Shown here: one piece after another, positions 1 to 64,000 of the stretch
Layout: the number at the start of each line of letters is the position of its first letter
Numbering within the stretch: the first letter of the stretch is position 1
From: a virus
Virus record (IMG/VR): IMGVR_UViG_3300031463_000001
Location: 60,899 to 124,898 of that record
DNA length: 64,000 bases
Direction: 5' to 3' (one strand)
Notes under the pieces: generated by a model
Told to the model about the DNA's origin: nothing
Database searches by the model: none
What the model saw: only the letters and a program-made list of their open reading frames with translations
Position numbers and translations under genes: made by a program

Positions 1-442
1 AATGGATTATTCTAGCTAATCTTAAAGCAAATTTATTTTTATCTCCAACTGCTTGTTTAAAAAGTTCTCTAATATTTTTGGGAGGGTTTACCAAAAAGTC
101 TACATAGTGTTCTTTTAACTCTTTAAGTTCGGCTGTATCCTCTACCTTAGATATGACTTTAATTCCCAAAGAGTTTACTTTTTCATTTAATTTTTTTGTA
201 AAATGAGCTAATCTACTAATTTTTTCTTTATTGTAATTAGCTTTTTTTAGTATATCTACTATATTATCTCTACCAAATATTAATGCTTCTTGTAATCCTA
301 ATGTTGTATCTTCCATTTTAGGTAAAAGAGCTTTCACAATCCTTTCTTTTCCTAAACTACATGCAGCTACAAACAATGCATCTTTGTTTACTCTCTTAAC
401 TAATTCTGGATTATCTTTTTTTAATTCTGAGTATATGTTCAT
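1..442 (-). CDS. Ankyrin-like helical protein, partial (runs off the left edge)
   Basis: Not in the ORF track. ATG at 442 with AAGGAGG RBS, open to position 1. Translation MNIYSELKKD...ALFVAACSLGKERIVKALL...GLQEALIFGRDNIVDIL shows two ankyrin-like segments. Confidence 0.6.
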   Translation of the reverse strand, partial: MNIYSELKKDNPELVKRVNKDALFVAACSLGKERIVKALLPKMEDTTLGLQEALIFGRDNIVDILKKANYNKEKISRLAHFTKKLNEKVNSLGIKVISKVEDTAELKELKEHYVDFLVNPPKNIRELFKQAVGDKNKFALRLARIIH

Positions 443-523
443 TTATTTCCTCCTTAAGTTTTTGATTTAAAGTACCTTATAAACAATCCATCTATTTTAA
501 AAATCAAAAACGACAAACAAAAA

Positions 524-769
524 TTACTTCTTTAAGTTTTCTAGTTCCTTAACATATAAATGACCAAATAAAGGTTCTTGTAAAAGAAAAGATTCTATTT
601 TAGGAGGTAATCTTTTTCGGAACGTTACAAAATGCCTATAAAGAAGTCGAGGTTCTTTTATGTTGGGTAATAATGCTGAAGCAATTTTTTTATTTTTTTC
701 AATTAAAGCTTTCTCGAATACTTTAATTATGTTGTTATTATCTTTTAAGAGATCTGAAATACGCATCAC
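524..769 (-). CDS. Short, degenerate member of the repeat-protein family
   Basis: N-cap RISDLLKD...ALIEKNKKIASALLP..KEP. Confidence 0.7.
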   Translation of the reverse strand: MMRISDLLKDNNNIIKVFEKALIEKNKKIASALLPNIKEPRLLYRHFVTFRKRLPPKIESFLLQEPLFGHLYVKELENLKK

Positions 770-790
770 AAAAAAATCAAAAAAGACAAA

Positions 791-1018
791 TCAAATGAAA
801 TCGTAAGGAGGTAAAAAACCTAATTCTTTAACTAGTTTTTCCTGAAGAGGTCGACTAATTTTATTTGTTTTAAAAAAGTATTTTAACCATGCTATTTCCC
901 AATAATTAGGATTATTATATTCTAGATTTCCATGCTTTCTTAAAGTTTGATTTTTTAAAAACCACTTTAAATCTTTCTTGATTTTATCAAAATAATTTAA
1001 ATTATTGTTCATCGACAA
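791..1018 (-). CDS. Hypothetical protein
   Basis: ORF overlapping the upstream gene on the same strand. Confidence 0.5.
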   Translation of the reverse strand: MSMNNNLNYFDKIKKDLKWFLKNQTLRKHGNLEYNNPNYWEIAWLKYFFKTNKISRPLQEKLVKELGFLPPYDFI

Positions 1019-1457
1019 ATAGTGTGGGGTAATCTTTTTTGAATTCGTTAAATTTATTTATTTGTTTTAGAAAAGATAAGTATTCTTTAAGATGAGTACT
1101 TTTAATTATTAAATTTTCAGCTAAAGGAAATCTGTCTTTTAAAATAGTTTTAGCATAATCAAGTGACATTTGAGAATTTGAAGTAGCTATTATGTTTTCT
1201 AATTCAATCCATCTTTCCTTTTTTACTTTAATTAAATAATCAAAAGCTAATATGCTAAACTTTACCAAAATTTGTTCTTTTTCTGGTGGTAACTTTATTT
1301 TTTTATAAATAGCTACCCTATAAATGATTTCAGGATCTTCAATATTTTTTATCAATTTTAAAAGAGTTTTTTTTGATAATCTCATAATTAAATCATAATT
1401 ATTTCGAAGTTCTTGTTCTATTAGTTGAGGATTCTTTAATAAGTTAGATAGATTCAT
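1002..1457 (-). CDS. Repeat-protein family member
   Basis: MNLSNLLKNP N-cap, YAKTILKDRFPLAE repeat, C-cap YLSFLKQINKFNEFKKDYP. Confidence 0.85.
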   Translation of the reverse strand: MNLSNLLKNPQLIEQELRNNYDLIMRLSKKTLLKLIKNIEDPEIIYRVAIYKKIKLPPEKEQILVKFSILAFDYLIKVKKERWIELENIIATSNSQMSLDYAKTILKDRFPLAENLIIKSTHLKEYLSFLKQINKFNEFKKDYPTLFVDEQ

Positions 1458-1495
1458 ATAATTTATTACAACAATATTTAAAATTATTTACCCGA

Positions 1496-1699
1496 TTAAT
1501 CTTTAGAGTACAAAAGATTTTTCAAATCCTCAAAAAACTTATTTTCTAGATTAGGAAATCGTTTCTTTATTTCGTTTATATTTGAATTAATTAAAACATT
1601 TCTGATTTGGCGAGCTAGTAAAAAAGATCCATAAACATCCATTTCATTATATCTTAAAAGAATATTTGCGATATCTAAAAGAGAAATTTCATTTTTCAT
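1496..1699 (-). CDS. Hypothetical protein
   Basis: ORF with GAGGAG RBS at the end of the upstream gene. Confidence 0.55.
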   Translation of the reverse strand: MKNEISLLDIANILLRYNEMDVYGSFLLARQIRNVLINSNINEIKKRFPNLENKFFEDLKNLLYSKD

Positions 1700-1702
1700 T
1701 AA

Positions 1703-2251
1703 TTACTCCTCTTTTAATGTTTCTAACAACAAATCGTATACATCCAAATCAATATCTTTCCATCTAGAATTCCAAGGTTGAGGAAACAAGATTCCCTTTC
1801 CTTTTTTTATTTTATTTATTTCCTCATCACTATCATCAATCAGTATTATATCTTCGTTATCTATTATATCTTTATGAGATGTAGTTAAAATAATATTTTT
1901 AGAAAAACCTGGAAAGTTTTTAGCAATTCCTTTATATTTTCCACTAAATGAATATGGCATACCTACAATAGGTTTACTAAGAAAGAATACTGAATCCTTA
2001 CCTATTTTTTTTACTACCATATTAAAGAGTTCTTTTCCTTTTGGATTTGTTTTAAGATTTTCCCAAAAGGATTCTTCTCTTAATAAGGAGAAAATTTTGG
2101 ATTGGGGAATTTTATATTTGGATTCAAAATAAGGAAAAATGTCATATGTTCCTTTTGGAAATGGATAGGGGTCAATTTCAAGATGAAATTTTTCAAACAA
2201 ACTTTCTACGAAATTAAATAAAACTCCATCTAAGTCAAAAAATACTTTCAT
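1703..2251 (-). CDS. HAD-family 5'(3')-deoxyribonucleotidase
   Basis: DLDGVL motif I, ILIDD motif, C-terminal PWN. Confidence 0.85.
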   Translation of the reverse strand: MKVFFDLDGVLFNFVESLFEKFHLEIDPYPFPKGTYDIFPYFESKYKIPQSKIFSLLREESFWENLKTNPKGKELFNMVVKKIGKDSVFFLSKPIVGMPYSFSGKYKGIAKNFPGFSKNIILTTSHKDIIDNEDIILIDDSDEEINKIKKGKGILFPQPWNSRWKDIDLDVYDLLLETLKEE

Positions 2252-3415
2252 CATCTACCTCTTGACTAAGTCGATAGGCTTGCCTGTTTGTTTAAGGAGC
2301 TCAGACTGGTTAGAATGATTCGGTAACCCATCTTGAGATGAAAATCCCAAAATGTTTCTAGCTCCATTTAAATCTGCATTTAATTTTCTCCCACAAGATT
2401 TACATATTAGTAAGTTTTGTTTTGGTCTATAAGTATCTAGAGAGCCACATAAACCACAAGTCTTACTAGTGTTTTTTGGATTGATGTACTTAACTTGTAT
2501 CCCATTTAGTTTGCATTTATATTCTAGAAAAGTTTGAAACATCTTAAAAGGAAATACGTTATTGATTAAATAATTTCCATTTTTTCCTTTAGATGTACCT
2601 TCTTTTCTAGAACTTGACTTTCGAATATTAGTTAAATTCTCTAGTATAATTTGAGAACCTCCCATTTCTATTAGATACTTAACTAATTCGGAAGTCATTT
2701 TGTGGAAGAAATTTTTAGAATATTTTTCAATTTTATCCTTTTGTTTATGTTTTCTGTACTCCATTTTCTTATGAACATATTGCTTTAAATTAAAACGTTT
2801 ACCATTAGAAAGAGTTATATTTTTTATATTTATGTCTATTCCTAACCTTTGATTTCCTTTAACATTGTTATTCTCTTCTACTTCACAAATAAAATATATT
2901 CTCCAATCTTTATTTATTTTCTTTATTTGTATTTCTTTTATTGAAATTACTTCTTTTAATTTGTTAATAGTTCTTAATCCTTCTAGAGGATAATTTCGTT
3001 TACAAAATCGTATCCAAGCATTATAGTATCCCTCTTTAAATTCTATGTTAAAATTTTGGTAATCAAAAATTAAAGGAATGTTTAACTTTTTGACTTTGTA
3101 GAGTTTTCGTGCTTTAACAGAAGATAATACTTTATCTCTAATATGTTGTATTAATTTAGAATACAGAAAAGGATATTTAGATTTTATTTTTTTATAGGTA
3201 GCTTTATGTATTTCTGACTTTCTATACTCTTTATTTGCCTTTATATACCAAAGGATATATCTAGACACTATTTGTGTATACTTATATTGTTGTTCGAGAA
3301 ACTCTAGTTTCTCTTTGTTTCCTTTTAGGTTACAATAATATGTTAACCTTACCATATATCTTTTCACTATATTATACTCGTATTGATATTATATATAATC
3401 AAACTTTACAAGTTT
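2250..3415 (-). mobile_element. IS200/IS605-family non-autonomous (tnpB-only) element
   Basis: Single tnpB ORF. The 3' end AAGCCTATCGACTTAGTCAAGAGGTAGATGAT resembles IS605 right-end hairpins. Removing 2250-3415 restores an ATGA stop/start overlap between the flanking genes (2-nt ambiguity). Confidence 0.7.
2255..3367 (-). CDS. tnpB: TnpB RNA-guided endonuclease
   Basis: RuvC-I LGIDIN, RuvC-II ILENL, zinc finger CGLC...CKSC, RuvC-III NADLNGARNI; 370 aa. Confidence 0.9.
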   Translation of the reverse strand: MKRYMVRLTYYCNLKGNKEKLEFLEQQYKYTQIVSRYILWYIKANKEYRKSEIHKATYKKIKSKYPFLYSKLIQHIRDKVLSSVKARKLYKVKKLNIPLIFDYQNFNIEFKEGYYNAWIRFCKRNYPLEGLRTINKLKEVISIKEIQIKKINKDWRIYFICEVEENNNVKGNQRLGIDINIKNITLSNGKRFNLKQYVHKKMEYRKHKQKDKIEKYSKNFFHKMTSELVKYLIEMGGSQIILENLTNIRKSSSRKEGTSKGKNGNYLINNVFPFKMFQTFLEYKCKLNGIQVKYINPKNTSKTCGLCGSLDTYRPKQNLLICKSCGRKLNADLNGARNILGFSSQDGLPNHSNQSELLKQTGKPIDLVKR

Positions 3416-3680
3416 ATTTAGTTTTTGTTCTTTTATCTTTTTGTAAACCCCAATATAACAAAACCGAATAAACTATTAAATCAAGCATATTATCTTCTAC
3501 AGATTCAAATTTAGGATTTTTATTATTCCAAAATAAATTTTTAAGTCTTTCTACTTTGTTATACACATAAACAAATACTCCCTTAGAACCTAACATGTAC
3601 CAAGAATCACCATAATCTTTTCCTTTTTCTTTATACAATTTATAAACCTTATCTAGTATTTCTTTAAATTCATCTTTCAT
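3414..3680 (-). CDS. Nucleotide-modification-associated domain (Nmad1/DUF1599-like) protein
   Basis: KxKDYGDSW...KxERL...ESVEDxxxDLxxY pattern. Confidence 0.75.
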   Translation of the reverse strand: MKDEFKEILDKVYKLYKEKGKDYGDSWYMLGSKGVFVYVYNKVERLKNLFWNNKNPKFESVEDNMLDLIVYSVLLYWGLQKDKRTKTK

Positions 3681-3888
3681 TAGTTTTCTCCTCTTCTAAT
3701 TCTTGCATTATTTGAGTTATTTCGTCATTATTTAATCTATACAAATCAAACGTGCTTCCGATTTTTATAACAAGAAGTAATTTAAGTTTAAGGTCTTGAG
3801 TAGTTTTAAGTTGATTAAAATCAGATTTAATCATTCTCTTAACTCCTTCTAGATATACCTTATTCGCATATTCTATTGCTTCAATCAT
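3670..3888 (-). CDS. Hypothetical protein
   Basis: ORF overlapping the next gene in the operon. Confidence 0.55.
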   Translation of the reverse strand: MIEAIEYANKVYLEGVKRMIKSDFNQLKTTQDLKLKLLLVIKIGSTFDLYRLNNDEITQIMQELEEEKTNER

Positions 3889-4095
3889 ATTTTATATACA
3901 AACCTTCCTTTTTTTAATCACCACAGGTAAACTTTTTTCTTTTTTAAGTAAAAAGAATTAATTTTTATTACATCTATTTTTTTACCATCCAAGTAAAGTT
4001 TAACAGTAGGAAATAAATTATCATTCCACAATATTTTTCCAATATAACTTTTTCCTTTCCATACAATATCAATTTTTCTTTTTTTCATAAACTCC

Positions 4096-4371
4096 TCATT
4101 CTTTTTTAGAATTCATATCACTCCAACATTTAGCACATAAATGCATATCATGATCTTTATCATAAAAATAAGTTTTTTTACCACAAAAAGTACAATAGGT
4201 TTCTTTATTTGTATCAATTAAAGTATCCACTTCAAATTTCTCAAAATTTTCATCATATGTAGTAACATCAATTTTTATACCTAAATAAGCTAGATCAATA
4301 TTATATTTTTCGGCAAACTTTTCAATAGTTTTCTCAAACTCTTTTTTAAGATTATTTAATTCATCATGCAT
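4096..4371 (-). CDS. Hypothetical protein with C-terminal zinc finger
   Basis: CTFC...CAKC; AGGAGG RBS. Confidence 0.65.
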   Translation of the reverse strand: MHDELNNLKKEFEKTIEKFAEKYNIDLAYLGIKIDVTTYDENFEKFEVDTLIDTNKETYCTFCGKKTYFYDKDHDMHLCAKCWSDMNSKKE

Positions 4372-5791
4372 ATGGATACACCTCCTTATTTAAATCCAAA
4401 GTAACTTTGATAGGTTTATTTTTTATTTCTTTTTTTACTTTAAAAGTTCCTGGATCTTTTTCACCTAACATTTTAAAAGCAGCTAATCTAAATTGACAAC
4501 ATCCACATTCACCACAACTTATTATTTTGTTATTTTCAATTTTTGGATAATAGCATGAGGTAACATATTCATATGGTACACCTAGTTTTAATCCTAAACT
4601 TACTATTTCGTGTTTTATGAGATGAATAAGAGGAGCTTTAAATCTAACATTAGTATACCAATTTAAAGAATATTTCAAAGTTTTATCAAGTGAATCAATA
4701 AAAGTAATATTGTTATCTGGATATGCTATTCCATCCATTTGTTGAGCTCCCAATGCTACAGTATCAATTTTATTCATTTCAGCCAATGCAGCTGCAATAG
4801 AAGCAAAAATCATATTTCGGTTTGGAACATATGATAAAGTAGATTCAGCATCTTTTATTTTTAATTTAGGATTAGCTTTCTTTTGGCTTAATAAAAGTGA
4901 TGCATTTTTGAAAGGTTTAAATAAAGGTCGAGCATCATAAATCATTAAAGGAGCCTTTAAATGCTGAGCAATTTTTTTAACTGAAAATGTTTCTGCTTTT
5001 TCTGCTGCTTGTCCATAATTAAAATGCAAAAGATTCACTTGGTATCCTATATAATTATAGAGATAAGCAGTAGTAGTACTATCTATTCCTCCACTACAAA
5101 TTACTAAAACTTTTTTATTTGGTTCTCTTCTAAATAATGAGAAACTATCTATTTTTTCATTTTGATATCTAAATAAAGTGTATGGAGGTACTTCTTTTAT
5201 ATCGTTGTTATATTTTGAAAACATTTCTTTTAAAGAAGCTATAATTATTCCATTTCTAGAAGTAATTACATAATGGAGAGGCATAAAATTACTTCCCCAC
5301 CACAAACTTTTATCTTTTAAATTGTAAGCTATTATTGCATAACTTCCTTCAATTTCTTTTAATCCCTCAATTATTCCTTTAATAGAAAATAAAGAAGGTA
5401 AGATAGAGGAATCAACTTTAGATTCAGTTTTAATTTTATATTTTTTTCTTAATTCTAAATCATTACTAATTCCACCGTTATGAACTACTATCCACTCATC
5501 ATTTTGAAATGGTTGAAGATTAATAATGGAATCTCCTGCTCCTTGCATATATTCAATTTCAGGCATTGCTCTACTATTACCTAGAATGACTTTATTATGA
5601 AAAGATATTTCAGATAATCTTTCTTTTATAGGATTTATTTCTTTATCTTGAATTTTTGTGAAATAACTATTATCCAAAGACTTTATTAGAATACCAAATC
5701 CATCTCTTCCTCTTATCCTTAAATTATCTATCATTTGAATTATAGTTTCTTCTTTCTCGTCTACTCTATAAAATCCTACTATCCCACACAT
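4364..5791 (-). CDS. queC: Gat-QueC: class II glutamine amidotransferase fused to 7-cyano-7-deazaguanine synthase
   Basis: N-terminal MCGIVG, RGRDG and VHNG (Ntn GATase); C-terminal SGGIDS PP-loop, YGQ, YVPNRN, YPD, SCY...CGECGCC. Confidence 0.92.
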   Translation of the reverse strand: MCGIVGFYRVDEKEETIIQMIDNLRIRGRDGFGILIKSLDNSYFTKIQDKEINPIKERLSEISFHNKVILGNSRAMPEIEYMQGAGDSIINLQPFQNDEWIVVHNGGISNDLELRKKYKIKTESKVDSSILPSLFSIKGIIEGLKEIEGSYAIIAYNLKDKSLWWGSNFMPLHYVITSRNGIIIASLKEMFSKYNNDIKEVPPYTLFRYQNEKIDSFSLFRREPNKKVLVICSGGIDSTTTAYLYNYIGYQVNLLHFNYGQAAEKAETFSVKKIAQHLKAPLMIYDARPLFKPFKNASLLLSQKKANPKLKIKDAESTLSYVPNRNMIFASIAAALAEMNKIDTVALGAQQMDGIAYPDNNITFIDSLDKTLKYSLNWYTNVRFKAPLIHLIKHEIVSLGLKLGVPYEYVTSCYYPKIENNKIISCGECGCCQFRLAAFKMLGEKDPGTFKVKKEIKNKPIKVTLDLNKEVYPYA

Positions 5792-5848
5792 GAGAATTTC
5801 TCCTTAGTTATTATTACTTCTTTTTTCTTTTTTATTTACCCACTATAA

Positions 5849-7021
5849 TTAAAACAATGACTCAGGTAAATCAATATCTGCTTCTTCAATTTCTCCAGAT
5901 TGAGGTTTTATTCTTTTTTCTTTTTTAGATTTTTCTGTTTCTTCTTCCATCATTAAATTTTCATATTGATTTATTGATTTTAGAAACTCTAAATATTCTT
6001 TCCAACTTTCAATATCTCCTTTTATATAAGGTTCCCAAGAACGTTTTCTATCTTTAAGAACATTTTTAATATATTGGACAGCCCAATAAGGATTTTTCTT
6101 TATAATGTCTTCTCCTTTAGGAAATGGTCCTTTTAATATTTCTGTTGCATATCTATAAGAAAGTTCAGGATTTTGAGCAATTATATCTTCTCCCTCAGGA
6201 AAAGGTTCTTTGAAAAGTTCTGCATATCTAAATGCATTCTCTGGAGTAGAAGTAAATATATGTTTATATTGAAAGGGAGCAAAAGTTATTTCTTCTATAT
6301 ACCTAAAAGCAAGTTCAATATCTTGGGCAATAATTATTTCACCTTCAGGAAATGGGCCCTTTAAAATATCTTTAGCATAATTAAAAACATTTATTGGTGA
6401 GGTTGAATAAGGAGCAAGTAAATTAGCTTTTTCTATATCTTTATTTTCTAGAGCTTCTTGAAATTCTTTTTCAAGTTGGGATGAATTTGTTAATAAAGTT
6501 TTTAATGTAGGATCATTTAATTCAGGATGATCTTTATAAAACTCATTAAGTTTTCCCATTTTTTTAAGATTTTCTATATAGTCATATAAAACTTCTTTAT
6601 TCTTAATAATAGCTTTTTCACCCTCTTTAAATCTAAACCAAAATATTGTCGCATAATAATATGAATAAACTCCGCTAGAAGCAATAGCTGGTTCGCCTGG
6701 AGGCCATTTACGGTGTATGACATCTTTAGCATAAAGATAGCTATATTTACTACTTTTCATTATTTCTTTTTCACCTAATGGAAATCTTTCTCTTAATACT
6801 TTACGTGCATATTCATAACTTGTATCTGGACGAGAGGCTACAATTAATTCCTTTTTATAAGGAAGAGATTTTTGATTTTTTATGGCATAATTTAAAAGAT
6901 TATAAGGATCTTTAGAATACATATAAAGTTTATCCATCATTAACTCATCATTAGTTTCTATAGTTTTTTTAAAAACGTCCTCTAATTTATTTGGATCTTT
7001 TAACAAATCTTCTATATTCAT
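5849..7021 (-). CDS. Repeat-protein family member: two fused units plus an acidic tail
   Basis: N-cap, repeats and C-cap (NEFYKDHP), followed in frame by a second N-cap (ALENKDIEKANLLAP) and more repeats. Confidence 0.9.
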   Translation of the reverse strand: MNIEDLLKDPNKLEDVFKKTIETNDELMMDKLYMYSKDPYNLLNYAIKNQKSLPYKKELIVASRPDTSYEYARKVLRERFPLGEKEIMKSSKYSYLYAKDVIHRKWPPGEPAIASSGVYSYYYATIFWFRFKEGEKAIIKNKEVLYDYIENLKKMGKLNEFYKDHPELNDPTLKTLLTNSSQLEKEFQEALENKDIEKANLLAPYSTSPINVFNYAKDILKGPFPEGEIIIAQDIELAFRYIEEITFAPFQYKHIFTSTPENAFRYAELFKEPFPEGEDIIAQNPELSYRYATEILKGPFPKGEDIIKKNPYWAVQYIKNVLKDRKRSWEPYIKGDIESWKEYLEFLKSINQYENLMMEEETEKSKKEKRIKPQSGEIEEADIDLPESLF

Positions 7022-7689
7022 ATTTTAACCTCTGGATGATCTTTTAAGAATTCATCTAATTTGTTTATGCTTTTAAGAAACTCAACATAAGGTTCTAACC
7101 AATCTGAATTTATTATAGCATCCTCTCCTTTAATAAATCTATCTTTTAACACATCTTTAGCATAAAGATAAGAAGATTCTGGATCTTTAGCAATAGCATC
7201 TTCTCCTTTTGGAAAAGGACCTTTTAACACATTTTTAGCATAAAGATAAGAAGTATAATAATATTGAGCAATAGCATCCTCTCCTTTTGGAAAGGGACCA
7301 TGTAAGACATTATAAGCATAAAGATAAGAAGCAGAATCACCTTGGGCAATAGCATCCTCACCTTTAGGCCACGGTTTATGTAAAACACTTCTAGCATACA
7401 TAGCTGCATGGTCAGGATTTTGAGAAATGACATCTTCTCCTTTAGGAAAAGGTTTATGCAAAATTTCCATAGCATAATAGATAGCACTTTGTGAATTTCT
7501 AGCAATTATATCTTCCCATTCATCTTTAATTTTTCCTTTAACTATTTCATGTGCATACCTATAAGTCAACCATGGATCTTTGACTATTGGAACTAACATT
7601 TCTGCTAATTTTTTATTTTTATCTTCAAGGGCATCTTCTAATAATTCTTTAACTTTATTAGGATCTTTTAATAAATCTGAAATGTTCAT
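7018..7689 (-). CDS. Repeat-protein family member (about 6 repeats)
   Basis: MNISDLLKDP; repeated YAxxVLxGPFPKGEDAIA; LDEFLKDHPEVKI. Confidence 0.92.
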   Translation of the reverse strand: MNISDLLKDPNKVKELLEDALEDKNKKLAEMLVPIVKDPWLTYRYAHEIVKGKIKDEWEDIIARNSQSAIYYAMEILHKPFPKGEDVISQNPDHAAMYARSVLHKPWPKGEDAIAQGDSASYLYAYNVLHGPFPKGEDAIAQYYYTSYLYAKNVLKGPFPKGEDAIAKDPESSYLYAKDVLKDRFIKGEDAIINSDWLEPYVEFLKSINKLDEFLKDHPEVKI

Positions 7690-7742
7690 TCTTCCTTTTT
7701 ATAAAATCAAAAACTACATTTATGAATTATGTTTTTCTTTAA

Positions 7743-8186
7743 CTATACTTTATCTTTTACCTCTGGATGATCTTTTAAGAACTCATCTAGTTTACCTATC
7801 TCTTTTAAGAAATTAACATAATTATCTAACCAAATTGACTTTATTATTGTTTTTTCTCCTTTAATGAATCTATCTCTCAAAATATTCTCTGCATAATAAA
7901 ATCCCACTATAGCATCTTTGGACATAATATCCTCACCTTTAGGAAAGGGATCTCTTATAACATCTCTGACATACCAATAAGTCACATCTGCATCTTGGAT
8001 AATGATATCTTCCCACTCATCTTTAATTTTACTTTTAACTATATCTCTAGCATATTTATAAGTTAACCTTGGATCTTTAACTATAGGAATTAAAGTTTCT
8101 GCTACTTCTTTATTTTCCTTGTCAATAGCTTTTTCCAAAACTTTTATTACTTTATCTTTATTTTTTAACAGATCAGATATATTCAT
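7743..8186 (-). CDS. Repeat-protein family member
   Basis: Same N-cap, repeats and C-cap. Confidence 0.92.
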   Translation of the reverse strand: MNISDLLKNKDKVIKVLEKAIDKENKEVAETLIPIVKDPRLTYKYARDIVKSKIKDEWEDIIIQDADVTYWYVRDVIRDPFPKGEDIMSKDAIVGFYYAENILRDRFIKGEKTIIKSIWLDNYVNFLKEIGKLDEFLKDHPEVKDKV

Positions 8187-8774
8187 ATTTTAACCTTTGG
8201 ATAATCTTTATAGAACTCATTTAGTTTACCTCGTGATTTAAGAAAGCTGATATACTCTTTACGATAATTTCTAATAATAGCCCCTTCACCTTTAATGAAT
8301 CTATCTTTTAATACATTTGTAGCATAATAATAAGAATAATAAGCATTTAAAGCAATAGTATTTTCTCCTTTAATGAATCTATCTTTTAGCACATCTTGAG
8401 CATAATGATATGAACAAAAAACATCCCTAGCAATAGCATTCTCCCCTTTAGGGAATGGTTTCTGTAAAACCTTTTTTGCATATACATAAGAATATTCATA
8501 ATCTTGAGCAATAGCCTCCTCTCCTTTAAGGAATGGTCCATGTAAAACATAGTTAGCATAATAGTATGAATTTTGTGAATCCTGAGCAATAATATCTTCC
8601 CACTCATCTTTAATTTTACCTTTAACTATATCACTTAGCATATAAATAAGTTAACCTTGGATCTTTGGCTAGTGGAATTAAAGTTTCTGCTAATTCTTTA
8701 TTTTTCTTATCAATAGCCATTCTTAATACTTTATTAACTTTATCAGAATCTTTTAACAAATCCACTATATTCAT
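8183..8774 (-). pseudogene. Repeat-protein family member with a +1 frameshift near 8633
   Basis: ATG at 8774 gives MNIVDLLKDS...LTYLYAK then TGA; removing one base from GCTAAGTGATATA restores YAKDIVKGKIKDEW. Confidence 0.8.
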
Positions 8775-8805
8775 AATTTAACCTCTGGATGATCTTTTAA
8801 GAACT
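8748..8805. repeat. 58-bp gene-junction repeat, first of four near-identical copies (others around 9286, 9639 and 10151; weaker copies at other junctions)
   Basis: ATCTTTTAACAAATCCACTATATTCATAATTTAACCTCTGGATGATCTTTTAAGAACT; the 35-nt part starting TCATAATTTAACC is identical at 8771, 9286, 9639 and 10151. Confidence 0.9.
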
Positions 8806-9289
8806 CATTTAATTTATTTATCTCTTTTAAGAAATTAACATAATCAGTCAAATAAAGAAGATCACTAATTATAATCTTCTCACCTTTAATGAATCTATCC
8901 TTTAAAATTTTTCTAGCATACAAATATGACTCAGTAGCAAAATGGGAGATAACCTCTTCCCCTTTAGGAAAGGGACCTTTTAAAATATTCTCAGCATAAT
9001 TAAGAGCATTTATATGATCGCTAGCAATAGCCTCTTCTCCTTTAGGCCACGGACCTTTTATAATTTTAGCAACATACATATGAGTGACATGAGTGTTTTG
9101 AATAATGATATCTTCCCACTCTTCCTTTACTCTACCTTTAACTATTCTTTCTGCATAACGTTCTACCAACCATGGATTTTTGACTATTGGGATTAAAGCT
9201 TCGGCTAATTCTTTATTTTTCTTATTAATAGCGTCTTCCAAAATTTCTCTTGTTTTATTTGGATCTTTTAACAAATCCACTATATTCAT
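8771..9289 (-). CDS. Repeat-protein family member
   Basis: N-cap, repeats and C-cap; ATGA overlaps at both ends. Confidence 0.92.
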   Translation of the reverse strand: MNIVDLLKDPNKTREILEDAINKKNKELAEALIPIVKNPWLVERYAERIVKGRVKEEWEDIIIQNTHVTHMYVAKIIKGPWPKGEEAIASDHINALNYAENILKGPFPKGEEVISHFATESYLYARKILKDRFIKGEKIIISDLLYLTDYVNFLKEINKLNEFLKDHPEVKL

Positions 9290-9642
9290 AATTTAACCTC
9301 TGGATGATCTTTTAAGAACTCATCTAATTTATTTATTTCTTTAAGAAAATCCACATACTCATTTAACCACATTGACTTTATTATTACACCTTCTCCTTTA
9401 ATAAAAGGTTTATGTAAAATGTCTATAGCATAGGAACAAGAACTTTGCGGATCTTGAGCAATAATATTTTCCCACTCATCTTTAACTGGTTTTTTTATTA
9501 GGTAAGCATAACCATAAGTAAGCCAAGGATCTTTGGCCACTGGAACCAACAATTCGGCTAATTCTTTATTTTTATCTGCAAGGGCATCTTCTAATATTTC
9601 TCTAGCTTTATCAGAATCTTTTAACAAATCCTCTATATTCAT
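9286..9642 (-). CDS. Repeat-protein family member (short)
   Basis: N-cap, two repeats, C-cap. Confidence 0.92.
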   Translation of the reverse strand: MNIEDLLKDSDKAREILEDALADKNKELAELLVPVAKDPWLTYGYAYLIKKPVKDEWENIIAQDPQSSCSYAIDILHKPFIKGEGVIIKSMWLNEYVDFLKEINKLDEFLKDHPEVKL

Positions 9643-10154
9643 AATTTAACCTCTGGATGATCTTTTAAGAACTTATTTAATTTATGTTTCCTTTTAAGAA
9701 ACCAAACATAATCATCCAACCAAATTGACTTTATTATTACATTTTCTCCTTTAACAAATCTACCCTTTGATACATCCTTAGCATAATAATAAGAATAATA
9801 AGGATCTCTAGCAATAACATCCTCTCCTCTAATAAAAGGTTTATGTAAAACGTCTTTTGCATATATATAAGAATATTCAGAATTTTGAGCAATAGCATCT
9901 TCTCCTTTAGGCCAAGGTCCATGTAAAATATCTCTAGCATAATAGCAAGAACTCCATGGGTCGTGAGCAATGATATCCTCCCATTCATTTTTGATTTTTC
10001 CTCCAACTATTTTTCTAGCATATAAATGAGTTAAATAAGAATCTTTGACGATTGGAATTAGAGCCTCAGCCAATTCTTTATTTTTATTTACTAATGCATA
10101 TTTCAAAACTTCTCTAGCTTTATTTGAATCTTTTAACAAATCCACTATATTCAT
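9639..10154 (-). CDS. Repeat-protein family member
   Basis: N-cap, repeats and C-cap. Confidence 0.92.
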   Translation of the reverse strand: MNIVDLLKDSNKAREVLKYALVNKNKELAEALIPIVKDSYLTHLYARKIVGGKIKNEWEDIIAHDPWSSCYYARDILHGPWPKGEDAIAQNSEYSYIYAKDVLHKPFIRGEDVIARDPYYSYYYAKDVSKGRFVKGENVIIKSIWLDDYVWFLKRKHKLNKFLKDHPEVKL

Positions 10155-10589
10155 AATTTAACCTCTGGATGATCTTTTAAGAACTCATCTAGTTTACCTA
10201 TTTCTTTAAGAAACTTAATATACACATTTAACCACCTTGACTTTATTATTACACTCTCTCCTTTAATGAATCTTCTTTTTAATATATCTATAGCATAATA
10301 ATAAGAATGCCATGGATCTCTAGCAATAACATCCTCTCCTTTAATAAAAGGTTTATGTAAAACAGTATAAGCATAAGCATATTGCGGAATCAATATCTTG
10401 GGCAATTATATCTTCCCACTCATCCTTAATTTTACCTTTAACTATTTCTCTAACATATAAATAAGTTAAATAAGGATGTTTGGCTATAGGAATTAACATT
10501 TCAGCTAATTCTTTATTTTTATTTTCAATAGCCATTTCTAATGCTTCCTCTAATTTATTTGGATCTTTTAATAAATCTACTATATTCAT
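10151..10589 (-). pseudogene. Repeat-protein family member with a +1 frameshift near 10382
   Basis: Split into ORFs 10353-10589 and 10151-10405; removing one A from TCCGCAATATGCT gives QDIDSAYAYAYTVL, which matches the repeat register. Confidence 0.8.
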
Positions 10590-11023
10590 ATAGCCTCTGG
10601 ATGATCTTTTAAGAACTCTTCTAATTTATTTATTTTACTAAGAAACGTCTTATATTTATTCAACCAAAACTCCTTACTTACGATAACCTCTTCTCCCTCA
10701 ATGAATCTACCTTTTAGAATTTCTTTAGCATAACTATATGAGTATCCATCATTTTTAGCAAAAATCTTTTCACCTTTAGGGAATGGTCCTTTTAAAACAT
10801 TATACGCATAGGCATAGGACATATATATGCTTTGAATAAGTATATCTTCCCACTCATCTTTGATTTTTCCTTTAACTATATTACCTGCATAATAATAAGT
10901 TAACCAAGGATCTTTAACTATAGGAATCAATATCTCGGCTAATTTTTTGTTTTTATCATCAATGATTTTTTCTAATACTTTTTTGACTTTATTCGAATCT
11001 TTTAATAAATCTTCTATGTTCAT
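10586..11023 (-). CDS. Repeat-protein family member (first gene of the array)
   Basis: N-cap, repeats and C-cap EEFLKDHPEAI. Confidence 0.92.
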   Translation of the reverse strand: MNIEDLLKDSNKVKKVLEKIIDDKNKKLAEILIPIVKDPWLTYYYAGNIVKGKIKDEWEDILIQSIYMSYAYAYNVLKGPFPKGEKIFAKNDGYSYSYAKEILKGRFIEGEEVIVSKEFWLNKYKTFLSKINKLEEFLKDHPEAI

Positions 11024-11275
11024 AATAAATATACTAAAAAAGATTATAATTTATATCCTATAAGTTTCCCTATTAAAAACTTTTTTTTGAAGGATTTCTT
11101 TAAACATTATTATATAAATATAATAATCTTTTGTTATTTTTTTGGTTTTTTCTTAGATTCCTCTATAATCAATATTTGTTCTTATATTAAATTTAAAATA
11201 AAATATCTCTTTAAAAATTACCTTATTATTATATAATTACTTATTATAGATTAGTTTATAATAGATCTTATTATA

Positions 11276-11510
11276 AGAAGTATTTTTAGATAAGAATAAA
11301 CATTAGGAAGTATTTTTAGAATTAGAGATAACTTAGTGAGAGGTGGGATTTTGATTTAGAAGTTTCTTAGTGGGAGGTGGGATTTTGATTTAGAGATAAT
11401 TCTAGTAGGTTTTTAAAGTTTTGGCAGGTGGGAGTTTTAAAGTTTTGGTGGGAGTTTGGACCCGCCCAACCACTTCGATCCCACTTGGGTCTCATCCACT
11501 TAGTCCACCT
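11276..11510. repeat. Non-coding short direct repeats with GTGGG/CCAC motifs next to an AT-rich tract
   Basis: CTTAGTG(A/G)GAGGTGGGATTTTGATTTAGA at 11332 and 11366; TTTTAAAGTTTTGG at 11411 and 11435; GAAGTATTTTTAGA twice; switches to C-rich CCACTT repeats at about 11461. Confidence 0.75.
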
Positions 11511-11786
11511 AATTTAAGATCCAAAACCCAAAAAAAGAATAGGAACCACCAACAAAGTACAACAGATAAGGAAGAGGAATTAAAGGAATTAGATAATTCG
11601 TTCGAGCTATAATAGCAAAATCGGAAGAAGTTATTAAAAAATAAATAGAATTTGTTTTGGGAGAAGAAAAAGGAATTAGGAATCAAAAATAAAAAACTAT
11701 TAAAAAACAAATAGAATTTGAAAATGGGATAAGATAGAATTTACCCTAGTGAAAACAAGGAAAGCACAAAAAAAATAGGATTTGGT

Positions 11787-12350
11787 TTAGGAAGGATTTT
11801 TTTCTAGTTCGAATTTTACCTCAGGCCAATTAGATATTGAAGTATTTAGAGTAGGATAATCTTTTAAGAAATCGTTTAATTTATTTATTTTTTTAAGGAA
11901 TTTTATATATTGATTTAACCAATAACGATAATTGATTAGTTTAGGCTCCCACACAAGAAACCTATCTTGTAATATTTCCTCAGTATAGGCTAGTGCGAAA
12001 TAGGGATCGTTTGAGATAGTTTCTTCTCCCATTTCCCATCTATGTTTAAGAACATATGCAGAATAAAAAAAAGCATCTTTTACTTGAGTGGCTATAATAG
12101 GTTCACCTTTAGGGAAAGGTTTATCTATATATCTAGCATAAAGATAGGAACTTTGGGAATCTCTAGCTACTATATCTTCCTCGTTATTGGTTAGAGATTG
12201 ATTTAAATCATGAGCAAATTTATATGTTAAATAAGGATCTTGAACTAGTGGGATTAAAGATTTGGCTAGCGAAATATCTTTATTACTGATAGTTTTAACG
12301 AGTAAAAGTCTTAGTGTTTCTTTATCTTTTAATAGATGGGACAGGTTCAT
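11787..12350 (-). CDS. Repeat-protein family member
   Basis: Likely start MNLSHLLKD at 12350; KPFPKGEPIIA repeats; LNDFLKDYP. Confidence 0.88.
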   Translation of the reverse strand: MNLSHLLKDKETLRLLLVKTISNKDISLAKSLIPLVQDPYLTYKFAHDLNQSLTNNEEDIVARDSQSSYLYARYIDKPFPKGEPIIATQVKDAFFYSAYVLKHRWEMGEETISNDPYFALAYTEEILQDRFLVWEPKLINYRYWLNQYIKFLKKINKLNDFLKDYPTLNTSISNWPEVKFELEKNPS

Positions 12351-12358
12351 AAAATCCT

Positions 12359-12730
12359 CTACCAAAGAAAACGAACATTTTCCAAATCCGATAAATCCTT
12401 TTTTATATGAGGCTCAATTACGTATTCAAATATTCTATATTTATTAGCTAGGCCACTACCAAGTTTCGAGATTAGGAAAAGGTTTTGTGGATGTGATTTT
12501 ATATAGTGTCTTAACTTAGAGATTTCATACTTATAAACAGCCGAATACTCATCAGGTTTAAAGAAAGCGTTATCTTCATTAGAAGGTTTCTTTTTTGTTA
12601 TAAAACCATAGGTATTAGGTTCTTCTCTTAAACTAGCTCCTCCACCTAAACCTATTCTTAAATAATTATCTCCGTAGACAAAGATGAAGTTGGGATGGGT
12701 TCTTAGAAATTCTCTAGTTATTTTTTTCAT
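12359..12730 (-). CDS. Conserved phage protein of unknown function (small alpha/beta fold)
   Basis: FVYGDN..R.G.GG.A.LR.EPN..G..TKK motif, recalled from other phage hypotheticals; probable start MKKITREF. Confidence 0.6.
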   Translation of the reverse strand: MKKITREFLRTHPNFIFVYGDNYLRIGLGGGASLREEPNTYGFITKKKPSNEDNAFFKPDEYSAVYKYEISKLRHYIKSHPQNLFLISKLGSGLANKYRIFEYVIEPHIKKDLSDLENVRFLW

Positions 12731-12941
12731 TCTTTTCTTCCTCTTCTTCAAAAAATATTTCACAATGTAATCTGTTGTGTTTATTGAGTTTAAGCCAATC
12801 AAGAATTTTTGAAATTGGATCGTTTATATCAAAAGTTTTTATTTGTGTCCAACTTTCCCAATCATTTTCGTTGATTTGGCTAGATGTTCTAAAGGAAGTT
12901 ATTGCTTTTAGTTTTTTCATTTCTTTCTCCTTGCTACCCAA
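12714..12941 (-). CDS. Hypothetical protein
   Basis: ORF coupled within the operon. Confidence 0.5.
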   Translation of the reverse strand: MGSKEKEMKKLKAITSFRTSSQINENDWESWTQIKTFDINDPISKILDWLKLNKHNRLHCEIFFEEEEEKNEKNN

Positions 12942-13111
12942 ACACGTTCTTCAAGACCTTCTTCTTTATCGAGATCGTAACCCAACTTCTCAAGTTCATC
13001 TCCAGAGTATGTTTTACCTAATACCAATTTAGAGTGAGTTTGTTTTTGGGGAGATCCCTTTAAAACTTTATAATTATCGTTACCTATATCTAGAACAAGA
13101 TATGTTTTCAT
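12917..13111 (-). CDS. Hypothetical protein
   Basis: AGGAGG RBS. Confidence 0.6.
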   Translation of the reverse strand: MKTYLVLDIGNDNYKVLKGSPQKQTHSKLVLGKTYSGDELEKLGYDLDKEEGLEERVWVARRKK

Positions 13112-13124
13112 ACTTTTCCTCCTA

Positions 13125-13385
13125 TTATTTAACTAGTATTGTATCTTTTATTATCCAGTATTCTCCATTCTCTAATAGATAAATATGATATACTCCTTTA
13201 AAGAGATTAAGTTTAAAGGGAGGTTGTTCTAGTATATTAGTAGTACGAGTTAGCTTAATTTTATATTTGGTTTTTGTATTAGGTGGCAGGATCGGAAAAC
13301 ATTTTTCGAATATAGTTACATTTCCTTCTATCTTTTTTCCTCCTATTTTTATTTTTGCATCCTTTAATCTTAATACCCACTCCAT
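13125..13385 (-). CDS. Hypothetical protein
   Basis: AGGAGGT RBS. Confidence 0.65.
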   Translation of the reverse strand: MEWVLRLKDAKIKIGGKKIEGNVTIFEKCFPILPPNTKTKYKIKLTRTTNILEQPPFKLNLFKGVYHIYLLENGEYWIIKDTILVK

Positions 13386-13393
13386 AACACCTC

Positions 13394-13630
13394 CTATTTA
13401 CTTTTCTTAATTAAATACTTCCTTACGTCTTCGTCAGAGGCGAAAGGAAGGGGGGTACCACAACTAGCACATATGAATTCTCCAGCTTCATATCTGTGGA
13501 TTTCTTTTTGAGTATATGATAACTTATTCTTTTTTAAACTTACTTTAAAGTATACAGAGCCATTTTCTACATACTCTATATCTTTGGCAGATCTTATTTC
13601 TGTTTCGCATTTAGGACATTTTATTTTCAT
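13394..13630 (-). CDS. Zinc-ribbon protein
   Basis: CPKC...CASC; AGGAGG RBS. Confidence 0.7.
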   Translation of the reverse strand: MKIKCPKCETEIRSAKDIEYVENGSVYFKVSLKKNKLSYTQKEIHRYEAGEFICASCGTPLPFASDEDVRKYLIKKSK

Positions 13631-13656
13631 AACCTATCCTCCTATATTTATAATAC

Positions 13657-14058
13657 TTAATGCCACCATAATCTTATGATAGTTAGATCTCCAGTATCAG
13701 TATCTCCCCATCGATTAAAGAGAGCCATCCTAGTTGATGGATCTGAGATACGAGATTCAGGTGGAGAAAGGGAAATAGTATTTATGTCAGAATACTCCCA
13801 ACCTTTGATTAACCTTTTAAATTTGTTTAGTTTTTTATTGGGTACGCTAACATACATCTCATCAGCATTATATACCCCTTGTGGGAGATCCCTAAGAATA
13901 ACTAAATCATGTAAACCAAACCTACCATATACTACCCCTTCCCAAAGATGGGAGTTATTGATTAAGTCTTTATATATTTTCTTTCCATCAAACCTATTAA
14001 ATGAGGTTTCTTTTATTAAGGTTAGGATAGCTTTTTGGATTTTATTTATTTCTTTCAT
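13657..14058 (-). CDS. Hypothetical protein (C-terminal RLWW motif)
   Basis: AGGAGG RBS; same strand as its neighbours. Confidence 0.65.
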   Translation of the reverse strand: MKEINKIQKAILTLIKETSFNRFDGKKIYKDLINNSHLWEGVVYGRFGLHDLVILRDLPQGVYNADEMYVSVPNKKLNKFKRLIKGWEYSDINTISLSPPESRISDPSTRMALFNRWGDTDTGDLTIIRLWWH

Positions 14059-14059
14059 T

Positions 14060-14785
14060 TCATCCTCCTATATTTAACTCGTTTTCTAAATTCTTTTTTA
14101 TTTTTGGATACTCATTTAAGAACTCTTCTAATTTGTTTATCTTTCTCAAAAAACTTATGTAATTGTTTAAATATGTTTTATTTTTCATAATTGATTTTTC
14201 TCCCTCTTTAAATCTATCTTTTAATATCTTGGTTGCATAAATAAATGAGGTATCTGATCTAGTGGATATAGCTTGTTCACCTTTTTCAAATTTACTATGC
14301 ATAATAAGTTGGGCATACTTTAATGATGATATCGGATCTTTAGATATTGTTTCCTCACCTTTCTCAAATCTACCCCCTATTATTTCTGTAGCATATTTAA
14401 GGGAGTAGAAAGATGATTTCGAAATACGATCTTCAGCTTTTTCGAATCTACCATATAATATATTTGAGGCATATTTTAAAGCTATATCCAAATCTTTTAT
14501 AAGAGTTTCCTCTGCTATAGGCCAACGATCCTTTATTACGTGTTCTATGTAATAGAAAGTTACCGTTGGACTTTTTAATATTTTCTTTTCTAATTCAATA
14601 TCCAACTTTTCTTTTTTATATGAAAGATAAACATATATATCATTTTCATCACCTACACCTTTTAATAGCATTCTAACTAGTTCTAAATCTTCTTTGTTTG
14701 GGATACCCCATTTATATAGTTTACTCTTTAATAAATCCTTTGCTTTGTCGGGATCTTTTATTAAATCCGTCATATTCATTTTCAT
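14060..14785 (-). CDS. Repeat-protein family member
   Basis: MNMTDLIKDP; YAxxIxxxRFEKGExxI repeats; KLEEFLNEYP. Confidence 0.9.
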   Translation of the reverse strand: MKMNMTDLIKDPDKAKDLLKSKLYKWGIPNKEDLELVRMLLKGVGDENDIYVYLSYKKEKLDIELEKKILKSPTVTFYYIEHVIKDRWPIAEETLIKDLDIALKYASNILYGRFEKAEDRISKSSFYSLKYATEIIGGRFEKGEETISKDPISSLKYAQLIMHSKFEKGEQAISTRSDTSFIYATKILKDRFKEGEKSIMKNKTYLNNYISFLRKINKLEEFLNEYPKIKKNLENELNIGG

Positions 14786-14851
14786 CTCCTTATTATATAT
14801 ACCTATTTCTTATTTTAAATTTTTAAAAGGAGGAGATCTTTTTCTTTCCAA

Positions 14852-15457
14852 TTATATTTCTTCTACTTTCTTTTCAATCAATTCCAATTTTTTATTTAAT
14901 ATATCTGTTCCAAACTCTTTAACAAACTCTTCCAATTTCTCTATCCTTTTTAAATATTTAAGATAAGGATATAAGAAACTTCCATCCTTTATTAACAACT
15001 TTTCATCCTCCTTATTCATCCTTTCTTTTTTATCATCATCCATATAATAAGTAACTATTTCAAAGAACTTATTTTCATCGAATACCCTATTTCTTTTCCC
15101 TTCGACTATTTCTTTTATAGTGAGGTACATATTGGAGATTGGATTCAAAGTATATTCGTTACAATTCTCAAAGTTGAATCCTTCTGGATCCGCCCAATAA
15201 TCAACCTCTCTTATATATTCTCCTTTCAATATCTCTACCACTTTTTCTTTCTTTAATCCTTTCATTAATTTCTCCGTTGGTACATCACTACATATAAACA
15301 TAGCCACTATTAATTTAACCTCATCTCCATCTTCCCCCTCATAGTCATTTATTAACGTCTTTAACTCTTTTTTTACTTCCAAGGCCTCCTTATCATATAA
15401 GACAAAGTCTCCTAAGGGGCCACTATTCATTACTTTTATTTTTTCTTCTATATTCAT
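14852..15457 (-). CDS. Acidic protein carrying the family C-cap (divergent member)
   Basis: YLKYLKRIEKLEEFVKEF; AGGAGG RBS. Confidence 0.7.
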   Translation of the reverse strand: MNIEEKIKVMNSGPLGDFVLYDKEALEVKKELKTLINDYEGEDGDEVKLIVAMFICSDVPTEKLMKGLKKEKVVEILKGEYIREVDYWADPEGFNFENCNEYTLNPISNMYLTIKEIVEGKRNRVFDENKFFEIVTYYMDDDKKERMNKEDEKLLIKDGSFLYPYLKYLKRIEKLEEFVKEFGTDILNKKLELIEKKVEEI

Positions 15458-15513
15458 ACTTCCTCCTTTTTTTATTATATATAATATTACTAATTATTAT
15501 TTTAAATTTTGTA

Positions 15514-15615
15514 GGATGGGAGAGCAGAAGAGAGAGAACAACTCTCCCATCCAATGGAGGACTTTTTGGGAGATGGGAAAGTAATAATAGGAGGACCGAG
15601 GTTACTTTCCCATCT
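15514..15615 (-). ncRNA. Putative double-hairpin antisense sRNA or 3'UTR element targeting MoxR and vWA translation-initiation regions
   Basis: Perfect 11-bp stem (15514-24/15542-52) and 14-bp stem (15571-84/15602-15), each with a 17-nt loop; loops and linker have exact 10-11-nt complementarity to 18805-15, 17740-49 and 18820-30. Confidence 0.6.
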
Positions 15616-15622
15616 AAATTTT

Positions 15623-16237
15623 TTAGAGATCCTCACAATTATATTCCTTTTCTAATTTGTTTACTAATTTTTTCATAGATTTAGGAAAGAAATTTTTTTC
15701 ATAGAAACATCTTATTACTGGATAGATGGATGGATATTCTTTTACAAATCTATCTAATTCGTTTTTCTTTTTTAATAATTTAAAATAATATTCAGCATAA
15801 CTATATCTTATATGAAGTACATCACTATCTTCTGTCACCTCAAAATCATCTAAATTATCTACTAGATAATCTACTATCATTTTTTCTACGTTCTTATCTT
15901 TTATATCTACTTCAAAATTACTTATATAATATAATGCTGTCTCAGGATCTTTCAATACTAAATCTTTTCCGATCCAATGTTCTGGATCTGGCTCAAGGTC
16001 AAAATTATACATATAAGCCCATGCGAGGTCTGGATCAGATAACATTTGTTTCATTTTATTTTCAGGGAATTCAATATCTATATTGTAATATATTTTATAG
16101 AGTAAGTTAGGATCATTTATGTGAGGTAACAAAGCTTTAATCATATCCTCTTTTTCTTTTTCTTCGTCATTGCTAAATATCTCCCAAACTACATCTTCTA
16201 TTTTTTTGGAGTCTCTTAATAACTCTTCTGTATTCAT
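15623..16237 (-). CDS. Divergent acidic repeat-family member
   Basis: MNTEELLRDS...ALLPHINDPNLLY N-cap; YFKLLKKKNELDRFVKEYP C-cap. Confidence 0.75.
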   Translation of the reverse strand: MNTEELLRDSKKIEDVVWEIFSNDEEKEKEDMIKALLPHINDPNLLYKIYYNIDIEFPENKMKQMLSDPDLAWAYMYNFDLEPDPEHWIGKDLVLKDPETALYYISNFEVDIKDKNVEKMIVDYLVDNLDDFEVTEDSDVLHIRYSYAEYYFKLLKKKNELDRFVKEYPSIYPVIRCFYEKNFFPKSMKKLVNKLEKEYNCEDL

Positions 16238-16429
16238 AACGTCCTCCTTTTTTATTTTTATTTTATAATTATAATACTAAATTAAACAAAATTTTTTATT
16301 TTTTTGTGAACCTGGGGATATGAAAAAATTAATTTAAAAACCCAAACTGAGGGTCTGGTTTTAAGGAATTAAGTTCGAAACTGATTTAAGAGAAGCTTTT
16401 TAGACCCACAGGACTGTTTAATTTTAGTT

Positions 16430-17737
16430 TCACTTCTCATCGAAGACTATCACTCGATGGTCACTCCTTTTCATTCCTTCTAATACCTTTTTCTCCTCCT
16501 CATTTTCGCACAGCCATACAATTTTGGGTTTGGGCCATTTTGTAACTCTCTGACTCCAATATCCATCTGTGACTCCAATTATGAGGTCAATCTCTTTTTC
16601 ATTCTCTTTCAACCAAGTAATGGCTGGCACAATATCAGTTCCACCTCCTCCAGCAAGTTCGACTTTATGTTTGACCTCCCAATCTTTGATCACCCTGAAG
16701 TTAACGTCAAACTCTATGAAGTATTTAACTTCTATTAATTCTTGAGAGATCATCTCTTTAATCCCTCTGATGACTCTCCCATAGAATTTATCACTCTCGA
16801 ATAGAGAGCCAGAAGTATCAAACAAGATCGCAACCCCTATCTTGCTCTCTTTCTTTTTCTTTCCTGGAATGACGATCTCATCATCATCATTCCTTCTATT
16901 AACTCTTGCGTAGCTGTTATCTGCGGTAGAAGGAAGAGTCCCAATTACATTCTTTAACACTTCCTTCCATTTCGCAGGTAACTTTTCTAGGAGGTCAAGA
17001 ATCCTAGATAACTCTCCAGGAAGTTTCCCAGCCAACTTATTCATCTCACTCTTGATTCCCTTCTTTACGTCTTCCTTTATTCTTTCTTTTTCTAAGGGAC
17101 TGTTTTTAAATTCGTCCCTCAGTTTCTCGTGATCGTCAACCGTTTGACGATCTCCTTTTTCTTCGCCCTCACCTCCTTCACCTCCTTCACCTTCTTCACC
17201 TCCTTCACTTCCTTCCTTCCCTTTACCTGCTCCGCTATTTTTCCCATTACATTTACCTCCCTGTGAAGGACAATCTTCATTAATTTTTATATTTTTCTGA
17301 AGTTTCATGAATATCTCTTCTGCGGAATCTTCCTCTTGGACTTCCTTATTGAATTGCCTCAGCCAATCGTGAGTCACAAAAGGCTTTCTACATAATAAGG
17401 GAAGATTCTGATTTATCGTAGCATCCTCAGCCCAGTTGGCCATCATATTCGAAGGTAATCTTTCAAAGTGTCCCATTGCCACATGGAGACACTCGTGCAT
17501 TACAATCTGGGCCAATAATTCTTCTCCATTAACATTTAGTTTGTGGGCCAATTCCTTCAATTTCTTTACATTGACCCACATTTTTTCTTTCCCAACACCC
17601 GCTGGGAAAGGGAGAGTGTCATCTCTAACAATCTCCCTCTTGGTCAGCACATAAACCAACGTGCGACCGTAGGTGGACCTAATTACTACGTTAGTAATTA
17701 GGTCCCTCAACTCTGAGTCTCGAATTTCCAGATTCAT
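16430..17737 (-). CDS. HEXXH metallopeptidase-like plus vWA domain protein (DUF2201-type)
   Basis: HECLH..GH, NWAEDATIN, Gly/Glu-rich linker, MIDAS DTSGS, GGGTD, TDG. Confidence 0.88.
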   Translation of the reverse strand: MNLEIRDSELRDLITNVVIRSTYGRTLVYVLTKREIVRDDTLPFPAGVGKEKMWVNVKKLKELAHKLNVNGEELLAQIVMHECLHVAMGHFERLPSNMMANWAEDATINQNLPLLCRKPFVTHDWLRQFNKEVQEEDSAEEIFMKLQKNIKINEDCPSQGGKCNGKNSGAGKGKEGSEGGEEGEGGEGGEGEEKGDRQTVDDHEKLRDEFKNSPLEKERIKEDVKKGIKSEMNKLAGKLPGELSRILDLLEKLPAKWKEVLKNVIGTLPSTADNSYARVNRRNDDDEIVIPGKKKKESKIGVAILFDTSGSLFESDKFYGRVIRGIKEMISQELIEVKYFIEFDVNFRVIKDWEVKHKVELAGGGGTDIVPAITWLKENEKEIDLIIGVTDGYWSQRVTKWPKPKIVWLCENEEEKKVLEGMKRSDHRVIVFDEK

Positions 17738-18819
17738 TTGTCCTCCATTTTATCAAGTATTTCTTTAAGTTTAGGAATATCTTTTTCGTCTATTCCTAAA
17801 CGTGCTGCAACCCACGTATCAAACTCTTTATCACTGACTTTCCATTTTGGAGCCTCTCGCCATATAGACGAAAGCCAAGCAAGTATCAATTCTCTGTCTT
17901 TGTCTTTCAAGTAGTTAAACACTTTGAGGAAGTCTTCCTTCTTTACTCCCACATTCTTCTTGATGCCTGACTCTAATAAGGTAATCCTATCCCCTTTGTC
18001 TATCTGGTCTAGTAACTCTGGATTTTTGATTACCTCTTCATAGGAAGGCAATTTAGGTTTAAAGTTTACCAACGCCAAAGCAGCTGTCCTTCCTATAAGA
18101 CCTATCAACATTGGAAGACTTATTCCATTTCTTTCTTGCTCGGCTATCAAAGCTCTCTCCCAAGTCCTTGGACAAGCAAAGCCCTGATAGACATCTTCGT
18201 CGAACTCTTCATTAGGAGCAATCAATTTTTCATTTTCGGCGAAGAATCTCTTTAAGAAAGAGCTCATTAAGCCTCTCTTTTCCATGTAGCTTATCCAGCC
18301 TGACTTGTCTCCCTTGACGACGTAGTAACACACTCTGGCTTTCCAAGCCACGTCGTCTTCCCTTACATTGTACTCGCCTGATGGATTGATCGCCCCAAGA
18401 ATTCTCACACTTGAGGGATCAAACTTTAACTCCTTGACCTTCCATTCGGCTAACAATTGAAAGACAGAGTGAGCCAAAGCAGGTTTCGCTCTATTATATT
18501 CGTCTAGGAATATTACGCTTTTCTCTCCCCTGCTCTGTCTCTCAAGTATTTCTCGCCACATAGGCAGAGCTCTCCATTCTACCTCATCTTTCACTTTAAT
18601 AGCAAAGCCAAGGACGTCTCCTACATCCTCAGCCTGGGCTAAGTGAATCACAAATGCTTTCGCACCTGTTGATTCACACGCTTGTAACACTCTGGCTGTT
18701 TTCCCTAAGCCAGTGTTACCCACTAATACCAGTGGCAACATATCTTTCGCCCTTATATGTGCCACTAACTCACTGTCGAGATTTCTCTCGACTATCTTTA
18801 TCTCTTCTCTCTCTTTCAT
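17734..18819 (-). CDS. MoxR-like AAA+ ATPase
   Basis: Walker A GNTGLGKT, Walker B IFLDEYNR, AINP, PRTWE. Confidence 0.88.
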   Translation of the reverse strand: MKEREEIKIVERNLDSELVAHIRAKDMLPLVLVGNTGLGKTARVLQACESTGAKAFVIHLAQAEDVGDVLGFAIKVKDEVEWRALPMWREILERQSRGEKSVIFLDEYNRAKPALAHSVFQLLAEWKVKELKFDPSSVRILGAINPSGEYNVREDDVAWKARVCYYVVKGDKSGWISYMEKRGLMSSFLKRFFAENEKLIAPNEEFDEDVYQGFACPRTWERALIAEQERNGISLPMLIGLIGRTAALALVNFKPKLPSYEEVIKNPELLDQIDKGDRITLLESGIKKNVGVKKEDFLKVFNYLKDKDRELILAWLSSIWREAPKWKVSDKEFDTWVAARLGIDEKDIPKLKEILDKMEDK

Positions 18820-18999
18820 TCGGTCCTCCTTTTTTTAATTTTCCCTTTAACGACAACATGAGGGAAAATTATTTATTTTATAATATATATACAACTAGGC
18901 CTTTAATTTTTTTATTTTTTGAAAGTCTAATTTTAATCCCTCTTAATATCGACGAACGTAGATTTAAACCCGCTGGATTTTTAAATCCTTAAGGAAGAG

Positions 19000-19018
19000 T
19001 CCCCGCTTTATGCGGGGA
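19000..19018. other. GC-rich hairpin (terminator or remnant of an IS605-type end)
   Basis: TCCCCGC-TTTAT-GCGGGGA. Confidence 0.45.
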
Positions 19019-19045
19019 GAGAATTCTAGACTCTGAGGCCCCACC

Positions 19046-19104
19046 TCGATAACATTATTTTATGTTATAATGCTTCATTTCGATAACATTATCTTAGAGT
19101 ATAA
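19046..19104. repeat. Two imperfect 25-bp direct repeats with a 34-bp period; the first overlaps an extended -10 (TGTTATAAT)
   Basis: TCGATAACATTATTTTATGTTATAA and TCGATAACATTATCTTAGAGTATAA. Confidence 0.6.
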
Positions 19105-19329
19105 CCTTGATGATACAAAAGTTTATGCTACTCCCCAAAAACACCCATCAAGGAACACGCTCCACACAAAAACTCAAAAGGGACTCAACACAAAAGGAAC
19201 CTGGTTAATGGTTATGACCCCACGTGAATTTTTTTGCTAAAAAAATCCACTAAAGGGGGAAAATACATCAAAAAAAAGAAGGTAATGATTTTCTTTTTAT
19301 CGTTAAGGATTTATATATTGGAGGTAGTT

Positions 19330-20196
19330 ATGGAAATAGAAAGAATACTAAGAGACCCCACAATATTAGAGAAAGGTTATACAGTGAAGGATGCAAGATT
19401 GAGGAAACTGATAAAACAGGCAACCGAAAAATATTATATGAATTATGGAAATTACAGTGGTGAGGAGTACGTGGAAGCATTTTCAGCTCACCTAGAAGCC
19501 GAAAAAGCATTTAAAAAAGCAGAAGATTTACTATTAGAGGATAAAGAGCTACCTCCAGAGATAATAGATGCAATAGCAAAAGTGCCTCGCTATGCAGAAC
19601 AATTAGGAGAACTTTTGATAGATTTTAATAAAGACGTACCCACTAAGATAAAGGATAGTATTAAATGGCATAGTGACTATTCTAATAATTTTATAGCACA
19701 TTTAATAGAAAAAGATAAAGACGTACCCCAAGAATTTATTGAAAAAATAAATGGGGGTAATTTATCCCGTTTATTTTTTAAATATTTAGAAAGAGGTAAA
19801 ACGATACCTCCCGAAGTTTTGGATAATTTTAGGCATGCCCCAACAACTTCACTAAAGGTAGCTTTAAAGCTTATAGACATGGGTAAAGAGATTCCTCTTC
19901 CCATATTAGAAGGAATAGGACAAGATCATTATGATGCTACAGAATTTGCAGATTATTTATTAGAAAAGAAAGGTGAAGTTGCTCCAGAACCAATTATAAG
20001 AGGATTATTGAAAGACTCTTTTGCAGCAGGTAATTATGCAGTAGATTTAGCAGAATTGGATATTCCTGTTCCTCAACTTTTGATTGATGGATTAGACCCT
20101 TTCCAATTAGGAAGATACAAAGAAGTATTAAGAATGAAGTTTAGTCAACAACATCCGGGTGAAGACCTTCCAGATTATTTGGATTATGGAAGTTAA
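19330..20196 (+). CDS. Divergent helical-repeat protein with a family-like N-terminus
   Basis: GGAGGT RBS before ATG 19330 (MEIERILRDP); about 27-aa repeats of the type L.DKDKDVP.EII..I. Confidence 0.75.
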   Translation: MEIERILRDPTILEKGYTVKDARLRKLIKQATEKYYMNYGNYSGEEYVEAFSAHLEAEKAFKKAEDLLLEDKELPPEIIDAIAKVPRYAEQLGELLIDFNKDVPTKIKDSIKWHSDYSNNFIAHLIEKDKDVPQEFIEKINGGNLSRLFFKYLERGKTIPPEVLDNFRHAPTTSLKVALKLIDMGKEIPLPILEGIGQDHYDATEFADYLLEKKGEVAPEPIIRGLLKDSFAAGNYAVDLAELDIPVPQLLIDGLDPFQLGRYKEVLRMKFSQQHPGEDLPDYLDYGS

Positions 20197-20199
20197 CTC

Positions 20200-20394
20200 C
20201 TAGCTAATGTACACTCTTTTGAGATTTCTTTTCCGAGATATTATATTTTTAAAAAAATCCTTAATCTCATCCAAAGTACCAACACATCGAACTATTCGAT
20301 CTTCGTCGGATACGACATATTTATACCAAGTACCTTCATTTTTTCGACTAATTCTATAAAACACATCTTTTTTGCAACTCATTCTAACCCCCAT
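20200..20394 (-). CDS. Hypothetical protein
   Basis: ORF in a minus-strand run. Confidence 0.45.
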   Translation of the reverse strand: MGVRMSCKKDVFYRISRKNEGTWYKYVVSDEDRIVRCVGTLDEIKDFFKNIISRKRNLKRVYIS

Positions 20395-20407
20395 TCACAA
20401 CATTCCT

Positions 20408-20737
20408 TTATCGAGATTTAATAGTAAAGATTGCAGGATTTATTACACCTTTTTCGTCACCCTTACCAAATTGTTTATTCCAATATAATTTAAACTCTTC
20501 TCCTCGAGGATGAAAGTGAGCTATAGCTGCAGCCATACAACCAGCTTGGAATCCTGTAATATCGCTATCTTTAATTCCTAATCTTTCAGCCTCTTCACAC
20601 GACATTCCTTTATCGAGATTTTCGCACACCTTAACAACAACATCAACGACAGCACTCCCATAAGGATCGTCGTTCTTTTGAACGTAATTTTCCCATTCAT
20701 GTTTTAACTCTTCAGTTTTTGTTGTTATCATTTTCAT
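20408..20737 (-). CDS. Hypothetical protein
   Basis: GGAGGAG RBS; globular-looking sequence. Confidence 0.7.
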   Translation of the reverse strand: MKMITTKTEELKHEWENYVQKNDDPYGSAVVDVVVKVCENLDKGMSCEEAERLGIKDSDITGFQAGCMAAAIAHFHPRGEEFKLYWNKQFGKGDEKGVINPAIFTIKSR

Positions 20738-20762
20738 TTTTTCTCCTCCGTTAAAGATTTTT

Positions 20763-20966
20763 TCATTTTGGTTCCTTACGAAATTTATCTATCTTATCAG
20801 CTAAAGAATTAAAGGAATCTACCTCAAACTTATACTCATCAGGAAGTCCATTTGTTAATATTATTAAGGAAGCATGGATGTGATTAGGATAACATGTTAT
20901 TCTCATTTCCCAATCTTTATATTTTCGTTTTAATTTATTTGTTATAATATCCATTTTATTTTTCAT
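20763..20966 (-). CDS. Hypothetical protein
   Basis: ORF in the operon. Confidence 0.5.
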   Translation of the reverse strand: MKNKMDIITNKLKRKYKDWEMRITCYPNHIHASLIILTNGLPDEYKFEVDSFNSLADKIDKFRKEPK

Positions 20967-20969
20967 AAT

Positions 20970-21233
20970 TTATCCTTTAAAATTTACTTTATATTCTTTT
21001 GGAGGAACATAATAATTAAAGATTGGTTCAAGTTCATTTTCATTTATTATTTGATTATTTTTATCTATGTGAACATAAAATGTTTTTGGAACTTTTGGAG
21101 GAACATAATACTGTTCACTAGATATTTTAACTCCATTTCTAGTAGAGAATGGACCTAGAAAACAGGCTCCTCCAGAATTTATAAACACGATAGCTTTATT
21201 GTAACACTTAATTTTAGACTTTTGTGGTTTCAT
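20970..21233 (-). CDS. Hypothetical protein
   Basis: AGGAGG RBS; YYVPPK occurs twice. Confidence 0.6.
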   Translation of the reverse strand: MKPQKSKIKCYNKAIVFINSGGACFLGPFSTRNGVKISSEQYYVPPKVPKTFYVHIDKNNQIINENELEPIFNYYVPPKEYKVNFKG

Positions 21234-21242
21234 AGTTTCCTC

Positions 21243-21416
21243 CTATTTTATGAATTTCCAACAAATCCAGATCCACACCAAAATCCAACTTAGCATCATA
21301 GTTGTTACAAATTTAACTCTTTCTTTATCACCCTCATTACTGATAAATAGTGTAGAAATTGACGCAAATATCAGCATTGTTATAATTCCTCCACCAATGT
21401 ATAGGAACCAATTCAT
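21243..21416 (-). CDS. Small two-helix membrane protein (57 aa)
   Basis: Not in the ORF track. AGGAGGTG RBS; MNWFLYIGGGIITMLIFASISTLFI...MMLSWILVWIWICWKFIK. Confidence 0.7.
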   Translation of the reverse strand: MNWFLYIGGGIITMLIFASISTLFISNEGDKERVKFVTTMMLSWILVWIWICWKFIK

Positions 21417-21430
21417 TTGAATTCACCTCC

Positions 21431-21832
21431 TTATATATAATTATCTTTTATATATTGTTTTTTAAGATAAAAAATTATTAAATAATTATCTTTCATTAAA
21501 ATCCATTTATAAATTCCGAAAAAATGTTCATTTATAATTTTTGAAATATTATAGTCTGTAAATTCTTGAACAATTTTTGCAAATTTGCTTGAAGTTAATA
21601 TTTCTCTTTGTTCATATTCTATTATTTGATGATCATTGTGTTTAAACATATTCACATTAGTGAATATTTTTTTCTTGTCAAGATATATTCCTTTTTCGGA
21701 AATTGTTATATGTTTTTTCTTTTTAAATATTTTTTTATTCCCCCAACAGTTAAGAACAAATTCTTCAAGATTATTTCTCCAGTTATTATTTTGAAGTTCT
21801 AACTCTAATCTTTTGTATTCTTTTTTATTCAT
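21431..21832 (-). CDS. Hypothetical protein
   Basis: AAGGAG RBS. Confidence 0.6.
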   Translation of the reverse strand: MNKKEYKRLELELQNNNWRNNLEEFVLNCWGNKKIFKKKKHITISEKGIYLDKKKIFTNVNMFKHNDHQIIEYEQREILTSSKFAKIVQEFTDYNISKIINEHFFGIYKWILMKDNYLIIFYLKKQYIKDNYI

Positions 21833-21875
21833 TTTCTCCTTATTACTCCTATTATTTCTTTTTGCATCTTACCGC

Positions 21876-22202
21876 CTATTCTAATGGTTCTATCTCATAA
21901 TTCAAGTTGATTGTTTTATCCATTACATATATAAACCACTTATAAAAAAGTTCTTTTTCAAGTTTAATTATATCCTTATTAGGAAGAGAAGATTTAATAA
22001 TGATAAAAAGTTCATCCCATCCTTCTTCAGGATCTATACAATATTCTAATTGAAGATGAGATTTATAACCTAAAATACTATTAATTTTTTGTGCAGAATC
22101 CAAAAGAATTTTAATTAATTTTTTATTTTGAGAAAGAAAATTCTTAATATCATCAGGATTCTTAAATTCAAAAATATTTTCAAGTTTTTCGACTTTGTTC
22201 AT
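21876..22202 (-). CDS. Hypothetical protein
   Basis: ATGA-coupled; DPEE..DELFIII motif. Confidence 0.6.
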   Translation of the reverse strand: MNKVEKLENIFEFKNPDDIKNFLSQNKKLIKILLDSAQKINSILGYKSHLQLEYCIDPEEGWDELFIIIKSSLPNKDIIKLEKELFYKWFIYVMDKTINLNYEIEPLE

Positions 22203-22687
22203 TTTTTCCTTTTTATATTATTCATTTTTCTTTTAAGTTTTTGCTTTAATTCAGAAATTTCTTTCAAAGCCTTATTAAAAAGGTCTTCACTTACCCATCG
22301 ACATTTTTCTGGAGTATTATCTTCGTAAACCAATACGTTCCAGTTACATCCTAATATTTCTACGTTTCTTATTGTATAAGAAAACAAAGCTCTTTCTATT
22401 TCGTTTCCTATTGTTATTATTTCTATTTTGGTATATCTAGCTTTTTTATTTATACTCTCTTTTATAAATTCTTTAAATCTTCCACAATTAGGATCTACCT
22501 CTCCTATATATGCCACATAACATTTCTTTACATCATAGCACCTCAAATCATTCCACTTTATAGCTCCATATTCAAATTTTCTTTCTATTTCTTTTTTTAC
22601 CTCTCCATTTTCATAGAAAGATTCTATTAATGCATTTATTTCTTCTTTAATTTTTTCTTCTTCTTTAATTTTTTCTTCTTCGTTCAT
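22199..22687 (-). CDS. Hypothetical protein
   Basis: AGGAGGT RBS; N-terminal EEEKIK tandem duplication. Confidence 0.6.
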   Translation of the reverse strand: MNEEEKIKEEEKIKEEINALIESFYENGEVKKEIERKFEYGAIKWNDLRCYDVKKCYVAYIGEVDPNCGRFKEFIKESINKKARYTKIEIITIGNEIERALFSYTIRNVEILGCNWNVLVYEDNTPEKCRWVSEDLFNKALKEISELKQKLKRKMNNIKRKK

Positions 22688-22770
22688 TTTAACCTCCTAT
22701 TACTTTTTTGGTTTTTTGGGATTAATTTTTTTTGAATATTCTTTTTTTGAATTCTTAAAGGGTGAACCTC

Positions 22771-23115
22771 CTAATTAATGCACTTCATAACATGTTTCAT
22801 AAATAAATAAGCAATCCAACAAACAAAGAAAATGCCAAAAATTAGATAAGGAACAAAAGAAAGAGGATAACCTAAAGTTTCCCATTTTGAAACCGAATTA
22901 TTTAAATGGGGAGAATTAAGGTAATTAAGGGAAAGCTTTTTGATTGAGTTATTGATAAGATCAAGTTCCTTAAATGTTTCTTTCTTAGCCATATTTAAAG
23001 GTTTCCCAGCGGAAACTTTATTTCGTATAACTTGAGCAGCCTGTCGAGCAGTATTCTGAACTATCTCCAAAGAATAAATTTCTTGACGAACTTTTACATC
23101 ATCCCTTTTATTCAT
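22771..23115 (-). CDS. Protein with a C-terminal transmembrane helix
   Basis: PLSFVPYLIFGIFFVCWIAYLF; GGAGG RBS. Confidence 0.65.
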   Translation of the reverse strand: MNKRDDVKVRQEIYSLEIVQNTARQAAQVIRNKVSAGKPLNMAKKETFKELDLINNSIKKLSLNYLNSPHLNNSVSKWETLGYPLSFVPYLIFGIFFVCWIAYLFMKHVMKCIN

Positions 23116-23204
23116 AAGCTTCCTCCAATAATGATATTACACATATGGTTTAGTTTTTTTTGCCCTTTCGAATTATCGTTTATGATTTAAATAGAAGAAT
23201 TAGT

Positions 23205-23813
23205 ATGAAAAAAGAAAGTAAAATAAATATTGTTGATTTATTAAAAGATCCAAATAAAGCTAAAGAAGTATTAACAATGGCTATAGATAATGGAAATAAA
23301 GAATTAGCCGAATTGTTAATTCCTATAGCCAAAGATCCCTATTTAACGTATAGTTATGCCTACTTAATAAATAAACCAGTTAAAGATGAGTTTGAAGATA
23401 TTATTGCTAAAAATTCTTTTTATTCTTATCAATATGCATTAGATATTTTACAGGGACCTTTCCTAAAAGGAGAAGATGCTATCTCTAAAAGTTCAGAATA
23501 TTCTTATAGATATGCCTTAAATATTTTACATAAACCATTTCCTAAGGGTGAGGATGCCATTACTAAAAATTCTTTTTATTCTTATCATTATGCTGCAGAT
23601 GTTTTACATAAACCATTTCCTAAAGGAGAAAATACTATTGCTGGAGATTCTTTTTATTCTTATAATTATGCTAAAGATATATTAAAAGATAGATTTATTA
23701 AAGGAGAAAAAACAATAATAAATTCAGAATGGTTAAATGATTATATTAGGTTTCTTAAAGAGATAAATAAACTAGATGAATTCTTAAATGATCATCCAGA
23801 GGTTAAATTATGA
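23205..23813 (+). CDS. Repeat-protein family member
   Basis: MKKESKINIVDLLKDP; NSFYSYxYA repeats; LDEFLNDHPEVKL. Confidence 0.92.
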   Translation: MKKESKINIVDLLKDPNKAKEVLTMAIDNGNKELAELLIPIAKDPYLTYSYAYLINKPVKDEFEDIIAKNSFYSYQYALDILQGPFLKGEDAISKSSEYSYRYALNILHKPFPKGEDAITKNSFYSYHYAADVLHKPFPKGENTIAGDSFYSYNYAKDILKDRFIKGEKTIINSEWLNDYIRFLKEINKLDEFLNDHPEVKL

Positions 23814-24166
23814 ATATATCAAAGTTGTTAAAAGATCCAAAAAAATTTGATGATTTTTTGTATCATGAAATTCAACATAACGATTTTTCAACATCTAGAA
23901 TACTTATTCCTTATACAAAAAATCCAGCAATTATTCACGCTTTTCTAAAAAAATTTAAAGTTAAAATTCCTTCATTAGAAAATTTAATTACTCAAAATCC
24001 ACATTTGGCATTAAGTTATATTGATAATGTTATTAAAGATCGCTGGCTTCCTGGAGAAGAAGCCATTCTTAAAAATGAAGAAGATTTGGAATATTATAAA
24101 GACTTCCTTAAATCTATTGGTAAACTAGACGAATTCTTAAAAGATCATCCAGAGGTTAAGAATTGA
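23810..24166 (+). CDS. Repeat-protein family member
   Basis: MNISKLLKDP...LDEFLKDHPEVKN. Confidence 0.9.
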   Translation: MNISKLLKDPKKFDDFLYHEIQHNDFSTSRILIPYTKNPAIIHAFLKKFKVKIPSLENLITQNPHLALSYIDNVIKDRWLPGEEAILKNEEDLEYYKDFLKSIGKLDEFLKDHPEVKN

Positions 24167-24221
24167 ATTCTAAAATTGAAGGTATTTCATTTTTTGAGAA
24201 AATTAATTTGAAGAGGAATAA

Positions 24222-25034
24222 ATGAAAAAACTTATAAAATTAATAAAAGAAGGTAAGATAAATATTGGAGAAATATTAAAAAATCCTTTAATATTAAAGA
24301 GTTACAAATGGGAAGATGTTGAAGCATATGGAAAAGAAGTACTTGAAAGAACCCAAAAAACTGAAAAAGAATTAGAAGAAACCTTAACTGAAGCGTGGGA
24401 AAAATATGGTAATGAATATTTTTTAATTCCAATTGAGGAGTTGGGTTTAAATGAGTCTGTAATTAGATTACTTAAAAGTGAAGGAATTAAGAATGTAAGT
24501 GAATTAGCTTCTCTTACTGAGGATGATTTAAGAAATGTAGTGTATCTATCTGAAAAAACTATAGATCTTATAAAAGAAAAATTGAAAGAAATGGGATTAG
24601 AACTAGGAGAAGGAAAAGAGTTTGATGTTGAAAAAATGAATCCCTATAGAATAAATATCAAATTTGAGGAGTTATTGCATAATAAAGATGAAGAAAGGGC
24701 TACAAAACTTTTACCTTACATAGATAAACCAGACTTATTAGTTAATTATGCAATTAATTTTAATACTAAACTACCCCCAGAACAAGAACAAATAGTTGCT
24801 AAAAATCCTTATGCTTCATTAGCTTATGCACTTAAAGTATTAAAAGATAGATTTATTCTGGGAGAACCTTCAATAGTAAAAATGTATGATGAGATGAGAA
24901 GAAAGATGCCCCAAAAAGGAGAAGAAAACCTAATGGCTACTATACAGGCTCTTATTCATGAATATTTTATAATGCTAAATTCAGTAGGTAAGCTGGAAGA
25001 TTTTATGAAAGATTATCGGAATCTTTTTCATTAA
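24222..25034 (+). CDS. Repeat-family member carrying an RNA polymerase alpha-CTD-like domain
   Basis: PIEELGL...IRLLKSEGIKNVSELASLTEDDL...LSEKTIDLIKEKLKEMGLEL matches the alpha-CTD HhH consensus; flanked by family caps. Confidence 0.85.
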   Translation: MKKLIKLIKEGKINIGEILKNPLILKSYKWEDVEAYGKEVLERTQKTEKELEETLTEAWEKYGNEYFLIPIEELGLNESVIRLLKSEGIKNVSELASLTEDDLRNVVYLSEKTIDLIKEKLKEMGLELGEGKEFDVEKMNPYRINIKFEELLHNKDEERATKLLPYIDKPDLLVNYAINFNTKLPPEQEQIVAKNPYASLAYALKVLKDRFILGEPSIVKMYDEMRRKMPQKGEENLMATIQALIHEYFIMLNSVGKLEDFMKDYRNLFH

Positions 25035-25239
25035 CTTTTTTGAATATATTAACCAACTCGATTTCGTTAAATTCTTCGTTTGTTTCATTAATCTTGTATT
25101 TTATGTTTTCTAATCCTTTCACACTATAGTTAATTAGATTTGACATTTGATTAAATGTTAAATCCATATTTCCTACACCGGGTTCAATTCTATTAAATGT
25201 ACAATTCATATATTTATTTTTAAATTCATCTTTGTTCAT
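25003..25239 (-). CDS. Hypothetical protein
   Basis: Likely start MNKDEF after GAGGAG. Confidence 0.5.
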   Translation of the reverse strand: MNKDEFKNKYMNCTFNRIEPGVGNMDLTFNQMSNLINYSVKGLENIKYKINETNEEFNEIELVNIFKKVNEKDSDNLS

Positions 25240-25359
25240 ATTTTCTCCTCTTTTTTTAAGATATGAAAACGAATTTTTGGTATATTTAAAGTTAAACATT
25301 TTAACCAAAATTTTAATGCTTTAAATAAATTAGAGGTAGCAAAATATTTTTCAGGTTTT

Positions 25360-25716
25360 TTATCTCGCGCTATTTCTATAACTATTTTCATTAATCATTC
25401 TCCTCAATTTTGCCTTTATTTCATTTAATGAAGATATTAATTTATTTATTTTTTTAAAATTTTTTGCTTGTTTTTCAGTTAAAACTAAAATATCATCCTC
25501 TTTTTCAAACGAATAAGTAAGATTATCTAATGTAATTTTGTCATTTAAAAGTTTTCCTTCATATATATGTATAGGAATAGATGGGTTACAAATATCTTTA
25601 ATTACTTCATGTAGTATAATTTTATCTATGGCTTTAAATTTTTTAACTTCTTTCATACTTTTTAAACAAGTTTTTTTAAAAATTATTTCCCCAATAAAAT
25701 TAGGAAAGTTGTTCAA
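25360..25716 (-). CDS. Hypothetical protein
   Basis: ORF overlapping the upstream gene. Confidence 0.5.
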   Translation of the reverse strand: MNNFPNFIGEIIFKKTCLKSMKEVKKFKAIDKIILHEVIKDICNPSIPIHIYEGKLLNDKITLDNLTYSFEKEDDILVLTEKQAKNFKKINKLISSLNEIKAKLRRMINENSYRNSAR

Positions 25717-26269
25717 TTGTGCGAGAATCCCAATTTTCTAAATCCCAATTTATTACATATTCAATAGTTTTAAGTTGGTTGGTACTTTTATAGAATTTTA
25801 GGGCAGGTATATGATATATTTTATAACTAGGTTTAATAAAGAAAATGGATGTTTGATATAAAGTTCTTTTAAATAAACAAGATTTTAATATTTCTAGAGG
25901 TTTCTCAAAATTAGGACACACCACAAAGTTTACACCCTGAAAATAAGAAAATCCGTCCGAAATAACTAAACCAAAAGTTATAAAAGATCCTTTTTCTTTT
26001 ACTTTAAAATGAAGTTCAATAACAAAAGAAGAATTTATTTTTATTACATTTTTAGGAATTTCTATTTTTGATTTATTCAGAAAATCTACAAAAAAAGATG
26101 AACCTAAAGGTTTATGATTAAAAGGTTTACCATTATCAAAATAAATATAAAGACCTTCATTAACTATAGGAAGATTTTTAAAATCAGGAAAAGTTACAAA
26201 TATAGGAATTAAAGCATTATTTTTTCTAATCTTAAATCTGATTATTGGAATATTTTTAAGTCGATTCAT
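25700..26269 (-). CDS. Hypothetical protein
   Basis: 189-aa ORF. Confidence 0.6.
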   Translation of the reverse strand: MNRLKNIPIIRFKIRKNNALIPIFVTFPDFKNLPIVNEGLYIYFDNGKPFNHKPLGSSFFVDFLNKSKIEIPKNVIKINSSFVIELHFKVKEKGSFITFGLVISDGFSYFQGVNFVVCPNFEKPLEILKSCLFKRTLYQTSIFFIKPSYKIYHIPALKFYKSTNQLKTIEYVINWDLENWDSRTIEQLS

Positions 26270-26561
26270 TAGATGACAAAAAACTTAATACTTTTTCTAG
26301 ATAATTGAGAGAGGTATTTATTTGATTTAATTCTTTTTTAATATTTAATTTTTTTTGAATTAATCCTTTTAAAGAAGTTTCCATATATAAATTTCTTTCT
26401 CTGTCTGTTCGTATATTTAAGTAAACCTCATCTTTTCTTAATATATTAAATTGAGCGTCCAAAATTTCAATTTCTATATCTAATATTTGGTTTTCTAACT
26501 TACACTTTTTTTCTCCTAATTCTTTATATTCATCTAATAATTTTTTTAATTCATTTGTCAT
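26256..26561 (-). CDS. Coiled-coil protein
   Basis: Heptad-rich helical sequence; preceded by the shared upstream motif. Confidence 0.6.
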   Translation of the reverse strand: MTNELKKLLDEYKELGEKKCKLENQILDIEIEILDAQFNILRKDEVYLNIRTDRERNLYMETSLKGLIQKKLNIKKELNQINTSLNYLEKVLSFLSSNEST

Positions 26562-26718
26562 ACTCGATTTATTAAAATTGAAAACGACAAATTTTCAGTT
26601 AAGTTTGGTTTTCCCAAAAATATATGTTGAAATTCACTAAAACGCGAAATTTAGTTCATGAAAATGTGGGTAGCCTTAAAAAATAAAGAGAATTAAGTAA
26701 CCAATTTTTAATAAAATC

Positions 26719-27072
26719 ATGTCTGTTACTAAATATCAACTATTAAATTATTTGTTTTTAATAGGAGATTTTGAAAAAATAAAAGAAAAATGGGATACAT
26801 ATAAAGAAGACTGGTTTATTGTAAGATCTTTAATGAATAATGCTTTATTTTATAAAAAATTGGAGTTAGTTTATTTTTTCTTAGAAAAGAATATAGATTA
26901 TCCTCAAGAAGACTTATTCCATTACGCACTTAAGTATCAAGAGGATAAATTATGGAATTTGGTAAAAAATAAAGAAGACTTTATACCTCTTATCAAAGAA
27001 GAGGCATACAAAAATAAGGATATGTGGTTAATTTCTAAAATAGAAGAATTAGAAAAAATTAAGGAGGTTTAA
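26719..27072 (+). CDS. Small helical (ankyrin-like) protein
   Basis: LMNNALFYKKLELVYFFLEKNID and LFHYALKY segments. Confidence 0.55.
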   Translation: MSVTKYQLLNYLFLIGDFEKIKEKWDTYKEDWFIVRSLMNNALFYKKLELVYFFLEKNIDYPQEDLFHYALKYQEDKLWNLVKNKEDFIPLIKEEAYKNKDMWLISKIEELEKIKEV

Positions 27073-27404
27073 TGAATAAGCATTGGAGAAATAAAGGGAT
27101 TAATATGTTTATATTGATTTCACCTTTATTAATCATATCATTAATTTTACTTATTCTTTTTCATAAAAGTAAAGTTAATTCAAGTTATTATGGTAAAGTT
27201 TTTTCTAAATCCATACGGTCAAACCATACGTATGTTGTTTTAGCATTAGAAGGGATTGATGAAGAATTTAAATTTGATAATTCCGATTTTTTTCAAGATG
27301 ATCTTGTTGTTGGAGAATATATAGAAGTTAATTGCGATAGTAATGGAGAATGTAAACCAGTATTTTTAAACCAATCTAAAAGGGTGGAAATGGTAATTGA
27401 GTGA
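27072..27404 (+). CDS. Membrane-anchored protein
   Basis: N-terminal hydrophobic helix; AGGAGG RBS. Confidence 0.65.
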   Translation: MNKHWRNKGINMFILISPLLIISLILLILFHKSKVNSSYYGKVFSKSIRSNHTYVVLALEGIDEEFKFDNSDFFQDDLVVGEYIEVNCDSNGECKPVFLNQSKRVEMVIE

Positions 27405-27641
27405 TTTGCGAAAAAGCTTCTAATAAAAAATAAAGGTATTAAGATTTAAGATTAATAATCTAAGAAATAATAATAATAATAATAAATAATAAATAATAAT
27501 ATATATAAATAAAAGATTTAAAGATTAATGATTTAACGATAATCGAAGACGACTCCACCCACTTCCACTTAATTCTCACTTACCCACTCACCTACTCTTA
27601 TCTTAAACTGCTTGTCGAACTCGATTTAATTGAATTATGAT

Positions 27642-27690
27642 GGTCGGACTATCGAAGGGTTTCGTCCCTAGAGAATGCCGACCTTTTTTT
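27642..27690 (+). terminator. Extended hairpin plus T7 tract (terminator, attenuator or small RNA)
   Basis: GGTCGG...AGGG-TTTCGT-CCCT...CCGACC-TTTTTTT. Confidence 0.55.
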
Positions 27691-27810
27691 ATTTAAGGGC
27701 AAAAATTTCCGAGTTTAGTTGTAAAAATATTCTTGGTCCGAAGGATAATGAGTTTAAGAATCTGGAAATTCGAAAGCCCAATTTTTTAATAAAATTTTTG
27801 TAAATAATTT

Positions 27811-29199
27811 ATGATTAGTTTGAATGTAGGTAATGTTGATACTACAATAAAAGATGCTCCTATTGAAGTAATTAAAGCGCTTGATGAAGCTTTATCTATA
27901 GAAGTTCCAGGTGCATTTTTTGCTAAAAACAAGATTAATTATTTTTGGGATGGTAAGAAACATTTATATTCAGTTAAGAAAGGAACTTTTCCTACAGGGT
28001 GTATTCGTAGAGTTTTAAATGTGTTAAACCGAATGGGGTACGAATACCAAATAGAAGATTTAAGAGAAATACCCACTCAACTAGAACGACCTCTTTATTT
28101 AAAAGCTCACCTAAGAGATTATCAAGAACAAGCCATAGATACTTTAATTAATCGACAACGAGGAGTTGTACAACTAGCTACAGGAGGAGGAAAAAGTTTG
28201 ATATTAGCGGGTTTATGCTCCAAATTAAATTTACCCACTTTAGTATTAACCCACAGACAGGAATTAATGTATCAACTAGAAGAAACCTTTATAAAAAATT
28301 TGAGAGGTAAAGGTTCAAGAAAACCCTTAATAGGTTTAGTAGGTGATGGCAATACTAAATGGGGTCATATAACCATAGGGATGATGCAAGCTATGGATGT
28401 AAAGAAATATATTAAAGAGTTGAGTAAGATTAAGATGGTTTTGGTGGACGAATGTCATCATTTACCTTGTAATACTATGGTAGACATAATGAAGTATTTA
28501 GATAATGCATATTATAGGTTTGGTGTTTCAGCTACTAGTTTTAGAGAGGATGGGATGGATTTAATGATTGAAGCTTACCTAGCTCCTATATATTATAATC
28601 TTAGTAGTGCAGAGTTAATAAGGATGGGTTATTTGAGTCCTATTAAAGTTTTTTTTATTCCATTTAATGATACCAAAACTTATAAAAATGATTTAACTTA
28701 TGTTCAATTATATAGTGAGGCAATAGAACAAAACGAAAAGAGGAATAATTTGATAGTTGAGGTGGTGAAGAGAATATTGGCTAAAAACAAAACTTGTTTA
28801 GTGGCTGTATCGAGGATAGAACATGGAAAGATATTAACTCAAAAAATTAAATCTTTTTATCCTGAAGTTGAATTTGTGGAAGGGAAAGATAAAAGTGAAA
28901 GAAGAAAAAAGATTATTAAAAAATTAAATTTAAAGGAAATTAAATGTGTAGTATGTACTACAGTTTTTGGAGAAGGGATAGATATACCTACCCTTGAAGT
29001 ATTAGTTTCTGCTAAAGCTCAAGATAGTGGTATTGATGCCCTTCAACTTGCGGGTAGAGTAATGAGACGAACAGAAGATAAGATTGAGGGTTGGGTGATA
29101 GATTTTTTTGATATGCATCATAAGTTTTTTAGGCGACATGCAATAAAAAGAAAAAAAATATTTAAAGAAGAAAAATTTGAGGTTGTGGAGGCTTTATGA
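27811..29199 (+). CDS. SF2 DNA helicase (UvsW/XPB-like)
   Basis: LRDYQ Q-motif, ATGGGKS, VDECH, SAT, EGIDIP, QLAGRVMR. Confidence 0.92.
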   Translation: MISLNVGNVDTTIKDAPIEVIKALDEALSIEVPGAFFAKNKINYFWDGKKHLYSVKKGTFPTGCIRRVLNVLNRMGYEYQIEDLREIPTQLERPLYLKAHLRDYQEQAIDTLINRQRGVVQLATGGGKSLILAGLCSKLNLPTLVLTHRQELMYQLEETFIKNLRGKGSRKPLIGLVGDGNTKWGHITIGMMQAMDVKKYIKELSKIKMVLVDECHHLPCNTMVDIMKYLDNAYYRFGVSATSFREDGMDLMIEAYLAPIYYNLSSAELIRMGYLSPIKVFFIPFNDTKTYKNDLTYVQLYSEAIEQNEKRNNLIVEVVKRILAKNKTCLVAVSRIEHGKILTQKIKSFYPEVEFVEGKDKSERRKKIIKKLNLKEIKCVVCTTVFGEGIDIPTLEVLVSAKAQDSGIDALQLAGRVMRRTEDKIEGWVIDFFDMHHKFFRRHAIKRKKIFKEEKFEVVEAL

Positions 29200-29447
29200 A
29201 ATATATGATAAAAGATTTTGAAAATAATATTTTGTTTAAGAGTGATTTTTTAGATGATTTAATTCCTTTAAATATGGAGGGTAGGTTGTTTGTGGAAGAT
29301 AGTGAAGTGTGTTATGTTTATACGTTTGAATCTACTACAATTAGAAGTGTGTTGATGAAAATTAGAAACAAAATAAAAAATATTGAGGTTCGAAAGCATA
29401 ATCTCGAAAAAGAAATGAAATTGTTGGAAGTTTTGGAAACTTTGTAA
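29196..29447 (+). CDS. Hypothetical protein
   Basis: ATGA-coupled to the helicase. Confidence 0.6.
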   Translation: MKYMIKDFENNILFKSDFLDDLIPLNMEGRLFVEDSEVCYVYTFESTTIRSVLMKIRNKIKNIEVRKHNLEKEMKLLEVLETL

Positions 29448-29450
29448 GTT

Positions 29451-29465
29451 TGTCGAGATTGATTT
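29451..29465 (+). promoter_or_regulatory. Putative phage promoter motif T(G/A)TCG-N5-GATTT (representative copy)
   Basis: TGTCG-AGATT-GATTT, 11 nt before the ATG; similar copies at 501, 774, 7704, 19298, 23174, 26575, 27613 and 53134, each oriented with the downstream gene. Confidence 0.6.
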
Positions 29466-29476
29466 CTTTAAAGAAG

Positions 29477-30119
29477 ATGAATATAGCTGATTTATTAAAA
29501 AATCCAGAAAAACTAAATGATGTTTTTAGAGATGTATTAGATAAGGGAGATAAAGAATCAGCTAGGATATTACTTCCATATGTAAGTCCTTTTTTTTTAT
29601 TATAAGTATTTAGAACAGCTTGGAGAAAGGGTTCCCCTTGAATTCGAATCTAAATTATTTGGTTTGTCAGATTTTTCAAAAGGAGGATATGAGTATGTAA
29701 ATGTTATTTCAGGGAAGGATTTATATGATTCTTTTCTTAAAGATTGGGGAGATAAATATGCAAATAAAATAGTTAATGCATTAGCTAATTCTTATGATTA
29801 TGGGCCTCTAATAGAGGGTGCAGTTAAAACAACTAAAGAATATTCAGATCGAGTTTTTTTACCTCTTTTGAATTATGATTTTGATAGGACTAGTGATTCT
29901 TGGGGAACATTATTAACAATTCTTTTAACTAATTATAATTACAGATTACCTCCGGAGATATTATCTAAATTGGGTAAAGATGATTTAAAAGCATTAAAGA
30001 AATATTTAGGAGTTTATGAGAAATTAGTAGAGGAAAGAGAGGGGGATAGATATGCGGAAGATTCATATGACTTAATTAATGAATCTTATAAGTATTTGAA
30101 AAATAATTTAAGAAAGTAA
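29477..30119 (+). pseudogene. Family N-cap fused to an unrelated C-terminal domain, frameshifted at a T9 run (29590-29598)
   Basis: ATG 29477 MNIADLLKNP...LLPYVSPFFLL*; T8 would read through into ORF 29664-30119. Confidence 0.75.
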
Positions 30120-30123
30120 AAGA

Positions 30124-30171
30124 GTGAACATAGGTGAATTCTTAAAAGATCATTCAGAGGTAGAATTATGA
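30124..30171 (+). other. Collapsed empty family cassette (15-codon mini-ORF)
   Basis: GTG AAC ATA GGT GAA TTC TTA AAA GAT CAT TCA GAG GTA GAA TTA TGA = MNIG joined directly to EFLKDHSEVEL*, overlapping the next ATG. Confidence 0.75.
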
Positions 30172-30728
30172 ACATAGAAGATTTATTAAAACATCCAGAA
30201 AAAGCAAGAACGTTTTTGGACAAGGCTATTTTTGGTGGAAACAAAAAATTAGCTGAAATTTTAATTCCAATAGTTAAACATCCTTATTCAACTTATTTAT
30301 ATGCAAAAGAAATAGTTAAGGGAAAAATAAAAGATGAATGGGAATATATTATTGCTCAAGATCCTTATGCTTCTCTTGATTATGCCTTTAACATTCTAAA
30401 AGGTCCATTTCCAAAAGGAGAAGATGCAATTGCTAGAGATTCATATACTTCTTATAATTATGCTGTTATTTTAGAAAGACCGTGGCCAAAGGGAGAGGAT
30501 GTTATTGCTAGAGATCCAAGATTTGCTTATTATTATGCTAGATATGTGTTGAAGGATAGATTTCCAAAAGGAGAAAAAGAAATTATTAGTAGTGAGATTA
30601 CTGATCCGGGTAATGATTTTGGTGAAAATGGTGAATCAGGTTTTTCTTCTTATGTTAAGTTTTTGAAATCAATAAATAAATTAGACGAATTCTTAAAAGA
30701 TCATCCGGAGGTAAAAGATAGAGTATGA
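30168..30728 (+). CDS. Repeat-protein family member
   Basis: N-cap, repeats and C-cap. Confidence 0.92.
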   Translation: MNIEDLLKHPEKARTFLDKAIFGGNKKLAEILIPIVKHPYSTYLYAKEIVKGKIKDEWEYIIAQDPYASLDYAFNILKGPFPKGEDAIARDSYTSYNYAVILERPWPKGEDVIARDPRFAYYYARYVLKDRFPKGEKEIISSEITDPGNDFGENGESGFSSYVKFLKSINKLDEFLKDHPEVKDRV

Positions 30729-31189
30729 ATATAGAAGATTTATTAAAACATCCAGAAAAAGCACAAATGGCTTTGCGAGAAGCTATTTGGAATAATGATG
30801 CAAAATTAGCAGAAGCTTTAATACCAATAGCAAGAGATCCACATTTAACTCTTAATTATGCTCAAAATATAGTTAAGGGAAAAGTTAAAATTGAGTTTGA
30901 AGATATTATAGCCCGAGATGGAGAAGCTTCTTTTTATTATGCTTATGAAGTCTTAAATGGTCCCTTTCCTAGAGGAGAATATGCAATTGCTGAAAATGAA
31001 GATCTTTCATTAGATTATGCGATTAAAGTATTAAAGGATAGATTTCCAAAAGGAGAAGAAGCAATTATATATGTAGCTTTAAAGCATGATGATGATGTAT
31101 ATTTATGGAGATATACGGATTTTCTTAAAGAGATTGGTAAACTAGACGAATTCTTAAAAGATCATCCTGAGGTAAAAGATATAGAATGA
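30725..31189 (+). CDS. Repeat-protein family member
   Basis: N-cap, repeats and C-cap. Confidence 0.92.
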   Translation: MNIEDLLKHPEKAQMALREAIWNNDAKLAEALIPIARDPHLTLNYAQNIVKGKVKIEFEDIIARDGEASFYYAYEVLNGPFPRGEYAIAENEDLSLDYAIKVLKDRFPKGEEAIIYVALKHDDDVYLWRYTDFLKEIGKLDEFLKDHPEVKDIE

Positions 31190-31710
31190 ACATAGGTGAT
31201 TTACTAAAAGAAGGAGCGGATAGTGTTTTCGATAAAGCAATAAAAGAAAAAAATAAAGAGTTAGCAGATTTTCTAATTAAGTTTATAAAAGATCCTTTTC
31301 TTCTTTTCGATTATGCAGCTAAATTTAATGAAAAATTAAAACCTGAATTTGAAGATATTATTGCTAAAAATTGGGATACATCCTTTTATTATGCACTTCA
31401 TTTTAAAAATCCTTTTCCTAAAGGTGAAGATATAATGGCAAAAGATTTGTATACTGCCTATCATTATGCAGCTGATGTTTTACAAGGACCATTTCCAAAA
31501 GGTGAACCTATAATTTCTCAATTTCCATATTCATCATATTATTATGCTAAAAGGATATTGCATGATAGATTTCCAAAAGGAGAAAAAGCAATTATTGATA
31601 GCAAAGATCAAGAAAATGATGAAGATTATTTTAGACTCTATATTAAATTTTTAAAATCCATTAATAAACTAGATGAATTCTTAAAAGATCATCCAGAAGT
31701 TAAATTATGA
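31186..31710 (+). CDS. Repeat-protein family member
   Basis: N-cap, repeats and C-cap. Confidence 0.92.
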   Translation: MNIGDLLKEGADSVFDKAIKEKNKELADFLIKFIKDPFLLFDYAAKFNEKLKPEFEDIIAKNWDTSFYYALHFKNPFPKGEDIMAKDLYTAYHYAADVLQGPFPKGEPIISQFPYSSYYYAKRILHDRFPKGEKAIIDSKDQENDEDYFRLYIKFLKSINKLDEFLKDHPEVKL

Positions 31711-32897
31711 ATATAGAAGATTTGTTAAGGGATCCAAATAGGGTTAAAGAATTATTAGATGAAGTTATTAATAATGGAAACAAAAAATTAGCTAAAGTTT
31801 TACTTCCATTAGTTGAAAAAGAGTCAACTAGATATGGTTACATAGAGTCATTATTGAAGGGTAGAGAAATTGTAGCTGATTTCGAATCACGATTACCTGT
31901 TTTGATTAAACAGTATAAGGCTCACAATCCAGAATTATCTGAAAGTGAAGCCGAAGCTAAGATTCGTGAATTGAATCAATATGATCCAACGGGTTTAAAA
32001 GCTACATATACACCCTGGATTGTAAAACAGTATTTGGAAGATTCATCATTCGATTTGGATTTAGCTAAACAAGTTTTGAAGGATCTTGAAAAGGTTGTTT
32101 TACATAAGAAACTACCTGCAGGATTCGATATTGGAAAGTTTAACTTAAATGAATTGAAATCGAAACTTCAACCAATACTTGAGCCAATTGAAGAGTCGGA
32201 AAAGGAGAAGGAAGAGATTAAAAAAGAAGGTCCAATAGGTCAATCATTAATCTCTGAAGAGGGTTATGAAATTATTGAAGTTACTGATCCAAAAGATAGT
32301 GTAAGATTCTGTAAAAAATATCATATTAGGTCTTGGTGTGTAAAGGATTTGGAGTATGCAGAGTTTTACGTTCCTCTCTACTTCGTTTTAAAGAATGGTT
32401 CGCCAAAAGGTGCATGGTCAGAATATGATAAAAAGCTCAGTAATCGACAAGATTTAGATGAGTGGGATCTTGATGAAAGAGATTTTATAGCAAAACTATT
32501 AAGAAAAGTTAGACCTAATTTAACAATAAAGACAAAAGAAGAAATGAAAAGGGAAGCTTTGAATTCTCCGGAGAAAGCTTATAATTATGCATTTAAGGTT
32601 AAAGGAAGATTTCCAGAAGGAGAACCTATAATAGCAAAAAGTCCTAAATATGCTTATTATTATGCAAGAGATGTTATTAAAGAAAGATTTCCTAAAGGGG
32701 AGCCTGCTATAGCAAAAGATTTTTATTTTGCGTGTCTGTATGCAAAATTTGTTATTAAAGGAAGATTTTTAGAAGGAGAAGCTGTAATAATAAATTCAAA
32801 TTATTTTGATGATTATGTTGAGTTTCTTAAAGAAATAAATAAACTAGATGAGTTCCTAAAAGATCACCCAGAAGTTAAAAATTACAAGTCTTTTTAA
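31707..32897 (+). CDS. Repeat-family member with a large inserted domain
   Basis: N-cap, then about 230 aa of unrelated sequence (DPTG...YTPWIVK...SWCV...PLYFV), then repeats and C-cap. Confidence 0.88.
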   Translation: MNIEDLLRDPNRVKELLDEVINNGNKKLAKVLLPLVEKESTRYGYIESLLKGREIVADFESRLPVLIKQYKAHNPELSESEAEAKIRELNQYDPTGLKATYTPWIVKQYLEDSSFDLDLAKQVLKDLEKVVLHKKLPAGFDIGKFNLNELKSKLQPILEPIEESEKEKEEIKKEGPIGQSLISEEGYEIIEVTDPKDSVRFCKKYHIRSWCVKDLEYAEFYVPLYFVLKNGSPKGAWSEYDKKLSNRQDLDEWDLDERDFIAKLLRKVRPNLTIKTKEEMKREALNSPEKAYNYAFKVKGRFPEGEPIIAKSPKYAYYYARDVIKERFPKGEPAIAKDFYFACLYAKFVIKGRFLEGEAVIINSNYFDDYVEFLKEINKLDEFLKDHPEVKNYKSF

Positions 32898-32974
32898 AAT
32901 TAAGTTTCTTCCATCTTAAGGGGGAAATTCTTTTCTATTTTTGTGTATAATAATCTATTATTGAAGGAGAAAAA

Positions 32975-34333
32975 ATGAATATTGAGAAGAGTTTCCTTAA
33001 AAAATTATTAAGTAATTCTAGTTTTTTAGATAGAGCATTATTTAGAGGAATTGATTCAAGTTTTTTTGTTGAACCTTCCTATTCATGGTTAATGGAAGTT
33101 ATAATATGGTTTTATTCCAAATATAGAGTATTACCCACCAAAGAAGATATTAGGTCTATAGTTGATTGTTCTAATAAATTAGATGATTTTAGAAAACAAG
33201 ATATTTTAGTTGTTTTAGAAGATTTGTTTAGTAGTGAGGATATATCTTCCGATTTTAATTTTTTGATGGACTCATTGTTAACTCATTATCAAGAAAATCA
33301 ACTTAAAATGCTTTTATTTTCTACTTCATCTAAATTGAGAGAAGGTAGAAAAGATGTTTTAAGTGATTTAAAAGATAAACTTATTGAGTTAGAGAATAAG
33401 ATTAGTTTTAAAGGGGATGAGGTTAATTTAGGAAAAGATTCTTTAGCTAGAATAACTAAATATGAAGAAGGAAAAGTTGATAATACAAGAGGAGTTGAAT
33501 TAGGATTTCCAACTTTTGATAATCTAACTTGGGGATTGAAAGAGGGTTGGGTAGTAGTTGTTTTAGGAGCAAATAAGTCGGGTAAAAGTGTATTTTTGTT
33601 GAATTCAGCTATTAATGCCTATCAAAAAGGAAAAAATGTTTTGTTTGTATCTTTAGAAATTCCAAAAGATCAATTTCTTTATAGATATGATTCTTGTAGA
33701 AGTGGAATTGTTTATGATAGGTTGGTGAGAGGATTAACTTCAAAAGATGAATTAGAGATTATTAAGAAAAATTTAAAGGAAGACTTAGAAAGAAGTAATA
33801 TTTTTTATTTAGTGGATATTGTTAATTTTTCTGCTCATACTCTTTATAGTCTTGTAAAACGTTTACCATTTAAACCTGATTTAGTTGTAATTGATTATAT
33901 GGGATTAATGAAAACAACTTCTAGGGGAGATAAGATGTGGGAAATTTTTTCTAAAATTGGGTTAGAATTAAGAGAAGTTGCTAGAGTTTTAAAATTTCCA
34001 GTATTAACAGCCATGCAAGTTAATAGAGAGGCATATAAAAATAATGAGAAAGATGTTTATGGGGTAGAGGATATAGCTTTATCTTTTTTGTTAACATGTC
34101 ATGTTGATTTGGTGATGTCTTTAAAAATTTTAAATAGGCAAGCTATATATGAGGGAAATAATGATGGAGTTGAATTGGCTTCCACTATAGTAGCATCCAG
34201 AGTTAGTAAAGGGGGTAAATTTTCTATTTGGGCAGATTTTTCTAGGATGCAAATGAAAGAATTTAAAGTGGATACCACATCGAATAATTCTAGTTCTGAT
34301 TTACCTAATTCATCTGAGGTATTAAAATGGTAA
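32975..34333 (+). CDS. dnaB: DnaB-like replicative helicase
   Basis: GFPTFD, Walker A GANKSGKS, FVSLE, VVIDYM, TAMQVNR. Confidence 0.9.
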   Translation: MNIEKSFLKKLLSNSSFLDRALFRGIDSSFFVEPSYSWLMEVIIWFYSKYRVLPTKEDIRSIVDCSNKLDDFRKQDILVVLEDLFSSEDISSDFNFLMDSLLTHYQENQLKMLLFSTSSKLREGRKDVLSDLKDKLIELENKISFKGDEVNLGKDSLARITKYEEGKVDNTRGVELGFPTFDNLTWGLKEGWVVVVLGANKSGKSVFLLNSAINAYQKGKNVLFVSLEIPKDQFLYRYDSCRSGIVYDRLVRGLTSKDELEIIKKNLKEDLERSNIFYLVDIVNFSAHTLYSLVKRLPFKPDLVVIDYMGLMKTTSRGDKMWEIFSKIGLELREVARVLKFPVLTAMQVNREAYKNNEKDVYGVEDIALSFLLTCHVDLVMSLKILNRQAIYEGNNDGVELASTIVASRVSKGGKFSIWADFSRMQMKEFKVDTTSNNSSSDLPNSSEVLKW

Positions 34334-34494
34334 TGATTTTGATATTGAGTATACTAATAGGAATCTTGATAGGATCATTATGTTATAGAAAAGGTTTTAA
34401 AGATGGAGGACATAAAGCAATAGAAATTTATAAACAGGAAATTTTTAAGGATGATGATGAGATAATCATTATGCATAAAGGAGGGTTTAAATGA
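34327..34494 (+). CDS. Small membrane-anchored protein (55 aa)
   Basis: Not in the ORF track; MVMILILSILIGILIGSLCYRKGFKDG; overlaps both neighbours. Confidence 0.6.
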   Translation: MVMILILSILIGILIGSLCYRKGFKDGGHKAIEIYKQEIFKDDDEIIIMHKGGFK

Positions 34495-35180
34495 TGCAAA
34501 AATATAATGTAGTAGAAATATTTGGTCCTACTATTCAAGGAGAAGGTTGTTTAATAGGAAAGAAGGTAAGTTTTATAAGATTTTGGGGATGCGATTATAG
34601 ATGTGCTTTTTGTGATACTAAGTATGCTTATGAAGAAAAAAATTATATGAAAATGACTGTTTCATCTATAATTAAGAAACTTGAAAAAAATTATACTTCT
34701 ACAGTAGTAATTACAGGAGGAAATCCTTGCATATATGATTTAACTGAATTAATAAAAGAATTAAAAGAAAGAGGATTTTTTGTTTGTGTAGAAACTCAAG
34801 GAAGTCTTTTTCCTGATTGGTTAAGTTTAGTTGATTTAGTAGTAATTTCACCTAAACCTCCTTCAGCAAAAACAAAAAATTTTGATATTAAAAATTTTGG
34901 AATAAGTTCGAGATATTTACTTAATTACATAATTAAACCTGTAGTAGATATAAATAATAAAGAGGATATGAAATGGTTGGATAAATTATATGAAGAATTA
35001 GGAGAAAGTACTCTTTTTTATATTCAATTATGCACCTATAAAAAAGATAATCAAATTTCATTATTAAAAAGGTATAGAAAACTTGTTGAATATGTTATGA
35101 AAAAGAAAGATTGGAAGGAGGTATTTGTTTTACCACAACTTCATTCTTTAACGTGGGGAATAAAAAGTAGAGGAGTTTAG
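34491..35180 (+). CDS. queE: 7-carboxy-7-deazaguanine synthase (radical SAM)
   Basis: EIFGPTIQGEG, CDYRCAFCDT, ITGGNP, VETQG, ISPK, LPQLH. Confidence 0.93.
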   Translation: MMQKYNVVEIFGPTIQGEGCLIGKKVSFIRFWGCDYRCAFCDTKYAYEEKNYMKMTVSSIIKKLEKNYTSTVVITGGNPCIYDLTELIKELKERGFFVCVETQGSLFPDWLSLVDLVVISPKPPSAKTKNFDIKNFGISSRYLLNYIIKPVVDINNKEDMKWLDKLYEELGESTLFYIQLCTYKKDNQISLLKRYRKLVEYVMKKKDWKEVFVLPQLHSLTWGIKSRGV

Positions 35181-35191
35181 TTAAATATAAG

Positions 35192-35662
35192 ATGATTAAA
35201 TTATCTATAACAGATTTATTAAGACAATATGGTATCGATTATGTTAAAATTGGTGAAAACACTTATAGAGCAATGTGTCCTTTTCATAATGATTCAACTA
35301 AACCTAATTTGACTATTTATGAAAAAACTAATTCATTTTATTGTTTTGCATGTCATGCAGGAGGGGGAATATTAGATTTTATATCTTTATATGAAGGTAT
35401 TTCTAAAGAAGATGCATTAACATGTATTTTAAATTCAATAACTTATGATTCAATTGAAGAGAATTTAAAAACAGATAAAAATATACTAAAAAATTTTAAT
35501 GAGTCTTTAATTTATTTTTGTAGTAAAAAAACTAGAGAAAATCCAAAACTTCAAACTTATTTTTATACTAATTATATAAAGTGGATAGCTTCATTTATAG
35601 ATTATAAAGAAATGAAAAATATAGTGGAGGAAATAAATAAATATGAAAATCAAAACAGTTAA
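35192..35662 (+). CDS. DnaG primase zinc-binding (CHC2) domain, stand-alone
   Basis: CPFH...P...FYCFAC..GG. Confidence 0.88.
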   Translation: MIKLSITDLLRQYGIDYVKIGENTYRAMCPFHNDSTKPNLTIYEKTNSFYCFACHAGGGILDFISLYEGISKEDALTCILNSITYDSIEENLKTDKNILKNFNESLIYFCSKKTRENPKLQTYFYTNYIKWIASFIDYKEMKNIVEEINKYENQNS

Positions 35663-35876
35663 CATAAATAAATCCTATGGTAAAACTATAATGATGGATA
35701 ATTATAGTTTTAAATTTTCTACTTCTATTACATGGGAAGTAGAATTAGAAGATGAATCTAAGTTGAGTGAGATAAGTCAGGAGTTGCAAAAAAAAGTTGA
35801 AAATATAGTAAATAATGATATATTGAGAAACCAAGATGTAATGAGTAAGTTAACGGGAGGAAAAAATGTTAAGTAA
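35643..35876 (+). CDS. Hypothetical protein
   Basis: GGAGG RBS; coupled. Confidence 0.6.
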   Translation: MKIKTVNINKSYGKTIMMDNYSFKFSTSITWEVELEDESKLSEISQELQKKVENIVNNDILRNQDVMSKLTGGKNVK

Positions 35877-36441
35877 AGAAGATTATAGTAAATATATAAA
35901 TGAATTGAATAGTGTTGAAATAAAGAATGATACAAATCCTTTTACTATAGGGGTAGAGGAATTCGTAAAAATACTTAATTCTATAAAATGTTCTATGGAT
36001 AGAGTACACCAAATAATGATGATAGCATTGCAAAATAGGATGGAGGTGAAAAGTAAATATGAATTAGAAAAAACGTTATTTGATCAAAAAGTGAATTCAT
36101 TATTGGTTGTTGATGAAGGAGTACGAGCCGAAAAATCAGCCGAAAGTAGAAAAGCTGCGGCTTTAGTTAAATGTAATGAGGATTTAGTAAGATTGGCTAC
36201 ATTAGAACAAGAATTATTTCTAGCAGAATCTTTTTTATCTTTAGTTAGAAGAGTTTATTCTCAATTAAGAATGAATCTTTATATAATGAGTGAAGAAAGA
36301 GCTATGTTTCAAGTTAGTTTAAGTTTAGAAGGTAAATATGTTAAACCCGAGGCAACAATAAAAAGAAAATTGAAAATAGATGATGAAGATTCTGATGAAG
36401 AATTAGTTGATGATTCTCTACCAAAAGAGAGTGAGGGTTAG
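35866..36441 (+). CDS. Coiled-coil protein, possible recombination mediator
   Basis: Long helices and an acidic tail; lies near SSB and RecA (function inferred). Confidence 0.5.
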   Translation: MLSKEDYSKYINELNSVEIKNDTNPFTIGVEEFVKILNSIKCSMDRVHQIMMIALQNRMEVKSKYELEKTLFDQKVNSLLVVDEGVRAEKSAESRKAAALVKCNEDLVRLATLEQELFLAESFLSLVRRVYSQLRMNLYIMSEERAMFQVSLSLEGKYVKPEATIKRKLKIDDEDSDEELVDDSLPKESEG

Positions 36442-36449
36442 GAGGATTT

Positions 36450-36959
36450 ATGGAAAAGGTTGACATAAATGGTATAATAAATGAATTAAAAGCTCGTTCG
36501 AATACAATTACAGATATCGATAAGGAAGATCTTGGTGATGTTATTGAGTTTTACGAGAAACATAAGGATGGTGAGTATTTTGGGACGACATTGAGCTACA
36601 ATACGGAGGAATATTTACGAGAGTTTCGTGAACTTTGGAATAAATACGAGAAAGTCGAGTTCGTATATATAAGTAAACGTGCAAGTATATTTTGGGTAAG
36701 TGGAGTTCGAGCTGTGGATGTTGTGAAAAAGTATAACCTAACAATTTCGTTTTTCGATTGTGATGAGGAGAAAATGAAGCATATAACAGAGGCAGAGAAA
36801 GCATTGGTTAGAGCTGGAGTACATTTTGATACAGGATACGATTTTCAAGAGAAAAGGCGAGATTGGTTTTTTGACTGGTCATTGAGGGGGGCAATTGTAA
36901 AGTTAAAGGATAGTTTAGGGGAAGGAAAACGAGAAGGACAGAAAACATTCGAATTGTAG
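36450..36959 (+). CDS. Hypothetical protein
   Basis: AGGAGG RBS. Confidence 0.65.
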   Translation: MEKVDINGIINELKARSNTITDIDKEDLGDVIEFYEKHKDGEYFGTTLSYNTEEYLREFRELWNKYEKVEFVYISKRASIFWVSGVRAVDVVKKYNLTISFFDCDEEKMKHITEAEKALVRAGVHFDTGYDFQEKRRDWFFDWSLRGAIVKLKDSLGEGKREGQKTFEL

Positions 36960-37008
36960 GGGTAAATTTTTAGGAGAAATAAAGTTAATTTAATAAGGAG
37001 GTATTAAT

Positions 37009-37443
37009 ATGATAATAGATAAAAGATCAGGAGCACCACAAATTCCAGAGGGCGAATATGAGGCTGAATTAGAATCTGTGGCTGAGGAGGTTGCAACCTT
37101 TAGTGGAGGAGATACTTATCCTTACCTAAAGTTTAAGTTCAACATACTAAATCAAGAATACTTTGGGAAAAAGGTAGATGCATCTGTTCCAAATAATTTT
37201 TCTATTGGAACTAAATTGGAGAGTTTGTTAAAGGGATTTGGAATAGATATAAGTAAAGTATCTCAAGTTGATACCGACCAATTAATTGGTGTTAAAGTTA
37301 AAGTGTTAGTAGAACATGTGACTAATAAGAAAGGGTTTAAATATGCAAATGTTACTAAGGTTTTACCCTTAAAACGTGCAAACTCAGAAACGCCTCAACC
37401 TAACTTAGGCCCTAAGAAATCAACATCAGAAATTCCTTTTTAA
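37009..37443 (+). CDS. Phage single-stranded DNA-binding protein (DUF669-like OB fold)
   Basis: IPEGEYEA..., beta-rich core, SSB-type C-terminus EIPF; next to recA. Confidence 0.7.
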   Translation: MIIDKRSGAPQIPEGEYEAELESVAEEVATFSGGDTYPYLKFKFNILNQEYFGKKVDASVPNNFSIGTKLESLLKGFGIDISKVSQVDTDQLIGVKVKVLVEHVTNKKGFKYANVTKVLPLKRANSETPQPNLGPKKSTSEIPF

Positions 37444-37452
37444 AAAAAGATT

Positions 37453-39411
37453 ATGGAGAACAAAGATATAAATAAGGTGTTGAAAAAGATAGAAGATTCC
37501 TATGGGGTACGTATCCGCAAATTGAACGATTTTAAAGAACAGGTGGATAGTATCCCATCGGGATCTCTTATTTTAGATGAAGCACTAGGAGTAGGAGGAT
37601 ATCCAAGGGGAAGATTAGTTGAGGTTTATGGAGAATTTAGTTCGGGTAAATGTGTTTCAGCAAATTCATATCTTTTTACTGAAGAGGGTCTTTTAACATT
37701 AAAAGAGTTGAATCCTTCTTTAAAAAATCAAACTTTTAAAGAATTAAAAATTTCTCTTTTAACTAATAAATTTCTTGCTAAAAGTAAATATATATATAAT
37801 GATGGATTTAAAAGAAGTTTAAAAATTTTTACTGAAAGTGGTTTTGAATTGATAGGATCTCTAGAAACAACTAAAGTTATGGTTTTAAGTGGTGAAGGTT
37901 TAAAATGGGTTCCTCTTAAAGATTTGAAAATTGGAGATGTAATTTTAATAGGAAAAGAAGGAAATGTTTTTGGCAAAACAAAAATAAAAAAATCTTTAAA
38001 ACAAATTTATGAATGGGGAAAGAGTTATGGAAAATCTTTTAATAATAAAAAATTTCCAATTGAAATAAGAAAAGCTCCAAAGGAACAGGTGATTGCTTTT
38101 TTGGGAGGATTGATTGAATCTGTGGGAAGTATATATGAGTCTTGTTTGTTTTTTAGTTTACCTGAAGAATGGATTAAAATTATTCAATTGTTTCTTTTAG
38201 ATTTTGGAATTGTTTCTTATAGAAAAGTGTTAATTAATAGTCATTTAAATACTTTGTTTGTAATTAAAAACAATTTGATAAGATTTAAATTAATTTTTAA
38301 TAAATATTGTAAATTTTGTAAAGATATAGTTTCTTCTGAAGGACTTGAAATGATTCCATTTGGATGGATTTTAATGGAAAAATTTAAGAAATTTATTAAG
38401 CCTGATTATAGGATGGATTTAAGCAGAAAAAATGCTACAAGATATGAGATAATTGAATTACTTAAATTATTTTCTAAATATAGAGGAAATCCTTTATATA
38501 CTTTATTAAGAGAGGTGGTTGTAGGAAATTATGTTTTTGATGAAGTAAAAGAATTATCTATTATAGAGAAAGAGGAGGTTTGGGATTTAACAATTCCATT
38601 TTTTCATAATTTTGTTGCTAATGGAATTGTGGTTCATAATACTCTTTTAGGTTTATTGGGGATAGCAAGTGTTCAGAAAAAAGGAGGTAAAGCATTATTT
38701 ATTGATGCAGAATATACATTAGATTTAAAATGGGCTAAAACTTTAGGAGTAAATATAGATGAATTGTATGTAATTCAAGAAAATTGTTTGGAAACAGTAA
38801 TAAATATTATAGAAAAAATTTTAGATGAATCTTTGTTTGACTTAATTGTGGTTGATTCAGTAACAGCTTTAATTCCTCAAAAAGAATTAAATGGAGAGAT
38901 GGAGGATCAAAATATAGCTTTGCAAGCTCGATTAATGTCACAAGCTTTACGAAGGTTGGTGGGTAAATTAAGTAAAAGTAAAGCAGTGATTCTTTTTATA
39001 AACCAGCTAAGAGATAATGTAGGAGTGTTGTTTGGAGATCCTTCAGTTACTCCAGGAGGTAGAGCTTTAAAATTTTATTCTTCAGTTAGAATTAAAGTAG
39101 GTAAAGAATCTGGAAGTGATATTAAGAAAGATGGGATTAAGATAGGACATAGATTAAAATTTAAAGTTGAAAAAAATAAAGTAGCTGCTCCTTTTAAAGA
39201 AGGAAGTACTTTATTGTATTATGGTAAAGGTATAGATGAAATAAGAGAACTTTTAGAGTTTGGAATGTTGAAAAATGTGATTAAATTAACTGGAAATACA
39301 TATATTTATAGGGAATCTAAGTGGGTTGGATTTGAAAAAATGTTAGAGGAATTTAGAAATAATAACGATTTAGTAGCAGATCTTAAAAAAGATCTAAATT
39401 TGTCTTCATGA
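37453..39411 (+). CDS. recA: RecA recombinase with an intein
   Basis: LGVGGYPRGR.VE.YG..SSGK, FIDAE, VVDSV, ARLMSQALR, FINQLR, TPGGRALKFYSSVR, KNKVA.PF. Confidence 0.95.
   Translation: MENKDINKVLKKIEDSYGVRIRKLNDFKEQVDSIPSGSLILDEALGVGGYPRGRLVEVYGEFSSGKCVSANSYLFTEEGLLTLKELNPSLKNQTFKELKISLLTNKFLAKSKYIYNDGFKRSLKIFTESGFELIGSLETTKVMVLSGEGLKWVPLKDLKIGDVILIGKEGNVFGKTKIKKSLKQIYEWGKSYGKSFNNKKFPIEIRKAPKEQVIAFLGGLIESVGSIYESCLFFSLPEEWIKIIQLFLLDFGIVSYRKVLINSHLNTLFVIKNNLIRFKLIFNKYCKFCKDIVSSEGLEMIPFGWILMEKFKKFIKPDYRMDLSRKNATRYEIIELLKLFSKYRGNPLYTLLREVVVGNYVFDEVKELSIIEKEEVWDLTIPFFHNFVANGIVVHNTLLGLLGIASVQKKGGKALFIDAEYTLDLKWAKTLGVNIDELYVIQENCLETVINIIEKILDESLFDLIVVDSVTALIPQKELNGEMEDQNIALQARLMSQALRRLVGKLSKSKAVILFINQLRDNVGVLFGDPSVTPGGRALKFYSSVRIKVGKESGSDIKKDGIKIGHRLKFKVEKNKVAAPFKEGSTLLYYGKGIDEIRELLEFGMLKNVIKLTGNTYIYRESKWVGFEKMLEEFRNNNDLVADLKKDLNLSS
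37651..38640 (+). mobile_element. Intein (330 aa) with a degenerate LAGLIDADG homing endonuclease, in the RecA P-loop
   Basis: Begins CVSANS after SSGK; ends VWDLTIP..HNFVANGIVVHN before Thr; AFLGGLIESVG motif. Confidence 0.92.
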
Positions 39412-40319
39412 TTAAATCAATAAAGTTGAATAATTTTCAATCTCATGCTTCATCATTGTTAGAATTAAGTGATGGTTTTACAGGTATAATTGGTGCATCA
39501 AGAAGTGGAAAGTCATCTCTTGTAAGAGCTTTAAGGTGGTTATTTTTTGGAAAATGGAGATCTTCTTATATTAGACATAATTCGAAAACATCAAGTATTG
39601 AAGTAAAAATTGATAAAGATGATGTTAGGTGGGTAAAAGGTGAAACAATAAATAAACTTATTATTAATGGTAAAACATTTACAGGATTTGGGAACGATTT
39701 ACCTGAAGAGTTTTTAAAAATATTTAAATGGATTTCTTTAGGGGAGGATCTTATAATTGCATCACAAGATGATCCACCTTTTTTACTTTTTAATAAATCT
39801 CTTGAAAGATGTAATGTTTTTGATAATTCTGTAGGTGTTACTAATATTCTTTTGTGGATTGAGGATATAAAAAATAGAATTAACCAAAAAGTTAACTTAA
39901 TTAAAAAATCGGAAGAAGAAGTTGATTTAGTAGATAATAAATTAAAAAAGTTAAAAGATGTTGAAGTTAAATTAAATAAAGTTAAAATTTTGCAGGGTGA
40001 AGTTTTAAAACTTAATAAAAAGAAAGAGGATTTAGATAAAATAATTAAATTAAATATTTTTATAAGAAATAAAGAAAATGAATTAAAAACGATAACCTCA
40101 AAATTAATAAATTTACAGAAATATGAAAATATTATTTTAGATTTTTATGTGAAAGAAAAATTGTTTGATTTAAAAGAAAATATAAGAGAAAAGAAGATTA
40201 ATTTAGATGAAATTGATAAAATTTTAGAAAAAAAACAAAATGAATTAAAAGAATTAGTTAAGAATGGAGTAATATGTCCTATATGTAAACGACCCATTGA
40301 AGATATAAGTGAAATATGA
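39408..40319 (+). CDS. SbcC/Rad50 N-terminal half (Walker A, coiled coil, zinc hook)
   Basis: LNNFQSH, GASRSGKS, Q-loop SQ, terminal CPIC. Confidence 0.85.
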   Translation: MIKSIKLNNFQSHASSLLELSDGFTGIIGASRSGKSSLVRALRWLFFGKWRSSYIRHNSKTSSIEVKIDKDDVRWVKGETINKLIINGKTFTGFGNDLPEEFLKIFKWISLGEDLIIASQDDPPFLLFNKSLERCNVFDNSVGVTNILLWIEDIKNRINQKVNLIKKSEEEVDLVDNKLKKLKDVEVKLNKVKILQGEVLKLNKKKEDLDKIIKLNIFIRNKENELKTITSKLINLQKYENIILDFYVKEKLFDLKENIREKKINLDEIDKILEKKQNELKELVKNGVICPICKRPIEDISEI

Positions 40320-41164
40320 AATTTTTATTTACTACGGATTGGCATCTTTCTGATAAAATTCCTACTTCAAGAACAGAATTGTATTTAAATAATCAATGGA
40401 ATAAAGTAAAGGAAGTTTTATCTATAGCAGAATCGTATAAAGTTGATTTCATTTTACATGGTGGGGATTTGTTTGATGAATATAATATTTCTTTTTTGGT
40501 AATTTCGAATTTAGTTAATATTCTTAAAAATTCTAAAATTCCCTTTTTGGTGATTCCTGGAAATCATGATTTATATGGAAATAATGTTAATTCTTTAAAT
40601 AAATGTGCCATATATATTGTTTCTTTAATAAAAGTTATTGATTTAGTAATTAAACCTATTGTTATTGATAAATTTAAATTTGTACCTGTTTTACCTGATC
40701 AAATAGATAAAATAGATTGGATAGGAGATATTTATATAGTTCATAATTTGGTTACACCTAATCCGCTCCCATTTAAGCATGTTTTATGTAAAGATTTAGA
40801 TTTATTTAATGATAAATTATTCTTATGTGGAGATTTTCATCAACCTTATGAATATAAAGGAAAAAGTCTTTTTTTAAATCCGGGATGTTTAGGGAGAAGA
40901 TCCATAAGTGAAAAAAATATTGATTTAGCAGTATATATAATAAATATGGAACCTTTTAATTATCAGAAAGTATTTTTAAAAAGTAAAGTAGACGATTTTG
41001 TGATGAAAATAGAAGATAAAAAATTTGATTTTTTAAATAAGAAAATAGATATTGATTTAACTAATTTTAGAATTAAGGATATAATATTGAAAGTAGAAGA
41101 AAATTTGAAAATAAGTAAAGAAGCACGTAGTTTGATTGAAGAGGAGATAAATAAATATGTTTGA
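40316..41164 (+). CDS. sbcD: SbcD/Mre11 metallophosphoesterase nuclease
   Basis: DWH, GGDLFD, PGNHD, VH, GDFH, NPG. Confidence 0.9.
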   Translation: MKFLFTTDWHLSDKIPTSRTELYLNNQWNKVKEVLSIAESYKVDFILHGGDLFDEYNISFLVISNLVNILKNSKIPFLVIPGNHDLYGNNVNSLNKCAIYIVSLIKVIDLVIKPIVIDKFKFVPVLPDQIDKIDWIGDIYIVHNLVTPNPLPFKHVLCKDLDLFNDKLFLCGDFHQPYEYKGKSLFLNPGCLGRRSISEKNIDLAVYIINMEPFNYQKVFLKSKVDDFVMKIEDKKFDFLNKKIDIDLTNFRIKDIILKVEENLKISKEARSLIEEEINKYV

Positions 41165-41393
41165 GAAAGTAAAAAAATTGAAAAGTGAAATTGAAGATTT
41201 AATTTTGAAAAAGACAAAAATAGAAGTTGAGTTAGAAAGTTTAAAAAAGGAACTTTATGAAATATTAGAAGAAAACTCACTTCCTAAAAATATAGATGAT
41301 AAAAAAATTGATGAAATGTATAATGAAGCTTTGAAAAAAATTGAGGAAATTAAAAATGAATTTAATAACGAATTTAGAGACTACCAAAATTAA
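41157..41393 (+). CDS. Short coiled-coil protein
   Basis: GAGGAG RBS; heptad pattern. Confidence 0.6.
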   Translation: MFEKVKKLKSEIEDLILKKTKIEVELESLKKELYEILEENSLPKNIDDKKIDEMYNEALKKIEEIKNEFNNEFRDYQN

Positions 41394-41985
41394 ATTAGAA
41401 CAATTATTAATTGAAAAAGCTAGGTTATTGGAATCTAGTACTGAAATAAAAAGAGAGGTTAAAAATTTGGAAAAAGAAAAAAAGATTTTAGAAGAGGTAA
41501 AAGATTGCTTGTTGAAATCTCAAGAAGAAGTTAGGAAACAGTCTATTTCTTTTACTGAAAATATTGTTAATTGGGGATTAAAAGAAATTTTTAATAATCC
41601 CAATTTAGAATTTAAAATAGAATTAGTTTATAAATGGAATAAACCGGAAATGAATTTTTTAGTAAGATTTGATAAAAATGTACCATTTATAGATGTGGTA
41701 GATGGTGAAGCAGGAGGAATGAAAGATATTATAGGAGTTATGTTAAGATTTGCAATAATTTTGTTAAATAATAGATTTGATTTTCCTATAATATTGGATG
41801 AAGTTGGGAAACATGTAAGTAAAGAATATAGAAAGAATTTTGCAAAATTTTTAAAAGTTTTTAGTGAAAAATTTCAAAAACAAATTATTTTAATAACTCA
41901 TCAAGATGAGGTTATTGAAGAATGTCATAAGGTAATAAAATTTAAATTAGGGAATAAAAATGAAACTACAATTAACATTGATTAA
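41356..41985 (+). CDS. SbcC/Rad50 C-terminal half
   Basis: Coiled coil, then signature-like EAGG, Walker B IILDE and H-loop LITH. Confidence 0.85.
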   Translation: MNLITNLETTKIKLEQLLIEKARLLESSTEIKREVKNLEKEKKILEEVKDCLLKSQEEVRKQSISFTENIVNWGLKEIFNNPNLEFKIELVYKWNKPEMNFLVRFDKNVPFIDVVDGEAGGMKDIIGVMLRFAIILLNNRFDFPIILDEVGKHVSKEYRKNFAKFLKVFSEKFQKQIILITHQDEVIEECHKVIKFKLGNKNETTINID

Positions 41986-42265
41986 GGTGAGTGTGAAAGA
42001 TGAAATTGAATTAAAAAAAATAAAAACAATTTTGGCTTCATTTTATCCTAAAATACCAAGATATGTATTAGTGGAAAATAAGAGAAAATATTTAATTAAA
42101 GCTACTTTAATGGTAAATAATTTAGAGGAAATAAGATCTTATTTTAATGTTACTGATAAAGAGTGGAGAATTTTTAAAGAAGGAATTAAGGCTAGAAAGG
42201 GTGAAGCAATAGTTTTAGTTAATTCTAGAATAATAGAATGGGAAAGATTAAAAAAGAATGTCTAA
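41960..42265 (+). CDS. Hypothetical protein
   Basis: Coupled ORF. Confidence 0.55.
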   Translation: MKLQLTLIKVSVKDEIELKKIKTILASFYPKIPRYVLVENKRKYLIKATLMVNNLEEIRSYFNVTDKEWRIFKEGIKARKGEAIVLVNSRIIEWERLKKNV

Positions 42266-42806
42266 TAAAGGATATTCATTAGAAAGAGAAATTGAGTTAC
42301 TGTTTATTGATATAGCTGGTTTATCTCCTGATGTTCCTTTTTTTAAACGTCCTCATAGAGTTTCTTTTTCAGGAGCAATGAGAGGAGAAAAAGGAGATGT
42401 GGTAGGATTATTCAATTTTTTAAATTATCCTTTATTAGTAGAATGTAAAAGTAGGTGTATAAAAAATAAAAGGGATCAAGTAATATATCTAGAAAATGAG
42501 TGGCTTCCTAAAATTGACGAAGAAGCCCGATTAATTGAAGCTCTTCCTTTATTAATAGTTTCATTTAAAAGAAAACAGATAAAAAGAATATGGGTAATAA
42601 TGAATAAAAAAAATTTTGAAAAATTATTTGGATTAGTTAATGATATACCTAGTGTAAAATTGAAAAGGGGAAAAAAGAATATAGTTTTATGTTATAATAT
42701 TATAACGAAATATGATATACTTCAATTTGAAGATTTAATTATGTTTCCATTAGAAAGATTAACAAATAGATTAAAGGAGATAAGAGATGGAATGCGAAAA
42801 ATGTAG
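42258..42806 (+). CDS. Hjc-type PD-(D/E)xK Holliday junction resolvase
   Basis: KGYSLERE, R...SGA, GDV, LVECK. Confidence 0.75.
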   Translation: MSNKGYSLEREIELLFIDIAGLSPDVPFFKRPHRVSFSGAMRGEKGDVVGLFNFLNYPLLVECKSRCIKNKRDQVIYLENEWLPKIDEEARLIEALPLLIVSFKRKQIKRIWVIMNKKNFEKLFGLVNDIPSVKLKRGKKNIVLCYNIITKYDILQFEDLIMFPLERLTNRLKEIRDGMRKM

Positions 42807-45129
42807 TTTAAATAAGAATAAAAATCATTTCTTAAAGGGTTGGGGATCTTTGGATGCCTCAATAGTATTTGTAGGAGAAATAGCTGAAGAGGAAGATCTT
42901 AAAGCTAAAAAATTATTATCAGGTTTGTTAGGTGTTTATTTTAATAGAACAATTTCTAGTTATTTTAATATGGAAGATATTTATTATACTACGGCACTTA
43001 AATGTCGACCCATTGGATGGAGAAGTACTGCAGTAAAAAATGATGATATATTTATATGTAGGGAAGATTTAAAGAATGAATTAGATAATTTAAAGAATAA
43101 GAAAGTTATTGTAGCTATGGGAAATATTGCTTTAAGATCTTTAATAAAAAGTAAAAATGCTCAAATAATGAAATATAGGGGAAATCCTATATGGAGTGAT
43201 GAATTTCAATGTTGGATTTTTCCTGTTTTGAATATTGTTACTGTTTTTAAAGTTCCTCAATATCAATCTGTTTTTTTAATGGATTTGATTAAAATTAAAC
43301 AACTTTTAAATTCTTCTTTTTCTATTCAAAATAATTTACCCCAAACTTATATATTAACAAATAGAGAAGATTTAGAAAGAGAATTAAATAATTTATCTAC
43401 TAAAGGAGTATATGCTATAGATATAGAAACTAGTGGATTTGATTGGAATAAAGATATTATAGGAGGTATTTCTTTTTGTTATTCATCAGATAAAACTTTT
43501 TATGTTCCCCTTAAGGATGGAGATGGAAATAAATATTGGGAGGATGAAGTTGAGATATTAAAAAGAATAACTCAGACTGATGCAAAAAAAGTTTTTGCAA
43601 ATGGTAAATTTGATATTAAATTTTTAACAATTAATGGTTCTCCTGTTAAAAATTTTTATTTTGATGTAATTCTGGCTCATTCAATAATTGATGAAAATTT
43701 ACAAGGAATGCATGATATTAAAACTTTATCTAATCTTTATTTGAATTTGAATCATTATGAACAAGAATTAGAGGATTATAAAAAGAAAAATAAAGAATGT
43801 AAAGAAAATTATTTAAAAATTCCTTTAGCTATTTTGGGTAAATATGGAGCTATTGATAGTTGGGTAACTTTTGAATTATATAAAATATTTATTAAAAAAT
43901 TAGTAGAGGAAGAACTATTTAAATTTCATCATGATTTTCAGATTCCTTTGTCAAATTTTTTAATGGAGATGGAGTTGAATGGAGTTTATGTTTTTGAAGA
44001 TAAAGCTTTAAAATTAAAAGAAGATTGTTTAAAGGAAATGGATGAAATACAAAAAAAGTTGAATGAGTTGATTGGAGAATCTATTAATTTAAATTCTAAT
44101 AAACAATTAAGTAATGCGATTAAAAAAATGGGATTAAAAATTCCTAAGGGAGGAATGACAGCTACAGGTTTAGTGGCTACTTCAGAAGAATGTATGCAAA
44201 AAATTAGTGAAATGAATCCTCAATGTGAATTACCCCAACTTATTATAAGATATAGGAAAAATGCTAAAATAGTGAGTACTTTTGTGGATGGTATGCTTAA
44301 ATTAAGAGATGAGAATGGAAGAGTTCATCCAGATTTTATTCAACATGATGTGGTTACAGGTAGAGTTGTTACAAGGAATCCTAATTTACAAGGTATTCCT
44401 AGAGATAATAGGGTTAGATCACTTTTTGGAGTTCCATTTGGAAAAAAATTGGTAGAAATGGATTATAACGCAGCTGAAGTTAGGGTATGGGCTCATTATA
44501 TTAATGATAAAAATTTAATTGATGCATTTAAAGAAGATATAGATATTTATAAATATATGGCACAAAAGATTTTTGGTGTTCCTATTGATCAAGTTACGCA
44601 TGATCAAAGACAACAAATGAAAGGAGTTGTATTAGGATTAATGTATGGTAGAGGAGTGTGGTCGATTGCGGATGAATTTAAAATGTCAGTTGAGGATGCT
44701 CAACTTATAGTAAATTCTTTTTTCCAACAATTTCCTAATGCTTTAAGATGGATGAATTTAACTAAAAAATTTTTAAAAGAAAAAGGTTATGTAAGAAGTT
44801 TGTTTGGTAGGAAAAGAAGATTATTAGGAGTTAATAGTTTTAATGAACAAATTAGAGAGGAAGCATATAGACAATCTATTAATTTTCCTATTCAATCCTC
44901 CACATCAGATTTAAATTTTTTAGTTGGAATGCGAACGATGGAACAAAGTAAAAAACAAAATTTAAAGGTTAAAGTTATTTTGGCAGTTCATGATTCGTTA
45001 TTATTTGAGGCAGATGAAAAAGATGTAGATCCTTTTATAAAGATAATAAATGAACAAATTGAAAAAATTCCTTTAAGAGTCCCATTGAAAAATGATATTA
45101 AGGTAAGTGAATGTTGGTCGAAAACTTAA
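42787..45129 (+). CDS. polA: Family A DNA polymerase with N-terminal family-4 UDG-like domain and 3'-5' exonuclease
   Basis: CxxC..., VFVGE, KCRP (UDG); DIET, NGKFD, Y...D (exonuclease); TGR, PNLQ, DY...E.R, R...K....GLMYG, HD (polymerase A). Confidence 0.93.
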   Translation: MECEKCSLNKNKNHFLKGWGSLDASIVFVGEIAEEEDLKAKKLLSGLLGVYFNRTISSYFNMEDIYYTTALKCRPIGWRSTAVKNDDIFICREDLKNELDNLKNKKVIVAMGNIALRSLIKSKNAQIMKYRGNPIWSDEFQCWIFPVLNIVTVFKVPQYQSVFLMDLIKIKQLLNSSFSIQNNLPQTYILTNREDLERELNNLSTKGVYAIDIETSGFDWNKDIIGGISFCYSSDKTFYVPLKDGDGNKYWEDEVEILKRITQTDAKKVFANGKFDIKFLTINGSPVKNFYFDVILAHSIIDENLQGMHDIKTLSNLYLNLNHYEQELEDYKKKNKECKENYLKIPLAILGKYGAIDSWVTFELYKIFIKKLVEEELFKFHHDFQIPLSNFLMEMELNGVYVFEDKALKLKEDCLKEMDEIQKKLNELIGESINLNSNKQLSNAIKKMGLKIPKGGMTATGLVATSEECMQKISEMNPQCELPQLIIRYRKNAKIVSTFVDGMLKLRDENGRVHPDFIQHDVVTGRVVTRNPNLQGIPRDNRVRSLFGVPFGKKLVEMDYNAAEVRVWAHYINDKNLIDAFKEDIDIYKYMAQKIFGVPIDQVTHDQRQQMKGVVLGLMYGRGVWSIADEFKMSVEDAQLIVNSFFQQFPNALRWMNLTKKFLKEKGYVRSLFGRKRRLLGVNSFNEQIREEAYRQSINFPIQSSTSDLNFLVGMRTMEQSKKQNLKVKVILAVHDSLLFEADEKDVDPFIKIINEQIEKIPLRVPLKNDIKVSECWSKT

Positions 45130-47554
45130 AAAAATAGATGAGGAGAAAAATATGACCGAATTAACTTTAACTCAAGAAAAAGTAATAAAAGATAAATATT
45201 TGAAGGGGAATGAAAAAATAGAAGATATGTTTGAAAGAGTAGCTCATAATATAACTATGGCTGAAGTGTTATATGATGTTGGAGTTCCTAAAACAGAAGT
45301 TTTGAAAGGAGTGGAACATAAAATTATTTTTAATGAAGATAAAAAGAGTTTTATAATAGTAATGAATGAAATGGATAGAGAAACTAATTTTTTTACTTAT
45401 TTAAATAATTTAAGTAAAGTTTATGAGGTAAATAAAAAGAATTATGAAAAAGTTTATAATTATTTTTATGATATGATGTCTTCTTTTAAATTTTTACCTA
45501 ATTCTCCTACTTTAATGAACGCGGGTAGGTATTTACAACAATTAGCTGCTTGTTTTGTTATCCCTATTGAAGATAATATGGAAAGTATTCTTAATGCTAA
45601 TTGGGCTCAAGGTATAATACAAAAATCTGGAGGAGGTACAGGGTTCTCTTTTGGTAATATTAGAATGAAGGGAGATAAAGTAAAAAAGACTGGAGGAGTT
45701 GCTTCTGGAGCTGTTACATTTATGCAATTGTTTGATAAGATGACTGAAGTGATTAAACAGGGAGGAGTACGACGAGGAGCTAATATGGGAATATTACCCT
45801 ATTGGCATCCTGAAATAGTTGATTTCATAAAAATGAAAAATAAACCAGGAATAATGGAAAATTTTAATATTTCGGTAGCAGTAGATGATGATTTTATGAA
45901 GGCATTAGAAGAAGGACAAGATATTGATTTAGTAAATCCTCGAGATAATAGTAAAGTAGGGAAAATAAATTCAAAAGAATTGTTTAATATGATAGTTGAG
46001 AATGCTTGGAGATTAGGTGATCCGGGTTTAATTTTTTTAGATACAATTAATAAAGATAATCCAACTCCTCATATTGGAAAAATAGAAGCAACTAATCCTT
46101 GTGGAGAACAACCTTTGTTAGGTTGGGAATCCTGTAATTTAGGTTCAATAAATTTATCTAAATTTGTAAAGGGTGAAATTACTAAAGGAAAAATTGATTG
46201 GGATGATTTAAGAGAAACGGTGCATTATGCAGTAAGATTTTTGGATAATGTTATTGATGTGAATAATTATCCGATATCTAAAATAGAATATATGGTTAAA
46301 TCGAATCGAAAAATTGGATTAGGTATTATGGGTTGGGCAGAAACATGTGTTAAATTAGGAGTAAGATATGATAGTGAAGAAGGTTTAAATAAAGCAAAAG
46401 AAATTATGAAATTTATTCAAGAGGAAGCTTTGAATATGTCCTCTCAACTAGCTTTAGAGAGAGGTTGCTTTTTAAATTGGAAAGGATCTATTTATGATAA
46501 AGATAGTAAATATTTTAAGGGAACTAATTTAAAATTAAGAAATGCATCCCGAACTACTATTGCGCCTACGGGTACAATAGCTTTAGCTGCAGGATTACAA
46601 GGTAGTGGAATTGAGCCCTTTTTTGCTTTATCATATGTGAGATATAATGCTAAAGCTTTAGAAATGTTAAAGAAGGGAGAAGTTCCAAATGAAAAAGATT
46701 TTTATGTTGAAATAAATCCTTTATTTGAAAAAATAGCAAAGCAAAATAATTATTTTGGATTAAAGAAAGAAGATTTATGGAAAAAGATAGAAATAAACCA
46801 TAAATCTATTAGAGGTTTAAAAGAAATTCCTCAATCAATACAAGATTTATTTCCTACCTCACATGATATAAATTTTGAATATCATATAAGAATTCAGGCA
46901 GCTTTTCAAGAATATACGGATAATGCTGTTTCTAAAACAATTAATTTAAAAAAAGAAGCAACTTTAGAAGAGGTTGAAAAAGCTTATTTACTAGCTTATA
47001 AATTAGGATGTAAAGGAATAACAATATATAGGGATGGGTGTAAAGATTTTCAAGTATTGAATTTAAAGGCTGATAAACCAAAGGTAACTAAGAAAAAATT
47101 TATGGAAGGTGTTTCGTCGGAATATTATTTAATGCAAACTGGGTATGGCCCATTACATATTCACTTTAATTTTGAAGAAGATAAGATATTACAAGTATTT
47201 TCTAGTTTACCTCCTTTGGGAACTGAGTTAAGTGGATTGACTTCTTTAATAGGTATTTTATTATCAAAGTATTTTGAGTTGGGGGGAGATCCAACTAAAA
47301 TAATTAAACATTTGAATTCTATAAAAGGTGATAAACCTTATGGGTTTGGTGAATTTAAAGTAAATTCTATTCCTCATGCAGTTGCATTAGCTATGTTGAA
47401 ATTTTTGAAAAAGCGTGGGGAAAATATTTCGTTTATTTCGAGTAATAATTATAAGATGAATTTTTGTCCTAAATGTTATTCTACCAATGTAAGTTACGAA
47501 AGTGGATGTTCGGGAATAACTTGTCATGATTGTGGATATTCAGAATGTTCTTGA
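45107..47554 (+). CDS. nrdJ: Class II (adenosylcobalamin-dependent) ribonucleotide reductase; true start probably 45152
   Basis: PNSPTLMNAG, ACFV, GGGTG, RRGANM, TNPCGEQ, CNLGS, TIAPTG, SKTIN, YRDG; C-terminal zinc ribbon CPKC...CHDCGYSEC. Confidence 0.92.
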   Translation: MNVGRKLKKIDEEKNMTELTLTQEKVIKDKYLKGNEKIEDMFERVAHNITMAEVLYDVGVPKTEVLKGVEHKIIFNEDKKSFIIVMNEMDRETNFFTYLNNLSKVYEVNKKNYEKVYNYFYDMMSSFKFLPNSPTLMNAGRYLQQLAACFVIPIEDNMESILNANWAQGIIQKSGGGTGFSFGNIRMKGDKVKKTGGVASGAVTFMQLFDKMTEVIKQGGVRRGANMGILPYWHPEIVDFIKMKNKPGIMENFNISVAVDDDFMKALEEGQDIDLVNPRDNSKVGKINSKELFNMIVENAWRLGDPGLIFLDTINKDNPTPHIGKIEATNPCGEQPLLGWESCNLGSINLSKFVKGEITKGKIDWDDLRETVHYAVRFLDNVIDVNNYPISKIEYMVKSNRKIGLGIMGWAETCVKLGVRYDSEEGLNKAKEIMKFIQEEALNMSSQLALERGCFLNWKGSIYDKDSKYFKGTNLKLRNASRTTIAPTGTIALAAGLQGSGIEPFFALSYVRYNAKALEMLKKGEVPNEKDFYVEINPLFEKIAKQNNYFGLKKEDLWKKIEINHKSIRGLKEIPQSIQDLFPTSHDINFEYHIRIQAAFQEYTDNAVSKTINLKKEATLEEVEKAYLLAYKLGCKGITIYRDGCKDFQVLNLKADKPKVTKKKFMEGVSSEYYLMQTGYGPLHIHFNFEEDKILQVFSSLPPLGTELSGLTSLIGILLSKYFELGGDPTKIIKHLNSIKGDKPYGFGEFKVNSIPHAVALAMLKFLKKRGENISFISSNNYKMNFCPKCYSTNVSYESGCSGITCHDCGYSECS

Positions 47555-47580
47555 TAAGATATTAAGGAGAAGGTAAATTT

Positions 47581-47787
47581 ATGATAAACGTTGAAGAGTT
47601 TGAAGGTATACTAGAACAACTTTCTTCATTAGAAATTGATGAGTTTATGCAGGGAAAGTTTATTCGAAAATTAAAAGATTTGGATTTTACTAAGGAAGAT
47701 TGTAAAAATTTATATTTATATATCTTACTTAGGGCGTATATAGGTTTAGGAGTTAGAGGTGTAATAAAAAAAGAAGGAGGTAAATAA
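47581..47787 (+). CDS. Hypothetical protein
   Basis: AAGGAG RBS. Confidence 0.55.
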   Translation: MINVEEFEGILEQLSSLEIDEFMQGKFIRKLKDLDFTKEDCKNLYLYILLRAYIGLGVRGVIKKEGGK

Positions 47788-48575
47788 TGAAATTGTCATT
47801 TGAGATACCTGTACGTTATTTGGAAGAACTTTCAGCTTATACAGATTTTGATTTTGTATTAGCGCACTTATTAGGTAATTCAACCTATTTAAATTTTTAT
47901 AAAAAGCAAGTTGAAAAGAATAGATTTGTAATATTAGATAATTCTGCTTTTGAATTATCCCAACCTATTAATGGAAATGAATTGATTAGGTTAACAAAAC
48001 TTTTGAATCCTTCATTAGTGATTGCTCCTGATTATTTGAATAATGATAAAGCTACTTTGAATGAAGTAAAATCTTTTATTGAATTAGTTCAAAAAGAAAA
48101 ATTAAAAGTAAAAATAGGAGGAGTAGTACAAGGAGATAGTTTAGATAAATGGTTGAATTGTTATAAAGAATATAAAAAATTACCTATTGATCTTATTTGT
48201 ATTCCTTTTGATGTTCCCTTTAATGTAAGAAATATTAAAGTAGGTTCTGTAACCCAACAGTGGATGTTGAATAGATTACACTTAATTAAATATCTTTTAA
48301 AAGAAAAATTACTTATAAATAAGCCACATCATTTGTTAGGTGCATCTAATCCAATAGAAATTTTAGGTTATAGTAATTTTCCAATAGAAATGTCTATGGA
48401 TACCTCATCTCCTATAGTGCATGGTTTAAATTTAGTAAAATTTAATGAAAAGGGATTACCTGGAGAAAAGATAAAAGATAAAATGGATTTTTTTGTAGTG
48501 GCTAGTGCAAAACAAATGGATGCTATATTGTATAATATAAATACTTTAAAGAATTGGCAAACTTTTTTAGATTAA
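47787..48575 (+). CDS. TGT-fold protein, candidate DpdA-type DNA-guanine transglycosylase
   Basis: ILDNSAFE (compare TGT DSGGF), APD, GVVQG, HLLG, SMDTS; located among deazaguanine synthesis genes. Confidence 0.7.
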   Translation: MKLSFEIPVRYLEELSAYTDFDFVLAHLLGNSTYLNFYKKQVEKNRFVILDNSAFELSQPINGNELIRLTKLLNPSLVIAPDYLNNDKATLNEVKSFIELVQKEKLKVKIGGVVQGDSLDKWLNCYKEYKKLPIDLICIPFDVPFNVRNIKVGSVTQQWMLNRLHLIKYLLKEKLLINKPHHLLGASNPIEILGYSNFPIEMSMDTSSPIVHGLNLVKFNEKGLPGEKIKDKMDFFVVASAKQMDAILYNINTLKNWQTFLD

Positions 48576-48585
48576 GGAGGAAATA

Positions 48586-49080
48586 ATGCTAAATAAAATA
48601 TTTAAAAAGAAAAGAATTAATAATGAAACTATAGGAGAAATTCTAGTTATAAAAGTAAAAAGATTAGATAAAGAATTGCCTTTACCAAAAAGAGCCTATC
48701 CTACTGATTCAGGTTGGGATTTGTATAGTAGAGAAGATATTAAAATACCTCCTAAATCGTATAAATCAATAAATTGTGGAGTTATTTTTTCTATGCCTCC
48801 AGATGTAGAATGTCAAGTTAGAGGAAGAAGTGGATTTGCATTTAAAGGAGTTTTTGCTCATTTCGGAACTGTTGATTCAAATTTTAGAGGTGAAGTGGGA
48901 CCAATTTTATTTAATATGAATGATATTCCATTTACTATTTATAAAGGAGAAAGAGTATGCCAGGTGGTATTTGTACCTAAATTAGGAAAGTATTATAAAG
49001 ATATTAAGATGGTTGAAGTAGAAGAAATAGATGAAACGGATAGGGGAAGTAAAGGTTTTGGAAGTACAGGAGTTAAATAA
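48586..49080 (+). CDS. dut: Trimeric dUTPase
   Basis: SGWDL, GRSG, GTVDSNFRGE, GERVCQ, RGSKGFGSTG. Confidence 0.95.
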   Translation: MLNKIFKKKRINNETIGEILVIKVKRLDKELPLPKRAYPTDSGWDLYSREDIKIPPKSYKSINCGVIFSMPPDVECQVRGRSGFAFKGVFAHFGTVDSNFRGEVGPILFNMNDIPFTIYKGERVCQVVFVPKLGKYYKDIKMVEVEEIDETDRGSKGFGSTGVK

Positions 49081-49081
49081 T

Positions 49082-49318
49082 ATGAAATTAAAAAATTCAA
49101 TTAAAGGAGTACAACATTCTCTCATAGAAGAACCCGTTACTAGGTTTGAGAAAAAGATATTGAAAGAAGTTGAAGTTGTTTTTGAAAATAAAATATGTAT
49201 ATTTGGATATTCGCATAAAGAAGCAAAAAAAGAAATTGAGGAAGAGTTGGAATTGTTTTTTGATAGAATAAGGTATTTAGTAAATGAAAATATTTTTAGG
49301 AGAAAGAAGAATGTCTAA
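49082..49318 (+). CDS. Hypothetical protein
   Basis: Likely start MKLKNS after AGGAG. Confidence 0.5.
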   Translation: MKLKNSIKGVQHSLIEEPVTRFEKKILKEVEVVFENKICIFGYSHKEAKKEIEEELELFFDRIRYLVNENIFRRKKNV

Positions 49319-50156
49319 TCTACCCGATGTACAAAATTCGAAAGATTTGAGAAATTTACCTATAAATAGAGTGGGTGTAGATAATGTTCCTTTTTTAATT
49401 CAAATTAAAACTAAAAAAGGAGATTTCCTTAAATTACATTCCAATGTTTCTCTTTTTAGTTCCCTTAATCATGATATGAGGGGTACTAATATGTCAAGGT
49501 ATTTGGAGGTACTTTATGATTGGAAAGATTCTTTATCAGGAGATAATATTAACGATCTTTTAAATAAATTGAAAGATAAATTAAAATCGGATGATGTTTA
49601 TGTAAAAACTTCTTTTAAGTATCCAATTGAAGTAAAATCACCCATTTCTAAAAAAGTAGGTTATAACTTTTTTGATTGTGATTTTGTGGGTTTATTAAAA
49701 AATAATGAATATAAATTTTTGGTTTCGGTAGAAGGTATTGTTACAACTTATTGTCCTTGTTCTAAAGAGATGAGTTTAGTAGATTTAGAAAAGGGATGTG
49801 GATGGGGAGCACACGCACAAAGAAGTCATGTTAGAATAATGACTTTAACTAATCCTCCACAGCCTGGAATGTGGATTGAAGATATTACAGCAATTATTAA
49901 TGAATCCGGGTCATCTAATGTTTATCCTCTTTTAAAAAGGCCGGATGAAAAGTATGTAACTGAACAGGGATATAAAAATGCTAAATTTGTGGAAGATGTT
50001 GCTAGAGATGCTTCTTTACTTTTGCAAAAGGTTATTAATTTAAAATGGTTTTCTGTTAAAGTATCAAGTCAAGAATCAATACATCAGCATAATGCTGTTT
50101 GTTATATAATAAGAGAAAAAGTTGATAATGAATGGAAGGTAGCTAATTCTATATGA
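49311..50156 (+). CDS. folE2: GTP cyclohydrolase IB
   Basis: LPDVQ, I.RVGV, GTNMSR, CPCS, AHAQRS, LKRPDEK, FVED, ESIHQHNA. Confidence 0.93.
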   Translation: MSNLPDVQNSKDLRNLPINRVGVDNVPFLIQIKTKKGDFLKLHSNVSLFSSLNHDMRGTNMSRYLEVLYDWKDSLSGDNINDLLNKLKDKLKSDDVYVKTSFKYPIEVKSPISKKVGYNFFDCDFVGLLKNNEYKFLVSVEGIVTTYCPCSKEMSLVDLEKGCGWGAHAQRSHVRIMTLTNPPQPGMWIEDITAIINESGSSNVYPLLKRPDEKYVTEQGYKNAKFVEDVARDASLLLQKVINLKWFSVKVSSQESIHQHNAVCYIIREKVDNEWKVANSI

Positions 50157-50171
50157 AAATAGGAGAGTTAA

Positions 50172-50846
50172 ATGATTATTAAAAAAGATAATAGCACGGG
50201 TTTATTGATTAGTAAAATATCTAAATACTTAGAAGAACATCCTGAAAAAGCTTCTACTTCAACTAAATTATCTCCTACCTATATAATAAAATGTGAACGT
50301 CAAGCTTTTTATAAATTAAAGGGAATTCCTCAAGAAACATCTAGAGATTTTAAATCTAGATTGATTGCTATGGGGGGAAATTCAATTCACAAAAAATTTG
50401 AAGATTTATTTAGAAATATGGGAATTTTAGTTGATTCAGAAAAACTTATATTTCATTCTACCTATCCTTTTTTAGGTTTTGTAGATGCAATTATAAAAAT
50501 TGATGATGAAACTTACATAGTTGAAATTAAATCGATTAATAAAGAAGGATTTGGAAAATTAAATAAACCTCATGAAGAGCATGTATTGCAAGTAAAAATG
50601 TATATGTTAATTATGAATATAAAAAAAGCTATAATTTTTTATGAGAATAAAGATTCTCAAGATTTAAAAGAATTTAAGGTTGATTTGAATCCTGAATTTG
50701 AAAGTTGGTTTAATGAAAAAATGAATAGGATTTTGACATACTATAAAGAAAATAAGATTCCATCTAGAATATGTGCTACTGAAGTAGATGGTAAATATCA
50801 GTGGTGTCCTTATGCAAAATATTGTTTTCAAGATATTAATGAATAG
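50172..50846 (+). CDS. Cas4-like PD-(D/E)xK exonuclease (not CRISPR-associated)
   Basis: CER, G..IH, GFVD, VEIKS, Q...Y, terminal CPY...C. Confidence 0.8.
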   Translation: MIIKKDNSTGLLISKISKYLEEHPEKASTSTKLSPTYIIKCERQAFYKLKGIPQETSRDFKSRLIAMGGNSIHKKFEDLFRNMGILVDSEKLIFHSTYPFLGFVDAIIKIDDETYIVEIKSINKEGFGKLNKPHEEHVLQVKMYMLIMNIKKAIIFYENKDSQDLKEFKVDLNPEFESWFNEKMNRILTYYKENKIPSRICATEVDGKYQWCPYAKYCFQDINE

Positions 50847-50855
50847 GAGGTTTGA

Positions 50856-51275
50856 GTGACTTATATATCGAGATCATTTTCTTTTCCAGCTGCACATAGA
50901 TTGATGTACCATAAAGGTAAATGTAGAAATCTACATGGACATCGTTATGAGGTAACTGTATTTGTAAAAGGTAAAGATAATACTTTTGCAAATAAGCATA
51001 ATTTTGTATTTGATTTTAATGCTTTTAAAATTATTATAGGTGATTGGATTGATGAGCATTTAGATCATACTACTTTAGTAAGTGAAAAAGATATTGAATT
51101 ATTAGAGATAGTTAAAAAATTAAATTCAAAGTATTATGTATTAGAAGATAGTAGCTCAGAAATGATTGCACTTCATCTTAAAAAAGTTTTTCAAAATTTA
51201 TTAAAAAATAGAGGATTGAAAGTATTTAAAGTAATTGTTTCCGAGTCACCAAATACAAATGCAATTATTGAGTAA
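50856..51275 (+). CDS. queD: 6-carboxy-5,6,7,8-tetrahydropterin synthase
   Basis: F.AAHRL, GKC.NLHGH, DF, LDH, SSE, V.ES. Confidence 0.93.
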   Translation: MTYISRSFSFPAAHRLMYHKGKCRNLHGHRYEVTVFVKGKDNTFANKHNFVFDFNAFKIIIGDWIDEHLDHTTLVSEKDIELLEIVKKLNSKYYVLEDSSSEMIALHLKKVFQNLLKNRGLKVFKVIVSESPNTNAIIE

Positions 51276-51870
51276 ACGTCAAATATCTATGCAAACTTTA
51301 GCTAAGTTTGATGTTTTTGAAATTGAAAAAGGGAAATGTAATTATTTTGGCGATTCTATAAAAGTTGATGATATTAGGGAAGGAGTTTATTTTCCTCTTT
51401 ATTATTTTAATAAAAAATTGTTGGGGTATGCATTAAGAAAATTACATGATTCAAATGAAAAGTGGGTTTATTCAAAATCGTTTAAAAGAAATCATTTTTT
51501 ATATGGGTTTGTTGAAAATTTTAAAGCTATTAAAGAAAAAAAAGAAGTTATTTTGGTGGAAGGATTATTTGATTGTTTAAAATTGGTAGATGAAGGTTTT
51601 ACTAATACTGTAAGTAGTTTTGGAACTTTATTTACTTTTTATCATTTTGTATTATTATATCCATTAGTTAATAAAATAATTTTGATACCTGATTCGGATG
51701 AAGGTGGAAATAAAATGATAGAAAAAGTTAAGGAAATAATAAATAATAAATTAGAATTAGATATAATAAAATTACCTAAAAATTATGATCCAGATGATTT
51801 TTTAATTAAATATGGGAAAAAAGCTTTTTCAAATTTGATTTTAAAAAAAGGAGGAGAGTATGCTAAGTGA
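51235..51870 (+). CDS. DnaG primase catalytic (TOPRIM) part, lacking the zinc finger
   Basis: LYG, ILVEG.FD, N.V...GT, DSDEGG, DPDD. Confidence 0.88.
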   Translation: MFPSHQIQMQLLSKRQISMQTLAKFDVFEIEKGKCNYFGDSIKVDDIREGVYFPLYYFNKKLLGYALRKLHDSNEKWVYSKSFKRNHFLYGFVENFKAIKEKKEVILVEGLFDCLKLVDEGFTNTVSSFGTLFTFYHFVLLYPLVNKIILIPDSDEGGNKMIEKVKEIINNKLELDIIKLPKNYDPDDFLIKYGKKAFSNLILKKGGEYAK

Positions 51871-52162
51871 TGAAGATAAGATGGATAATACGCAGGAATT
51901 TAATTATTTTGAGAAATTGTCTAATTTTTCTGCAGAAAATATGAAAATGAATTCTGTTGATTTACCTAAGATTAAAATTAAACTTAGAGGTAAAGAATAT
52001 GAAATATTTGCTACTGATCCTTTAGGGGCAATATTTTGTTCTTTGATTGAATTAAATAATAAAAAAGTAGATCAAATTTTAAATAGTTTTAAAATAACAT
52101 TAAAAGATGTGAAGGGTAATATTATATTTCCTGTAAAGGAGAATAAAAATGGAAGAAAATAA
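51860..52162 (+). CDS. Hypothetical protein
   Basis: AGGAGG RBS. Confidence 0.6.
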   Translation: MLSDEDKMDNTQEFNYFEKLSNFSAENMKMNSVDLPKIKIKLRGKEYEIFATDPLGAIFCSLIELNNKKVDQILNSFKITLKDVKGNIIFPVKENKNGRK

Positions 52163-52799
52163 ACCCTCTCGTATAGAAAAAGTTTTTTTGGATACTTTAA
52201 ATGTTTCATGGGGAAATACTGAAGTATTAAATTCTTCGGGTTGGTATTTTTTATATTATGGGAATTTGAATTGTTTAAGAAACTTTTTAACTTTTTTACC
52301 TTCTAAATTGGATGCTTACAAATTATGGCAACCTTCTTATAAAGTAAAAAAAGAAAAAAATAGATCAGTAATAGAAACTAAACGATTACTTTTTCCAGGT
52401 TATGCTTTTTTTAAGACTTTAGATATAATGAACGTGGATTGTTTTATAAAGGATTATTTTAAAGATTTTTATTTTTATTTTTTAAAGAAAGGAAGAGAAT
52501 TTGCAACGTTAACTGCTGAGGAAGAAGAATGGATTTTAAAATTAGAAGAAATTTGGACTAAAATAGTAGAAGAACATTGTAAATTTAAAAAAGGAGATGT
52601 TGTAAGGTTAAAAAATGCTTATTGGGGAAATTTAGTAGGTAAAGTAGTAGATATAGATGAACCTAAACAAATTGCAACGGTAGAGTTTGTATTTTTTCAA
52701 ACTCGTACTATATTGTTTAAAGTAGATTTGAATACTTTGGAAAATTTAACTCCACCTGAGGAATTTTTAGGAATTCTTTTGGATGAAAAAGATTATTAA
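52149..52799 (+). CDS. NusG/RfaH-family transcription antitermination factor
   Basis: WY..., LLFPGY.F (NGN domain); FKKGD.V.L....G..G.V (KOW). Confidence 0.85.
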   Translation: MEENKPSRIEKVFLDTLNVSWGNTEVLNSSGWYFLYYGNLNCLRNFLTFLPSKLDAYKLWQPSYKVKKEKNRSVIETKRLLFPGYAFFKTLDIMNVDCFIKDYFKDFYFYFLKKGREFATLTAEEEEWILKLEEIWTKIVEEHCKFKKGDVVRLKNAYWGNLVGKVVDIDEPKQIATVEFVFFQTRTILFKVDLNTLENLTPPEEFLGILLDEKDY

Positions 52800-53145
52800 A
52801 GATCCCTTTTGGGATTATGAAAATGATATCCTAAACGATTTTTCTAGAGTAGAACTTAGTTTAGGTGAATTTACTAATTTTTTAAATTTTGATTTAACAG
52901 ATGAAGATATAAATAAAGAATTGAAAAAAAGGCGTTTTTGTCATCAAGAATCTCAAAAATTAATGAAATATGTGATTGATAATTTTAATGAAAAACAAAT
53001 AAAAATTTTTATTTATTTTTTTATTTTTGAGTTAACACAGGTTGAAATAGGTGAATTGATGAAAATTTCTCAAGCTTATGTGTCTTTTATATTAAAAACC
53101 ATGAAAAAAAAGATTTTAGATGATTTCTATGCTTGTAAAAAATGA
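52783..53145 (+). CDS. Sigma-70 region-4-like HTH protein
   Basis: EKQ..IF.......LTQ.EIG..M.ISQ.YVS. Confidence 0.8.
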   Translation: MKKIIKDPFWDYENDILNDFSRVELSLGEFTNFLNFDLTDEDINKELKKRRFCHQESQKLMKYVIDNFNEKQIKIFIYFFIFELTQVEIGELMKISQAYVSFILKTMKKKILDDFYACKK

Positions 53146-53163
53146 TTTTTTATAGGAGGAGCA

Positions 53164-54876
53164 ATGGTGAATAATCTTGTAAGTGGTTTAGTTAAGATTA
53201 ATGATGTTACACGTGCCAAGGAGTTAGATTTAATTTCTGGAGTAAAATCTAATCCAGTAATAGTTTCGGGTGTAATTGATGTAACATACAAAGATGAAGA
53301 TTTAACAAATGTTGTAGAAGAGGAAGAAGCATTTAGATATAATTGGAGTGCTTCCTTTATGGGAACAGATGTTTCAGATAAAAATAGTTGGTCAATTTCA
53401 GGAAATTTTTCTGCCGAAGATGAGGAAATAATAATTCAAAAGATATTTGATAAAATAAAAGAAGCTTATTTAAATCCAACAAATGAAGTTGAAAGGAGAT
53501 TAAGGGCGGCATTAAATGAAATAACGAGTCGATTAAGTAAGGGGATATCTTTTTTTGAGGATAAATTTTTTGATTATCTTTTTGAAAAATTTAATTATTT
53601 AATAAATATTTATTTAACTTCTGTGGGGGATTTTGAGTTGCAAAAAAATACATTTATGGAAGTCTTATATCAATCGTTAGAATATGTTAAGAGGCTAATT
53701 GAAGATATGGCTACTCAGAAAGGAGTAGTTTTAAGTAATATGGATGAGGTTATTTCTTTTATAGAGAGTAATGAAGATGTTAAGAATTATGTTAGAAATT
53801 ATTTAAAAAATGCTTTAACTTCTTCGTATATTTCTAAGTTTAAAAGTTTAGGGGGGGAAGAAACTTTAGAAGATGAGGAAGAAGAAACTAAAAAGAAACA
53901 TTATCGTAAAGAAATTCCTTTTTCAGACTTAGCTTCTTATTTTTCAAAAGGTGAAGAAGAGGAGGAAGATTTAACCACAGTGGAGGATATTCTTTCTGAA
54001 AAAGCGATGAAAGAAGGATTTATTGATGAATTAACATTAGAAAAGAGTATAGAAGGAGAAAAAGAATTTAACCAAAAAGTGAATAAAATAAAAGAAATGT
54101 TAAAGAAAGAAAATGCAATGAATGCTTTAAAATTATTTGAAAAAATTATGGATATTTTGGAAAATGGATTTAATGAAGCTGATTTACAACTTTTAGAAAG
54201 TAAAGGAATAGAATTAAATCTAGCATCTAATAAATTATGGTCAACTTTACTAAATATGAATGAATCGTCTGTAAGTGAAGCATTTAAAAAATTAAGATTT
54301 GTTTTTACTGGAGTATTTCCTTTATCTTTTAAAAGAACAACAGAAATTGATGTTATTGAGGAGTTTGTAAATTCTAGAGATGTTGTTAATGTTAAAGAAG
54401 AAATAAAAAATCTTTTGCCAGAACAGGTAGATTTTTTTAAGACTATTTTAAAAAGTTTAGTTAATGATATTGAATATGATGTTTTAATTGATTTTTTCTT
54501 TAATAATAAACCGATTTCATCTATTTTGGATCATTATGATATAGGTACTACAGAATTAGCTAATGCGATACAGAAAGGAATGCTTTTTTATAAAAAATAT
54601 ATACCTCTTTATAGAAGTTTAAATATTTATTTAAATAAAGGTGATGTTAAAGATGAAATTAGATATATGAAAACTGAATTAAGTAATAGTGAAATATTTG
54701 ATATTTTTTTATCTAAATTAAATTCATTATTATCACAGGAAGAGTGGGATATTTTTAATGAGTATATATTTGATAAGAAAAATTTAGTTGAATTAGTTGA
54801 AGAAAAGTATGATTTAAATTCATTAAAGAAAGCGTTGGAGGTTGCAGTTAATTTGTTGAAAAGTTTAAAAAAATAA
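53164..54876 (+). CDS. Large acidic helical protein with possible sigma-region-4-like segments
   Basis: 570-aa ORF with AGGAGG RBS; HTH-like segments LLNMNESSVSEAFKKL and EYDVLIDFFFNNKPISSI. Confidence 0.6.
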   Translation: MVNNLVSGLVKINDVTRAKELDLISGVKSNPVIVSGVIDVTYKDEDLTNVVEEEEAFRYNWSASFMGTDVSDKNSWSISGNFSAEDEEIIIQKIFDKIKEAYLNPTNEVERRLRAALNEITSRLSKGISFFEDKFFDYLFEKFNYLINIYLTSVGDFELQKNTFMEVLYQSLEYVKRLIEDMATQKGVVLSNMDEVISFIESNEDVKNYVRNYLKNALTSSYISKFKSLGGEETLEDEEEETKKKHYRKEIPFSDLASYFSKGEEEEEDLTTVEDILSEKAMKEGFIDELTLEKSIEGEKEFNQKVNKIKEMLKKENAMNALKLFEKIMDILENGFNEADLQLLESKGIELNLASNKLWSTLLNMNESSVSEAFKKLRFVFTGVFPLSFKRTTEIDVIEEFVNSRDVVNVKEEIKNLLPEQVDFFKTILKSLVNDIEYDVLIDFFFNNKPISSILDHYDIGTTELANAIQKGMLFYKKYIPLYRSLNIYLNKGDVKDEIRYMKTELSNSEIFDIFLSKLNSLLSQEEWDIFNEYIFDKKNLVELVEEKYDLNSLKKALEVAVNLLKSLKK

Positions 54877-54879
54877 ATT

Positions 54880-55596
54880 ATGGCTAGAAAGAAATTTCCG
54901 CAAGAAGTTGATTTTTTTGTAAGAGATTATATAAAGTCTAATAAAGAAGTTGATTTTTTGAATTTGTATTATATTGTTAGAGATAAATATTATAGTCAAT
55001 TTAAAAAATTCCCTAATTTAGATGAGTTCAAATTGATGATGTCTAAACTTATCCAAGATGTAAAAAGTACTCAAATTTTAGCAACTTCATCCGTTGAAAA
55101 TTTTAAAAATTCTGGTAATGAGAATAAGATTAGTTTAAATTCCATAGATGATATTTTGAAATTGAAAAATAAGATATTAACATCTGAGAATGATGCTTTT
55201 GATAAAAAAGAAGCTTTAGAACTTATTATAAGTACAATAATAACTAGAATAAATAATTTAGAAGAAAATAATGAAGGATTTAATGATAAGGTAGAAATGT
55301 TAATTAGTAGATATTTAACAGAAATTAGACAGATAATAGTTGAGATGACTAAATTACAAAAGGAACTTCAAGAAGAAATTGATAATAAATTTCAGTTAAT
55401 ATTAGAGGGTTTATTAGTAGAATTTTTAGTTTATACCCTTTCTACATTAAAAGAGATTTATGGAGAAGATTCTAGAATGCAAATTACTTTAGATAAAATT
55501 AAAAAATATTGTAGAGAATCTGCTTCTATTTTATTAAAAAAAGTTGATTTTTCTAAGGTGGATATTAATAATTTAGGAGTAAAGTATGATCGATAA
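54880..55596 (+). CDS. Hypothetical helical protein
   Basis: 238-aa ORF in the operon. Confidence 0.65.
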   Translation: MARKKFPQEVDFFVRDYIKSNKEVDFLNLYYIVRDKYYSQFKKFPNLDEFKLMMSKLIQDVKSTQILATSSVENFKNSGNENKISLNSIDDILKLKNKILTSENDAFDKKEALELIISTIITRINNLEENNEGFNDKVEMLISRYLTEIRQIIVEMTKLQKELQEEIDNKFQLILEGLLVEFLVYTLSTLKEIYGEDSRMQITLDKIKKYCRESASILLKKVDFSKVDINNLGVKYDR

Positions 55597-55852
55597 TAAA
55601 AATGATTATTATTGGTTATCAATAATGGCAGATAGAAAAGCTCATGATTTTAATGAAATTGTTTGGTTTAGATGGAATTTGAATGAGAAAAAAGAAGATG
55701 TGCGTAAGTTGTTTTATAAATTTAAAAAAATGATGGAATATGGATGGATTAAATGTGATAATTTGGATAAACCTTATTATAGGCGTAATTTTATGTTAAC
55801 TGAAAAAGGCGGAGCTTATTTTGATGTTTTAAAACGTAAATTTCAAAAATAG
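55586..55852 (+). CDS. Small winged-helix-like protein
   Basis: M..YGWI...FMLTEKG wing motif. Confidence 0.55.
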   Translation: MIDNKNDYYWLSIMADRKAHDFNEIVWFRWNLNEKKEDVRKLFYKFKKMMEYGWIKCDNLDKPYYRRNFMLTEKGGAYFDVLKRKFQK

Positions 55853-55862
55853 GAGGTTTCAA

Positions 55863-57020
55863 ATGAGTAATTGGTTATTAGATTTATTAAGAGGAAAGTT
55901 TTATAGAGATGAAGGAGAAAAAATAGAAAAAATTGCTAAAAAAGAGAAAAAATTTGATGCTTGGTTAAACATAAAAGAAATAGATGATGAAGTAGCTCAA
56001 TGGAAAAAAGAAATGGTTGATCAAGTAAAAGATTTAGATAATTTTGTATTAGCCGAATTTTTAGCCGAAGAAGATTTAAAAGGTAAAGATGTTGAAGATT
56101 ATTCATTACTTTTTCAATCTTATTATAAAAAAGTGTTGAATAATAGAGAACAAATGGAAAAACTTTTACTTTCTAAATTGTTTGATGATAATCCTAATTA
56201 TATTCCTCAAATTTTTGATGAAAATGATGAGGGTGTGGCCAAAATAAAAAGAAAAGCAAATATTAAAGTTTCTCGTAGTGATGATGTATGGGAATTGCAA
56301 ATTAAAAATGAAAATGATAAAGTTTTGGTAAGAAAAATAACAGATGAAAATGAAAGAATTGATTTAGTTGAAAAAGATTTAATGAATGAAATGATTGAAA
56401 CAAAAGTTTCAGATGTAGAAAATGTAGTTAATAAGGTGGCTAAAGTAAATGGTGTTCTAAATGAAACAGTAGAAAATATTTTAAGAAGAGCTATATTAGA
56501 AAAAAAGATAGGTTTTTTTGATGAAAATATTTTAATGAAAGTTGGAAAAATTTTGAAAAGTTCACAGGATATACATAAGTGGGGATTTAACATTTCTTTA
56601 TTTGATGTTGATGATGTAATGTATAATAAAGTGAAAGGATTTGAATGTGAAAAAAGGGGTAATATAGTTGATGTATTTATTCCTGTTTCTAAAAAGAAAC
56701 CCTTAAATGATTTAACTTTGAAAGAATCTATAAAAAAATTGAATAGTAAAGATTTTTCTTTGAGGAGTAATAAATATGTAGATTATTATAAAAGATGTGT
56801 AAAAGCTGATGAAAATGAAATTTATAAGATATTAGAGGAATTGAAAGAGGACGGAGACGAAGAACTTTATAATCAGTTAATGTTTGATTTATCACAAGAT
56901 GAGATAATAGATATAAATGAAAGAGTTGAAGGAGAAGGATCCCCTATGGGATATTCAAGTATGGATGGTTCAGGTGTTTTTATTGAGCCTGCAAAAAAGA
57001 ATATATATGATGGGAGGTAA
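55863..57020 (+). CDS. Hypothetical, probable virion or head protein
   Basis: AGGAGG RBS; located in the operon leading to terminase. Confidence 0.6.
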   Translation: MSNWLLDLLRGKFYRDEGEKIEKIAKKEKKFDAWLNIKEIDDEVAQWKKEMVDQVKDLDNFVLAEFLAEEDLKGKDVEDYSLLFQSYYKKVLNNREQMEKLLLSKLFDDNPNYIPQIFDENDEGVAKIKRKANIKVSRSDDVWELQIKNENDKVLVRKITDENERIDLVEKDLMNEMIETKVSDVENVVNKVAKVNGVLNETVENILRRAILEKKIGFFDENILMKVGKILKSSQDIHKWGFNISLFDVDDVMYNKVKGFECEKRGNIVDVFIPVSKKKPLNDLTLKESIKKLNSKDFSLRSNKYVDYYKRCVKADENEIYKILEELKEDGDEELYNQLMFDLSQDEIIDINERVEGEGSPMGYSSMDGSGVFIEPAKKNIYDGR

Positions 57021-57755
57021 ATGATGGATGATGTTAAAGAAGAAAATAAATTTATTAATCCACCCAATATAACTAAAACTAGAATTATTAGATTTGATAA
57101 TCAAAAAAATGTTTGGGTTGTTTATGTTAATGTAAAAGAACAATATATGTTTGGTACAGAAGGAGAAGCAATTGCATTTTTGAAACAAGCTTATTCTTGT
57201 CCTCATATTAGAGTTATAGGAAGTTATAGGGACAAGAGTAGTTTAAGGTTGGGGCATCTTTATGAGATATTAAAAGTATATAATAATATAGTGAAAGCTC
57301 GTTCTTTACATAGTGGAAAGATTGAATATTTGAATAGGAAGGATGTAAAAGTGTATCCCTTATTTTTAAAAAGAGTTATAAACGCTACTGTTAATTCAAT
57401 TAAAAATTTTAGATTTAATTTAGGTGATTCAGTAGCTATTATCAAGAATGTATTTTTGAATGGATTATCTTATAAACAAAAATCGGGTATAGTATCAGAC
57501 AGATGGATAAATTTTGAGAAATTTGAACCTGTTAATTATTATAGAGTAGATGTAGAAGGTTTAAATTCAATTAATGTACCAGAATCATTTTTAGTAAAAT
57601 ATACAATACGAAAAAAGGCTTCTGTGAAATATATGGATTTTGATAGTAAAGAAGTAAAAGAAATAAGTGAATTTGGTTTAACAGATGAAACTAACTTACC
57701 TGATGAAGTTACAAAGGATGGTAAAAAATATAAAAAAATTGTTGTTTCAGACTAG
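57021..57755 (+). CDS. Hypothetical protein with SH3-like beta segments
   Basis: FNLGDSV...G.V...Y.V...VPE..L pattern. Confidence 0.6.
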   Translation: MMDDVKEENKFINPPNITKTRIIRFDNQKNVWVVYVNVKEQYMFGTEGEAIAFLKQAYSCPHIRVIGSYRDKSSLRLGHLYEILKVYNNIVKARSLHSGKIEYLNRKDVKVYPLFLKRVINATVNSIKNFRFNLGDSVAIIKNVFLNGLSYKQKSGIVSDRWINFEKFEPVNYYRVDVEGLNSINVPESFLVKYTIRKKASVKYMDFDSKEVKEISEFGLTDETNLPDEVTKDGKKYKKIVVSD

Positions 57756-57761
57756 GAGGTA

Positions 57762-58163
57762 ATGATGCGTGTTCTTAAAGCAAAAAAAGAAATTGATTTA
57801 TTGAGTAAGGTTAGTTTTAAAGGAAAGATTGGAAGAGTTGTTGGAATTTCTCCTGCTTTAGTTACAGTTGCTTTTAGGGATGGAGAGGTGAAAACTTTAA
57901 GTAGAGAAGATATTTTACCAGGAGAAGAAGAATTTGAAATTAAAGAACCTGTTAAGATTTTAGTAGATGGAGATTTTTATGATGGGATGATAATTAAACG
58001 ATTAAAAGATAATTTGTATTTAGTAATAATGGAGGGTAATCAATTTGTATCTGATGGGGAATTTTTAGATAAGTTAAGAAAATATACAGGACCATTTGAT
58101 GGTTGGAATGATACAAATTTAGGAAAAGATGAGTATAAAGATTATTGGAAAGAACCCCATTAA
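57762..58163 (+). CDS. Hypothetical protein with tandem SH3/Tudor-like segments
   Basis: V.F.G..G.V...VTV.F.DG; AGGAGG RBS. Confidence 0.6.
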   Translation: MMRVLKAKKEIDLLSKVSFKGKIGRVVGISPALVTVAFRDGEVKTLSREDILPGEEEFEIKEPVKILVDGDFYDGMIIKRLKDNLYLVIMEGNQFVSDGEFLDKLRKYTGPFDGWNDTNLGKDEYKDYWKEPH

Positions 58164-58185
58164 ATTTTTTTAGAAAGGAGGAGAA

Positions 58186-58395
58186 ATGATAGGAAATGTT
58201 TATAAGAAGTTAGAAAACTTAAAGTGTTATAATTGTAGAACAGACTTGACTCCAGAAACTATAAAGAAAATTAGTTTGTCTGAAGGGAGGGCAACTTTAT
58301 TTTGTCCTAATTGTAATTGTTTTTTAGGTTTGTTAGATGCAACTAATAATTCTCAACTAAAACCTAAAAATAAGTCAAATAAGTTGAAAAAATAA
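58186..58395 (+). CDS. Zinc-ribbon protein
   Basis: CYNC...CPNC; AGGAGG RBS. Confidence 0.65.
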   Translation: MIGNVYKKLENLKCYNCRTDLTPETIKKISLSEGRATLFCPNCNCFLGLLDATNNSQLKPKNKSNKLKK

Positions 58396-61224
58396 ATGAT
58401 TTTTTTAAAGCGTGGTATTTATTTTAAATTAAAGGATTTTCCTTTTTTGGTTAAGGATATTGATTATAATTTTAGTGTACCTGATATAAGTTTTGTTAAA
58501 AAACTTTCTTTTATATTGAGGAAACATTTTAATTTACCAATAATACATTCAAATATAGAAGATTTTTTTATCAATACTAATAACATAGGAGAAAGTGAAT
58601 TTTTAATTTCGTTTCCAAATTTAGTTTTAATGAAAAAAAGTGATTTTTCTCCTACTTTAGCTATTTCTCCAGTTTATGATTTAGAGATAACCATGCCTAT
58701 TGATGTAATGTATTCTGATGAAAAAAATGATACTGAAAAAAGTTATACTATTCCAGATTTTGTAGAACATCGAGATTTTGATTTAGAGGGGATGTCTGAA
58801 TTAAGCTTATTATATGAAATTTATACGAAAAATAACTCAACTGATTTTGTTTTAAAAATTTTAAGGGATGAGGATGATTTTGTATACTTTAGTTTGAATA
58901 AAGATAATGAAAAAATAAGTCTGAAAAAAATAGATTTAGAAAATGAGGATAAATTACATTTAATAGATAAAGGTTGGATGAAATTTGTAAATAAAGGATT
59001 TATTAGATTTTTTGGTCATTTTTTGAATGGAAAATTTACAATAGATAAGAAAAATGAGATTTTTGTTTTAGATAAAGTAGCTCGACAACCTAACACTACT
59101 TGGGAAATTAATGAACCTTATGCACCTTTGGAGTGGGCATTTCCTGCAAATGTATCAAGTGATAAGAGTTTATATTTACAGGTGTGGCCTTATCAATGGG
59201 CTAAATATCCAGGAGAAAATATACTTTCAACATTATTAGAGTTAATGAGAACTTTAGGAGATAAAAGTTTAGAAGAAAAAGTACCTGATAAGAAAAAAGT
59301 AAAAAAAATAGATGATGTTGAAGATTTTTTAAAAGAAATGAATAAAGAAGGAAGTATTTGTTGGTATACATGGAAAAATGGTTATAGTGATAAAACTACA
59401 TTTAAAAATTTTTTAAAAGGTTGGTTAATAAAAAAAGCAGATGAAAAAGATTTAACGAGATTAACCGATAAAGATAAAGTTAAATTTTATAATGAAGTTA
59501 AAATGGTAAGGGATGAACTTCAGAAAAAATTTGATGGAACCGAATTAAAATCAGAATTATTTAAACGTCTAAAAATTACATTTCCTGATTTAAAAGATGA
59601 AACTATTTTTAGGGCAATTGATAAAATAATGAAAGAAGCTAATGTTTATGAAGATAAAGAACAGCCAGTAATATTAGGAGATGATTATGGAACGGAGTTA
59701 TTTCCTCATCATGATTTTCCAGAAAATACTAATGATGTTAAGATAGATATACCTTTTCATTTAGATGAGCTTGATAGGAGTTATATTTTTGATTTACCTA
59801 CTGCAGGAGCTTATTTGATTGCTCTTCCTAATGGAGATCAATTTATAGTGGATGAAAAAGATTTAGAATTATTTAAAAAGAAAAGTTTAAAGAAAAAATT
59901 AAGTAAACAAGTGATAGAAGCAATTAAAAAAATAGGTGAAGAGAAAAAAGAAGAAAAACCTGTAATACCTTCGATAACTCAAAGAGTTAGAAAGCTTTTA
60001 GATCCTTTGAGAGAGAAAGTATGGAAGGCTAAGGGTGAAAGGATATCTGCGACAACATTTGATGAAGAGGAAATAGAAAAAAATTTAGGACTTGTAATAG
60101 ATACGGGTGATCCTCTTTATGTTAATGCAATATTGGTTTCTGTAAAGGGTGAAAAAGTTGAAAAGAATTCAGAAGGTAAACCTTATTGGATTATACCTTT
60201 AGAGATTGGGATAGCTTTTGAAAAAAATATTCAACAGTATACAGGGGAAGTTTGGGTGTCTTTTTCAAAATTGAAAGATGAAGAAGATTTTTCATTTAAT
60301 TTTAATATTGATGAAGTTGAAGTTTTTGTTATGTTGAAAGGATGGAGGGGATTAGGAAAAATATTGGAAGCATTATATAATCAATTAAGAGAAATTAAAA
60401 GAATATATCCTAAAACTAATCTTCCAGATTTTAAAATGACATTTAGATTTAATATATTAGGAAAAGAAAGTGAGGAAACAGTAGATCGTATTAGGTCTGA
60501 AATAGAAAAGGACGCTAGAGATCTTTTTGAAGAAACGTTAAAATATGTTTTAAAAAGTGAAAAAAATAAATTAGAGGAGTTTGAAAAAATTTTAGAGGGA
60601 ATAAAAAGATTAAAGAAGGAAGTAAATATTCGAATAGAAGTAACGGAAAAAGAAAAATCAGATTTTTTAATATCTTTTTTGGTAAATGTTACTTTACCTC
60701 AAAAAACTTTTGAAATACCTTTAAATTTTTCTTTAAAGCCAGTATCTTCTTCCTCTTTAATTGAGATAGATGGGATAAAAGTTGGGGTTGAAATAGGAAA
60801 TACAAAAGAGTTTGGTGACTTTTTGGAAGGAGTTATTAAAGAGAAACTTGAAATATATAAAACTTATGGAGTTTTGACTAAAATAAATGTGAATATTTAT
60901 GCTCCATCAGAAACAACAACTATTGAATTAACATCGGGTGATCCTTTAAAAGAAATATTTAATAAGATTATTGAGTTAGTAAAAAAAGATTTAATAAAAA
61001 CGTGGGGAGAAACACTTAAAGGAAAACAAGAAATGCAAAAAATGGTGGCAGAGGGTAAAAAAATTACACCTAAGGAATGGGTAAAAGAACAATTAGGTGA
61101 GGATAAATTTACAGAATTAGAAAAAGAAATAGGTTCAAAAGGATATTATGTTGATGAAGTAACAAATTTAATGATTCAAGAGTATCCACTTGATGAAAAA
61201 TTTTACTTGGTCACAAAAAGGTAG
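58396..61224 (+). CDS. Large hypothetical protein (942 aa), probable virion protein
   Basis: Long ORF in the late-type operon; no recognisable motif. Confidence 0.65.
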   Translation: MIFLKRGIYFKLKDFPFLVKDIDYNFSVPDISFVKKLSFILRKHFNLPIIHSNIEDFFINTNNIGESEFLISFPNLVLMKKSDFSPTLAISPVYDLEITMPIDVMYSDEKNDTEKSYTIPDFVEHRDFDLEGMSELSLLYEIYTKNNSTDFVLKILRDEDDFVYFSLNKDNEKISLKKIDLENEDKLHLIDKGWMKFVNKGFIRFFGHFLNGKFTIDKKNEIFVLDKVARQPNTTWEINEPYAPLEWAFPANVSSDKSLYLQVWPYQWAKYPGENILSTLLELMRTLGDKSLEEKVPDKKKVKKIDDVEDFLKEMNKEGSICWYTWKNGYSDKTTFKNFLKGWLIKKADEKDLTRLTDKDKVKFYNEVKMVRDELQKKFDGTELKSELFKRLKITFPDLKDETIFRAIDKIMKEANVYEDKEQPVILGDDYGTELFPHHDFPENTNDVKIDIPFHLDELDRSYIFDLPTAGAYLIALPNGDQFIVDEKDLELFKKKSLKKKLSKQVIEAIKKIGEEKKEEKPVIPSITQRVRKLLDPLREKVWKAKGERISATTFDEEEIEKNLGLVIDTGDPLYVNAILVSVKGEKVEKNSEGKPYWIIPLEIGIAFEKNIQQYTGEVWVSFSKLKDEEDFSFNFNIDEVEVFVMLKGWRGLGKILEALYNQLREIKRIYPKTNLPDFKMTFRFNILGKESEETVDRIRSEIEKDARDLFEETLKYVLKSEKNKLEEFEKILEGIKRLKKEVNIRIEVTEKEKSDFLISFLVNVTLPQKTFEIPLNFSLKPVSSSSLIEIDGIKVGVEIGNTKEFGDFLEGVIKEKLEIYKTYGVLTKINVNIYAPSETTTIELTSGDPLKEIFNKIIELVKKDLIKTWGETLKGKQEMQKMVAEGKKITPKEWVKEQLGEDKFTELEKEIGSKGYYVDEVTNLMIQEYPLDEKFYLVTKR

Positions 61225-61234
61225 GAGGAATATT

Positions 61235-62314
61235 ATGAATATAAATCCAATTAGGTTTCTTAAAGAAAAACTAGTTTTTCAAGAAAAGGAGAAAGAAAAT
61301 ATTGAGTTATCTCAAGTTTCAAGAATTATTTATAATAAGATACTTCCTAATTTTCCTTCTTTTAAGCTGGTAGATTTAGTTAAAAAAAGTGAAACTGAAT
61401 TTGAAGGAGTAGGAAGGTTTTTATTTAAAAGAGCTTCACATCTAGTAAAATTTGCAGTTAAAAAAGAAGATAATGAAGTAAAAATTGATGTAGATAAAAT
61501 AAAAGAAACTTTAGATAATGTATCTGAATCTTACCCAAATGAGTTTAGTTTAAGTAATTATTTGAAAGAAAATGAAAATTCTTTAGAGGAAATATTAAAA
61601 GAAGTAGCTACTTCTAAAGAATATTTAATAAAACCTGATGATGAATTTAAAGGTATTCCTAGGATTATAAAATTCTTTTTTGAGGAAACTTTAACTAAAA
61701 AAGGAAATATAGAAAAGGATGATTTAAAGAAATTAATTAATGATATATTTATTAATGAAAATTATTTAGTTGATCCAGGAGAAATAAAAGAAGTTATTGC
61801 TAAATCTAAAAAGACACCTAAAAATAAAAAAATTGATATGTTTAAGAGAGAATTGCCTTATGATTTAACTACTGATGAGGGAGAAGTTAAAAAAGTTAAA
61901 GCAGTAGTTTATTCTAAAAAAGAACAACCTGAATCAGAAGATGATATTTCTTTAGTTTTTGAGGGAGAGAGTTTAAATAAAGATGATTTAGATTTCTATA
62001 ATGAGTATTATGCATTTGATTCCCGAATAAAGGGGGATGTATTGAATAAAGTTAAGAAAGTTGCATCAGGAACAATTTCAGTACCTTGGGGATATTTATC
62101 TCCTGTAATTAGGTTAAATAAAGATTTTTTGCCTCCAGATTTGGAAGAAGGAGATGTGATTGAAGTAGATGGATTTAATTTAAAATTGATAAATAAAAAA
62201 GAGAACTTATTATCTACTAAACCTCAAGATGAAGGTAGTTATTGGGTTTTTGAAGTAGTAAGTTCAGTAAGTGAAGATAAAGTAAAAGATAAGAAACAAA
62301 TAAATAATTTGTGA
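61235..62314 (+). CDS. Hypothetical protein
   Basis: AGGAGG RBS before ATG 61235 (MNINPIRF). Confidence 0.65.
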   Translation: MNINPIRFLKEKLVFQEKEKENIELSQVSRIIYNKILPNFPSFKLVDLVKKSETEFEGVGRFLFKRASHLVKFAVKKEDNEVKIDVDKIKETLDNVSESYPNEFSLSNYLKENENSLEEILKEVATSKEYLIKPDDEFKGIPRIIKFFFEETLTKKGNIEKDDLKKLINDIFINENYLVDPGEIKEVIAKSKKTPKNKKIDMFKRELPYDLTTDEGEVKKVKAVVYSKKEQPESEDDISLVFEGESLNKDDLDFYNEYYAFDSRIKGDVLNKVKKVASGTISVPWGYLSPVIRLNKDFLPPDLEEGDVIEVDGFNLKLINKKENLLSTKPQDEGSYWVFEVVSSVSEDKVKDKKQINNL

Positions 62315-62322
62315 GGAGGTAG

Positions 62323-62859
62323 ATGATGGAAAAAATTGAATTAAATGAAAAATTTTTAATAATGAAAAATAATGATGTATTTAATGTAGAACTTTTGTTA
62401 AAATATTTTGGAGATTTTTTTAGAGTAATGTTGATAGACTCTACTACAGAAGAGATATTAATTTCTAAAATATTTGAAGATAAAGAAGAAGCTTTATCTT
62501 TTTTTTATGAGATTCAAGCTAAATTAAAAGAAATTAAGGATTATATTTTAGATAATAAAGAGGATAAAGCAGGAGCACTTTCTAAAAAATTAATGGATTT
62601 TTCAAAGAGTTTGGAAGATGAAATTATTTCTCCTCATGAACTTAGTTTGGAAGATGAAGAAGAAAAAGATTTAAAAGAGAATGCATCTTTTTTAGGTTCG
62701 TTAAGTAAAAAAGGTTATTTTTTTGATATGTATAAAAAAGATAAAAATGTGATAGGTATACTTTTTAAAGGAAAAAATGTTGTTGAATTGAAAAAAATAA
62801 ATTCTATTAAGTTTAATGATATTGAAGATGCTCAAATCTTTTTTGAAAATTTAAAATGA
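62323..62859 (+). CDS. Hypothetical protein just upstream of terminase
   Basis: AGGAGGT RBS; ATGA overlap with terL. Confidence 0.6.
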   Translation: MMEKIELNEKFLIMKNNDVFNVELLLKYFGDFFRVMLIDSTTEEILISKIFEDKEEALSFFYEIQAKLKEIKDYILDNKEDKAGALSKKLMDFSKSLEDEIISPHELSLEDEEEKDLKENASFLGSLSKKGYFFDMYKKDKNVIGILFKGKNVVELKKINSIKFNDIEDAQIFFENLK

Positions 62860-64000
62860 TTAATTATGAACTTTTAAGAGGATCATTTTATAAAGGACTA
62901 GATTTTCATTTAGATTATCTTTCTGATAATATAAAGTTAATAGAACACTATTTTAAAATAAAGTTGTATCCAAATCAACTTGAAATTATTCAAAGTATTC
63001 TTGACCCTAAAATAAAGTATATTTTGGTAATGCAAGCTCGAGGAGGAGGAAAAAGTTTTTCAGTTAGTTTAGGACTTTTGATTTTAAGTATATTTCATCC
63101 TAATTTAAGTATAGGAATTTTTGCACCCAAAGAAGATCAAGCTATTAGATTATTGAATATTATAAGGTCTTTTTTAGAAAATTCAAATTGTTTTTTTAGA
63201 AGTTTAATTGAAACTCGGAATATGTCGAGTACTAAATTACAATTAAAAAATGGATCTTATTTTTTGGCTATGTCAGCTCATGAACAGACTTTGCAAGAAG
63301 GATGGCATTTTTCAGTAATGTGTATAGATGAAGCAATGAGAGTTTCTGATGTTTCTATGACTACTCGATTATTACCTATGTTAGGAGCTGAAGAGAGAGT
63401 AAAATTAATAAAAGTAGGAATTCCTTTATTTAAGAATCATTTTTATAAAAGTGCTCAATCCTCTCAATATAAGAAATTAATCAGAAAATGGAATGAATGT
63501 GATAGATTACTAGAGAGTGGTTATGTAATGTATAAAGATGAAAAAGTTTCAAAATATGTATTAGATCGAATGCCTTTATCCTTTAAAATGAAATTTTTTC
63601 CAGATAAAAAAGAATTTCATTATGAAGGGGATATGAGTGAATTTGATTTTAAAATTCAATATAATATGGAATGGGCTGAAGATGTTTCGTTAGTTTTAAC
63701 AGGAGATGATTCGGAAAAACTTGTTGGAGATTTTTTACCTTTAGAAATGGGTAAGTCGGAACTTTACTTTTTTGGTTTAGATCCCGCTAGTGGAACTTTA
63801 GGACGAAAAGATAAAGAATTAGATTTTACTGCATTATGTATATGGAGATTGAATGGAGAAAGGTTTGAGAAAGTTTTTGCTAAAGAGTGGCAAGGAGATA
63901 TTTTACAACAAATAGAGGAAGTTAAAGATATTCTTACCAATAAATTTAAATGCAAGATGGGTTGTGTTGATTTTAGTAATGTAGGATCTGTTTTTGTAGA
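62856..64000 (+). CDS. terL: Terminase large subunit, partial (runs off the right edge)
   Basis: Not in the ORF track. MINYELL...LYPNQ, Walker A ARGGGKS, FAP..DQA, Walker B CIDEA, nuclease motif FGLDPA...DFTA. Confidence 0.88.
   Translation, partial: MINYELLRGSFYKGLDFHLDYLSDNIKLIEHYFKIKLYPNQLEIIQSILDPKIKYILVMQARGGGKSFSVSLGLLILSIFHPNLSIGIFAPKEDQAIRLLNIIRSFLENSNCFFRSLIETRNMSSTKLQLKNGSYFLAMSAHEQTLQEGWHFSVMCIDEAMRVSDVSMTTRLLPMLGAEERVKLIKVGIPLFKNHFYKSAQSSQYKKLIRKWNECDRLLESGYVMYKDEKVSKYVLDRMPLSFKMKFFPDKKEFHYEGDMSEFDFKIQYNMEWAEDVSLVLTGDDSEKLVGDFLPLEMGKSELYFFGLDPASGTLGRKDKELDFTALCIWRLNGERFEKVFAKEWQGDILQQIEEVKDILTNKFKCKMGCVDFSNVGSVFV

Follow-up and report, generated by a model that had tools for sequence, protein, structure and literature searches.

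A phage open reading frame (ORF) of 270 codons is a three-part mosaic, composed of an N-terminal module shared with another phage gene, a true C-terminal domain of the RNA polymerase (RNAP) alpha subunit (alpha-CTD) and a divergent unit of an alpha-solenoid repeat family. The ORF lies at positions 24222-25034 on the + strand of the window, i.e. the 64,000-nucleotide stretch of DNA analysed here, and starts with ATG. The motifs quoted for it in a first-pass annotation of the DNA are present in the translation. Judged from sequence and predicted fold, its central domain is a genuine alpha-CTD, well beyond chance. As far as the sequence databases tell, the combination of alpha-CTD and solenoid is unique to this contig, and its parts were fused by recent recombination. 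The alpha-CTD serves as the main platform on which class I activators, UP elements, Spx, NusA and sigma region 4 dock, and Alt/ModA of phage T4 are known to modify it. We tentatively infer that the phage domain imitates the alpha-CTD of the host RNAP so as to engage proteins, not UP elements, a reading that we hold to be possible rather than probable.

Phage genome and repeat family

The window is the right half (positions 60899-124898) of a 124,898-base IMG/VR virus record, G000, which is rated 76% complete and 'linear'. The DNA is very AT-rich, with 22-38% GC per 2-kb interval and 27.5% GC across the whole window. The record encodes a family-A DNA polymerase, a DnaB-like helicase, a UvsX-like recombinase, a ribonucleotide reductase and a second helicase; no tRNA genes were found in it. 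Searching the record revealed neither an RNAP beta-like gene nor sigma region 2, therefore the phage probably relies on the RNAP of its bacterial host. Since the record is only 76% complete, phage transcription genes could be missing from it. By sequence the phage is far from any cultured phage. Its DNA polymerase is at most 28% identical to that of any cultured phage, the IMG/VR relatives of its helicase are only 26% identical, and blastn and tblastn of the region against 50,697 phage records gave no match. An Rfam search of positions 20000-30000 found no family, and a promoter and terminator scan returned a number of sites not above that of shuffled sequence.

The alpha-CTD gene sits in a region of small, strand-switching ORFs beside arrays of the repeat family. 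A phmmer search over the ORFs of the genome matched 31 family ORFs, and an HMM made from short paralogues matched 33, together 18,363 bases or 14.7% of the genome. The arrays are found at about 23.7-26.0, 44.6-48.2, 66.7-73.2, 84.1-85.9 and 91.1-93.8 kb of G000. A typical member starts with MNIxDLLKDP, continues with one to six repeats of about 26 residues (YxYAxxVLKGxFPKGExxI) and ends in KLDEFLKDHPEVK. Successive family genes overlap by ATGA, and the H-P-E-V-K codons hold a GAGG that serves the next gene; 16 of 23 other family genes inspected end in such an overlap into an N-cap gene. Two canonical members encoding 202 and 118 aa (23205-24166, + strand), which overlap each other by ATGA, precede the alpha-CTD gene and form with it a three-gene + strand cassette bordered by minus-strand genes.

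No Pfam or NCBIfam family passes the per-domain test with the repeat family (HTH_35, USH1C_N and others appear without a passing stretch), and phrog_28193, of unknown function, matches a neighbouring paralogue (1.8e-7). The family resembles the ankyrin, TPR and HEAT-like families of large viruses in its helical repeats with capping elements and in its massive expansion, whereas the repeat motif, the near-invariant caps, the ATGA-chained genes and the C-cap codons giving GAGG are its own features. In the Atlas, the nearest structures to the solenoid module of the 270-aa protein are hypothetical clusters of Uroviricota (TM 0.57-0.59), followed by TPR, ANK and ARM-like proteins. VIA-align of this module found generic solenoids only, at Z of about 7, which is under the level meaningful for helical repeats.

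Layout of the mosaic

The 29 bases upstream of the start codon (24193-24221, + strand), which contain a Shine-Dalgarno-like GAAGAGG, and codons 1-61 (24222-24404, + strand), which encode a helical module, make up a duplicated segment of 212 bases. Its second copy belongs to a 156-aa gene outside the window (G000 51058-51528, minus strand), with the start of which residues 1-61 are identical at 60 of 61 positions. The two loci show 96.2% identity by blastn from -29 to +183, and a self-comparison of the genome turned up no other long stretch above 90% except a 211-base terminal repeat. Three differences lie upstream and five in the coding part, where four are synonymous and one exchanges K and E; over 183 coding bases this ratio of 4:1 is a small-number hint that purifying selection may act. 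At codon 62 the likeness of the copies breaks off sharply; the Pfam match starts two codons further on. The C-terminal part of the 156-aa gene is unrelated to the alpha-CTD gene, and the family HMM does not match the 156-aa protein. The 156-aa gene would be the likelier donor of the module, because homologues of the same length (P0003 and P0038, 157 aa) occur on other contigs.

Regarding the assembly, a 5857-base Logan contig (run X1) covers 24347-25200 with zero differences. At codon 52 it has the base specific to the query, and it spans the junction of the first module and the alpha-CTD (24404/24405) by 58 bases. A second Logan contig of this run holds the paralogous copy, and its match stops at 24404. 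Run X1 may be the source sample, hence the agreement is that of a second assembler, not of a second sample. An inversion across the repeat would leave the protein unchanged, since the repeat includes the start codon and the ribosome-binding site.

The alpha-CTD (residues 64-130; 24411-24611, + strand), a helix-hairpin-helix domain of SAM-like fold located by Pfam, PDB phmmer and VIA-align, is followed by the solenoid unit (residues 132-270; 24615-25031, + strand) and the stop codon (25032-25034, + strand). The family HMM matches the protein at residues 140-267 (HMM positions 9-143 of 148) with 65.5 bits and an E of 6.4e-20. Typical members reach 130-360 bits, and the unit is among the weakest of the 33, with two lower (22 and 41 bits). 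Its C-cap is degenerate, KLEDFMKDYRNLFH versus the consensus KLDEFLKDHPEVK; it lacks GAGG, and the gene, unlike most of the family, is not linked to a following family gene through an ATGA overlap.

The first-pass annotation had placed the domain between N-cap and C-cap elements of the family, which stands in part. MAFFT aligns the first ten residues of the family (consensus MNIxDLLKDP) with INIGEILKNP at residues 13-22 (24258-24287, + strand) and the remainder of the family with residues 142-270 or so. The HMM, however, is significant only over 140-267 and scores -0.7 over residues 14-42, the C-cap has lost its consensus, and the motif INIGEILKNP is also present in the 156-aa gene.

The frame is intact over 270 codons in DNA of 26-28% GC, and the ribosome-binding site is good. 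PHROGs gave nothing for this ORF (best E 0.032) nor for nine neighbouring ORFs. An AlphaFold2 model, based on a 27-row alignment which contained no alpha-CTD homologue, has a mean pLDDT of 83.4, with 56-70 for residues 1-70, 81-91 for residues 71-130 and 84-98 for residues 141-270.

Identity of the alpha-CTD and its altered residues

That an alpha-CTD-like domain is encoded here had been noticed from its motifs, and both profile and fold comparisons confirm it. In Pfam, residues 64-123 align with positions 8-67 of the 67-position profile RNA_pol_A_CTD (PF03118), with an E of 4.9e-9 and 36.2 bits, against a cut-off of 23.8. In a six-frame search of the genome, the domain is the sole match to PF03118, in a single copy (39.9 bits). 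HHH_5 reaches 25.1 bits on the protein, under its cut-off. A phmmer search against PDB sequences returned 56 distinct chains at E <=10, almost all of them RNAP alpha. The best is the Thermus thermophilus alpha-CTD 1doq_A (E 4e-8; residues 67-129 versus 6-68 of 69), followed by Mycobacterium and Bacillus (about 5e-7 to 1e-6) and by Escherichia coli (about 0.006-0.09). The predicted fold agrees. Among 48,161 chains searched with VIA-align, the model superposes best on Bacillus subtilis 1z3e_B (Z 10.9, rmsd 1.8 A, 67/67 residues, 39% identity) and second on E. coli 4mex_A (Z 10.6, rmsd 1.4 A, 65 residues); Rad51-type helix-hairpin-helix (HhH) and SAM domains rank below the alpha-CTDs with Z 6.4-9.1. 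The top rows of Foldseek are all alpha-CTD, with target-normalised TM of 0.70-0.87, yet their E values are 0.03-0.1 and none reaches 0.001.

Compared to the alpha-CTD of RpoA, the phage domain has the same fold and is covered end to end by PF03118 above its gathering score. It is 32% identical to the E. coli chain and 39-43% to those of B. subtilis, Thermus and Streptomyces. It differs in being embedded between the N-terminal module and the solenoid unit, in its more acidic character, in the replacement of R265, N268, N294, G296 and E302 and in the absence of the alpha-NTD. A Pfam scan of the 270-aa protein found no NTD family (PF01000, PF01193), and with 17-43 bits the protein stays below the cut-offs (228-523) of all eight NCBIfam rpoA equivalog models. 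On these grounds identity as RpoA was ruled out; without an alpha-NTD the protein cannot be an RNAP subunit.

We assign residue roles by what we take to be the 265, 261 and 287 determinants of the alpha-CTD. R265, N268, N294, G296, K298, S299 and E302 are presumed to form the UP-element '265 determinant', with R265 as the residue presumably inserted in the minor groove. Alignment with E. coli K-12 RpoA by BLASTP (21/66 identities, 32%; pairwise E 4e-7; numbering offset 186) reveals the changes R265 to S79, N268 to R82, N294 to Y108, G296 to S110, K297 to E111 and E302 to L116. K298 is the same residue (K112) and S299 is conservatively changed to T113. Thus, in the seven-residue contact set so assumed, five are changed, one is kept and one is conservative, and the full signature is absent, in agreement with the first-pass annotation, which had described the DNA-binding residues as altered. 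Retained are D258/D259 as E72/E73, K271 as K85 and T285-E-V-E-L as T99-E-D-D-L103, whereas E261 is replaced by G75, glycine being the commonest residue there in other alpha-CTD-like repeats. The domain has 8 K+R versus 15 D+E, a net charge of -7 and a pI of 4.5; the same stretch in E. coli has 9 K+R versus 10 D+E and a pI of 5.7.

The alterations have parallels. Of 189 alpha-CTD-like repeats found in non-RpoA proteins, 86 have R and 21 have K at position 265, while at position 296 there are 107 with G and 20 with S. By this comparison the phage alpha-CTD departs from the repeat majority at both positions, though not uniquely. Because departures at 265 and 296 are common in array repeats, the residue changes are not specific evidence for mimicry.

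Relatives, origin and possible functions

The protein has no close relative. Besides the protein itself, a word-index search of 5.8 billion clusters found just two others, which have the N-terminal module in common with it; its cluster has one member on one contig, a singleton in approximately 15 billion sequences. Exhaustive HMMER against 1.84 billion representatives gave 425 matches at E <=0.001. The 149 non-self matches listed comprise 49 with alpha-CTD-like repeats only (mostly 2-7 in tandem), 98 with family repeats only, one with the N-terminal module only and one with nothing at the threshold used; none of these 149 has both alpha-CTD and family repeat. The best database matches to residues 60-135 are cellular proteins with tandem alpha-CTD arrays (P0008, P0014, P0018, P0032, P0097). 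Such array proteins carry PF03118 two to six times each, whereas the phage protein has a single copy, and the solenoid family module occurs in none of the 49.

True RpoA proteins are no closer. RpoA is absent among the best 150 of the representatives, the lowest of which has 43.1 bits, so that none scores at least 43.1 bits. A region-restricted word-index search found only three true RpoA, with 35-38% identity (37-38% for the best) and E >=1. Scores per repeat to the tandem arrays are 22-34 bits and equal those to true RpoA, and over 65 residues the domain is about 40% identical to several phyla. The alpha-CTD segment has 27.6% GC and 12.9% GC3, while GC3 of other phage genes is 10-21%. We therefore rejected recent capture from a host rpoA: with no RpoA at 43 bits or above and a phage-like composition, there is no sign of such an event, and no host is inferable.

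Relatives of the repeat family in other viral records lack the fusion. An IMG/VR scan with the 270-aa protein found no relative carrying it. Fifteen IMG/VR records carry family genes, at best with 61% identity, and PF03118 exceeds its cut-off in none of them; in two, a weak PF03118 match of 16.6 bits falls in a 160-aa ORF of its own, located two genes away from a gene with family repeats. Because no family-bearing record has PF03118 over cut-off, evolutionary conservation does not argue for a function. Residues 1-140 are matched in none of five related IMG/VR records. Two runs labelled hot springs metagenome, X2 and X3, contain the cap junctions and, with 9 differences in 212 bases, the duplicated 5' segment, and nothing in them at >=85% covers most of the alpha-CTD and solenoid parts. 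Family genes also occur on contigs of 2.7, 5.4 and 12.8 kb binned to Omnitrophota, Pacearchaeota and Nanopusillaceae MAGs. These taxa were set aside as hosts, the contigs being taken as probable mis-binned phage fragments.

Phage proteins with an alpha-CTD are an already annotated kind, since UniProt entries named 'RNA polymerase, alpha subunit, C-terminal' top the BFVD viral structure search (Foldseek E 0.09-3, none <=0.001). They include A0A6J5L490 and others from uncultured Caudovirales, as well as proteins of Rhodococcus phage Finch and Mycobacterium phage Mithril. Like the 270-aa protein, they are phage-encoded and have the alpha-CTD fold without an alpha-NTD. They differ in being 105-240 aa long and in having no solenoid module; the likeness seen in this search is at the level of fold only, and tblastn of the 270-aa protein against the 50,697 phage records gave nothing significant. 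At the level of literature listings and abstracts, we found neither a functional study of these annotated proteins nor a characterised phage imitation of the alpha-CTD in trans. The 270-aa protein lends itself well to testing, as its DNA-contact residues differ although its fold is that of an alpha-CTD.

The residue changes, the acidity and the missing alpha-NTD are more in keeping with a mimic that binds proteins than with a canonical binder of UP elements. We read the gene as a recently assembled accessory gene of three modules in an AT-rich phage that appears to use host RNAP; its N-terminal module either was copied from a different gene of the phage or is common to both. The alpha-CTD keeps its fold and its acidic and TE-DL surface features, with the DNA contacts R265, N268, N294, G296 and E302 gone. 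Because fold and TE-DL/acidic surface are kept, the DNA contacts are lost and the domain is net acidic, we propose that the protein may titrate or re-route a partner of the alpha-CTD, be it NusA, sigma region 4, an activator or a Spx-like anti-alpha factor, with the solenoid module possibly adding a second surface for binding. The earlier suggestion of a decoy for host factors is compatible with the data. The fusion being a singleton speaks against mimicry, as do the kept K298, the change of S299 to T and the Arg at 268; with these three residues, contact to the backbone or the minor groove could persist. Complex prediction of residues 60-137 with a sigma-region-4-like 120-aa protein of the phage scored 0.00, which gives no verdict and counts as evidence neither way.

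Doubtful, though to be taken seriously, is that the alpha-CTD is a generic HhH DNA-binding module which tethers the solenoid to AT-rich phage or host DNA. The closest relatives by total score among the matches listed are non-RpoA proteins with 2-7 tandem alpha-CTD repeats, which presumably use them for DNA binding, and per repeat they score no differently (22-34 bits) from true RpoA. The loss of R265, the presumed minor-groove residue, and of the hairpin glycine G296 speaks against this reading; in its favour, K112 (K298) and T113 (S299) remain, and R82 is found one helical turn away from the position of R265. HhH domains of Rad51 and of Y-family polymerases likewise resemble the fold (Z 7-9). 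AT-rich DNA is preferred by the alpha-CTD, and the phage genome, with about 73% A+T, is DNA of this kind; the net charge of -7, the pI of 4.5 and the presence of a single copy, not an array, count against a tether. It is very unlikely that the domain has nothing to do with transcription and serves oligomerisation or scaffolding in the manner of SAM domains. Many SAM domains do match the model (Z 6.4-7.2), and Pfam SAM_EPH gives a weak match (E 0.027), but alpha-CTDs match clearly better (Z 10.6-10.9, 32-39% identity) and PF03118 alone passes its cut-off.

The gene might also be without any specific function under selection, a recent recombinational chimera from hyper-recombining family arrays that is either on evolutionary trial or in decay; we regard this as rather unlikely. 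The 212-base segment of 96% identity with its knife-edge end at codon 62 is what such an origin would leave, and a protein that is a singleton in about 15 billion sequences, with a family unit among the most divergent of 33, degenerate caps and a lost coupling junction, agrees with it. A second mosaic, the 396-aa member, is found in the same genome, and related hot-spring contigs have the duplicated 5' segment and not the alpha-CTD part. Yet a frame of 270 codons has stayed intact in DNA rich in stop codons, the core of the alpha-CTD has been kept well and is modelled with confidence, and synonymous outnumber non-synonymous changes 4 to 1 in the duplicated part. Moreover, the alpha-CTD segment is not a fresh import, because its composition (27.6% GC, 12.9% GC3) is the phage's own. 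If the function is only DNA tethering, or if there is none, the gene is a case of ordinary phage mosaicism.

The mimic reading can be extended to the whole repeat family. The protein would then be a trans-acting 'anti-alpha' decoy that soaks up or re-routes a host factor, and the 33-member solenoid family a recombination-driven platform for grafts of host-derived domains; taken together we consider this unlikely. The grafts would be the alpha-CTD and, as may be, a PcfJ-like insert in the 396-aa member. The first-pass annotation had gone as far as to see a family scaffold that carries host-takeover cargo. For neither cargo does anything show a host-takeover function, and the alpha-CTD fusion is a singleton; what is supported in part is a shuffling of modules on the scaffold. 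The datable 212-base duplication documents such shuffling for a hugely expanded phage repeat family, and in the 396-aa member (window 31707-32897) a 240-aa non-family insert separates the N-cap from three repeats and the C-cap. A 298-aa protein of a related contig is 86% identical to this member over residues 1-284, i.e. the N-cap plus the insert, and has no similarity to it beyond residue 284. As a weak lead to the nature of the insert, the Atlas points to PcfJ, with a feature score of 0.90 and TM of 0.35-0.39; 33% of the cluster members carry this family.

Further reading frames possibly related to transcription

An open reading frame (ORF) on the plus strand (52783-53145, 120 aa) resembles region 4 of sigma-70 factors over residues 47-112. 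It scores 21.6-22.9 bits against Pfam Sigma70_r4 and 34.6 against TIGR02937, in both cases below the cut-off (24.1 and 42.9, respectively). A search for sigma region 2 across the whole viral genome found none. Judged by its sequence, the ORF may encode a regulator consisting of sigma region 4 only, or a very small sigma-like factor. It is noteworthy because sigma region 4 and the alpha-CTD touch each other at promoters. On the minus strand, a convergent ORF of 101 aa (25003-25308) overlaps the final 32 bases of the gene encoding the alpha-CTD fusion. Its sole family match, RNA_pol_Rpb4, is sub-threshold (E 0.005, 17.5 bits versus 25.6) and probably due to chance.

Junctions and mosaicism within the repeat family

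Successive genes of the helical-repeat family are linked in chains by ATGA stop/start overlaps, for example at 9286-9289, 9639-9642, 23810-23813, 30725-30728 and 31186-31189. Within the conserved C-cap codons of one family gene (CAT CCA GAG GTT AAA) lies the GAGG that acts as ribosome-binding site for the gene after it. Translational coupling, rather than protein function, may therefore account for some of the striking conservation seen in the caps. One family member (31707-32897, plus strand, 396 aa) is mosaic and carries a non-family insert of 240 aa between N-cap and repeats. P0155, a protein of 298 aa from another contig, is 86% identical to it over N-cap and insert, and similarity is absent past residue 284. 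A weak lead from Atlas, a structure-cluster resource, hints that the insert is PcfJ-like.

Relatives on other contigs

In the IMG/VR record L030, an ORF of 160 aa (1453-1935, minus strand) has a weakly alpha-CTD-like C-terminus at 16.6 bits, below cut-off; two genes downstream of it is a protein built from the repeat motif of the family (282-965, minus strand). The arrangement recurs in a second record, L031. By sequence, this separate ORF is a possible unfused counterpart of the alpha-CTD fusion, albeit too weak a candidate to count. MAGs assigned to Nanopusillaceae, Pacearchaeota and Omnitrophota include short contigs that carry family genes (relatives P0037, L032 and L033), and a contig of 323 kb encodes very large proteins made up of the family repeat (1464-2253 aa). 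These relatives may be mis-binned phage fragments or may give a clue to an unusual host.

Ends of the viral record

Comparison of the record with itself revealed that its two ends form a direct repeat of 211 bases, positions 1-211 and 124688-124898 (the latter being 63790-64000 of the window), with 99.5% identity. Despite a database rating of 'linear' and 76% complete, the genome may be complete, at approximately 124.7 kb with terminal redundancy.
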